From Antedon mediterranea (lineage: Eukaryota > Animalia > Echinodermata): a stretch of 64,000 nucleotides of DNA. Position 1 is the first letter of the stretch. Each line of letters opens with the position of its first letter. The stretch spans positions 9,362,001-9,426,000 of the forward strand of contig NC_092672.1 of NCBI RefSeq assembly GCF_964355755.1, read 5' to 3'. The position numbers and the translations under genes are program-made. The notes beneath the pieces were generated by a model. That model made no database searches, had not been told where the DNA came from, and saw nothing but the letters and a program-made list of their open reading frames with translations. Positions 1 to 64,000 of the stretch are shown in pieces.

Positions 1-3000
1 ATGTTGTCTGCATTTGTCGCCTCTTCTTGGAGTACCTAAAACATTTAATTTATAGGGAACTTTGTGATGACCAAGGACTGAGGATTAATGTGTTCTCTTT
101 ATTGAAGGAATAGAGTATAGGGAAGTAAATCCAAACTTTCCCATATGCACACAATACATTATTAACATGACCTAACTTTTTCCTAAGTTTTTACTACAGT
201 AGTTTATAACCTAAATCTCTTTATTCATCTCACAAACAAACAAAAAAAAGCAAGGAGTAAACCTATAATTAACGATGAAAGAGACATCCAAGAAACCCCA
301 AGGGGCTTGTGATAGGAGGCCCACTAAAAAATAGTTACATTAATTAAGATACCGTAAAAAGAATAAAAAATTAAATTTTTTTTTGTCTTGTGTGGGTTCG
401 TCCCACTTTTATTATAGTTCTATAAATATAATAATATATGTATATATGCACATTTATATAATTCTCTTATTTATAAGGTACATTGTTAAAAAAAATACAT
501 ATCTTTTGAACAGTATATACATAAGACTAAGATTATTTTGATGTTAAGAAGTAACCACATTTACATTCATATACATTTTTAAAAATACAATTAATTAAAA
601 TATGTCGATGGCAATAAACTGACGATAAAAATTGATTTAAGAAAAACGTACTTATGAAAAAGTTATTATTGTTGTTTTATTCTGTTCGTGTCCGTTGTCT
701 GGGTAGAGAGGCTACAAACTCAGGGGAAGAATATAAAGAATCTTCCCTTTTCACCAAGAAAAAAATGGATGAGATGAAAACGAAGAATGCAAAAGCTTGA
801 AAAAAGGGTGTTTAGAATGGATAGGATGGAATGATATATATAATGAAAACCGTAAGGTTAGAGTCCATACACAGTGCAAGTCCAAGGTAATATTTTGGCT
901 CTGTGTGTATGAGTCGCTTCATACCCGGATCTTAAAACTAATATAGTTACTAGGCCTATATACAATGTATTTAAGAGATAAAAATAGCATTTTTTTTTAT
1001 TTCATTAATTTAAGGAGATTTTGCTTTATATCTCCCCATTTACATTGAGCTTTAAAAAATTAAACTTAATTATGAATACCTTAATCCAAGTTTGAAGTTT
1101 CTCTTGGCTTGTGGTTGCAAAGTACTGTGACGTCTGCCCCTGGTGATGGATTCCAAATACAAATTCATTCTTTCCATCCTGTACATCCTCTGTGATATTG
1201 TACCCAAACAGGGTCAAAGATTTTGATGGCACTTTATCAGATGGCTTACTATACATATATAAAACACCCTTGTTCACGGTGCAATATTTTCTGCTCCACT
1301 TTCCAAGAGAGATTCTTGACAATGTACCAGAAAAGCTTTTGATGGAGAGAATTCCGTAGTGGATGATGTATGGGTCATTTTCACATCGTATTTTGAATTG
1401 TTCAGCTTTACTATTTCTTGTTTGTACCGGAACATCTCTTTCTGGTAATGAAGGTGCACTAAAAAAAAAACAAATGTTATGCAGCTATCAGACTTCTTAA
1501 CTTGCTATATAAAAATATGTTTGCTTTATTTGGCAATATACTAATTTTATAGTATTCAGGATGCTTGATAAATACCAAAGATGTCTTTAAATGGGGGTTC
1601 TCCTCTAATGTACTTATTTTCAAAGAGATCCAAAAATATACCAAGTATATACAGTATATTACTTTCTGATACTTTGCTGGTAAGCCAGCGACCTAAATAT
1701 AACATATAGTAACTTCACAATCCTAAGCTAAATTCAATGGATTTAATTGTATTTAAGTCTTTCTGCTTTAGATAATGTAACATTTTAACAAATTCCTAAA
1801 ATTCTAATGAACTGTAAAGCCACAAAAGACAGAATTACAAACAAAATATAGGCCTACTTTTGTGTATTCTACACAACATGCTCAATCAACAAAAGAAGTT
1901 GACAGTCTGACACTGTATTGTGAGTTTTATTGTCTAGTTTAACCACAAGTTACTATACAAGAATGAACTAAACCATGCATAAATCTAATACTTCAGGACC
2001 TTTATAAAACAATATAAAGCCTGGTTAATTAGACCGCAACATTTTTGTAATGTTGCTCAAGCACTGTATCAATTAAAAAACAGGGTCGGGTTGTTGGATA
2101 TGTATGTATACATTGATTGTTGATTATGTGTTATGATAATATGAATTCTACCAAAATCTCAACCAACCATAGATTTTTTAAAAATTTGAGTAGGTCGATC
2201 ATGATTATCAATTATGTTGTCATTTAAGATGTCACCACATTATTTTCTAGAAATCTTTAGAGCTATCTGTGAATTATATTTCTTTAAACTAGAGGAATGT
2301 TAGCAATATGACTAGTACTCAGTGGTGTGAATAAGCCTCTTCATAATATTAGGCCCACTGGGCTTATATTTGAGACATACACATATACATTTAAATTCTT
2401 ACATTGTCTGTTGCTCATCTACAAATTCATCAGAATCAAATGATTCATACGATCCACTGGCATCTGACCAGCCACCTAAAAATACAAAACGTTTGAAAAA
2501 AATGCAAACATTTAATTAATGTTGTTTTATTACTTTTAGGTCAAAAGATATCCTCTCTTACTCTTTTTAAATGCTTTAGTAATTGTATCATAGAAAATAA
2601 GGGTAAATGGAATTGCCTGCTTTTTATATAAAACTAACCATTTATTGGTCCGCCACCTTGATCTTCTGGATTTTCATAAACATCGTCATCATCATTTATG
2701 ACACGTTCATGTTCTTCATCAACCAGTTCATCATAAACTTTTCCATCCTCTGTGACGGTGCGGATGGACGTGCAACTGGTTGGAATTTCGTATTCTTCTT
2801 CTTGGTCGCTGATGGGCAGGGAAGTTTTATGATGCAGAGCTTCATGTTCAGTAATTGGAGTTTCATAAACATCATCTAATTGCCTTCATTAAAATAATTT
2901 TTAAATACCATGATAAATAATACGAATCAATATCTGTTTCAAATGTCAGTTGTTCAGATGCCTCTGCGAAAATAAGAGGTTACTCAGTATCATTCAGGCA

Positions 3001-6000
3001 TTCTTCAGTCAGAAAATGACTATAAAAAAGACAATAGACTCATCGCAATTAACAAATTTGGAGTGGCATCTCCAAGAAGTATCCCTGCTTGGGTGAAGTA
3101 TATGGTACTCCTAAGTTGGCCAATAATTATACTAAATACAATCAATCAAATCAATAATGCAAACAATCAATCGCAAAAGTATTTAAATGTATTGGAATGT
3201 TCTGAAGTATGTCATAATTTTCCACAAAAAAATATATTTCCTCTTTAAAAATGTTTAAGATCATTTTAGAAATTAATTGTATGTATTAAATTTAACAAAA
3301 AATACTTACTCTGCTGTTGAACTATTATCACCTTTACTACTTGAAACCTTAAAAAGAATGAGAACAGAATGTTAGATATGTAAAACATTTGATTATCACT
3401 ATATTGTTTCATGGCAGGTGGAACCATCAGGATTATAAAACCTCTTCCACTAGGAAAAATTATTTACATGATGTTAAACTCATTTCTGCGAAGAACTTTA
3501 GTTTCTTGATTTGTTCACAAATAGTTTTTTTACAGTTTATAATTGTTTGTGATTAGAATGCGCAACCAATCAGAGGTTAGGAAATGGTTCTTATGTGGAC
3601 ACTTGTGCAAATCGAACAAATTAAAAAAAGGGTAAATTTAGCAACTTTTTTTATCTGCAAAAATGTTGGATTTCTGCATATAATTGCATCTAGTCAAAGT
3701 CACTGAATTTATCACCCTTTATTCCTTTCCCGGTTTTTTATTTCCATTCATCATACATAATCATAAACATACATAAATAATCATAGTACGAAGACAAAAA
3801 AAGATTGAAAAGGGGGAATCTCTGAAGTATAGCTTATACAAGTAGAATATTGATATTAAAGGCTGCTACACATTAGGACGATATCGATAACCATGTATGC
3901 TGCCTTTGATAATGAATAATAAAAATAATATCTTTTTAATCCAATAAAATGACATCATAATCAATAAGAACAATAAAATTGTTGTAGCGTTATTCTATAG
4001 AATGAAAACATTTCTAATTTGTTAAATGCAGGAAAAATAAATATTTATCTAGCTATGGTCGATCATTATCATCCTAGTATAAATGGAACTGAAAATATAT
4101 ATTTCACTTATCACTTAATATTAGAAAATAAAAAAAAAATGTTTATATAGTTTCATTATTTATTGTCTAATAATATAGTAATTTCAGTTTCTGGTTCTGA
4201 AACTGCATGTTTCATTAACTTGATAACCTAAAAACCAATAATCTTTTTCTGATATTGAATTTTATATGTAACATACAGTACATATTATTGGTACTCCGCA
4301 TATAATTTGAAACTTTTTCTTTTTGTTTCTTTTATGGTTTATTTTTTGTACAATTTGAAATCTTTATTGTATGTATTCATCTCAAAAAGCATACTCCACC
4401 GACGTTGCTTTGATAAAGATCTGCAACACAGATAAGTGGTGTTATGGTGAATGATTCCTCATTAAAAGAAATATTAATAATGGAATAATAACATTAGGTT
4501 TTTTTTACATTTTATTTTTAGTATAGTTTGTTCAACTTTCAAAATTATATTAACGGTTTCAAATTATATACGAAAATCTTGTCACATAATGTATTTCTGT
4601 ATTATTTCCAAGACCTAAATTATTCAAATGTCAATCAGAAATGTTGATGTGATGTGTATTAGAAAGATGATAGATAATGCAATTAAAGACAATTTGTATT
4701 TTGACCTTGAAGAAATATGTTTTACTTTTATTGCCAGCTTTCAGATAGGATGTCGAGCCCTTTATCCCATTTACACAAAGAACTCCTAATTTGAAAAATC
4801 TACTGGCAAGCTGATCCACAAGATATACTCTATCTAAAGCTCTATATTCTATTATAATAATAATTACAATTCTGCATAATATTAAATTATTACATTTTTA
4901 TTATTATTATTATTATTACATAAAACAGTAATTGTTTATTTAAAATTTTTTTTTTAGTTTATTGTACTGGGTAATGAGAATATTCATATACTGGGTAAAA
5001 AACATCAATTAGTTAAATGAATGGAAGCATCTATACTAAAATGACATTATGCTAATGAAGCCATCTCAAGGAGTTACAATGCACTCAACTTGAGAGAACA
5101 TCTCGATTATAAACGGTGATAACAGCAGCCTCACAGCTTCATAAATACAAATCGATCGAAAACATGTTACCCTAGGGAGTATAGCAAATCTACTTGGACT
5201 TTATGTTTAGCCGTGTGTATAAAACAACTGTTTTATAAATGCCATTTATATATCAGACAATGAATATGATTCAAAACAAATAAATGGATATATGTCTCCA
5301 AAATAATAATGCACTTATACGTTTGAGTACTGCCAGGAGAGTGTCCTTTGGGCTGCTATCTCATCCACTGAAAGGCCATCGTTGGCATCATATTCTGTAA
5401 AATTAAAAGAAATTGCTAAATAATAATAGTATATGAAATATAAATTAACAGAAACACTGTGGTTAACATAAAAATCTAAAAAAAGGGAAAAAAAGAAAAA
5501 AAAAATCTATCAGGCTGAAATTGTCTTATCATTATTTTATATTATATATACAAGTATTGATCATATATTGTAAATTTATAAATATAAACGTGTTTTATTT
5601 TTGTTTTATGTTACATGATATTCGCCATAGATAAGTAGGTCATAATTACCATTGCAACATATGGATTTGGATATGACAATCTGTATTTAGCTACAGTATG
5701 TTAATTATTGGCAAACAATATGAACTGTATATTATACATTATTTTCAAATTTGTTTTACTACACCACTCCCCATTAAATCTAATGTAATATACAGAGTAC
5801 AAAACTCTATTATAAAATATTATAATTTCTTTAGTTTATGAGTTTTATTATCTGTATCAAAGTTGACTAGAAGGTAAAAATATGGATACATAGTTATGGA
5901 GACATAAAAATGGGAGTTGTGGAGACATCCAAATGGGAGTTGTGGAAACATCTAAATAGGAGTTGTGGAGACATCCAAATAGGAGTTGTGGAGACATCAA

Positions 6001-7982
6001 AATGAGAGTTGTGAAGACATCCAAATGGGAGTTGTGGAGACATCTAACAGGGTGTGGTAAAAACATCTATCAGCAAGTAGCGGGGATATCTACCAGCAAA
6101 GACTTGTGGAGATGTTAAATATGTTAGAAAACAATCTCTCAGTTTGAGTTTGGTCAACTTCACCCATATTGACAGAAATATTTACATTTTGTTTGAAATA
6201 AAGAGTAGAAATCCTATTCCTTACCTTTCTTCGGTGTTGATGTTGGTAATGGTGGTGCTACGGGTTGTGATCCTGGTAATGGTGGTGGTAGTGGTGGGGG
6301 CAGTTGTGACAATTTTGGACATATCTCAGTATTTATATATTCAGCATGGTCGTTAATATAAGATTTGAGTTGTTTTAGGTAAAACGCTAAAGTATCTTGC
6401 AGATCTCTTGTCAATTCAAACTTTTGTAACTCAGACAAGAATTGTTGAAAACCAGGTAACAGTTCGTCAAGCACTATGAAAAACAAAGAAAATATGATAG
6501 GTTTATATCATAAAACAGTTTGACACTCAATGAAAAGATGAACTAAGTAAGTTTGGAAAACAGTAAGTTTGGAAAACAGGAAGTTATAAACTAAAAAGCG
6601 GGAATGACTAGGGATGGATGACCATACATAAACATAGAAAAACCGACGGCACCGCCTCAAGATGGTTTTTTTACCAATTAATTAGAAAATATGGTTCAAA
6701 TACATTACAAAATGCTGTTACTCAGACAGTACAAAAAGACAAAACAAAATACAACACAAGTTTCTGAAACAATTAGCATGAATCACAATTGCAAAAAAAA
6801 ATTGCATTCAATAAGACTATAGTTTTCCTAGAATCTAATTATCTAAACCACCATGAATTCATTGTGCTCCATTAAATAAACATATTCAAAAGAATAGAGC
6901 AATACCTTGCTCCCACCTATGCAGGATTCTTTTGAATGGCTTTCACACAACTCCCAATATAAACACAAGTAAAACCACAGTAAACAATGGATCTAAATAA
7001 TTGTATTTCATGGAAGTGAAAATTTTGCATGTCATATTCAAAAAGTCCGGCAATAAAAAAAAAATTGTAATGAAAGGCTTATAGTTTTACTACAATTGCT
7101 ATAGAAAATACATCTAATTTACACAAACATCTCCATATCGGTGTTTAATCAGAGTAACGTACGCGGTTTAGCTATACTGTAGATCAGAACACAAAAAATT
7201 ACAGGTCGTTAAATATTGCATCCTGAAACATTCTGAGGTACAGCAGATTTTCCCTTTTTTTTCCCAAAAACATTTTCAAAACATTGATTTTATATGTATA
7301 ACTCATGTGAATAAAGTGATTGGTCAAACTTGATTTAAATATATATATTCTAATGTGTGTTTATATAAAAACATCAGGCAATGAACATTAATTCGAAACT
7401 GCCCGGTGATATACTGAAATTTAATTAATTAATTTGAAACGATAAAGATGAGGAAATCTGTGAGAATGAGAAAAAGTCGCCCCAACCGAGACTCGAAATC
7501 GGACCGCCTGCTTTATATGCAGATGTCCTAACCATTAGACCACTGGGGCTTTCATGGTATTGTTCAAACTCGATTGGATAGCGACTCTTTAACACTCTCG
7601 GCGTGGTACGGCGGAACAGCCATATCTAATGTGTTTATATACTCGAGATCCCGTTTAGTGAATAAATATACTGAAATATAGATGAGGGCGTATCAATTTG
7701 ATCTCTGGTGCGCGTGCGTACAACTGAGGACTAGTTGTGGTCCAACCGTACCACGCCGAGAATGTTAAAGGGTCGTTATCCGATCGAGTTAAAGAACAAT
7801 ACCATGAAAGCCCCAGTGGTCTAATGGTTAGGGCAACTGCATATCAAGCAGACGGTCCGAGTTCGAGTCTCGGTTGGGGCGACTTTTTCTCATTATCCCA
7901 GATTTCCTCATCTTTCAAAAATTAATTAAATAATTTTCAGTGTACCACCGGGCGGTTTGGAATTTATTTCTATGCCTGTTGT

Positions 7983-8024
<42 letters not shown>

Positions 8025-11000
8025 CCAAAGGCAAATTACTGAAAAAATGACAATGCTGTGGGTATCAGTAGCTGGATCTCAATGGAGATACAAAAAAAAA
8101 AGGGAAAAGCTAAATCAAAACGATAATATATACACAGAAATCATACTGTCAAATTATTGAACCATTTTTTTTTAGGGTGATCCATCCAGCAATTGCTGAT
8201 CATTAGGGACCCTCAGAGGTTCACAAGACAAACATATACACAAGATGCTCTACATAAACAAAGTCGCATGTCAGGTTGTTTCGGGTTGTTTCGGCCCCTC
8301 ATTCTGATGCCACCTGAACTTTAGTGCCTGTGAATACAGCAAAATTCCTTCTTTGTCAATATACTTAATCTCCTGACCTTTTATCTTTAAAGAAACTTGT
8401 GCACATTTCCTCTAACATACAACATTCAAGTAGGAAGTATTTAATTGTTCTATTTCAAGGAAAGTTATCTTACATTGAAATTTGTTTTTTTTTAATACAG
8501 TAAGGTGTGCTTCGGTGTTGTAGTTGTGCTTCTGTATTCTCTATTTTTTTATTCGACTGGAATTTTGAAACAGAACAACATTTGCGAAGACCTTTTAAAG
8601 AAAAAGAAAATGTTTAGGCCGACGTTGTACAAACTATAGGCAGCGGCCAAAATGTGGGCTGCGGGGTGGATTAAGAAATTGTGAAAAAAAACCATATTGA
8701 ACGCCTTTATTCTAACATAGTTTTATGTTGCTGAAAATGTTTGATGTGCGGCTTGTTACCCTCCAAAAAATACAATGCAATTTATAGGGACCTGCAGGTC
8801 TATATATTCCTAAAATGTTCTTATACCTCAACTCAACAATGGTGGATGGGGATGAGGAGGAGGAAAATATTGGCATTTGGCTGCTGGACGTATGTTGTTT
8901 TTGCGTTAAGAGAAAACCTCGGGGCTGTGTTGAATTTTTCTGGATTATCAGCGCATGGTGGGGCTGAGGTGTGATGGACTCTCATTACCTTTATTTCATT
9001 GGTGCAGCTAGGTAGTTGGGCTACAGTTTTATCGCTGCAATGACATTTGTTTTTACAAAAAGTACTATTCAATAAGGAAGTAATTGTGAATTTTTTTTAT
9101 TAGAGCAACATGTAAACAAACATAGTAGGCCTACAACAAAATGGACTGACCAAACTTAAACTTGTTTTGTAGGTTGGATGTTTTTATTCATTTTTCATGT
9201 TTATTTAAGCCTACTGTGTTTTCTTGAAGTTGTCAATTCTGAATGAATAAGGAAATAAAAATGTAAAATATTGAACCGAGAAAGTATAATAATATATAAA
9301 AGGAAAACTGTTTTCATTGTGTTTATTCTATACACTATTCATTTGATCATGAGCCTTTATTTACAGTTCTGTTCACAAGACTAATATCTATAAAGGAGCC
9401 ATAAAACTATGTTACAGACTAAAAGTTCATGTACTGTACTTCTTTTCAGCAAAATATTGTACAATAGGTAGTTAAAATATATTTAGTATAAAATACAAGT
9501 TCAAGTACAGGTACCTTTGAAATAAACTTTTATATACATTAAAGTACAGTAGGTAATACAACTGTAGTGTTATTTTCTTATTTAACTACAGAATTCATCA
9601 GCAGATGTTTCCACCTTAAAAATTGGTTAGAAATACAGTATTATAGACAGTTACACAAAACCAATTTTCTATAAAGTATTACATTTCAAGAAGTAAAAAG
9701 TATTTTTTTTTATTGACATAAATTCAAAGTAACTTTTTATCTAGATTAGCAGAGTACAGCAAACTCACTATACAATAATTATATTCTGAAAGTAAAATTC
9801 TTACATGTTAAAGTTTTTTTTCTATCGTAATTTACAGAGAAACTGAAAAGAAAGTATAGTACAGAGAGTTCAGCCAGGTTGATGTATGACCCAGAAAATC
9901 TTAAGTAAATGTTAGATGTTTTTTGGCTGGTTATGAGAGGTCAATTTGAAATTTAATCTTTTAAAAAAACTACTGCCTACAGCTAATCAAAATGAATGAG
10001 TATAAAAATAATTGATATTATTTGAATTAAAGGAAACTTGAAATAAATACGTGAATAAGACTATGCATATTCATTTTTTTAAAGGGCATACTGTAGGAAC
10101 AGGAAACAAGTCGTAGGGGTGGAAAATGTATGGCCTGACCCCTCAACACTTCTGAATTCATAATGACCCAAATTCCTGAACCTTTGTAGAACTTATACAG
10201 TATGTTGAATGGTAAAACCACTAAAAGGCCAAATAAAATCAATAATCATTATGACTAGTGATGAAGAAACAGCAATTAAATTGCTTTGGTAATTTAATCC
10301 ATTTTTTGTGTGAATATTATGTACCAAATTCATTTACCAAATATCTCTCAAATTAACTTTATACACAGTTGTAGGTGGCCTTTGTGGTTACAGGAAAATA
10401 TGAAATAAACAAACATATTACTATACAAACTATCTGTACTGACCTAAAATTTACTTTACTATTAGGTCAATACTTCAGTACAATTTATCTGTTTACAGGT
10501 ATGTTTATTACTGCAAGAGTAAACGTATACAATAAACAAAGCTTTCATTAGATACACTAATAAAATAGTATCCAATAGGATGGCCTACTTTTAGGCCCAA
10601 AGAATGGAATGCTTGTACTTAAAACAATAGTTTTTGATTCATTACTAGCTGACCAAACAGTGATATTGTAATCTAACTTAGTTCAAGTGGTCTTCATTCA
10701 TAGTGTAGTGAAAAGAAAACGTCAACCTAGGTTTACAGTGAGTGGTCTACAGTATGCACTAAAGTAGTTAAAGTGGTCCTCATTGATATACAGGTCTACT
10801 GATAATCAATGCCATTGTCAGTACCAAAGGGCTCTCTGTCAAATTTGGTGAAAATTTAAAATATTACCAAATTTAATTAATTCATCAAGCTGTGTTGATC
10901 CAATGTTGGGTGAAGCCCTCCTCCAACAATGTGATGATAAATTCAACAAATATAATAACACTAAAACTTGGAAAAGGATGGCATAGGACAGAATATTCTA

Positions 11001-14000
11001 ATTACAATAATTAACATTAAATGATGATTGTACTGTACGCCAAAAAATCCAGTAGAATAATTTCTACTTTAGAATTTTAGATCTGCTCCAATAAGCACTG
11101 GTGCCACTCCCACTCCCAATGACAACAGTCTAGACTGAACCATTCATTGTTACAAAATTTACATTTTTTATTTACAGAAATACCATACATATGAGAATTA
11201 TTAATAAGGTAGTTAAAATTGTAATCTTAATAATATTAATATTTTAATATATTAATATTTTAAAAAATAGTTTATCAATCACTGTACTTGGCAAGTTACT
11301 CACTGATAGATATGTACGAGATAAAAATAAAATTAAAAATATATCAATCCTTTTATGAATTTGCATTTAGTGAGTCATATGGCCGAGCGGTTAAGGCAGG
11401 GGCGCCGTTTACCGTACCTAAAGAGCCAGACAGCAACATCGGCAAGGGTTCGAGGCCGACTCGCTCCTAGTTCTGGTGGTGGAACAAGTCTCCTCGGATA
11501 AGGACTATAAACGTAGGTCCAGTGTACACAGTTATAACCTGTGTGTACTTTAAAGAAACCCAGTTCATTATTCGAAAAAGAGTAGGGGGTTACCCCGGTG
11601 AACTGGTTCACACAATAGCCCCTGTATCAGGGGGATTACCACCTATTTGATAGGACAGTGATTAATTCACTATTGGTAATCCTTGGCCACATTGCCTAAA
11701 GACATAAAATAAAATAAAATAAATTTAAATAAAGTAGGGCAATGACAGCAAAGGAAATTATTAAAATAACTTTACCTTATTCAAAGAATAGGGCTTAACT
11801 ATATTATTATTGTTATATTATCATTTCCTCTTTTTGTAATTTTAGTACATTTACTTCCTGGATAAAATGTTGCATGTTCCTAAATGTATGTGTATTTAGT
11901 ACAGGATTGTTTAAACTAAGTGGGCCTAAATAAATACTACAAGATGTACAGCACATTACTGTTTGTTGGTTGGGTCAACTCAGCCTTATTTAACTTAAAG
12001 ACACCTTCCCTACGTTTTTTAGATCTAATTGAAGATCACAAACTATATTTAATGTAAAAATAATACTGTATTTTTTTGTCTTTAAATGGTTAAAAATGTG
12101 AAAAATTTAAGTTGATTCTAATAATTATAGCGGCCCGCTATAAATTCCAAAATGCATTGCGCGCGGATTGATATTATTGTTTTTCCTCTGTAATTCACCC
12201 ACTTTTTGATCGATCGTGAGGCCAAAACAAATGGAAGACTCCTAACCTTTCAGCGAAAATACCAGGTTTTCCCCAATTTGTATCAATAGAGTCTGGCAAA
12301 AATAGAAAGACAATTAATGCAGCAACTATACAACGTCAGGCTATAATATAGCTAGCGTCTGATGTTCGTACGAATACCAATGTTTACCAGCTAGGCCTAC
12401 AGTACAAAACTAAGCCTAGCTAGGCTAGGCCTAAAGACCGTCCACGAGAGGTCATTCGCCGCCGCGGGTTTTATGGCGTATTAGACGGGTAACTACTGTA
12501 TGAGCTCCTCAAACTGAGCATGCAAATATCTACTACAGTAGCACTGCTCAGATAGAACAGCGAGAGGTCCGAGGAGCTAGGATCTCCTCAAAACATAAAA
12601 GTTGATACACCTACTAATAATTATAGAAGTATTTATTGTATAGTCATGGCTGGTGGCCGCAGGTGATAGGCACAAATGACATGAAATGAACTTCCTCATT
12701 CCTCTCCTATACTCTAAATTAAACATTAGGCCTAAATGGATAGAAATAATAATATACAGATGTATGTGAATGTACACTGTACTTTTTTGTCATTGTTCAG
12801 AAAAGACTGTTTGTTCATTAGAACTCTCTGTGCACAGAATACCATAATTTAACATGATACCACATTTCACTAATAGGTTATATTATTTATACTGGATATA
12901 CTGTACTGTACTTTTTATGTCGTAAACCAGTAGTGAAAAGAGAAAAAAATAAAAAGTATTTGGAATTTTATAGTCCAATGTTTTCCTTTATAAATATATG
13001 CCAGTGGCACATCGAGGTACGACCTAAATATTATAACTGTCTGATATTTATTATTTAATTCAAATACTCTTTTAATAGAACCTTCAATTGAAAATGTCTG
13101 CTTCACTTCATAATAATAAATCCTTTATCAGTTAATCAGGCATAAAGGTGAATCAACCAAGCAGGCAAAAACACAACAGGGCCAGTTAGCAGATTTGTTA
13201 AACTCTGTTTTAAATGGAAATAGGCCATCATTTTGGTGGTATAAAAATGTGGATATATTGTAATTTAAAAAAATAGTAGTGAAACGTTTCCTATGAGCTA
13301 GCTTCATAGAGGTTGATCTGGGTAGGTAGAGGTTGATCTGGGTAGGTGGAGTTTGGGTGGTGCTATAGTATTTTGATTTATACAATTTTCAGGTAAAGAG
13401 GGCAAATATGAGGAAAAAAATAAACACAGTTTGTGGTTTTTATAAATTTATATTAGAGGCTGAAATACTTTAGAAACAATAATAATAAAAAAAAACGTAA
13501 TGCACACTTTCCTCACACTACATGCACTAATCATGAAGTGATATTGAAAGTTTTGGGTCATTAAAATGCAATTATGTAACTTCACATTCATCCAATCAAT
13601 ATCAAAAAATTTAAGAAATTATTTGATGGGTCTGAAGTGAAACATTGTGAAAGTGTTATTTTTCTATCACTACATACACATTTACATGTCACTAATTGTT
13701 TTAATTCATCGTTAATCCGATACATTAATGATGCAGAATATAGGAAGGAAAACAGAGGACTGGGGCCGACGGCCATACGAACCAAAATTGGGTCAGTGAC
13801 TGAAACCCTAACTAGCCTCTTTACAGTATAATATACCGTCGTATAGTATGTGTGCTTAATTAAACCATGGAGCGGTATACAACAGCATACTAACTAAACT
13901 GCTCCCTGTCACTCCAATCTAAACAGTATTCCTACTAATAAATATTGTCGCAAAATTAGTGTTTATTACATATAACAGTAAATGCTTACCTTCAATCGTA

Positions 14001-14005
14001 TCCAT
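1..14005 (-). CDS. AFAP1: Actin filament-associated protein 1 (AFAP1/AFAP1L) family PH-domain adaptor, multi-exon, 3' part outside the window
   Basis: Phase-consistent GT-AG exons: 13990-14005 (MDTIE), 6225-6473 (VLDELLPGFQQFLSEL...PPPLPPPLP), 5321-5394, 3310-3347, 2639-2883 (YETP, YEIP, YDEL, YENP), 2403-2475 (SGSYESFDSDE), 1080-1458 (PH domain GKWSRKYCTV...LTLFGYNIT...QTWIK), 1-35 (VLQEE). The N-terminus resembles AFAP1L1 MDRGQVLEQLLP, and the SYES acidic motif before PH1 plus the LxLxGxNIT segment match the AFAP family as recalled. The small exons between 5394 and 2883 are less certain. Confidence 0.8.
5895..6115. repeat. 21-bp minisatellite (GGGAGTTGTGGAGACATCCAA-like) in an AFAP intron
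   Basis: About 8-10 degenerate tandem units are visible. Confidence 0.85.
7478..7549 (-). pseudogene. tRNA-like sequence in the left arm
   Basis: Reverse-complement copy of 7810-7881 with a mutated box B (TTTCGAGTC) and loop ATATAAA. Confidence 0.65.
7810..7881 (+). pseudogene. tRNA-like sequence (pseudo-tRNA or SINE-type head) in the right arm
   Basis: GCCCCA...TGGGGC acceptor stem, box A TGGTCTAATGG, box B GTTCGAGTC, CTGC/GCAG anticodon stem with a non-canonical loop (ATATCAA), followed by TTTTT. Confidence 0.7.
7985..8021. repeat. (TA)n microsatellite
   Basis: Pure TA run. Confidence 0.95.
11372..11733 (+). mobile_element. tRNA-headed SINE with Deu/Nin conserved core, apparently full length
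   Basis: Box A TGGCCGAGCGG and box B GGTTCGAGGCC. The core TCGGATAAGGACTATAAACGTAGGTCC...TTAAAGA...TTCGAAAAAGAGTAGGGGGTTACCCCGGTG resembles the DeuSINE domain as recalled. It ends in an (AAAAT)n tail. Confidence 0.8.
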
Positions 14006-15030
14006 CTCTGTGCTTGGTTTAATAAACTTGACGCTACTGTACAAAGTGACAACTCGCCTCGGCCATGCTTCGACGTTAATCCAAACAGATTTTGTATTTC
14101 CGGGCAGAGGCAGGTAGTTTGAAACATCCATTATGTTATAGGGATACTTTTTACCTTTTCAAAAAACATATTTTCTTAAAACACCTAATGTTCAATAATT
14201 CCCAATAAAAATAAAATCGTCTGTTTTATTTCATTTATGTAACAATCCAACTGTCCTATTTTTATTTTAATATAAGCAGCATTCATAAATATTTTAGTAT
14301 GCATAAACATGATTCCCCTTTTGTTGAATGGAAAAAGTTTCAAGTTAAAAGTGTTTAAAAGACTAGATCGTGAGATTGAACAAAAAAAAGAATAACAGGG
14401 CTTAAATAAAGCCACACAGCAGAAATGACTCAATGAAAAGATAGTTAGACAAGACTCATCTTCAGATGGGACCGACATTGGGGACTAGCAAAATTTTGAA
14501 GATTCCAGACTGACAAGCTTAGCCCTCTAATCTCAAACACAAATTTATAAGTTGCTTATGATGTAAAAATATTTAATGTTAATACTCTTGTTTTTCTTTT
14601 TTTCTTTCACTTGACTTTCAGCTCAGCTTTCAACTACACGGGTAAAAGAAAATATTATAGGCCTATTGCTAATCTATTATTAAGTAAAATTTACATCTTA
14701 TTGTAATTATTTCTCTGTATTACTTAATGTTATAATCAAAACATAATTATTAATCTATAATTGTTATGATAAAAATAACAATATAAGTGATATCATAAAT
14801 TAACACTTGAATAAATAAACAAATATTGCACAGACGGTATGTTTGATATTGTTTTGATTCTTACAAACTAATCCTATATTAGGGAAGTTCGTTATAATAA
14901 CTACAAAGCAATTAGTCGTTATCAAAACACGATTGAAACTGATTTACTGGCTTGAGTTATCAAAACAGATCATTTTATTGTTTACACTCACTTACGGTAT
15001 CGATAGGTGAGTTCTGTGTAAGAACTACTT

Positions 15031-15135
15031 TAACATGGCTGCAGTGGCGTGCTCACATTTTAGACCGACTGACCAACCGACCGACATAGTGAGTTGTAGA
15101 GTCGCGTTTGCACGAGACTACCGCGCGACTAAAAA
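15031..15135 (-). mobile_element. Short DINE-1/HINE-like (non-autonomous Helentron) element
   Basis: AGTCGCGT/ACGCGACT sub-terminal inverted repeats and a CCGA microsatellite. Related copies at 34331, 39654 and 61560. Confidence 0.6.
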
Positions 15136-15353
15136 TCTGTAAAATGATGGTTATAATGACTGGTTATATTCAGCTTCAATGGCTCAAATCCTGGTTCTAA
15201 TGGCACCAGAGGATTTTTTAGTTTTGTTATTGGTGTCACTGTTCTTGCCTTAAGATATGCAATGCATTCAAATACTAATTAAAAACAAACTTTCTCACAA
15301 GACCACTTAGCCCGCACAAACAAGAGGAAAGAAAGACCACCCAAGCCCGTTAA

Positions 15354-15683
15354 AGATATATTGTCCCACTGACAATTTTATTAAATGTTTTTGTTGAATA
15401 TGCCATTTTAATGTCAAAGAATAGTTTTTCACTTTGACTGAATAAATGATTTACTTGAAAAACTGTAATTTAAAGGAAACAATATTCAAATGTATTGGAA
15501 GTCAATAAGTTTTTGGTTGAATTTAATATTTTTTGTCTTATAGTAAGTGAAAACATTATTCTTGAAAGGTTGTTTTCCCTACAGAGGTGATTAGGCATCT
15601 TGTTTTAAAACTGCGAAATGGCCTATTCAGAGTCTATTCTTGATTAATCTTCATTGTTCATGTTTTTACGGGACAATACATGT
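15354..15683. mobile_element. TTAA-flanked MITE (Kolobok-like)
   Basis: TTAA|AGATATATTGTCCC...GGGACAATACATGT|TTAA. Same family as 17816, 21206 and 22988. Confidence 0.7.
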
Positions 15684-15978
15684 TTAAAGCTGTTGCTCTC
15701 TCAGTCTAAAGAGAAATTATATAAATAATATTATATGAATAATAAATAATAATGAATGTATTAATAATTACACATTCTATAATAAAAAAAAACAGCAGTT
15801 CCAGAGGGCGATATACAGAGAGTCAAAGTGGCCTACCAGTATTTTTATAGACCAAAACGCCGACCATCTGCAAATAATAAAAGATGTGTGTGTGAAGTTA
15901 TAATTTAAACAATAATGAAATGGCATTTATATTATTACTAATTAGGAATTAAATATTAATAATTGTAACGATATAATT

Positions 15979-16180
15979 CTGGGATAAAGACTAAACAGTG
16001 TACACATTAGCTCACTTTGCACTTAAAAAAAACTGGAGTAGGGGGGTTACCCCGGTGTACTAAGTACACACCCAGTCACTGTCACTCACAGTCACAAATC
16101 ATAACTGGGCCCTCTGTGAGACCAATCTTTGACTGAAAAGGTCACCCAATATAAATAAAAAATAAATAAAATAAAAAATA
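15979..16180 (+). mobile_element. 5'-truncated Deu-core SINE with a different 3' tail
   Basis: Shares GGATAA.GACTAAAC, CAGTGTACACA and GAGTAGGGGGTTACCCCGGTG with 11372-11733, then diverges and ends in (AAATA)n. Confidence 0.65.
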
Positions 16181-16810
16181 TACAATAATTCGTTATTAAT
16201 GCCCAAAATACTACATTAAATCTATTACCGTTCCTAGACCACATTGGTGTGTATGTAGGTACACTCGATGAAGTGTAAATCTGAATCAGAATAATTTTAT
16301 TGATCTCCAAAGGAGAAATTCATTTTCTTAGAGTTAAAACAATTAAAATATTGAAATAAGTATATTTATATATATATATAAATTTTAAGAAACTTTACAT
16401 AGTAATGATTATTATAAAAAATACGATCAAAACAATACATATAAAGAGAATACAAGCACCAATAACTATATTTAGAAACACACCTTAATTCATATTGAAA
16501 AAACTTGATGCTCATTGAAACAAAGAAATAAAGATAACGATTGGTCTTAGTACTATTTTCTCCATGATAGATAACAACTCGCAAACGATTGTTCGTCCTA
16601 TTCTAAAAGTATTTTATTCACGTCAATTTCAAACTACAGTACTATGATGATTTTGCCAAATAAATTCGTCTAAAACGTTCAAAGAATTTAAAAATAAAAA
16701 CGTTAATTGTAAAAATTAAAAAGTGCGTTTCAAGATCTAAATATGCTTTCAACTTCATAGAAATATTGGTAAAGTTATAAAATCAAGATGTATCGGATGT
16801 AAAATAATTT

Positions 16811-16883
16811 CGACCACGATGGGACTCGAACCCACAATCTTCCGATTCGAAGTCGGACGCCTTATCCGTTGGGCCACGCGGCC
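16811..16883 (-). tRNA. trnR-TCG: tRNA-Arg (anticodon TCG)
   Basis: GGCCGCGTGGCCCAACGGATAAGGCGTCCGACTTCGAATCGGAAGATTGTGGGTTCGAGTCCCATCGTGGTCG: 73 nt, complete cloverleaf, anticodon loop CTTCGAA, TTTT terminator a few bases downstream. Confidence 0.96.
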
Positions 16884-17815
16884 ACCTGATTAATTGTGTG
16901 GAACTGAGCATATAATTAGTGACAACAAGCAAAAATAACACCATCTGCCAACATTTATTCAAGCTATGAAATCACAACAAATAAAAAGTACAATGACAAT
17001 AACAAAACTTGGTTGAAAAACCACCGACCTTGAATTATTGCCGGAAGCCTATGTAGTAGAAATACAATTGCTTCAATTGAACTTTTAAGTCTAATGCACA
17101 TAATTTTAAGTGCTTCCTGCTGATTTAAAGAAGATATTAGAATACAGTAAGTTATGCAAAAGGTACAGCAGCTACCAGAATTTGTTTCTTTTTGAAAATT
17201 TAATTTCGGCTTCTTTGATTAAATTTCGTTTAATAAATGTTGTATTACTAGTATTATATATAATAATAATTTATTCAAACGCTTACAAGTAAAAAATTAA
17301 AAGAATATGAAGAAACATATTATCACGAATAAAAGATTTTTTTGCAATATTAACATCTATATAAGTAGGCCTAAACTATACATCTATGTCTTCCTTGAAT
17401 TGTAAATTTTAAGTGGTTACTTTATAGAAGTAAATGTTTTCTTTTAAATGTGAATATTTCCATCATTAAAAAATCATTATTTGCCTAACATACCTTTAGT
17501 ATTTATAATGACTGTTAATAATATAATTTAATTATTTTCTTAGTGACGCACATGAAAAAGCCAGCACTAGGAGACACTGCCTCTTTTAATGTAGGCCTAT
17601 ATGTTTTGCACACATCGATTAAGATTATAAAATGGTTTGACCTAGTTACTTAATTTGCATAGCCAATTAACCAGTTTTTCATTAGAAATACTGCAACATT
17701 CAAGCTAGGCCTATTTCGAGTTTAGTCCCTTTTTAGCCATTATTTTGACAGTATAATTCTACTTTAATCCATCAATTATTAAACGATGAATTTAAAGGTA
17801 CAGATCAAAGATTAA

Positions 17816-18237
17816 AGATATATTGTCCCCCTGAAAAATATATATTTATTTTATAGTTTTTTGTTGAATATGCAATTTTAATAATAATAATAATACTTTT
17901 TTCGCAAGTATTCTCAAATGTACTTAGTATAAAGTACAAATTACGTCAGAGTAGGGCAAAACATCTAATTACTCAACTCCTTGACGCAAAACTACAATTA
18001 CAATAATTATTCACTTTAAAAATTAGATAAAAAAAAATTATATTTACCTGAAAAACTGTAATTTAAAGCAAATACAGTAGTCAAATTGACTGGAAGTTAA
18101 TAGGTTTTTGGTTGAAATTAACCGATTATTTCGTTATTTTATAAGTGTAGAGGCTAAACATAATTTTTGTTTACGTAAGTGATAACTATATTAAAACTGC
18201 GAAATGACCTAGTGCCTATTACAAGAACAATACCTCT
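17816..18237. mobile_element. TTAA-flanked MITE (Kolobok-like)
   Basis: TTAA|AGATATATTGTCCC...ACAATACCTCT|TTAA; internal similarity to 15354-15683. Confidence 0.65.
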
Positions 18238-18916
18238 TTAATAACTCCACGCAATTATATAGGTATATTTAAATTTTAATCGGAAATATATCTTTGCATT
18301 ATTACTTTTATTAAAATAATTCCAGTAAATCTGGAGACACCTAAAATTGGAAGGCTTATGGATATTTTTCATTATACATGCTAAAAATAAATGGTAGGGT
18401 GGTCAGTGAAAAATCGAAAAGCATTCGATTTTATTTAACAACACTAGTATCAAGGGGATACTTTCTCGTAAACGAAATTACGAAGGGCGATATAATTATA
18501 TTTTGTCAATTCTATTCCGAGAATATGGAGACACTTTGATGGGTTTCGAATTGTGGGTAGCCACGAATGTTCCTTTAATATGAGTTCTATTGTAGCTAAG
18601 ATGGAAACATTGACAGACTATTAATTATTAGTAAAACCAGTTCAATACTATAGAAAGGTTAGTGTACACACACTTTAAAAAATCTTTATCGTATCCTTTT
18701 TTATTTAACACATCTAAACTAAAGGGTAGGCCTACAACAATCATATGAATATAGGTCTATGCAAAAACAAACAACGTTATACACTGTGTTCGATGGATAC
18801 GAAAGTATAACCACATAACGTTTTTGCGACTCATGCGGGTGATTGTAGGTTCATTCCTTTTGGTTGCGTATGCCCATTGTATCCCGTTATGTCTGCTTCT
18901 GATAGACAGGAGTCTA

Positions 18917-21900
18917 TTACTCAGTCTGGTTAGTTGGTCGTAAAATTATATCGTGAATCTGTATTTAAAAAAAAATAGGATTAAACGGATCACTAATAAC
19001 ATACAACGGCATGGTTTTTGTATATTATGTGTGTTTTCTGACGTGTAATAAAGGTCTTCTAGTGTCAGAAATGTAATCTTTCACATTAGTTTTATTACTT
19101 AAAATAGTTTTTATCTTTTTTTGTGAAACTTACCTGGCAATGTGCAGGAGCGTGTAAAGCATAAGCCAGCGCGTCTGAAATATCTTCAGCATCAAGACTC
19201 TGTTAAAAAAAAACACACTAAGCTAACCAGGTTATATAAATGAATGGATAAACATTGAGGTTCAACATTGCCCACATTTTCTTCAGGCTCCTAGAATAAT
19301 ACACGCCTATGTATGATTACATATTAGGAAATTGAAATTTGGTAATAATTTATCAATAATAGTCGGTAAGAAAATACCTTCATTTCATAGAAAATGTTTT
19401 TGGCAATTTCTTCACCCATCATCTTCTTTAGAAATTCAGTTTCAACAAGACCAGGAGATATGCTCTGGAATAGAAGAGAAGGTAGGCCTACAATGAAACT
19501 GTTCACATGTGTCCACTAACTTAAGCTTGGTTCCCACTAGCGACGTAACGTAACGCAACCTTCGCAACGAAAGAAAATGTCCTTCCGATAATTATGTTTA
19601 CCCCCGTCCGCGTGAAATCAAACCTGCGATTTTTTCAGCACTGATGCGTCGTCAGTCCCCACAATACAGCACTTTGCGTCAACACGTCGTAGCGTTGCGT
19701 TACGTTGCGTCTCTAGTGGGAACCACGCTTTACCAAAACATTTTTATTTGATTTTTATTTGATCTTTACCAAAACATTTTTATTTGATCTGTATTTTTAT
19801 TTGATCAAAGTGGCCGCACTTTGAAACAATAGGCCTACTGATGATTCCTTAAAAAACAGCTCCCTCTTTATTCACATTGCGAAAGTCTTTAGAAGAATAT
19901 TATTATTCTAAATTATCATTTATTTTAAGAAGCCTCAACAAATCTAAGACGGTAAATATTGCTGATTTAGATTGACAAGCGACTTCCTTGTTTGCTGATT
20001 CCCAAATAAAAATAAGTGCCATCACGCTATAAGCGCTCTGTGTAGGCCATGCTAACCGTGATTCGAATGTTTGATTTCTTCTCTCTCAGTTCTTGTCGAA
20101 GTCCCTCAGTCAATGCTCTAACCATGTGTTTTGTCCCGCAATAGAATGATAAAGCTGTAAAACATACGGCATGTCCACCTATACTGAAAAAAAACCACTC
20201 CGAATCTTTAAACAATGGTTAAAGGCCAACAAATTATGGTCAAATAAAAATATTAATGTTACAATGATACTATACAATGTAAAGCGTGGTTCCCACTAGA
20301 ACGCAACGCAGCGACGTATTGACGCAAAGTGCTGTATTGCGTAATCGCAAGTGGGAACTGACGACGAAATAGTGTTGCAAACATCGCCGGTTTGATTTCA
20401 CGCAGGCGGGGGCAAACACAATTATTAGAAGGGCATTTTCTTACGTTGCGTAGAGATTGCGCTACGTTGCGTCGCTAGTGAGAACCAAGCTTTAGTCTTT
20501 TTCATTACAGAAATAGAAGCGTAATACCAGGGGGGTGTTTACTCTTTCTTGGTAATACACACTTCTAGGCATAGTATGAAGCGCCATCCAGCAAAGTTGT
20601 GCTAAAATACAAATGTCATATATACGTTTTAGGGGGAAGAGTGAAATTTTACTCTTCCTTGGTAAAACGTACACATTTAACAATTACACTGCAGTGTACG
20701 TTTGATGAATTTAGACGTGATTGTATTGATTGAAAATTTGTATTTTTGCTGTGTATGGCTTGCGCGCCACAACCGACAGCAGAATAAAGGTTAGAAACAT
20801 AGTACATTGTCATACTTTTGATGCCTTAATAAAAATACCAAATAGAAATTACAAATAAAATTGCACATAATTATAAACCATCCATGCAATAAAAATACCG
20901 TATTCTATAATAATTATTTAATGTAAATAGGCCTACCTGCTTATATGAAATATATGCCCATCATCTACGCCTCTATCTGTCATTTGGTTTAGCGTCTCTC
21001 TTGTGCAGATTGAAAGTCCTAAAACATTTATCTAAAGTGCATTGTAAAATAGCACAAAAAAACGAACAACAAAAAAATCTTGACTATAATCAGTTCAAGT
21101 TCGTATGAGATAAGTAGCGGTTGTTAGTTACCGTACTGAAAGTAGTGCATGATTTCATGGATATATCAAAAAATTACAAAATGTTTAGATAAAGCTCCCT
21201 ATTAAAGATGTATTGTTTCTAAAAAACAGGAAAAAAGAAGATTAATAAAAATTACTTTTAATAGACCATTTCATAGTTTTAATAAAGAAAAGAACATTTT
21301 ACAAATATTGTTTTCACCTATAAAAAGAAAAAATAAACGGTTAAATACAACCAAAACCACATTGACTTCCAGTCAACTTTACTATTCTTCCAGTCAACTT
21401 TACTATTCTTCCAGTCAACTTTACTATTCTTCCAGTCAACTTTACTATTCTTAATTTGCTTTAAATTACAGTTTTTTCCAGGTAAATAAAAATTTTTTTC
21501 AATCCAATTTTTGGTCAAAGTGAATAACTATGATGTGACATTAAAATGAAATATTCAACAAAAAATATTTAAACATTTTTTTTCCCAGGTGGACAATATA
21601 TCTTTAAACCAACCCTTACATCTAGTAGATATCGCCAGTCCTCTGTTTTGCCGGACATCAGGGGACAATAAATTCCAATTCCGGCATTGTTAACACAGAC
21701 ATCAACTCCTCCAAACTTCTCTTTGATCTCAGCAAACATAGCTAAGATTTCATCCTCTTTACTAACATCACATTTCACAGGATGGAGAAGACCAGGGGAA
21801 TTCTGAGATTTCAGTTCTTCTGCAATTGCCTAAAAGATATAATTAATAAAACAAACACGTATTAAACTCTCTCTTTCTCGATGTATACATGTCTCAACGG

Positions 21901-22613
21901 GATGGGAAGTGCGGTCCAGTATCATTTGTCCAAAAGCAGTTGCTGAAAAAGTAAAAAATGGGTTTACTTCGTTCCCACCGCGTCGTTCCTTTAGTTGGTA
22001 TCGTGAAGGAAGAACACCATATCAAAAGTTCTCCACAAAATATCCATTCCATTTCCAACACCTCAGATTTATAGCAAACAGCACTTTCTAAAGGTTCGTA
22101 ATAAATTCGCTGTCGCCTAGTTCTGACTAAAATTACAAGTCACTAACATTGGTGTATTAAAATTAAGTATTGTTGTTCATAAAATTATTATTCTAAATAT
22201 GTTTAGAAATTATAGAGGAGGTACGTGGAAGACGATAGGATTTCTTGTCACTGGTCGTATTTTTAGGATAAACACAATTCAACCAGAAATTCGTTGAACA
22301 TTGTACGTGAGCCTCCCTTTTGATTATTCTTAATCCCTGGTTATTTGCAAATGTTCACCCTTCAATTTTTCCGCCATAATCCTCGGTAAAGTTATAGGTT
22401 ACCGTACTGTACGTATACTATCAAATTCATTGTCTACCACATCTAGAGTCGAATATTAAACATATTGAATAATACCTTTACTTTATCAACTCCATTGTTA
22501 GCACATCCAACAACTTTCATTCCATGTTTTACCAACTTTTTAGCGATTGCTGCACCAATACCTTCAGATGCACCAGTCACCAAAGCCACACGTCCATTCC
22601 ATCGATCTGCCAT
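18917..22613 (-). CDS. DHRS11: Dehydrogenase/reductase SDR family member 11-like (7 exons, ~254 aa)
   Basis: Exons 22476-22613, 21620-21829, 20937-21031, 20057-20183, 19378-19464, 19134-19199 and 18917-18958, all GT-AG and in phase. Motifs: MADRWNGRVALVTGASEGIG, VDVCVNNAG, DDGHIFHISS, catalytic YCGTK, ALTEGLRQELRE, ISPGLVETEF, IHDIILRP. Confidence 0.93.
19524..19729. mobile_element. MITE with TTA flanks (PIF/Harbinger-like)
   Basis: TTA|AGCTTGGTTCCCACTAG...CTAGTGGGAACCACGCT|TTA. Confidence 0.8.
20283..20491. mobile_element. Second copy of the same MITE, in opposite orientation
   Basis: TAA|AGCGTGGTTCCCACTAG...CTAGTGAGAACCAAGCT|TTA; the interior is the reverse complement of 19524-19729. Confidence 0.8.
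21206..21603. mobile_element. TTAA-flanked MITE (Kolobok-like) with an internal 21-bp tandem expansion
   Basis: TTAA|AGATGTATTGT...GGACAATATATCT|TTAA; (TTCCAGTCAACTTTACTATTC)x4 at about 21367-21450. Confidence 0.7.
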
Positions 22614-22987
22614 TATGCGAATGGTCTACGTAAGTTTGGATCGTAGACCTATATGGTCAATGCCGATTAACCAAGGACTTGTTAAAGGACTTTTACTGTT
22701 ATAAGTTCTTGAATCATGAATGTAGATAAGGTTTTCTTTTGTAACCTGGATTGGCCATGGGGGTACACTTCAATGCTTTAGACATTCAAATTTAATTAGT
22801 TTTCTTATTTATTATCAGGACCTTTTTACTAAATCCTTTTCGTGTCACTTAATTATTATTGACTTACTATAATATGTCAACATTTCGTCATGTGATTAAA
22901 ACTAACAGCTACAGACCGGTGGGTAAAGTCCGATGGGTATATATATATGTGTGCCTACCTACAGATTTCAATCAGGAAAATGAGGAA

Positions 22988-23217
22988 AGATGTATTGTCC
23001 TAAAAAAAACATGAACAACGAAGATTAATAAAAAAGTTTTTGTAATTAACTCCCGTAGAAAAAAAAATGTTTTCACTTATAGAGACAAAATAAATTGTTA
23101 TTACATCAAAAATTTGACTACTTTTTGCTTTAAATTACACATTTTTTCACGTGACATTCAAATGGCACATTCAACCAAAACATTAAAAAAATTATGTTTC
23201 AAGAAGAAATTATATCT
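22988..23217. mobile_element. Internally deleted copy of the TTAA-flanked MITE
   Basis: AGATGTATTGTCC...TATATCT|TTAA; the interior aligns by eye with 21206-21603. Confidence 0.55.
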
Positions 23218-24258
23218 TTAATTAACGAATATTATCAGTCTGTATCCATTTACAAATGAATATATTCTATAGTATTTTCAATATAAATAAACTGTCATAA
23301 AAATGCATTTACTTCACAGTAGATTAACAAAAATCAAAAGTTTATAAGACCAAATATATGACTAGTACTATTATTCATTTGTCAAAAATTGGGCATATTA
23401 ATTCGATACTTAATTTAAATAATACTCGATAAGTGACATGAAACGCTTTGTATTTAATTAATAACGCAGTATTAGCATAGACTTATTATAGGTCCGCAAG
23501 GCAATTTAACAACCTTTGGTTTATGATGGCATACATTGCAAATAGCGTCCTCTATAGTGCACATCGATACGCAACTTTTAAAAAGTTTTAAATCATTGCA
23601 TGCTGTCTCTTTAAATACGTGTTTGAATTTTTTAAATGTAAAAAAAAAATTGTTTTCAGTGTGAAATTGTCTTGTCTTAACCGATCGTTGTTTTCATCTA
23701 TTTTCATTTATTTCTACTCTTAAAATTATCCTTTTTTTAAATTTTTTCGATCTGTTTTGTGTTCAAACATACTATGTTTTTTTTAATTAAAGGAGAGACT
23801 TATAGATATGATATATATATATATATAATGATTGATGTTTTGTAAAACTACTATTCTCATCTTTTTAATCATTTAGGCCTGGCCTTGTTTTCCAGGCCAG
23901 TTATGACACACCGTAATACAACGCCGCCTACTTGCTGAAGCTCTTGCGGTGACTAGGAACACGATGTGTCATTCCTTGGCTTCCGCCAAACGAGTTGTTA
24001 TAGCGGCAACTATATTTGTTAGCTTACTTTTTAAACTAGTCAATAGTTATAAGCGTTGATAACCAATGATCAGACATATCTGTTGTATAAAACTATTAGT
24101 GTGGAGAGTTTATCGATGCCAGGCCTGTATATAAGCACAACTGAAGCACTAAACTAGACCTCGTGTAGGCCTACTTTCACACCTCTACAGCAACCTTTTC
24201 TACATGGATAATTCGTACTTGTTCTAAGTTATTCTTATCGGAATTGAAAAACATAAAT

Positions 24259-27200
24259 ATGGAGTGTAGCCCGAAATTATTTCGACATGAAACTAGGCCA
24301 GCAACTTTCGGTGATTTTGGTATAGATGTCCGTGATTTGATCAACAAATCAAAAAGTCTGGACAGACCGGTAACATTTGCGGATTTTGGCGTCAATGTCG
24401 AAAAAGAAAAACCAATTATACAGACTGCAATTGGAACAGTAAGTACTGAAACATAATAATTATGTAGGTCTATTATTTAGCTTTTTGAATAATCCTATAC
24501 AACTTCTCTCCAATTAGATTAGATGCAGGAGTGCGTAGCATACTATTAATATAGGCCTATTTTAATATTTTAAGTCTATACCAAAGCTTTGTACTTTCCG
24601 TAGTTCTGTAAAATTATTATATAGGCCTACAACTGAAAACACAATTAGCAAAATTTGCAAAATAACACCTCTTTTAAAGTTGTGGTTTTCTTGAAGGTTC
24701 CCGACGATGTTATTATTTTTCATAATTTATTTAATAAAGTAATAAAGAAAATGTTCACAACGTACGGTATATTTTCCAACGTTACTTTATACGTAAGTCT
24801 ATGGCAAACATATATAAAGTTTTAACCAAACAAAAATTAAAATCATCAGACAGAAAACTAAGCTACATGTTTACTCACAAAATAAATTCTGAAAAGTCAA
24901 TGTAAGTAAGCATTCTATTGTATTACTGACAACTTAAGTACACGCCGTTTAATAGCTACGATAAGTGTAGGCCTACATTCTATATAAAAATAAACATTAA
25001 CATGACTGGTCGAAATTGCAGAAAGGCCACTACATGAATGATAATGCAACTGTCAACTAATAACGATCAAAAGAAAAAACGCACTAATTGGATAAAAGTG
25101 TCTATCAACAGAAATTAAGAGCGTAAGAATGGAAATATCACCTGACGACATTGAAAGCTTACTGTCAACATAGTTGATGAGTGTCAGGATCCGTGACGTA
25201 TCAAATATTTTAAAACGCCTCTCAGAACGTTTATACGAGTCTCAGATTAAGTAATCTTCTTGATGAAAAAAAATCTCTATTGAATTGTACCAAACCCTAT
25301 GAGTCTAACGTGTGAATAGCTGCTTAGTTATCATCAAAATAGAAATAACGTATTATAAAATAAAGAAAACAAAGCTTCTTTTCTAAGTTGGGAATACAAT
25401 GCTACTAGGCTACTAAAGTTTACCTACATTAAATGTAAGAATGACATAATATTCATTCATTCATTCAATCTTTTATTTCGGAATCTGTGGTCCATAAAAA
25501 GTAAAAATTACCTATAAAAATGAAATAAAATAAACAAGACTAATTACCTATCTCGGGATGGCATTCAACCTGGAGAGCATCTTCGACTTGACTAAGATGT
25601 TGCTTATCGTTAAGACTAAAGAATTTTCGCTTGTATTTAGTCTACCCATCAGGCCATATATTGATTTTCTTAACAATTCATAAAAAGAAGGAATTCTACA
25701 ACCAGTAAACATAAGGCTGGCACTGCAATTTTGAGGCCATTGTAGCAACATTCTTAAACCATTATTGTAGCATACCTGGAGAGATCGCAAGGTACCCTGA
25801 TTATAGTTGCACCATAATGTAGCACAATACATATTTACACAATATGTTCTAAATAAAACACATTTTACATTAATAGAACATTATACTAAATTTTCTGACC
25901 AAGGAGTTGGCTCGGATATACAAAGATCTGTATTGCCGCTTTATATCGAACTTATCACATAAATCCAAGAAGATAACATGACATATTCTAAGCTTTTGCA
26001 ATTAATGGTAATAATAGGTTTCAATTGAATCCTCCGTGACTTAGGACAGATTATCATACAAGATGATTTCTTAGCATTGTAAACAATATCTTTTTGGCCG
26101 CAAATCATTCAGAAATTGTTATTAAATGTTGCACACCTGATGCAGAAGGTGATATAAGCACCATGTCATCTGCATACAAGAGGTTGTTAAATTAAATATT
26201 ATTTAACTCACACCCTTATTTGCTGTTGCTAAGCTTTAATGATAAGATCATTTATATATACATATTATACAGATGGGGAGACGTCACTCCTCCCTGTCTA
26301 ACACCATTCATATTTGTTGATGTTTTGCGGAACAATAAAATCAGTTTTATAATCAAATCTATCTCATGTACATATTAATTATAAACAATGTATCTCGACC
26401 TTGCTGTTGAACTACTACATTCAACTTTGATTCATTCATTCATTCATTCATTCATTCATTCTTTTTTCTTTATCCATTACTAGACCTATGCATTATTAGA
26501 ACTTAATACTAATATCATAAAATGTAAGAATCTATGCATACACTGTATTAGAACGATGCTTTCTTAGCCTGCTATCAATATTGAGATTATTACTATTTGT
26601 ACATGATGATTGTTGTATACTTTACATCACATGTCAAATAATGTATGATTCACTCAACACAAGAGGCCAAAAATAGGAACATCATGTTTTATAAACTTGT
26701 AAATTTATTAAAGACAAATCGATTCCACATAAAATCTGTTAGTGACACATGAAGGCATTGACAGAATTATGCGATATACATTACACAGAAGATGTGTTTT
26801 CTTTTTATCAGAAATCGGTGTAAAAAAAAAATGAGTTATCAATATTAGACCTAAAACATTTTAGGAAATTGACATAGACACGAACTTATGGCAATGATAT
26901 AATGGCGCCGAAATACATCTTTATCTTATCATTTTTAAAGTGATGTTTTAATTATCTAAATTCGACTATTAAAAGAGCATTGAATTCGATAGTAATAATC
27001 GTTGTTATATTTCATTATAACAACATTTTATAGAGCTAATGATAAAACGATACAACTAAACAAAAACAATTAAGAATAAAAATAAGAACATATTTTTCAT
27101 TTTGTTAAAAACAAGGAAACTAAAATAAATTATGGTAAGTTTCCATAAATATAATGTATTGGGACAGTATCTAATATTGGATTAAATTAAAAATAATAGA

Positions 27201-30200
27201 AAAAGACGTAGATAAATAAAATCTAATAGTTGTGATCTAATCCTAACCATATGATAAATTACTGAAAGTCTCAAGAAGGGTAATCCACGAAGGAAACGAA
27301 CAATATGACGAGCATTAATTTTACCCTTAACCTTTTGGGGAAAAAAACCTCTAATAGGGTGTTCTTTACGTTTACCAATATTACATCAAAAAGAGCAAAT
27401 GAATTAGTATAGAAGATTTTAATTTATATTTGAATGAAATAGTTAGAACCTAATTGATTGATGATTAAAAAATTTGCAAGGGAAATCCTTAGTGCATGTT
27501 TTACTATAAGTTGTTGTTTTGATCACATTGTTGTGCCGTATCCGTCTTTATAGTCTCTGACGTGTCTTCGATAATTTTCTCTATTAACCTTACATGAGTC
27601 ACTGAAAAGAAAAGCCAAAACACAATTTTGCTCAAAGCTATTAATTCGTCATTATTTTGGAAAGTGAGGAATGTCGCGCGGAGGTTATAAACTTTAAAAC
27701 TATTAATAAACAAATGAGTATTAATACAAATTAATAACATATAAAACATGTAGTCCGTACGTATGTTGTGTTTCAGCTGAAGTTGTTCAGCTAAACAGAT
27801 ATTTGACAAAGTTATTACATTTAGAACGACTATCGTTGTTGTGAAACATTGGGATTCAAGCAAACTAGTCTATGAGCAAATACCAGTTATGAATCTAAGA
27901 AATGATTAAACCTTTCTCTTTATACGTTATTGTCCTCAATTTGAAAAATTAAATGCAGTTGCTCCACTAGCCGCTAGCGCATTAGGTCTGCTGAAGCATC
28001 TAACACAAAATAATCCAAAATGTAACTTAACTAAAATGCATAATTCTTATTTTGCAGTGTCGAAAGATAAGCGATTTGACTTGCAAAGAGAAGGTGTTCG
28101 TCTGTCTTTCATTATTTACATTGCTATTCTGCATTGGCTTAACCATCGAACGTCTCCTCATCGTTGACACTCTCTCAGCTGACTTTACATTTGTGTTGCT
28201 CATTTTAGTCAATTGTGGTAAGTAAAGTAGGCCTTTTCAATTCCATAGCGTTGCTTATTGTGTTGACAAATAATGGTGAATTAAGAAATTGAAAACAGGG
28301 TCTGTTATGTTAAAATTATGAGCACTGCTTACTGTTAATTGTATAAACCTCGAAGTATAATATGACTTAAAACGGGTACAAAGGTATGAATATCTAAGAT
28401 GAGAGGTTCTCAAACACTGATCTTACAACCTTGATAAAAAAAACTCATCATCAGGATCCCTCATTTAAAAATGCGAGCCTCATGACCATTTACACAAAAA
28501 GTTTAAACATTAATTAAACATTCTCTAAATTTTGCTTAATATTTATTTATTTATAGTTCTTGGAGCATCTTATATTGTAATTATTGAATTTTGTATTTGT
28601 TTCCTCCTAGTATTCTGTGTATATTACGTAATACATGCAGTACTCAAAGAACATCCATGGGAACTATTTGTGTTTTCTACAATGATACTGCTAGTGTTAG
28701 TGGTGTGCATTGTAAATTATACCATAACATACAATCATTCAAAAGACCATGTCAAATTGGTATGTAATTTTTAAATCTTTTCATTAAATTTCTAATTTTA
28801 AAAATCTACTACTAATTGATTGAAATAAGACAATTAAAAACACTCGGTGGTAAAAGTACACTAGATCGTATACGGCATTCTAAACAAAAAGACTAAATAA
28901 ATATTAAACAATTAAACTGGAGCATGCATCTGTATTCTCACTTTAAGAAATACTAATTTTCTCCATATAGGTCCGTCTTGTGTTGATAAGTTGTGTTGCA
29001 CCTTTTGTGGTTATATTAGCTGCTAAGATAGGCATCAATTATCATCGAGCGAAGAATCTGATTTTTCGAACAGTTGGCGCCAATTTGAAACTGCAAAGTA
29101 AGTCTGTTGTTAATATTATATTGACCGTTTTACATTGAGTTGGCTTAAATCTGTCACGAGTAATTTAAGTTATATCTTTTATAGAGAAAAACGTTAGAAA
29201 GTGCATACAATGTATCATATTGAGACCGCAAAGACTGTTTAAACTAGGACGCAGCGTAACGGCATGGCACGACGTAAGTGAGTTGACCAATCACACGCGA
29301 CAGATGGTCCATCAATGCTCAAATTACTTTCAGTGTGTGGTTACGTTCTTGCGTTGCGTACCCAAGTAGAATCCAAGCTTTAACATTTGTTAAAAGATCG
29401 TATTTTTTTGGTGTTAATTTAGGAATTTCAAAGGCCTGTAAACGTGAATGTTCCTGGCGTGGTTTTGACTGGTTTTCCTAGTATTTGTTGAGCTATAGCC
29501 TAGACATAATGTGCACTATATAATACGCAACGCGGAGTTTAACATGATAGATGGGGTGTGGTGCTTACACCTGTGATTGAAAAAAAATGTTAATTGATCG
29601 ATGTCTTACAAATTTCAATAAGAAGACGAATATTGATTTCCTATACCTAAATCTGAACCAACAATGTAGGCAACTTAGAAATATAGGCCTTCAAAGTTGA
29701 CGAATCAAACGAATAAACACGGCAAGCGAAAGTACATTCTCTAACAGAAAAACCACATTATTATAATAATGAAGCTAGTTCTTGGAAGGTTGTCAATTCA
29801 ATCAAGTTACTTGCTGAAAATTGGCACACTCAGTCATATAGTTAATTGATGATCTAAAGTGAAGAACTGTGTACGCACATAATGTAGACTACTACTATTA
29901 AACACAGCAATCATGATAAACAGACATTTTAGTTCCTGTCTCCTTTCTTTATTTAAACATAGCGAAAAAGAGATACATCAAATGTATGATGATCACACTA
30001 ATATCGTAAGGTATGGGGCGTTGTATTGTAACAAAACAGATACCATGGATTGTGGAAGATGTAAAGTGCATCTTAACGCGGCAAACTAACATTCAAACTA
30101 AGTCAAAAACTCATAGCCACCTGCTTATTTTATTGTACAGTGTTACATTCATTTGTTTTCAGATATATGTGGGAAGATGTATTTGTTTGCTGATTTGCAG

Positions 30201-33200
30201 AAATTTGATTTGCAACTACAAGTGAGCTTGTCATTTTTACTAAAATGTCTTTGACATTGTTTTTTGTACAATATTATTAGAACATAACTAAACAACTAAA
30301 TTGGTTCAAGTCATTTTAACATAAAAGAAGTCTTTTTGGGAGAGTTTTATAATAATTTGACAAAATGTTCATTTAAACTACCAGTAATTTATAAAGAATA
30401 GTTTCCCTGTCTATTATTGTAAACAAAAATTACAGAATAAACAAATCCAAAAATGGAGGAATATATTCCTGTGCAGGAATGATGTCTCAGAGTAATACTA
30501 TAGTGTATTTGCGTGGATTAATGTATTAATGTCTGCGGATAAATATACACTTTGGCAATCATAGTTAGTAAACACTTTCAAATCATTCCCGGACATCCGA
30601 ATGTTTACACATAGCGTAAACACTTTAAACGCACTATTTACATTCTGAACGCGTCGCACACGTCGACATAAACGCGCCACATAGCCACATTTTTTACATA
30701 GTGTATAATTTTGTGCTTGTTTTACATTCAATTTATAATGTTATCAAATAGAAACCAGCTGATTGTGCATTTATCACTTATTGGTTGACAGATTTCCATG
30801 TTGGTATTGGTGTTGAAGGAGGGCGCAAATCTCAACCTACTCGAGGAAATTGTTCTAGGCGTCGGTATTCCGCTTGGTTTAATATGGAACGTGCTTGGAT
30901 ATGTATCAGTGAGTAATAGCATACACCAAACTTTATCTTTGCATCAAAAACCTCAATTTTATAAATTTGAAATCAAAATAATCTATACAAATCTGATGCT
31001 GAGCAAATTAAGTTAGAAGGTAGAACATCATGCGGGTTTTTCTATTTGAAGCTCAAGAGATAAGAAGATAAATATAACTTTGGGTCGAATTAAAAATAAA
31101 TAATTCTTAAATATTTCTAAGTAACTTTACTGAGTGACATGCGAAACAGCTGTGAATTACAGTGAGGGAAGGGGTAATCCCATGGGTCAGTTTACAGGCC
31201 ATCTTCTTATTCTTTCAAAGGCACTATTTTTAGATTTAACAAGACGACATGAGGTCTAAAATTGGCATAGATACCATCTTTTATGAAAGTTCAATGTGAC
31301 ATGAATTCATGTGTAATGACCTAACTAATCTGTATCTTATTTATACATACATTATCTTTTCATGCTTATTATTATCTGCCTGTATGATAAAGATCCATAC
31401 AGTAGATATACTATAGAACTAAAACGTCAAACTTGGCGACAGTAAAGTGATGACAATACCGCAAAATGGCTGCCATTGCATTAAATAAAAAAGCCCAAAT
31501 TAGGTCATTTTTACAATTACAAAATATATTTATCAAATATTTAAGTGAGGATATTAAAGTTTCAGGGGAGTAGTAAGTCATCATAGGTTAGGTCATAATG
31601 GGCATTTGTCCAACAAACTCGATCGCATCTACCAGTTGAACTTCTAAATTTTAACACGATTAATTATCTACTTATATGTTTGTGTGCTAATAAGAGTTAT
31701 TTTATAATACTTAGGTTTGGAGAGAGAGTAAACCATTAGTAGTCTTCTATTTATCAACAAGCTGGATATTCCCTGCATATATTTTGTATAAATACATTGA
31801 TGTAAGTATATTGAATGTCTGCATCATTACAAATTGCTACAAACATATACAGATGTAATGTTATAGATTAACTTTATCAGCACAAAGTCTTTTGTGATTT
31901 AGGTCCGACCAAGAATGTTCTAAAATTGTCATGGATCATAGATATTTGCCGCCATATTCTACCTTCTTAAAACTATGCATGCTTACTGAACACTGTACAT
32001 CCATTTTTAGTTCAAGTTTATAAATACAGTAGTCGTTTTGTTACAACATTATTATATTATTGCACCTAGTTTGATCAAGTAAAGTAAAGTGCATGATGTA
32101 TGAGTGTTCACTGACTAGTGTCACAAAGTAAAAAGTAGGCCTACTATAAAATACATCGGTAAAATGTGGTACGGTACTTTTATTGGGGAAATGTGTTTTG
32201 ATGAATAACAACATTATACAAGAATCATACAACATATCAATACGATTATAATTTAATCTTTGACTTTTCATAGATTGGCTTTAACTGGGTTAGTGAAGCT
32301 TCTAAGCTTCTCCCTACATGCATCATCATCTGCGGGACGTTAGCTCTCATCATTCGGTTGTGGATAGTAGGCATCATCGGTTACCTGTACAGACATTTTG
32401 GTCATGACTTAGGCAATAAAGGTATATTAGGGTCATTTGCACCAATTTGAACACTAAATATTGCATTGTAGTAAGGCCTAATCCCAAGAATTCAGTTTAA
32501 ACCAATTGAATAGGCAGCCCTTTCTATAAAGTTGTTAAGCCGGTATGTAGGCCGCCTACTAAACTTAGGTGATGTATCATGAAACTTACGATCACAGAAG
32601 AGAACTGAAGGTGTAGTTTATTCCTTCCACAAAATACTAATAAGTTAAATCTACTCCAATCGAATAATCTAAACAAATTTAATCTGCAATCATATTTCAA
32701 TCTTATCTACTCCAATTTAATCGAATCGAATGCAATCTAAAATCGAATCCAATCTGCTTTAATGTGAATTCAATCTAACCTATTCAAATCCAATTTACTC
32801 TAATCTAATCTAATCCAATCTGGTTTAATACAAATCCAGTCGAACCTATATCGAATTTATCAAATCCAAACCTAATATAATGTATTTCTTTTAGTTTTTG
32901 GAAGTGGTGAGCAATGGCGAAATTCAAGCATTGAAATAAAACAATTTAGACCAAAATCCACTTCACGCCTAAGTAGCGTTCGCTTGAAAACATGGCCGCC
33001 AAAATTCAAGAAATCTTTAAAAGATAAACGACGGAGTGAAAGAGATTCTATCAAAGAAAGACCCGACAGCTCGTCATCACGTGACAGGTCTTCGCACGCA
33101 GAAACGTCATCGCAAGTCGGACTAATAATGGAGAAGAAAGCAGTCAAGAAAAATGAAAAGAAAAATTCATTATCTTTAAGCTTTAAAATTTCAAAGTCAG

Positions 33201-33208
33201 AGAATTGA
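24259..33208 (+). CDS. Uncharacterised multipass (~7-8 TM) membrane protein, ~446 aa, possibly related to fungal UPF0658 Golgi membrane proteins
   Basis: Phase-consistent GT-AG exons 24259-24438, 28058-28217, 28611-28759, 28971-29097, 30163-30221, 30792-30908, 31715-31801, 32274-32421 and 32895-33208 (1341 nt including stop). It has repeated hydrophobic segments, the motifs LKEHPWEL, IFRTVGAN, LQKFDLQL and HFGHDL, and a basic Ser-rich tail. The gene model is well supported; the family assignment is from memory and tentative. Confidence 0.8.
25452..26310 (-). mobile_element. Degenerate 5'-truncated non-LTR retrotransposon (RT domain to 3' end)
   Basis: Minus-strand translation gives GVRQGGVTSP, LLYADDMVLISPSASGVQHLI and YNAKKS with stops and frameshifts. 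It ends AATAAAAGATT(GAAT)n. Confidence 0.85.
29240..29382. mobile_element. Degenerate MITE related to the 19524/20283 family
   Basis: ACTAGGACGCAGCGTAACG...CGTTGCGT...CCAAGCTTTA ends. Confidence 0.45.
32640..32875. repeat. Degenerate (AATCT/AATCC/AATCG)n pentamer repeat in an intron
   Basis: Recurrent AATC-N pentamers. Confidence 0.7.
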
Positions 33209-34330
33209 ACTATGAATGACATACCGAGTCTATTTTAAGTCATTGTTAATGTACACTCATGAATAAAGTGTTGTATTTATATAATTGTATTATTATGACG
33301 AGTATACACTGTAAACATGACTGATCTGAAATATGACGTCATGTAAAATGCAGATAATATCAAGCGTATGAGTTGCGCTTAATCACATGTCACGTGTGAC
33401 TAAATAATTGTAAAAAGAAAACTTGTATAAATAATTTTAAAAACCTGTTTTGAAAAGTTCTAAAGTAGTGATTATTTTTTCTACTATTTTTTATGAAAAA
33501 GTTTTATCGAAATGCTCAAAATGGTATAGGGTAATAATACTATTTATTAAGGAAATTCACACAACATAATAGCCACAAGAGGGAAAGATTTTTAAAAATT
33601 TAAAATTTATCGTAACAAAATCTGTCAAATTTATAACGGATCTAGAAGGCAGTTTGCCAACAATGTTGTATGACATATGAACCAAACGATATCTAGACCG
33701 AACCTCGTACCTTTTAAAGGGGGGTAAAATGCACGTAAACGAATTGAAAAAAAATTCTATTTTATCGGTAGCTATTTTAAGTTGGAATATTTGAATTAAG
33801 CCTATAGCTAAGTTCTTCTGAAATATCAAGCATACAATGGTGTATTATTATATTTTATATTATATCTTTTTTCGCCATATAAAAAAACAAAAGCAAACAT
33901 ACAAAGAGAACAAATATTGATTTATTTCTTTCTTGTCTAATAAAATTTAAATAATTTAATTTTAATTTGTGATCTTTAAATTAACAGTTATAAACACCTT
34001 GCAATGTATTTTTCTATTACAGTACAAAAATTCTTATTTAATTGTAAGATATTTTTAATAAAAATCGAGAAACATTTACAATTGAACTTATTGGCTTATG
34101 TGTTGCGTCTGTCACGAATTTTTCTGAAAGCAGAGTGAAAGTTATAAAAACGTATTTGAAATGACTCGTCGTGTGTTTGTGGCGTTGTGGTTATTGTATG
34201 TTGGTGCCTGGTGAATGTAATTATTGAGTTACATTTGAATCCGCCTACTTGGATCCAATGTTAGCGGTCAAAATTATGTTAACGCTGGCTCATGTTTGTT
34301 TACTATAAACATGTTTGCTACTGCACGCAG

Positions 34331-34424
34331 TATATATGGCTGCAGTCGCGTGCTCAAATTTGAGTTGTTGTGTTTACCGACCGACATAGTCAGATGTAGA
34401 GTCACGTTGCACGCGACTAAAAAA
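34331..34424 (-). mobile_element. DINE-1/HINE-like element
   Basis: GGCTGCAGTCGCGTG...CCGACCGACATAGT...CACGCGACTAAAAA. Confidence 0.6.
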
Positions 34425-35754
34425 GTGAGTAGTGTATAGGCCTAACACACACACAAAATCTACATATTCGACACTAACAGTGAAATAACAATAAAATGCA
34501 ACAAAAGAAATAAAACAATATACCAAATTCAATTATATACAAATTGTGGAATAAAGTTCGATAGCGCATCCTTAGATATATATCAATTGGTATTGTTCTT
34601 GTATCTTCGGGGAAGGAAATAAAATGATATAGGGCCTACATTAGTCACCAAATGCAACAATACATAGGGCCTATATAGAGTTTGGAAGAATGGAAAAAAC
34701 AATTTAAACAGGTAGAGGAATTACGGATTAGCATGTATCCAATTTACAATTTAACTATATTCGCTTGTATGTTATAATTACATATACTTTTACTTATAAA
34801 TTTGGTGGCGACTGCGGACAATTTTTGTATATTTAAAATGAATAAATTAGCACTGTGGTAAAGTAAGCCTACACATTTACTCTTAAATCGGGCCTATGTA
34901 AAAATACGTTTAATATATTATTAGCCCACTGCCCTGCTACATTCATGTCCTCCCAATGACATTTAACCTACATTAGGCTACTGATACATCCTTTATCCCG
35001 ATGAACAAGTAACATATGAAAGGGATTGATCAGGAAATTCCTATATTAGAGGTTGGACACTACGTTCCAATAGGATTATTAGCTGTATAATAACCAATTA
35101 GAAATTACCAAAGGGATTTCAAATGAAGGTCAATAATATATGCCCAAGGGATAATAATTCAGTTAATATGGGTTTTGCAACAATTTTTTTCATTTTGTTA
35201 GGAGGCCGCACCGCCAACTTTCGTTATCATTATGCTATCGCAAAATGTTATCAATAAACGGCAGATTGAAAAGAGTTAATTTTAATTTTCAGACCGGGCG
35301 CAATCATCCATTCAAATTAAAAAAACCAATATGATTAACCGTGGAGAAATAAGTTAACTTATTTCTTCATGGTAGATCCGAGATAGTTGTTTAATTGCCT
35401 TGGTAAATAGCGTAATATAATAATACCTTAAAAACAATTCGGCTTATATATGGATTAAAATGAAACTTACCTACGATCTATCAGATCCTGTGGAGGAAAG
35501 AAATGATACAATAATGTCTTTTCGGATTCTATGTTTACCCCTAGGATGTGTTGGCCTTCGAATGTAGGAAGTCCCTATAATGGCAAGAAACAACTGAACA
35601 GTCCAAGATAAATGATTATTAATTAAAGGTAGTTTTTAATTAGTGTGTTTATTTAAAGGAACACACGTTGCTTAACACCATACAGGATGTTTTTAATTGA
35701 TCAATTTAATTATATAATGTATTTTAAGTAGGGCCACATTGACAATATTGTGAT

Positions 35755-36640
35755 AAAGTTGACAGACAATCATTAATTTTAAATAATGACCTACAACAAT
35801 GGACGTTTTTGCTTTCATTTTATTGAAAAAAATATACCATAGCGTATGGAATCAATGTTTCTACCAACTTTGATACGAAACGAAATTTCTAGGATTAATT
35901 AAGAGGAAAGAGGACCATAAAAAAAAATTTGAAGTTGAAAGACAATCATTAATTTTTAATTGTCAATAACTAATTATGTAACTATATTTAATTAGTTAAC
36001 AGGGTTACATGAGGTGGTTAAAATCAGTACCGAGATTCTAACCAACCTTATATACCATCTAGTAGGCCTAAACATTCTAGAAATAACGCGCGATTTACCG
36101 AATTTTTCCCTTACGTAAATTTATATATAGATGAACTACAACAAATAATTGAAATTTCCATTATTTGGACAATTGTTGAATATGTTTATTAAAAAAAATA
36201 CCATAGCGTATAGAACCAATGTTTCTACCAACTTTCAAACAAAACAACATTTCTGGGAATAATTAAGAATAAAGAAGGCCATAGAAACAATTATGAAGTT
36301 GATAAACAATCATTAATTTTTAATAATGACCTACAACAAATAATGGAAATTGTTGAATAGGTTTATTGAAATAAATATACCATAGCGTATGGAACCAATG
36401 TTTTTTAACCAACTTTGATACGAAACAACATTTCTGGGAATAATTAAGAGGAAAGAGGACCATAACAAAATTATAAAATTGATAGACAATCATTAATTTT
36501 TAATAATGACCTACAACAAATAATTGTTAAAGGTTTATTGAAAAAATATACCATAGCGTATGGAACCAATGTTTTAGCTTTCATACGAAACTAAATTTCT
36601 GAGAATAATAAAGAGAAAAGAGGACCATAAAAAAATCATC
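35755..36640. repeat. ~180-bp tandem repeat, about 4 units plus an interruption
   Basis: The recurring blocks ACAATCATTAATTTT, TACCATAGCGTATGGAACCAATG and GAGGAAAGAGGACCATAA appear at about 180-bp spacing. Confidence 0.85.
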
Positions 36641-37049
36641 ATATCATCATTTGTCATCTTGACATCCACATTACTCATCTACCAACAGCTAAATGTTTCA
36701 ATACATCGGGTGTGGCAACTTCGCAGTGATAGGAAATTCCTGGTACTTGAAAACAAATGAAACTAGAACAATAATGTGACACTTCTACTACGAGTAAATT
36801 CTACTATCGATTTATATTAATTGTCAACTATCTTCAGTGATACGGAATGCTCAACAACATAGAGCAATGGATAAAGTCTACAGGAAATGGTGCATTCTGT
36901 ATTCCGGGCCAAGACACACGACTTTAAAGTCATATGCAAATGGTTATTTGGAAAAGGTATTTGAAGAAAAAAAAACCCGAAATCGTGTGAACATAAGACA
37001 ATTTAGAATTTTCCTCTGTTATTTTTAATTCAATTTCTGATATTCATGC

Positions 37050-37565
37050 CACAAGGCTCCAACGCGTTCAAAATAAGTTTGTTAGGTTTCTTTGTAAACG
37101 TATTAATGTTGTTAATTGTCTTGACCCTCTTAAGATTAGAAGTGTGTCTGATTTAATGTTTCTTTATAAGAATGTCAATTGTTTGTTTAGTTGCAACTGT
37201 TACTCTCTTTTCAGTTTACATGCTCCTTCTCGTAAAACTAGAGTCAAGTCCACTTTATATGTTCCGTTTAATAGAGTAAATGTTTCGAAAAGGGGGTTTC
37301 AGACACGCTTGCCTTCCTTGTATAACCACTTAAGTGAGTCTAATGTTAATGTTGATATGTTTTTCAATAGTTATTCTTCATTCAAGACTCATTGTATTCT
37401 TTATTTTAATAATTGTGCTCAATAGGCTAATTTCTACTATTTACTTATTTATTTAAGTTTGCTTCATATATAGAGTATTTATTGATTTATTGTTTCTGTT
37501 TTCTGTTTTCTGTTTCATACCTTCAAGTGGCAACTTTCGTTGCTGTAGGTTTTGATGAAATTTAA
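37050..37565 (+). mobile_element. 3' fragment of a CR1/L2-type LINE ORF2
   Basis: Translation RLQRVQNKFVRFL...L..RR..SDLMFLYK...R.TR...YN.L resembles the post-RT C-terminus of CR1/L2-group LINEs. Confidence 0.65.
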
Positions 37566-38049
37566 AAAAGATTAGTTCACACTGTAAAGATATAAAACTA
37601 AATGTAAAACGGTTCATTGTAACGTCAATTTAACGTACGTAAACGACGGAAAAGATGAAGAAATCCGCAAAAGTTCTAGATCTGGTATGTTTAAGATAGA
37701 TTATTCATTTATGTTGGAATAGCTTTGATTGTCATCACAGACAGACAGTGTCCTGGATGTATATACGCTTCTGACAAGTTTTGAACCATCACCCAGTAGT
37801 GTTTGAAAGAGCTCTGGTAATTATATTCAGGTAGTACGTAATTAATTAGCAATTTAACTAAGATAAAAATCTACTTTATTCTGACTCAACACTTCAATCA
37901 AATATAAAAACAACAAGAATACAAATTCAGGGCGCTTGTTCTAAGTCATGTTATAATCCATTAATACCAAATTGATACTTATTTACCCTAAATATTATGA
38001 TCACTGTTATATCTCAAAATCTTTGGCGTTAATTACAACGCTCGAAAAT

Positions 38050-38380
38050 CAGCACTTACTCATCCACAACACCGGCTGATGTCCGCGTGTAAACCTGGAG
38101 GCTTGTATTGCTCAGACCTAGAGCCTAGACCAACAGTCGCCGAATGGTCATCCGACTGACTATATACAAATATTACAATATTGATAAATATTTGTATTGT
38201 ATTCACACCGTTGACTCACGCGTAAACGTCACAAGCCGTACCATTATATATTCTCATCATTTGTGCGCGTGCGCACACATGCCGTACATTATCGCGCGGC
38301 CTGTGTATGACGTCACTGACTTCATTATCAAAATCGATATTTCGTTTCTACGACGCACTACGCGGCTACGTAGCTATTAG
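38050..38380. promoter_or_regulatory. CpG-rich promoter-like segment
   Basis: NRF1-like TGCGCGTGCGCA at 38264-38275, CRE TGACGTCA at 38308-38315, and a minus-strand donor GTAAGT at 38054-38059. Confidence 0.35.
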
Positions 38381-39653
38381 GTCTAACAGTCAATTTGGGT
38401 ACGATCATGTTCTGAGTGAGCGCAGAATGTCATTGAAATTTGAATCAGAAGATATGGTATGATGTTACGTTGCCTACACGAAACGTATGCGCATAAAACC
38501 AGGTATTCAATCCAGGTTTAGTCGCTTACAGAAAACAGTAGGCTTAAAATTAATACAGGTATAACTTTCGCTTAATTTAGTCTATCTGAAATAAATAGAT
38601 ATTGACTTGATATTTGAGTATGGTCTATCTTGTTTGCCCTTGACTAGAACATCTGAAACTTGACAGCATTTTTAATAAAGATGATACATAACATTCACCT
38701 AAGACTAGTTGAAAATAATTATACGGAGAGGTTGAGGTCTGGTCAGTTTCAAAAACTAAGTTTTAAGTTTCCGTGATATGCTATACATATTACAGTGTTT
38801 TAAGAAAATTCTATACATAGACCATACACGATTTAGTGCCGTATATTTTCATTTCCGTTTTTCTTATGATGTTTGCAGATATATTTATATATCATAGAAT
38901 TAATTATTTCATTTCATGTGTCTTGAATTGCCGGACAAGAGGACATTGATATTATTATTTATTAACATTATTACATAGACCGGTGGTTGTGCACGAGGAA
39001 ATATACTTTAGCAATATATGAAAAATATGAAGGATTTAATTATAATGATACCATCCACAAATGCACATAAAGTAGAAGCATAAAACATTTAAAAATAAAT
39101 AATCTCATTTTTGTTATTACATAATAATGTATCTTATGAGAATAAAATTGAATTGAATTGAATTGAACAACTTATACATTGGAATAAATAAAGATAATAA
39201 AACAACTAAATAATGGTATGATTAACCAAGGTCTTAGATATATCACTTTATAATTATATCAAATAAAATATTATTATATTTCTTATGAAATAGTCTCTCC
39301 ATCTAAAAAAAATAAAACGTAAAATACCATACTGACAAAAACTCTTTAAACTAAAAATCATTAACTTAAAAGTTAAGTATTTTAATAATATACAATTGGT
39401 TATTGTAAATAGAGGAATTAACACACAAAAAAAGAATGTTAAGAAGTAGGGCCTAAATACTTTGTATTAATGTTTAAGTATTTCAGAAAACAAAAATACA
39501 AAATTAATGCCAATGCTGTATGTTATGATAATAAGGTTAAAATTATGACATTAATAAGGGAAAAACAGAAAATAATGAAAAAAGGTAGAAAATGTTTAGA
39601 AATTATGTAATGAAACATTGAATGAAAAAAGGTGGTAGTGAGCCACAAAAGAT

Positions 39654-39759
39654 AAACAAGGCCAACAGCCATAAGTCGCGTGCTAAAACGCATAGTGATA
39701 CCGGACCGACCGACAGACCGACATAGTGAACTATAGAGTCGCGTCCACGCGACTAAAAA
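39654..39759 (-). mobile_element. DINE-1/HINE-like element
   Basis: AACAAGGCC end, AGTCGCGTG sub-TIR, CCGA/CAGA microsatellite, hairpin AGTCGCGTCCACGCGACT followed by AAAAA. Confidence 0.65.
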
Positions 39760-40210
39760 CGTTAAAAAAAAGTTTAGATCGTTTTGCTACACTTGTTTAC
39801 TAATTCGGTAATGAGTGCAGATGCCACAAATTTAAATACTTTCAAAAAATTATTGGTGTGATTTATTATTTATTTTGTACTCTTATCACAAATGTAATTA
39901 AGGTTTCTGTTCATATATTTTTGTTCTCTAATTTGTTATTTTTAAAATTTGTTATTTTTAAAATTTGTTATTTTTAAATGTGTAATGTACTACTGTTAGT
40001 TGATCACGGCCTTGTAGAAGAACACCTTTATGGTGACACAAGCTTTTCCGTGTTAAAATAAAGTATTTATTATATTATTATTATAAGTCTAAAAAAGAAA
40101 GTAAAAAAAACCAAAAGCAAATGATAGACCATTATGATTAAAGGAGATGGTATTTAAATAGATTATAAACTACCGCTGGGAGAAAGATGTCCTCTATCTA
40201 AACAAAGAAC

Positions 40211-40715
40211 AATGCTACTATAATTGTTATGGCAAAAACAAGTACAAACAACAACAACAAGGTTGTGCCAATGAGTGACAAATGAGGCAAACAATTTCGA
40301 CGAGTAGGCGTCTGTACGCCAATTCAACAAATCCATGGAAGAAAAGAACGAAAAAAGAGCTTATAAAAATCCTTGCTATTGAACCTGTCAAAAGCCAGGA
40401 AAACGAAAAAGAAGAAATTTCAAATAATCTAACTTTTTCTGTAGGAAGATTTCCTCGACCAAAACAAAAGACCAATGCTACTACAATTTTACGGCAAAAA
40501 CAAGTACAAACAACAACAAAAAATATTGTGCCAATGAGTGGCAAAAGAGGCAAACAAATTCGCCGAGTAGGCGTACTGTACGCCAATCCAACAAAACCGA
40601 CATGGAGGAAAAGAACAAAAAAAAGTGCTTTTAAAAAACCTTGCTATTGAACCTGTGAAAAGGCAGGAAAACGAAAAGAAGAAATTACAAATACTGTAAT
40701 CAAATGTTTTCTGTA
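40211..40715. repeat. Tandem duplication, ~263-bp unit x2
   Basis: AATGCTACTA...GGCAAAAACAAGTACAAACAACAAC starts at both 40211 and 40474. Confidence 0.85.
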
Positions 40716-41309
40716 CTTTTCTTTTTCTTATCTATAATCAAGGTAATACACCGTTACTGAAACTACAACCCTGTCCAACGAAAGAAAATATAGAATTAAA
40801 AAGGTTCATAGGATCTAGCATGTACAAGTTCTTGTTATGTTTGACCTGATTGTCAGCGGATAGTGTGGACAATCAACTTACGATTTGTTGTTACCACCGG
40901 AGGGGTGTCTATAATTTGGAAAAGGAGTGTATACAAATTAGTTAATTAGCGGAGGGGTGTCGCCTGTGTTTCAGATGACCTAGATGATAATGTATTTTAC
41001 TTAAGGTTAACGGATAATAATGATTAACGTATCAAATATTATTTTGTTGTTACCAGTTTTACTTGTAATGGGAAACATCAAAAGCTGTTGGCAATCAGTG
41101 AAGATTTGACCATGATGCCTGTTGTAAAGAAGAAAATTTCTGCTGCTAGAATATTGTTGTTATTGTTAGTGTTGGGTATTAAATTTATATTTTGTTATTC
41201 TTTATTCTTATTTAGTGTAATAATTAAATATTACAAATACGTATACAACGTATAAATATAATAATTCTTAAATAAATATCTTTTGCTTTATTTGTTTCTT
41301 TTTGTATAT

Positions 41310-41880
41310 AAATAATAATAATAATATTTATTCGGCAAAAGTTCTTAAAAGTACGTTCTACATTTCATCTTGCCAGGAGCAAGTAATAGGCATGAGCCCA
41401 AACTGCTCTTACTCCATCATTATTATAAAATAAAAAAAAAAAACCAAAAAACAAACTAAGTATACCAAGTAAAAATTAATTAAAAACTAAAGTTATAATG
41501 GGATACACCAATTAAGAATAAGGTGCATTGAATAAACAATATGTTTGACGGACATAATAGACAAATTCCAAATGAAGAGGCACATGAAAAGAAAAAAATA
41601 CGATAATTAATTGCTTTGTTGATGTTTGAATAGAATAAGCAAGATCGCGACCTCTTTAGAAATAGTGTAACTGAAAAAATTACTAATATTAAATCTGAAC
41701 ATTGAATATGATGGAGATTACAACAAAAGACATGCGATCGTTTTAAAAAGTTCAGAGATTGAAATTCCAATAACAAAGTAGTAACTGTCAATGAAATATC
41801 ATTTGAAAAACTCTCATAGCCAGATACTTGCTTTAAGATCTTTGGTAATAAATGTCATTTATTAAAATAGTAATTTTACG
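41310..41880 (-). mobile_element. Possible degenerate LINE 3' end
   Basis: The minus strand ends GCCGAATAAAA(TAT)n after a short hairpin-like UTR; upstream sequence is decayed coding-like DNA. Confidence 0.35.
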
Positions 41881-44800
41881 ACGGGAACTATGGTCTTAAG
41901 TCCATTAAGATAGCGGGATCATAGACTGTCAAATTATATTAATTTTTTTTCTTGGACCATTGATCTTAAGCCATTCAAGGTAAACACGAGAGGTGAAGTC
42001 TTTATAGCTTCAGAAGATGGGTTGCCCAAGGGGAGTTTGTCGTATCATCGATCTGCAAACTTCGTGAGTAATTGTCAAAAATGAGATGCGATTATTTAAG
42101 TTTCCTGTTGAGCAACCAAAAAAATACAAAATCGAATAGAGACACGTGTGATTGACAATCTTGTCACAAAATAAAATCAGCTCCCCTGCTGGTTATTGCG
42201 GGGTTTAGTCAGAGGAATGTTATACAAAGTGCAGTTTGAACATTTCACCTTTTTTGACACATGTAAACTTCTAAACTTTTAGATGGTAACAGGCTTTTTT
42301 CGATATCGAATTCATGTTGTCCGGAGCAATCGGTAGCCAACATATCTCAACACTTGCAAAAATATTTATAGAAATTCAATTTATGATCCTTTAAAAGCTA
42401 TTTTAATCGTAGAAAAAATTGAATTAAGTATTTCAATTTATGTTTCAAGATAGCGACGACAGCTATGTTGATAAAGTGATGGTCAGCTACTAATGCAGAA
42501 CTTCAACAGAACATTGATGTGATCACGACTAAACTAAACAATCATGTTCTGGATATCCAGGAATCCAGCGAATGCTCTGACAAAAATCAGTTGCAAGATA
42601 GTCAGAGCGTCTTCATTCTTACTGGCACTGAAAGGTCCGACTACCAGTATGTGATGAAACTAAATTAAGACTAACCTCTACCGATTTAATACAATTCATC
42701 ATCTACTCTTGTTGCACTTCGAGCCTTGAGTGGCCTATGCTCAATCTAGTATCAATTTAAAATATAATTTTAAGAGATTAACATCACACTACTATCTGTT
42801 TTGTTCTCTAAAAGGGGGTTTCATTATTTCATATATTATTTGAAAATGATTGAAGTCTTGGGATACATATCTTTATTATAATTTGATGCAAAAAACCACC
42901 AAAATGTATAACAAGGATAACTAGTGTACAATATACAAGTGACTATTGACGCATAATTTATAAAACTTTCTGTTCTACTTTTCTTCTATACTAGATTGAC
43001 TACTTACTATAAATGTTGAAATAAATTCATCTATATAAAACTTTTAAGAAAATATACATAACGACTGAAAAAAATGGTGAGGCGAATCCACAAAGACACA
43101 TTAACAGTAGCAAAATAAGGGAAAATTATGAAAAAAGATGGATAATGCGAGAAATATAAAAGTATGGAATGTTTACGAACATATATATGGCAAGCCTCAG
43201 CTGTCTGAAGTATTCAAAATATTATATTATTATATCATTTTTTTATTATATTATATATTGTATTGTAATGAATTATACGTTTTGCATTATATTACTTGGT
43301 TTTAGCATTATATTATATCTATTTCTAATATATTATGTGAAAAATGTAACAAATTATTGACTTTTTGTATTATATTATTTGGTTTTAGCATTATATTATG
43401 AACATTTAATATTATATTATTAATAAAATACATTATATTATAATATAATTGTATTATATTAAACGCATTTACTTTACTTTATAACATACAACATTATTAT
43501 ATTATACGGATTCGTTAGTTATATTATTATTTTGTATGATGTTTATTATACGTCACGGCTTATTTCAGTTCTTCTAACTCTTTCTCTCCCTCCCCCTGTT
43601 CACTAGCAATCAGCGGCCGGCAGAATCTGAATTGTGACTGTTGAAGAATAACTACGTACTAGGCCTAGCCTAGGCCTACTAGGGGATCTAGACAAGTGAC
43701 CAAGGATCACCGGACAGCTACAACTAATACTACAATACAATAATACTACTACAATAACTACTACTGCTACTACCTAGGCTTAGCTAGTGAGTAGTAGGTA
43801 GCTACTACTAGGCTCTAGGGCGTATGTATGATGTTAACTACTAGGGCCTAGGCCTAGGCTAGACCTAGAGGCCTACTAGTACTAGGCTAGGCCTAGACTT
43901 AAGTTGTAGTAGGCTAGGGCCGGGCCTGCTGCCTTAGGCTAGGCTACTACTACTACTACTACTAGGCAGCCCATGATGGGTACGAGTAAGCCAAAATTTT
44001 GGATATATGTAAACCAAAATTTGGGTACGAGCGTGTTGGCATGGCATGGGTACGGGTTGAACTGTATTCTTCTAGCTAATCGTACTATGCCTAGGCCTCA
44101 AGTAAGTCTACGCTACCCAGTCCGGCTACAATATGGTCTATTTTGTTTTATAGCTTTATTGATAGCTGGGTTCAAATCTGGGTTGGGACGGCTTTTTCTC
44201 ATTCTAAAACAGATTTCCTTATCATAATAAAATAATATATGAATTTATTTGTAATATTATTGTAATGTATACATAATATAAGTAATTGCCATTGCCTTTA
44301 TTACTATTAATTATGTATTATACGGTTACCCCTTAATTATACTATAGTATAATTTCCTTGTTATATTTTACAATATTTTCTTCCTAATTCTACAATTTTG
44401 TCTTTCACAGCACAAATTTATCATACTGAATCATCACACACCAAGTCTCATAAATCTCTACTGTATTTGTCCAAGCTACTCCAGCTACATGGTATTGCCT
44501 TGAGGCTAAACTACACGGTATACTGGCACTACCATCATTCCTGGCTCGTCAACCTGTACCACATAAGCACAGTTTCAGTTTATTTACCATTTCAATTTCT
44601 GAACATAAGAGATGAACAACTTATATGGATGGATAACGGTAAGAGCGAAGCTCGTTTACCGGTCACCCGTTAGTGCAGTGACATTACAGAAAACATAAAG
44701 ACTGGACAAAGGTGCAATACTTAACAAGACATGTGAACACTTGTGTGTGCAACCCCTTGGATAAAATAATATATTTATATAAAGGAGAAAGTTAGATATT

Positions 44801-47800
44801 ATAATATTTCTTTTTGATCATACAATGATAATTTTTAAATTACTTCTTAAGAAGTCATACTACTGATTCAAAATAGTGACTTACACCCTGTGGTCAAGGC
44901 TTTATTTGCTCTTATGCGTATTTCCTCCAACATACAGAGTACATAGGACTTTTTTTATTCATAACTGTTGAATTGTTTCCCAATACATAGTACCTATTGG
45001 TATTATATCTAAAAATACAAAGGCGGCTAACACAGATAGTTCCATATATACAGTACTCTTTTATAGATAGATGTATCTCACCAAACTACTCCCAACTACC
45101 TAATCTAATAATAGTACTATTAGCATACTACTATACACTTTGTAGACAAGAAATAAGTTGTATACACCTACAGGACTTATGGTAGTACAGTCGAACGCCC
45201 TCTCACTGGCCCGGTAAACATAATCTATACCTAGATTATTACAGTAATTAAAGTACATTATTACAGAGTTTTTTTTTTTTGTTGCAGAAATCAAAGTTAT
45301 GTGTATAGAAAGCAGTACTCGTATTAAAAACTAAGCAGGTTGCAGGTCTTGAATGCAAACTGGCAGGATATTTTGAATATTTTTTGTTGTTGAAATGAGG
45401 GAATCCTAACTTCAATTTCCACGAACTGGAGACGAAGACATATTATGACCCTTTTATTTAAATTTATTTGAATAGACGTCCATGTAAAGTCATTAAAGGC
45501 TACATGATTGTTTTATATTTTAATATGTGATAGTAGGAAATCATTGTGTATAATGAGGACTATGAATCTGATATTTACTTGCATTCTTATCTTTTTAAAA
45601 TATTATTTATAATGCCGGTAATGAGTTTAAAATTTAATTATATTGACTATTTTTGATAATCATCATGTCCTTATAAATTCATTTATACTTTTTTTGTGTA
45701 ATATAGTTCATATATTATGTATTAAATAAATTGGTAAGGCCCTATACTGTTATTATTTAAGGAAAGTTTATATACACTATTATTTTATGCCTACCAATAT
45801 TAGTATTAATTGTTTATGTAAATATTTTTTCTAATTGCCTTGATTTTTGTATAGGCCAATGGCATCAATGTTTTTCTCAAAGCGAATTAGCCTAATAATG
45901 CCACATTTAGACACATGATTCATTGATTTCTGATATTCTGTACTTGTGTATGCATTACTAAAATAGTAGTTAATATATTTCATTTATAATGTATGTATAA
46001 ACATATATTCATATTTTTTTTAACATTTTTAAATTTAAAAATTATTACAATACCTATCTACCTTTCATATATTGTTACTATTATATAATATTTTTTGAGG
46101 CAGCAATAAAAAAAAAATTAAAAAATTTATTTGACTTATACTGTACTATGTTAGTTCAGGAGATGAAGTGTGTGTGGGCAGAAACTAGTGTGTTGGAGGT
46201 TGTTGGTGTGAGGTGTATAGTTGTCACTTTAAGACCTAAATTAGATGTTTTCTGAAGAAAAGAAGTAAGCGGATACGCTTTCAAACAACTCCAAGAAGAT
46301 TCACACAAAAATAATTACTTTCCAATAAAATAGTATATGTTTTTAAGCAAAATTCTATCCAAAACCCGAATTTTTATGTTAAATGTGATATTTAATATTG
46401 AAGTGCTTTGAATACGTTGATGAAATTTGGAGATATGAAACTTTGTTAGGAGTAGAACCAGCTTCCAGCATTGAATGTTAAAAATATGTTCATATTACTC
46501 ATTAATTAATAATAATTATTAATAAATTAATAGAAAACTAGAGAGGGCACTTTTCGAAAAGAAAATGAATGTTTTTTTATGTGCGTTATTATTCCGCTCG
46601 AGTTTATTCAATGTACTGTAATATACACTGTTATACTACTTTATTGGAAAGTAATTATTTTTGTGTGAATCTTCTTGGAGTTGTTTGAAAGCGTATGCGC
46701 TTACTTCTTTTCTTCAGAAAACATCTAATTTAGGTCTTAAAGTGACAACTATACACCTCACACCACCAACCTCCAACACACTAGTTTCTGCCCACACACA
46801 CTTCATCTCCTGAACTAACATAGTACAGTATAAGTCAAATTAATTGTTCTAATTTTTTTTTTATTGCTGCCTCAAAGAATATTATATAATAGTAACAATA
46901 TCAGAAAGGTAGATAGGTATTGTAATAATTTTTAAATTTAAAAATGTTAAAAAAAATATGAATATATGTTTATACATACATTATAAATGAAATATATTAA
47001 CTACTATTTTAGTAATGCATACACAAGTACAGAATATCAGAAATCAATGAATCATGTGTCTAAATGTGGCATTATTAGGCTAATTTGCTTTGAGAAAAAC
47101 ATTGATGCCATTGGCCTATACAAAAAATCAAGACAATTAGACAAAATATTTACATAAACAATTAATACTAATATTGGTAGGCATAAAATAATAGTGTATA
47201 TAAACTTTCCTTAAATAGTAACAGTATAGGGCCTTACCAATTTACTTAATACATAATATATGAACTATATTACACAAAAGAAATATAAATGAATTTATAA
47301 GGACATGATGATTATCAAAAATAGTCAATATAATTAAATTTTAAACTCATTACCGGCATTATAAATAATAATTTAAAAAGATGAGAATGCAAGTAAATAT
47401 CAGATTCATAGTCCTCATTATACACAATGATTTTCTACTATCACATATTAAAATATAAAACAATCATGTAGCCTTTAATGAGTTTACATGGAGGTCTATT
47501 TAAATAAAAGGGTTCGTGGAAATTGAAGTTAGGATTCCATCATTTCAACAACAAAAAATATTCAAAATATCCTGCCAGTTTGCGTTCAAAAACCTGCTTA
47601 GTTTTTAATACGAGTACTGCTTTCTATACACATAACTTTGATTTCTGCACAAAAAAAAAAAACTCTGTAATAATGTACTTTAATTACTGTAATAATCTAG
47701 GTATAGATTATGTTTACCGGGCCAGTGAGAGGGCGTTCGACTGTACTACCATAAGTCCTGTAGGTGTATACAACTTATTTCTTGTCTACAAAGTGTATAG

Positions 47801-48444
47801 TAGTATGCTAATAGTACTATTATTAGATTAGGTAGTTGGGAGTAGTTTGGTGAGATACATCTATCTATAAAAGAGTACTGTATATATGGAACTATCTGTG
47901 TTAGCCGCCTTTGTATTTTTAGATATAATACCAATAGGTACTATGTATTGGGAAACAATTCAACAGTTATGAATAAAAAAAGTCCTATGTACTCTGTATG
48001 TTGGAGGAAATACGCATAAGAGCAAATAAAGCCTTGACCACAGGGTGTAAGTCACTATTTTGAAACAGTAGTATGACTTCTTAAGAAGTAATTTAAAAAT
48101 TATCATTGTATGATCAAAAAGAAATATTATAATATCTAACTTTCTCCTTTATATAAATATATTATTTTATCCAAGGGGTTGCACACACAAGTGTTCACAT
48201 GTCTTGTTAAGTATTGCACCTTTGTCCTGTCTTTATGTTTTCTGTAATGTCACTGCACTAACGGGTGACCGGTAAACGAGCTTCGCTCTTACGGTTATCC
48301 ATCCATATAAGTTGTTCATCTCTTATGTTCAGAAATTGAAATGGTAAATAAACTGAAACTGTGCTTATGTGGTACAGGTTGACGAGCCAGGAATGATGGT
48401 AGTGCCAGTATACTATGGAACGCCTCCTCTGCCTTCAGTTCACA

Positions 48445-48742
48445 ATGGTCATGCAGTACACACCAATCGTCATGCAGTACACACCAATGGTCATGCAGTA
48501 CACACCAATGGTCATGCAGTACACACCAATCGTCGTTCACATTTATCATGCAGTACACACCAATGGTCATGCAGTACACACCAATCGTCATGCAGTACAC
48601 ACCAAACATCATGCAGTACACACCAATCGTCATGCAGTACACACCAAACATCATGCAGTACACACCAATGGTCATGCAGTACACACCAATTGTCATGCAG
48701 TACACACTAATCGTCATGCAGTACACACCAATCGTCATGCAG
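48445..48742 (+). repeat. 21-bp tandem array (CATGCAGTACACACCAATCGT), ~14 units
   Basis: Directly visible. Confidence 0.95.
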
Positions 48743-49075
48743 TAAAATATTGCATAATTTATACCGCCACCTATCGACAAAATCGAATATCACGTGACGT
48801 TTATTAGACGGCTGTAAAACTAGGCCATCGACTCTAAGATTTCTTTTATGTTTGACATACTGTACTTATTTTAACCGCTACACATCTCTGTGAATGCTCT
48901 GTTTTTTATATATACAATAATTTATTATGCGAGACACAGGCGCGGCTAGGAGGCCATTGCAATTATTGAATTCCATAAAAGAAGTTTAAATAGTCTTAGT
49001 TTTACAGCCGTCTAATAAAACTCACGTGATATTCGATTTTGTCGATAGGTGGCGGTATAAATTACGCAATATTTG

Positions 49076-49473
49076 ACTGCATGACGATTGGTGTGTACTG
49101 CATGACGATTGGTGTGTACTGCATGACAATTGGTGTGTACTGCATGATGTTTGGTGTGTACTGCATGACGATTGGTGTGTACTGCATGACGATTGGTGTG
49201 TACTGCATGACGATTGGTGTGTACTGCATGATAAATGTGAACGACGATTGGTGTGTACTGCATGACAATTGGTGTGTACTGCATGACCATTGGTGTGTAC
49301 TGCATGACGATTGGTGTGTACTGCATGACGATTGGTGTGTACTGCATGACGATTGGTGTGTACTGCATGATGTTTGGTGTGTACTGCATGACGATTGGTG
49401 TGTACTGCATGACGATTGGTGTGTACTGCATGACGATTGGTGTGTACTGCATTACGATTGGTGTGTACTGCAT
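49076..49473 (-). repeat. Inverted 21-bp tandem array, ~19 units
   Basis: Reverse complement of the 48445-48742 array, with more units. Confidence 0.95.
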
Positions 49474-51315
49474 GATAAATGTGAACTTAAGGCAGAGGAG
49501 GCGTTCCATAGTATACCGTGTAGTTTAGCCTCAAGGCAATACCATGTAGCTGGAGTAGCTTGGACAAATACAGTAGAGATTTATGAGACTTGGTGTGTGA
49601 TGATTCAGTATGATAAATTTGTGCTGTGAAAGACAAAATTGTAGAATTAGGAAGAAAATATTTTAAAATATAACAAGGAAATTATACTATAGTATAATTA
49701 AGGGGTAACCGTATAATACATAATTAATAGTAATAAAGGCAATGGCAATTACTTATATTATGTATACATTACAATAATATTACAAATAAATTCATATATT
49801 ATTTTATTATGATAAGGAAATCTGTTTTAGAATGAGAAAAAGCCGTCCCAACCCAGATTTGAACCCAGCTATCAATAAAGCTATAAAACAAAATAGACCA
49901 TATTGTAGCCGGACTGGGTAGCGTAGACTTACTTGAGGCCTAGGCATAGTACGATTAGCTAGAAGAATACAGTTCAACCCGTACCCATGCCATGCCAACA
50001 CGCTCGTACCCAAATTTTGGTTTACATATATCCAAAATGTTGGCTTACTCGTACCCATCATGGGCTGCCTAGTAGTAGTAGTAGTAGTAGTAGTAGCCTA
50101 GCCTAAGGCAGCAGGCCCGGCCCTAGCCTACTACAACTTAAGTCTAGGCCTAGCCTAGTACTAGTAGGCCTCTAGGCCTAGCCTAGGCCCTAGTAGTTAA
50201 CATCATACATACGCCCTAGAGCCTAGTAGTAGCTACCTACTACTCACTAGCTAAGCCTAGGTAGTAGCAGTAGTAGTTATTGTAGTAGTATTATTGTATT
50301 GTAGTATTAGTTGTAGCTGTCCGGTGATCCTTGGTCACTTGTCTAGATCCCCTAGTAGGTCTAGGCTAGGCCTAGTACGTAGTTATTCTTCAACAGTCAC
50401 AATTCAGATTCTGCCGGCCGCTGATTGCTAGTGAACAGGGGGAGGGAGAGAAAGAGTTAGAAGAACTGAAATAAGCCGTGACGTATAATAAACATCATAC
50501 AAAATAATAATATAACTAACGAATCCGTATAATATAATAATGTTGTATGTTATAAAGTAAAGTAAATGCGTTTAATATAATACAATTATATTATAATATA
50601 ATGTATTTTACTAATAATATAATATTAAATGTTCATAATATAATGCTAAAACCAAATAATATAATACAAAAAGTCAATAATTTGTTACATTTTTCACATA
50701 ATATATTAGAAATAGATATAATATAATGCTAAAACCAAGTAATATAATGCAAAACGTATAATTCATTACAATACAATATATAATATAATAAAAAAATGAT
50801 ATAATAATATAATATTTTGAATACTTCAGACAGCTGAGGCTTGCCATAAACATACTATTGATCGCATTATTTTTATTAAATCGTATAAAGGATAGGAGAA
50901 ACTATAAGAAAATAATTTGTGGAAAAATCAGAATAACATTGGATTAATGTATAAAATCATTGTATTGATCAGTTGAAAATGAAATGAATAAAAGTAATGG
51001 TTGTTAGAAGAAGAAAAAGAGAAACAAAACACTCAATAAACAAAATTGGTTAAGGAGAATCTATTGTTTTTAAACCACCATGGAACAGGATTAACAATAT
51101 CACAGAAGCCATGCAAGGAATAACACTTTTGCATTACACACACTAAATTCCAAAGATTCCAAAGCTACAACACAGTAAGTAGAATGAGTAATACTTACTT
51201 ATTGTATGAAATAATATCGAATTAAAAAAGTATTTGGTTGAGTCAGCTCTATAAACTTTGAGAATGAATATTGTGGTCAGTGCACTACATGTCAAACTTG
51301 TATTTTGCAATATCA

Positions 51316-54300
51316 TATGGCAAGCCTCAGCTGTCTGAAGTATTCAAAATATTATATTATTATATCATTTTTTTATTATATTATATATTGTATTGTAATG
51401 AATTATACGTTTTGCATTATATTACTTGGTTTTAGCATTATATTATATCTATTTCTAATATATTATGTGAAAAATGTAACAAATTATTGACTTGTTGTAT
51501 TATATTATTTGGTTTTAGCATTATATTATGAACATTTAATATTATATTATTAATAAAATACATTATATTATAATATAATTGTATTATATTAAACGCATTT
51601 ACTTTACTTTATAACATACAACATTATTATATTATACGGATTCGTTAGTTATATTATTATTTTGTATGATGTTTATTATACGTCACGGCTTATTTCAGTT
51701 CTTCTAACTCTTTCTCTCCCTCCCCCTGTTCACTAGCAATCAGCGGCCGGCAGAATCTGAATTGTGTGACTGTTGAAGAATAACTACATACTAGGCCTAG
51801 CCTAGGCCTACTAGGGGATCTAGACAAGTGACCAAGGATCACCGGACAGCTACAACTAATACTACAATACAATAATGCTACTACAATAACTACTACCTAG
51901 GCCTAGCTAGTGAGTAGTAGGTAGCTACTACTAGGCTCTAGGGCGTATGTATGATGTTAACTACTAGGGCCTGAGGCCTACTAGTACTAGGCTAGGCCTA
52001 GACTTAAGTTGTAGTAGGCTAGGGCCGGGCCTGCTGCCTTAGGCTAGGCTACTACTACTACTACTACTAGGCAGCCCATGATGGGTACGAGTAAGCCAAC
52101 ATTTTGGATATATGTAAACCAAAATTTGGGTACGAGCGTGTTGGCATGCCATGGGTACGGGTTGACCTGTATCCTTCTAGCTAATCGTACTATGCCTAGG
52201 CCTCAAGTAAGTCTACGCTACCCAGTCCGGCTACAATATGGTCTATTTTGTTTTATAGCTTTATTGATAGCTGGGTTCAAATCAGTGTTGGGACGGCTTT
52301 TTCTCATTCTAAAACAGATTTCCTTATAATAAAATAATATATGAATTTATTTGTAATATTGTAATGTATACATAATATAAGTAATTGCCATTGCCTTTAT
52401 TACTATTAATTATGTATTATACGGTTACCCCTTAATTATACTATAGTATAATTTCCTTGTTATATTTTACAATATTTTCTTCCTAATTCTACAATTTTGT
52501 CTTTCACAGCACAAATTTATCATACTGAATCATCACACACCAAGTCTCATAAATCTCTACTGTATTTGTCCAAGCTACTCCAGCTACGGTACATGGTATT
52601 GCCTTGAGGCTAAACTACACGGTATACTGGCACTACCATCATTCCTGGCTCGTCAACCTGTACCACATAAGCACAGTTTCAGTTTCAGTTTATTTACCAT
52701 TTCAATTTCTGAACATAAGAGATGAACAACTTGTATGGATGGATAACCGTAAGAGCGAAGCTCGTTTACCGGCCACCCGTTAGTGCAGTGACATTACAGA
52801 CAACATAAAGACAGGACAAAGGTGCAATACTTAACAAGACATGTGAACACTTGTGCTTGCAACCCCTTGGATAAAATAATATATTTATATAATGGAGAAA
52901 GTTAGATATTATAATATTTCTTTTTGATCATACAATGATAAGTTTTAAATTACTTCTTAAGAAGTCATACTACTGATTCAAAATAGTGACTTACACCCTG
53001 TGGTCAAGGCTTTCTTTGCTCTTATGCTTATTTCCTCCAACATACAGAGTACATGGGACTTTTTTTATTCATAACTGTTGAATTGTTTCCCAATACATAG
53101 TACCTATTGGTATTATATCTAAAAATACAAAGGCGGCTAACACAGATAGTTCCATATTATACAGTACTCTTTTATAAATAAATGTATCTCTCCAAACTAC
53201 TCCCAACTACCTAATCTAATAATAGTACTATTAGCATACTACTATACACTTTGTAGACAAGAAATAAGTTGTATACACTAGAGGACTTATGGTAGTAAAG
53301 TCGATCGCCCTCTCACTGGCCCGGTCAACATAATCTATACCTAGATTATTACAGTAATTAAAGTACATTATTACAGAGTTTGTTTTTTTTTTGCAGAAAT
53401 CAAAGTTATGTGTATAGAAAGCAGTACTCGTATTAAAAACTAAGCAGGTTGCAGGTCTTGAACGCAAACTGACAGGATATTTTGAATATTTTTTGTTGTT
53501 GAAATGATGGAATCCTAACTTCAATTTCCACGAACTGGAGACGAAGACATATTATGACCCTTTTATTTAAATTTATTTGAATAGACCTCCATGTAAACTC
53601 ATTAAAGGCTACATGATTGTTTTATATTTTAATATGTGATAGTAGAAAATCATTGTGTATAATGAGGACTATGAATCTGATATTTACTTGCATTCTTATC
53701 TTTTTTAAATATTATTTATAATGCCTGTAATGAGTTTAAAATTTAATTATATTGACTATTTTTGATAATCATCATGTCCTTATAAATTCATTTATACTTT
53801 TTTTGTGTAATATAGTTCATATATTATGTATTAAATAAATTGGTAAGGCCCTATACTGTTATTATTTAAGGAAAGTTTATATACACTATTATTTTATGCC
53901 TACCAATATTAGTATTAATTGTTTATGTAAATATTTTGTCTAATTGCCTTGATTTTTGTATAGGCCAATGGCATCAATGTTTTTCTCAAAGCAAATTAGC
54001 TTAATAATGCCACATTTAGACACATGATTCATTGATTTCTAATATTCTGTACTTGTGTATGCATTACTAAAATAGTAGTTAATATATTTCATTTATAATG
54101 TATGTATAAACATATATTCATATTTTTTTTAACATTTTTAAATTTAAAAATTATTACAATACCTATCTACCTTTCTGATATTGTTACTATTATATAATAT
54201 TCTTTGAGGCAGCAATAAAAAAAATGTAAAAATTTATTTGACTTATACTGTACTATGTTAGTTCAGGAGATGAAGTGTGTGTGGGCAGAAACTAGTGTGT

Positions 54301-57300
54301 TGGAGGTTGGTGGTGTGAGGTGTATAGTTGTCACTTTAAGACCTAAATTAGATGTTTTTTGAAGAAAAGAAGTAAGCGCATACGCTTTCAAACAACTCCA
54401 AGAAGATTCACACAAAAATAATTACTTTCCAATAAAGTAGTATAACAGTGTATATTACAGTACATTGAATAAACTCGAGCGGAATAATAACGCACATAAA
54501 AAAACATTCATTTTCTTTTCGAAAAGTGCCCTCTCTAGTTTTCTATTAATTTATTAATAATTATTATTAATTAATGAGTAATATGAACATATTTTTAACA
54601 TTCAATGCTTGAAGCTGGTTCTACTCCTAACAAAGTTTCATATCTCCAAATTTCATTAACGTATTCAAAGCACTTCAATATTAAATATCACATTTAACAT
54701 AAAAATTCGGGTTTTGGATAGAATTTTGCTTAAAAACATATACAAAAAACATCGATAAAAAATACTTTTCGTATTCAAAAACATTTGATACTTGGTATAA
54801 ATGTTCACTATAGGTTGCTCTATTCACAGAAGAAAATTGCATTCATGAACGTTTTTTGTTGGTTGTTTTTTTTCAAAATAGTTATTAGCTTGAAAAAAAT
54901 GAGTTGGAATTGTATGGTCTTTCATAAGTGTACATTTTGTAAAAACGTAAATTTAAAAAATCAGTGATATGGCTTGATAGTTATTTTTTGCTTGCAATAT
55001 GGATGGAGCAACCTATATTGAACATTTATACCAAGTATCAAATGTTTTTGAATGCGAAAAGTATTTTTTATCGATGTTTTTTGTATATGTTTTTAAGCAA
55101 AATTATATCCAAACCTGAATTTGTAATGTTAAATGTAATTGATTTAAGTGCTTTGAATACGTTGATGAAATTTGGAGATATGAAACTTTGTTAGGAGTAG
55201 ATACAGTTTCCAGCATTTAATGTTAAAAATATGTTTATATTACTCATTAATTGATAATAATTATTAATAAATTAATAGAAAACTAGAGAGGGCACTTTTC
55301 GACAAGAAAATGAATGTTTTTTATGTGCGTTATTATTCCGCTCGAGTTTATTCAATGTACTGTAATATACACTGTTATACTATTTTATTGGAAAGTAATT
55401 ATTTTTGTGTGAATCTTCTTGGAGTTGTTTGAAAGCGTATCCGCTTACTTCTTTTCTTCAGAAAACATCTAATTTAGGTCTTAAAGTGACAACTATACAC
55501 CTCACACCACCAACCTCCAACACACTAGTTTCTGCCCACACACACTTCATCTCCTGAACTAACATAGTACAGTATAAGTCAAATAAATTTTTACATTTTT
55601 TTTATTGCTGCCTTAAAAAATATTATATAATAGTAAGAATATTAGAAAGGTAGATAGGTATTGTAATAATTTTTAAATTTAAAAATGTTTAAAAAAATAT
55701 GAATATATGTTTATACATACATTATAAATGAAATATATTAACTACTATTTTAGTAATGCATACATAAGTACAGAATATCAGAAATCAATGAATCGTGTGT
55801 CTAAATGTGGCATTATTAGGCTAATTTGCTTTGAGAAAAACATTGATGCCATTGGCCTATACAAAAATCAAGGCAATTAGACAAAATATTTACATAAACA
55901 ATTAATACTAATATTGGTAGGCATAAAATAATAGTGTATATAAACTTTCCTTAAATAATAACAGTATAGGGCCTTACCAATTTATTTAATACATAATATA
56001 TGAACTATATTACACAAAAAAAGTATAAATGAATTTATAAGGACATGATGATTATCAAAAATAGTCAATACAATTAAATTTTAAACTCATTACCGGCATT
56101 ATAAATAATATTTTAAAAAGATAAGAATGCAAGTAAATATCAGATTCATAGTCCTCATTATACACAATGATTTTCTACTATCACATATTAAAATATAAAA
56201 CAATCATGTAGCCTTTAATGAGTTTACATGGAGGTCTATTCAAATAAATTTAAATAAAAGGGTCATAATATGTCTTCGTCTCCAGTTCGTGGAAATTGAA
56301 GTTAGGATTCCATCATTTCAACAACAAAAAACATTCAAAATATCCTGTCAGTTTGCGTTCAAGACCTGCAACCTGCTTAGTTTTTAATACGAGTACTGCT
56401 TTCTATACACATAACTTTGATTTCTGCAAAAAAAAAAATACTCTGTAATAATGTACTTTAATTACTGTAATAATCTAGGTATAGATTATGTTGACCGGGC
56501 CAGTGAGAGGGCGATCGACTGTACTACCATAAGTCCTCTAGTGTATACAACTTATTTCTTGTCTACAAAGTGTATAGTAGTATGCTAATAGTACTATTAT
56601 TAGATTAGGTAGTTGGGAGTAGTTTGGAGAGATACATTTATTTATAAAAGAGTACTGTATAATATGGAACTATCTGTGTTAGCCGCCTTTGTATTTTTAG
56701 ATATAATACCAATAGGTACTATGTATTGGGAAACAATTCAACAGTTATGAATAAAAAAAGTCCTATGTACTCTGTATGTTGGAGGAAATAAGCATAAGAG
56801 CAAAGAAAGCCTTGACCACAGGGTGTAAGTCACTATTTTGAATCAGTAGTATGACTTCTTAAGAAGTAATTTAAAAATTATCATTGTATGATCAAAAAGA
56901 AATATTATAATATCTAACTTTCTCCATTATATAAATATATTATTTTATCCAAGGGGTTGCAAACACAAGTGTTCACATGTCTTGTTAAGTATTGCACCTT
57001 TGTCCTGTCTTTATGTTGTCTGTAATGTCACTGCACTAACGGGTGACCGGTAAACGAGCTTCGCTCTTACGGTTATCCATCCATACAAGTTGTTCATCTC
57101 TTATGTTCAGAAATTGAAATGGTAAATAAACTGAAACTGAAACTGTGTTTATGTGGTACAGGTTGACGAGCCAGGAATGATGGTAGTGCCAGTATACCGT
57201 GTAGTTTAGCCTCAAGGCAGTACCATGTAGCTGGAGTAGCTTGGACAAATACAGTAGAGATTTATGAGACTTGGTGTGTAATGATTCAGTATGATAAATT

Positions 57301-58542
57301 TGTGCTGTGAAAGACAAAATTGTAGAATTAGGAAGAAAATATTGTAAAATATAACAAGGAAATTATACTATAGTATAATTAAGGGGTAACCGTATAATAT
57401 ATAATTAATAGTAATAAAGGCAATGGCAATTACTTATATTATGTATACATTACAATATTACAAATAAATTCATATAATTATTATTTTATTATAAGGAAAT
57501 CTGTTTTAGAATGAGAAAAAGCCGTCCCAACCCAGATTTGAACCCAGCTATCAATAAAGCTATAAAACAAAATAGACCATATTGTAGCCGGACTGGGTAG
57601 CGTAGACTTACTTGAGGCCTAGGCATAGTACGATTAGCTAGAAGGATACAGGTCAACCCGTACCCATGCCATGCCAACACGCTCGTACCCAAATTTTGGT
57701 TTACATATATCCAAAATTTTGGCTTACTCGTACCCATCATGGGCTGCCTAGTAGTAGTAGTAGTAGTAGCCTAGCCTAAGGCAGCAGGCCCGGCCCTAGC
57801 CTACTACAACTTAAGTCTAGGCCTATGCCTAGTACTAGTAGGCCTCTAGGAGGCCTAGCCTAGCTAGGCCCTACCTAGTAGTTAACATCATACATACGCC
57901 CTAGAGCCTAGTAGTACTGTAGCTACCTACTCTACTCACTAGCTAGGCCTAGGTAGTAGCAGTAGTAGTTATTGTAGTAGTATTATTGTATTGTAGTATT
58001 AGTTGTAGCTGTCCGGTGATCCTTGGTCACTTGTCTAGATCCCCTAGTAGGCCTAGGCTAGGCCTAGTACGTAGTTATTCTTCAACAGTCACACAATTCA
58101 GATTCTGCCGGCCGCTGATTGCTAGTGAACAGGGGGAGGGAGAGAAAGAGTTAGAAGAACTGAAATAAGCCGTGACGTATAATAAACATCATACAAAATA
58201 ATAAAATAACTAACGAATCCGTATAATATAATAATGTTGTATGTTATAAAGTAAAGTAAATGCGTTTGATATAATACAATTATATTATAATATAATGTAT
58301 TTTATTTATAATATAATATTAAATGTTCATAATATAATGCTAAAACCAAATAATATAATACAAAAAGTCAATAATTTGTTACATTTTTCACATAATATAT
58401 TAGAAATAGATATAATATAATGCTAAAACCAAGTAATATAATGCAAAACGTATAATTCATTACAATACAATATATAATATAATAAAAAAATGATATAATA
58501 ATATAATATTTTGAATACTTCAGACAGCTGAGGCTTGCCATA
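51316..58542. mobile_element. Giant palindromic non-autonomous DNA transposon, copy 2 (IS3EU-like ends)
   Basis: ATATCA|TATGGCAAGCC...GGCTTGCCATA|ATATCA is a perfect 6-bp TSD. Arms are 51316-~54820 and ~55006-58542, with a spacer of only ~185 bp. Confidence 0.93.
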
Positions 58543-60460
58543 ATATCATACAACCAAGTATAATATTATATTGAAGTGTTAACAGCCTAGAGGTCAATAA
58601 AGAACATGCTTTTTAAAAGGTTAAATATTTTATTTGTACATTACTTATTTATCTCGTCGTTAATTAAAAAAGATTCAAATATGTAAGCCTAACTGTATAT
58701 GTTTCTACCAATGCTAATATATAATTCCCGTGAATTTGAATTTAATAGCTTCCGAAATATTACTCATTGTATTCTTCGTGCGTATAAAAAACAAGAAATA
58801 ATTGTATTAATTGATATTGAATCTAATTTCTCTATGTAAAAAAAAGAAATTATTATTAATTGTGTATGTCAATATGTTGTTATACCTCGGATCGCTGGCA
58901 TTTGGAAATAAACGGCGCAGATCTAGGCAAGAAGAAGCTAACAAACAAATATTTAAAAATACTACAGTACATGCCTAATGTAAAGCCGTCACTGCCACAA
59001 CGACCTTTTAAATACAGGCGATCAACGAACATTCACACAATATGAAAGGTTTCAGCAGTTTGTATTCGGTTTGGCTTATAGTGCCGAATAAAACAACTAA
59101 AGTGTCTGGTATAAAAGCTAGCTTTCTGCAGCAGACCTTTCCATTTTATCATCACTCACAAGTTCGTTCAAACCCCATCATAAATCACAAATTAAGTCGA
59201 CGTTACCTTGACAGTAGGCGGGGTGCATTTTTGTCGAGGAATACCCCGGCAAGGATGTAGTATAAGTGCTTTAATAGGTGAAGGAGTACAGGGACAGCGT
59301 GTGTCTTTACTTTCCAATGTAATTAGGAAATGAAGGCTCATACGCTACCTCAGTACTAAGTACCTAACTGCTTTTGCTATTCCATATGGAAAGTTTGATT
59401 TCATATCTACACAAACAATATTGCAAGTTTGATCTCTAGATACCGATAACCAGCATGAGCCCGGATGTCTGCAAAAGAATGTTAAACATTCGACATACAA
59501 CCAACCAGATACATTGTACCATTTCGATATTTAAGTTCAATAAAAGATTGCATTCCAAACACATAGGGGCCTACAAATTTGTTTTAGAATTTCCCTACCT
59601 CCGATTTAATTATGTCGTCTGAAAGCGAGATCGTCACGCACACGAAAAACCGACGATGGTGGATGTAGCAGGCAATGTTTCAATATGTCTGAATGTCAAT
59701 AACGGACAACCACCTGTCAATTAAATCACAAGTTCATTTGAATGTCACGTGCACTTAGGGATTTAATTATAAGCTACATTACAGATAACACAAATCACAT
59801 TGAACGAGACATTCAAACTGGAGTTAATCTTGGTTTTCTAAGATAAAAACGGTCTTTAGTAAGCCTACAGTGCAGTAATAGATTCTTTGATTTTTCTTTC
59901 TTTTAAATGAATCTTGAAGTGACCTGAAGTGACACTAGTTGACAACCCCCTCCCCCACAACAACACCTACACAAACCAATCAAAACTATTAATATGAATT
60001 ACTGATACTGATTTTATTATTCCGATAATTGATCGATTGATTGTTTGCTGGCTGATTGATATGTTTGAGTGTAGTATTTAACCAATACATTTTTACACAA
60101 AATATTGCTATTAATTAGGCCTATCCCGGATTGTTATTCAGATTGTTGTGTTAAAAAATGTAAATATAAAAAAAAGAACCTTGGTTGATTGTTTGCTGGT
60201 GGATTGATATTTCTGAGTGTATGAATATGAAGATTTCCTGCAATTGAATAGATCGGGCTTACTCATCAACAAAACAAAATCACTTTCACTTCAAAACTAT
60301 ATTATGGCAATGGTAATACTAATGTATTAGGAATATGGTTAATTGTTAGGTTTACAATTTGGCGGTTATTGGTTCGAGTCAATTCCTGATAAATTATAAA
60401 TACGTACAGGTAATTAAGGGCATTATACTTTCTATTTATATTTAGGCCTACGTGACATAA

Positions 60461-60619
60461 AGCCGATTTTCCACTAGGCGAATTTGTTCGCGCGAATCGA
60501 ACGCGCCAGCTTTTACGCATGTGTATTCATGTTTACGTCTTCCAAATCCTTCTCTACGCATGCGTATTAGCTGACGCCTTCGATTCGCGCGAACAAATTC
60601 GCCTAGTGGAAAATCGGCT
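60461..60619. mobile_element. Hairpin MITE with ~40-bp perfect TIRs
   Basis: TAA|AGCCGATTTTCCACTAGGCGAATTTGTTCGCGCGAATCGAA...TTCGATTCGCGCGAACAAATTCGCCTAGTGGAAAATCGGCT|TTA. Confidence 0.85.
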
Positions 60620-61559
60620 TTAGAGGACAATAAATATGTATTTTCAAATCAATTATTGTCCTAATAAAGCTACCTAGGAATTTAGCTAACTAGCTAACTA
60701 TATGTTTTTACATGGGAGTTTTATTAGACTCATTAATCTTTAGAATGTTTTTTGTACGAAAAATCAACAGCGAAAATATGGAATTACCGTAAAGTTATGC
60801 TGACAATTTCCATTTTCACTTAATTAATACTGAAAAAAAAATCGGCCAAAGAATTAGAAATTTCTCAGAGCGTTAAATTCTCCGAGGCAGTTCTACATAA
60901 AGGTCGACATTCTAAAAATATATATAAAAATGTATATTTTGTAAAAACTGCCTACAGTTGAACAACAGAACGACCTTTAGAAGCGGACTTCCGCTCAAGA
61001 AATTCTATTTCTTAAGATCCTTTTTGTATTTTGACTTTGCTTGATCTATTTTTTAAAAACTGAAATATATGAACTGAGTAATAAATATTATTGCATTGTT
61101 GGCTTAATGGGTGTATGTGTGTAATATAGTACTGTATATTTTTTAATGAAATGTTTATTTTCCTTCAGTAAAATATTATTTATAAACAATTCCAACCCCA
61201 AAACATTTATTTTATTTCAACAATATTTAACGAGGGTGGTCCATCCAGCCGAAGCTGATCATTAGGAACCCTTACAAAAATACAACATGTAACAATAACA
61301 ATTAAAATCAATATAATTTTTAAAGATAAATAAATTTAAATAAAGCACAACAAAAATTATATTCAAAAATAAAATGAATAAAATGAAATGACTTTATGAC
61401 TTAAAGATTCAAATATTTAATTCTTATTGCAGTATAATTGGCACGAATCGACGCTAATGCATTACCCATGTTCCTGCAAACATTCCAAGAATCATGGACT
61501 AATTATTACTCCATGCAAGAATACACCAGACCTTTTTTTGTGTCGATAGAAGTCAAATA

Positions 61560-61655
61560 ACTATACAGCTCAATATGCCGGTCAGTTGGTCGGTCGGTCG
61601 GTAAACAGTAACTCAAATTTGATCACGCGACTGCAGCCATGTATACGGCCTTGTT
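61560..61655 (+). mobile_element. DINE-1/HINE-like element (5'-truncated)
   Basis: (GGTC)n microsatellite, CACGCGACT sub-TIR, 3' hairpin GCCATGTATACGGC followed by CTTGTT. Confidence 0.6.
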
Positions 61656-62135
61656 GGAAATTGGAAACGCGTCCCCATAAATATCAACGTCGTAAGTAAA
61701 CGCGACGAAGCCTGACTAACCATGAAAAACGTCGTCTGTATTTTTTAATCAGTAAATCTATATTTATCTTTAATTGCATATCATTCACAATATCACGTGA
61801 TTCGATGGGTTGGGTTGGTTTAATACATCAACACAAATGAAAGGGGACATTCATACAGATCATGTCAAAAATAATCAGACAAATTACACCCAGTTACGAA
61901 TTAAATTCACTTGGGGTGTGCATATAACATCGAAAAATTGTGAATAAATTATTTGTGAACAGAACATGAGTGGAAATTTTTATTTTTGGAACAGAAGCTT
62001 CCGTTCACACACTGAGCGACAATTATGGTTTTATACTCAAGTCTCTCATACAATTAAAATAGTCTAAATGACCATTAAACTAATATAAAAGTATTACTAT
62101 TTTATGTAACTCAAAGAAATATCAACCTTTATCTA

Positions 62136-62225
62136 GGCCTACATTCACACGGAACGGGAGACGGCGCCGTTCAATTTTGTATTTGTATTTAATACGACGA
62201 AGTCATCCGTGTGAATGTAGCTTTA
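62136..62225. mobile_element. Very short MITE-like hairpin
   Basis: CTACATTCACACGGA...TCCGTGTGAATGTAG inverted ends, right flank CTTTA. Confidence 0.55.
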
Positions 62226-62354
62226 CATATTAATGAATTATTTGTCTTCAGTTTAATTTGAAACTCAGGATTAGGTTCCACCGTAATCATAATATATGGT
62301 AGGCCTATTTGTAAGTATTATCTACAGCAGGGAGAAATTTATCCCCTTTTTCGA

Positions 62355-62640
62355 CATTGCAGTGCCAGCCTCATGTTTACGGAATGTAGAATTCTCTCTT
62401 TTGATGAATTGTTAAGAATATCAATATATGGCCTGATGTGTAGACTTAATGCAAGCAAAAATATTTTAATCTCAACGATTATAAGCAACGTCTTAGTTAA
62501 GTCGAAGATGCTCTCCAGATGGAATGCCATCCTGAGATGAGTAGTAGTAATTTTGTTTATTTTATTTATTTAATTTATATGTAATTTACTTTCTATGGAC
62601 CAGAGTTTCCGAAATAAAAGATTGAATGAAATGAATGAAT
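62355..62640 (+). mobile_element. 3' end of the same LINE family as 25452-26310
   Basis: TGCAGTGCCAGCCT...GTTAAGTCGAAGATGCTCTCCAG...TATGGACC...CCGAAATAAAAGATTGAATG matches the reverse complement of about 25452-25730. Confidence 0.85.
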
Positions 62641-64000
62641 ATTGTACCAACATCTTTATCGCGCAGTGTGTTGGATTTACACAGGACCAAGGGCGTACGT
62701 CCAAAAAGATTAAACGCCAGGTGCGGGCAAAACATTTCTATTGATCATACATTCCAATAATTATCGATCTATAGTTTCCCCTATGTTTCATAATTTTTGG
62801 GATTTTATTTGTGTTACACGAGCTTGTTGAAAATAAGCACTTTCTTATCAGTGGGGGGATAGTTAATTACACAGTAAAATCTCTATTCTTTTGTACACAA
62901 ATGTTGTAAATAGAGAGGCATTTTAAAAAGCTATGAAAAATAAACAGTGTGGTAAAAAATGTTATCAGATGACTAAATATAGGTAATATAACTTGAATAT
63001 TACATTTCTGGTATTTTTATTCAACTTCAGATTTTTATTTTCATGCTATAGCACAAATTATCCACTGTATATCCACCATCTTTGTTCACCTTCTAGGGAG
63101 TCACCAGACATTTTATTACATTAGGTTAACTACCTAACTACTGAAAAAAAGTCTTCCTGGTTTTTATGGAAGAATTTTGCCAAATTTTGTATTTGACCAT
63201 ATTAAGGGAAATTCATGTTTTTTCGTCTTGATTTCTGTTACAAATATTTGATTTATGTACAATTAACCAAATATTATATTTAAAATTCATGCCTGTACCT
63301 GAGCTTTAATGTATCTTGGAAATAAGCAATATGGCACAGATAGATATCGATCAAAGCTACATTTCATAGATATTACAGTAATTAATAATAATCGCACTGA
63401 CTATTGTCGAATATCATATAAATCATTTATTTATTCACTGTATACTATACAACTTAATAATTATCATTATTTATTTTCAAGAACAAAAAAAACACCTATT
63501 TTGAAGCACCTTTTTTATTCGTTTCTAGAATACAGATTTTGTTTTAAATCACTATTTGAAAAAAATTGGTAAAAGAGTGAAAAAATACCGGTTCAGACCG
63601 GTGAATAAGCGTCTTAGAAAATTCAAAATAAACAAATTATACAATCTTCAGATTCAATATTTTGTTATTTTTTAAAAACTGGAATATAAAGCTGCTTGTC
63701 AAAAATCTGAATAACAAGTGTTTTATAAAATATAATACTATAAATAAATTGCTAATTTGTTGTGTCGGTCATCATAGCATGTTATTTAATATCTAAACTA
63801 TTTACAAAAATATATTAAAATTATATAACTACATTATTTAATTACCAACCTTTCTTGATAAAAATCACTATATAAAAATATTGTATACATTATAACAAAA
63901 AGATACAATGTAACTATTTTTAGACTTCACAATTCAATATTTTTTTCCTTTAATATAATTGATTTTATGTCTCAAACTCTATGGGAAATCAAAGTATGAT

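Follow-up and report, generated by a model that had tools for sequence, protein, structure and literature searches.

The two neighbouring elements described here, E1 and E2, are foldbacks by structure: they consist mostly of long inverted arms, and a transposase gene went undetected. We consider it probable that they are gene-less near-palindromes of a high-copy family, moved whole by a DDE transposase of IS3EU/GingerRoot type that acts from elsewhere, and that their outer arms have been re-copied through break repair or gene conversion. Palindromes as large as these, with a spacer of 173 bp, can evidently spread in the genome of an intron-bearing eukaryote; their weak point is the centre, as E1 illustrates. 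A family of 7-kb palindromes whose insertions appear absent from other samples is a large natural data set on how long inverted repeats stay alike, and on whether this is tied to transposition.

Two foldback elements in inverted orientation

Self-BLAST of the window, by which we mean the whole 64-kb stretch of DNA that was analysed, placed E1 at 43186-50848 (7,663 bp) and E2 at 51316-58542 (7,227 bp), two copies of one family in inverted orientation relative to each other and separated by 467 bp of host DNA (50849-51315). All four ends, at 43186, 50848, 51316 and 58542, read TATGGCAAGCCTCAG, as the initial annotation of this region had observed, and are identical over 15 bases; the termini of both elements are TATGG...CCATA, and the form of this terminus usable as an end query is TATGGCAAGCCTC. 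E2 has a left arm of 3,511 bp (51316-54826, plus strand), a spacer of 173 bp (54827-54999) and a right arm of 3,543 bp (55000-58542, minus strand). Its arms make up about 98% of the element and are 96.8% identical with gaps counted, and its central kilobase is predicted to fold into a single stem. AT-rich subterminal repeats with periods of 21, 42 and 83 bp occupy the first 300 bp of the left arm; in E1 and E2 these repeats are degenerate and the arms mostly non-repetitive. None of the 27 open frames of at least 40 amino acids in the E2 left arm and spacer matched Pfam at E<=0.01, in keeping with the earlier report that no transposase ORF is present, and Rfam gave no match at gathering score across 43000-58700.

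The left arm of E1 (43186-46337, plus strand, 3,152 bp) is the counterpart of the right arm of E2 and stops at a deletion junction. An unpaired centre follows (46338-46631), and then the right arm (46632-50848, minus strand), which is broken up by a nested element, N1, and whose inner part matches the left arm of E2. Compared with E2, about 637 bp are missing at the centre of E1, the true spacer included, and the junction carries a 5-bp microhomology, GTATA, at 46333-46337; the hairpin-prone centre would have been lost through microhomology-mediated deletion. Hairpins of 7.2-7.7 kb with arms of 3.1-3.5 kb had been described here, and these dimensions stand. Of the accompanying spacers, put at 185-295 bp, that of E2 measures 173 bp here, and the 294-bp one of E1 needs correction: it is no true spacer but unpaired inner arm left by the deletion.

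Ends, target duplications and the likely enzyme

Both elements are flanked by target duplications, and the flanks agree with what had been reported. That of E2 is exact, with ATATCA on either side (51310-51315 and 58543-58548). At E1, AACATA stands on the right (50849-50854) and AACATA (43178-43183) followed by an extra TA (43184-43185) on the left. At local composition, one given 6-mer flank match has a chance of about 5e-4. Taken by themselves, the flanks of E2 would also fit a symmetric 8-bp duplication, AATATCAT, around ends of the form ATGG...CCAT. This reading is ruled out by an empty site of N1 and by the family boundary at 50848.

N1 (48414-49510) is a 1,097-bp foldback of a second family inside the right arm of E1, and was absent from the earlier account of that element. 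Its ends read TATGGAACGCCTC, and its arms of about 430-470 bp, both composed chiefly of a 21-bp minisatellite, surround a centre of about 190 bp. It is flanked by an exact 6-bp duplication, GTATAC at 48408-48413 and 49511-49516, and at the corresponding position of the sister arm GTATAC stands only once. This empty site provides an internal control for a 6-bp duplication and places the first T outside the target DNA. In the public runs X1 (record 2) and X6 (record 22), contigs of high depth reach no further than 50848, and in four of four runs the loose flanks, which are mixed, set in just after 50848 or 50849. Together with the N1 empty site, these stops place the end of the element at CCATA and fix the duplication at 6 bp.

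The window has six occurrences of the motif TAYGG-A-GCCTC, one at each terminus of E1, E2 and N1, and the sharing of TATGG-A-GCCTC by both families makes it likely that one enzyme, or related enzymes, serve them. Plain TAYGG is no commoner than expected by chance, with 161 occurrences where shuffled sequence averages 196, and a scan of the window for inverted repeats with duplications, its output swamped by short palindromes within the arms, yielded no further element outside them.

The termini of published IS3EU families are TA..TA, their duplications are usually of 6 bp, and GingerRoot belongs to the same lineage (PMC10045372, in the part accessible). Fungal members are described with TAYGG..CCRTA ends, a 6-bp duplication and terminal inverted repeats (TIRs) above 30 bp (PMC12730594, likewise in part). 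The same termini are found at six of six ends of E1, E2 and N1. The 6-bp duplication is exact in two of the three elements (E2 and N1) and is 6 bp plus an extra TA in E1; TIRs are present, at lengths far above the published 30-150 bp. The earlier designation as a non-autonomous IS3EU family therefore holds as regards the TAYGG..CCRTA ends and 6-bp duplications, which equal the published signature, and the assignment to IS3EU/GingerRoot is likely, with the enzyme deduced from the ends. Such an enzyme would bind the termini and the AT-rich subterminal repeats, excise the element and insert it with a 6-base stagger.

Another mover acting on the same structure, be it Ginger2, another integrase-like enzyme or an undescribed transposase that leaves 6-bp duplications, is distinctly improbable. 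The partner transposase was not seen, and 6-bp duplications also occur in Ginger2, Polinton and some LTR elements (PMC6839031, in the part accessible), but the same source gives these elements TG...CA or AG-type ends. The termini here are TATGG...CCATA, and the five terminal bases conform to TAYGG..CCRTA in two families. Nor do E1, E2 or N1 have the 7-10-bp duplications of hAT, Mutator-foldback or P-Galileo elements.

Copy number and empty sites in other samples

Part of the arm is present in 20 of the 21 listed public runs, from at least five coded organisms, and five of the 21 were compared in detail with the window. Terminal depth is roughly 458-750 times flank depth in all three runs with flank cover (X2, X6 and X8), and median arm depth is roughly 628x in X2 and 876x in X6. 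Summed contig depth is not copy number and is taken here only as 'hundreds of copies', the figure of roughly 230-375 for the family being a depth ratio and not a count. Long arms are about as common as ends in depth, so they look family-wide. A drop in the spacer bin fits one spacer per two arms but lies at the edge of the stretch, and it is given no weight here.

The insertions of E1 and E2 appear to be missing from other samples. A 524-base contig of X2 matches 50849-51317 with four substitutions and 10 gap letters, and has 42 and 21 extra letters unlike E1 and E2; the inter-element DNA has about single-copy depth in this run over most of its length. Contigs of X8 match 50849-50907 and 51102-51317 and then continue unlike E1 and E2, and an X6 contig matching 51102-51317 also continues unlike E2; X1 has no cover at these places. 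An empty site would be expected to give a stop at 51317 instead of 51315, since the right flank goes on with TA. The apparent empty allele of X2 aligns from 50849, and its listed indels include no 2-base insertion at the start, which indicates that the extra TA of E1 is not part of that allele.

Several features of the depth profiles deserve mention in their own right. Within the inter-element host DNA, a depth peak marks a high-copy repeat of about 50 bp at 50945-51000. Depth in X1 peaks at 4,676 within 53297-53738, where other parts have a few hundred, and loose ends fall at 53395, 53456 and 53738; here, and at the same place in the other arms, the arm likely includes part of a different repeat of higher abundance. 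One contig, found in both X2 and X8, has two tandem copies of the terminal 58 bases (50791-50848), separated by 27 other letters, and represents a copy with a doubled end common to two coded organisms. Metagenome matches to an 18-base end motif were dismissed as chance at 16 of 16 loci, which have 45-68% GC, no likeness past the motif and no BLAST match to the window. A scan of a viral collection with a 23-base end motif gave no matches.

Probable concerted evolution of the arms

The history of the palindromes was read from an alignment of the four arms of the two copies, with N1 removed and columns within three of a gap dropped. Sixteen of the 20 informative substitutions join the arms of one element, four join the left arm of E1 with the right arm of E2 (1L-2R) and the right arm of E1 with the left arm of E2 (1R-2L), and the third split has none; two further element-wise sites adjoin a gap and are left out of the 20. 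Family polarity is given for one of the 16 element-wise sites, among the 40 listed of 230. The element-wise tree is preferred for the outer 2.2 kb, the alternatives having p-AU values of 2e-5 and 1e-4 with all columns used, and in the middle kilobase the element-wise and arm-wise trees are not separated. In the inner 0.7 kb, 1R equals 2L at 24 of 659 sites, 2L equals 2R at one and 1R equals 2R at three. This inner pattern reflects the inversion of E1 relative to E2 and means that the two classes of arm were both handed down across copies; set beside the element-wise order outside, it indicates that the outer arms were equalised later. The earlier proposal that the element transposes as an intact unit gains from this, as the inner arms keep their identity between copies and both sites appear empty elsewhere.

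Divergence within each element follows the same axis. The arms of E1 differ at 7 of 2,030 positions in the outer part (0.35%) and at 22 of 925 in the inner part, a partition as strong as which arose in none of 300 permutations. Those of E2 differ by 1.1% in the outer part, and in the three innermost bins by 4/158, 15/129 and 4/82, or about 5-12% near the centre; a change point in their first 3.2 kb was not significant, one as strong having arisen in 62 of 300 permutations. N1 sits in one arm only, within the 0.35% tract, and was therefore likely inserted later than the last homogenisation of E1.

Individual sites show how the copying may have run. At 53472 both E2 arms carry A, whereas G makes up at least 98.7% of the depth in four of four runs, which favours copying within the E2 lineage and argues against consensus polishing. 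Inside the homogenised tract, site 52100 retains the arm-wise pattern. Two sites, 53797 and 53800, have the letter of the family majority in the right arm of E1 and a shared minority letter in the three remaining arms, which indicates that copies also exchange with one another. It is likely, then, that the arms evolve in concert and that the outer arms have been re-homogenised: breaks in or near one arm would be repaired off the sister arm, at times off another copy, in tracts that would favour the outer arm.

Three other histories have to be weighed against repair between the arms. Long palindromes are difficult to assemble, and those described here are taken from the assembled sequence, not from a raw long read that spans them, so that the palindromes or the likeness of their arms might be products of assembly or polishing. 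This is extremely improbable: every arm shows substitutions and indels of its own, N1 lies with its own duplication in one arm only, target duplications match at the elements, and both E2 arms share a family-rare letter that consensus polishing would not be expected to leave. The elements are confirmed as real and not an assembly artefact.

The palindrome might also have been made afresh, either by snap-back synthesis that rebuilds each copy from one arm on moving or by one recent mirroring. The element-wise grouping of the outer arms would agree with this, but inner arms about 5-12% apart near the centre of E2, and the inheritance of both arm classes across copies (24 sites against one), make it very unlikely. 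For the same reasons the suggestion of the initial annotation that one end plus about 3.5 kb had been mirrored a single time is not upheld; outer arms only 0.35-1.1% apart, high central divergence and the grouping of the outer arms by element point to an old palindrome that has been repeatedly homogenised.

Finally, homogenisation could be coupled to transposition itself. In an IS3-like figure-eight or circle the joined ends would form a perfect palindrome, within which the arms could pair and be equalised from the termini inward before insertion. Arms more alike outside than inside are what this would produce, and transposition of IS3 elements does involve a TIR-TIR junction, its two ends a few bases apart (PMC7780238, in the part accessible); more speculatively, the extra TA of E1 could be a junction remnant, although slippage in a TA run explains it as easily. 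Against the coupling, E2 lacks a significant change point, the accessible accounts of IS3EU do not describe its chemistry, and the tie of IS3EU to IS3 proper is unsettled in the tree of PMC10045372, as far as that source was available. Neither of the two joints listed from public runs is an end-to-end junction, an absence that carries no weight, since rare forms are lost from contigs. We regard such coupling as unlikely, if the least remote of these departures from ordinary break repair or gene conversion, which we continue to prefer. Were it true, insertions could be dated by the identity of their arms, as is done with LTR pairs, and the 7-kb palindromes in their hundreds would record the first evidence on how the IS3EU superfamily transposes.

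Other features of the window

The window is AT-rich (GC about 31%), and four of the 61 open frames outside the elements match Pfam, all exon-sized and scattered: a PH domain (1029-1484, minus strand), a short-chain dehydrogenase (21572-21829, minus strand) and two DUF7789 pieces (28529-28771 and 30789-31013, both plus strand), each likely a host exon. Together, AT-richness and scattered exon-sized matches suggest an intron-bearing eukaryote. Other repeats accompany them. An element of about 980 bp with inverted ends and TTA/TAA-like borders (19519-20496) resembles a PIF/Harbinger-type miniature element, and a 165-bp hairpin with 68-bp arms (60458-60622) has similar ends. Degenerate inverted arms bounded by TTAA at 17812 and 21607, with a second partial arm at 15388-15687, make up a structure (15388-21607) that resembles a Kolobok-type element. 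An older foldback of about 700 bp (7330-8025), with 77% arm identity, adjoins a TA microsatellite; 41 of its bases resemble positions 972-1012 of the E2 arm.

Comparison with known systems

The structure and function of IS3EU elements are described as largely unexplored (PMC11934779, in the part accessible). From what published accounts offer in accessible form, E1 and E2 share with IS3EU and GingerRoot the TAYGG..CCRTA termini, the 6-bp duplication and the size range (3.9-12.9 kb for GingerRoot). They differ in that neither a transposase nor a second gene was detected in them, and in having arms of 3.2-3.5 kb against TIRs of more than 30 bp or, in GingerRoot, 100-150 bp (PMC6839031). Among the listed titles and opening lines of abstracts, none describes kilobase-armed IS3EU elements; Repbase, Dfam and supplements may hold such families. 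The bacterial IS3-family insertion sequences that move by copy-out/paste-in are namesake relatives of IS3EU, and their end-joined intermediates would explain a polarity from the ends, but their TIRs are short (PMC7780238, in part).

Among foldbacks, the shape is said to arise independently in several lineages, and most are assigned to Mutator (PMC4079207, in the part accessible). The initial annotation had linked long foldbacks usually to other superfamilies than IS3EU; an origin outside Mutator is already in print in the same source. Foldbacks such as Tetris are likewise gene-less, with long arms that contain internal repeats, but the TIRs of Tetris reach 1,735 bp and its duplications are of 8-10 bp (PMC4079207). 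To the classic minisatellite foldback, as outlined in the accessible literature, N1 with its 21-bp unit is closer than E1 and E2, which have only degenerate subterminal repeats. A parallel in behaviour is Galileo, of the P superfamily in Drosophila, in which the longest TIRs are those of non-autonomous two-TIR copies, chimeric copies occur, and TIR extension and conversion have been proposed to proceed via the repair of breaks with the other TIR as template (PMC3573991). Galileo differs in its TIRs of at most about 1.26 kb, its 7-bp duplication and its P-type enzyme, and an end-to-centre gradient of arm identity is not reported in the accessible part of that source. The foldback shape and exchange between TIRs are thus familiar from Galileo and Tetris, at shorter arm lengths; what E1 and E2 add are arms two to three times longer and an identity gradient that runs from end to centre.
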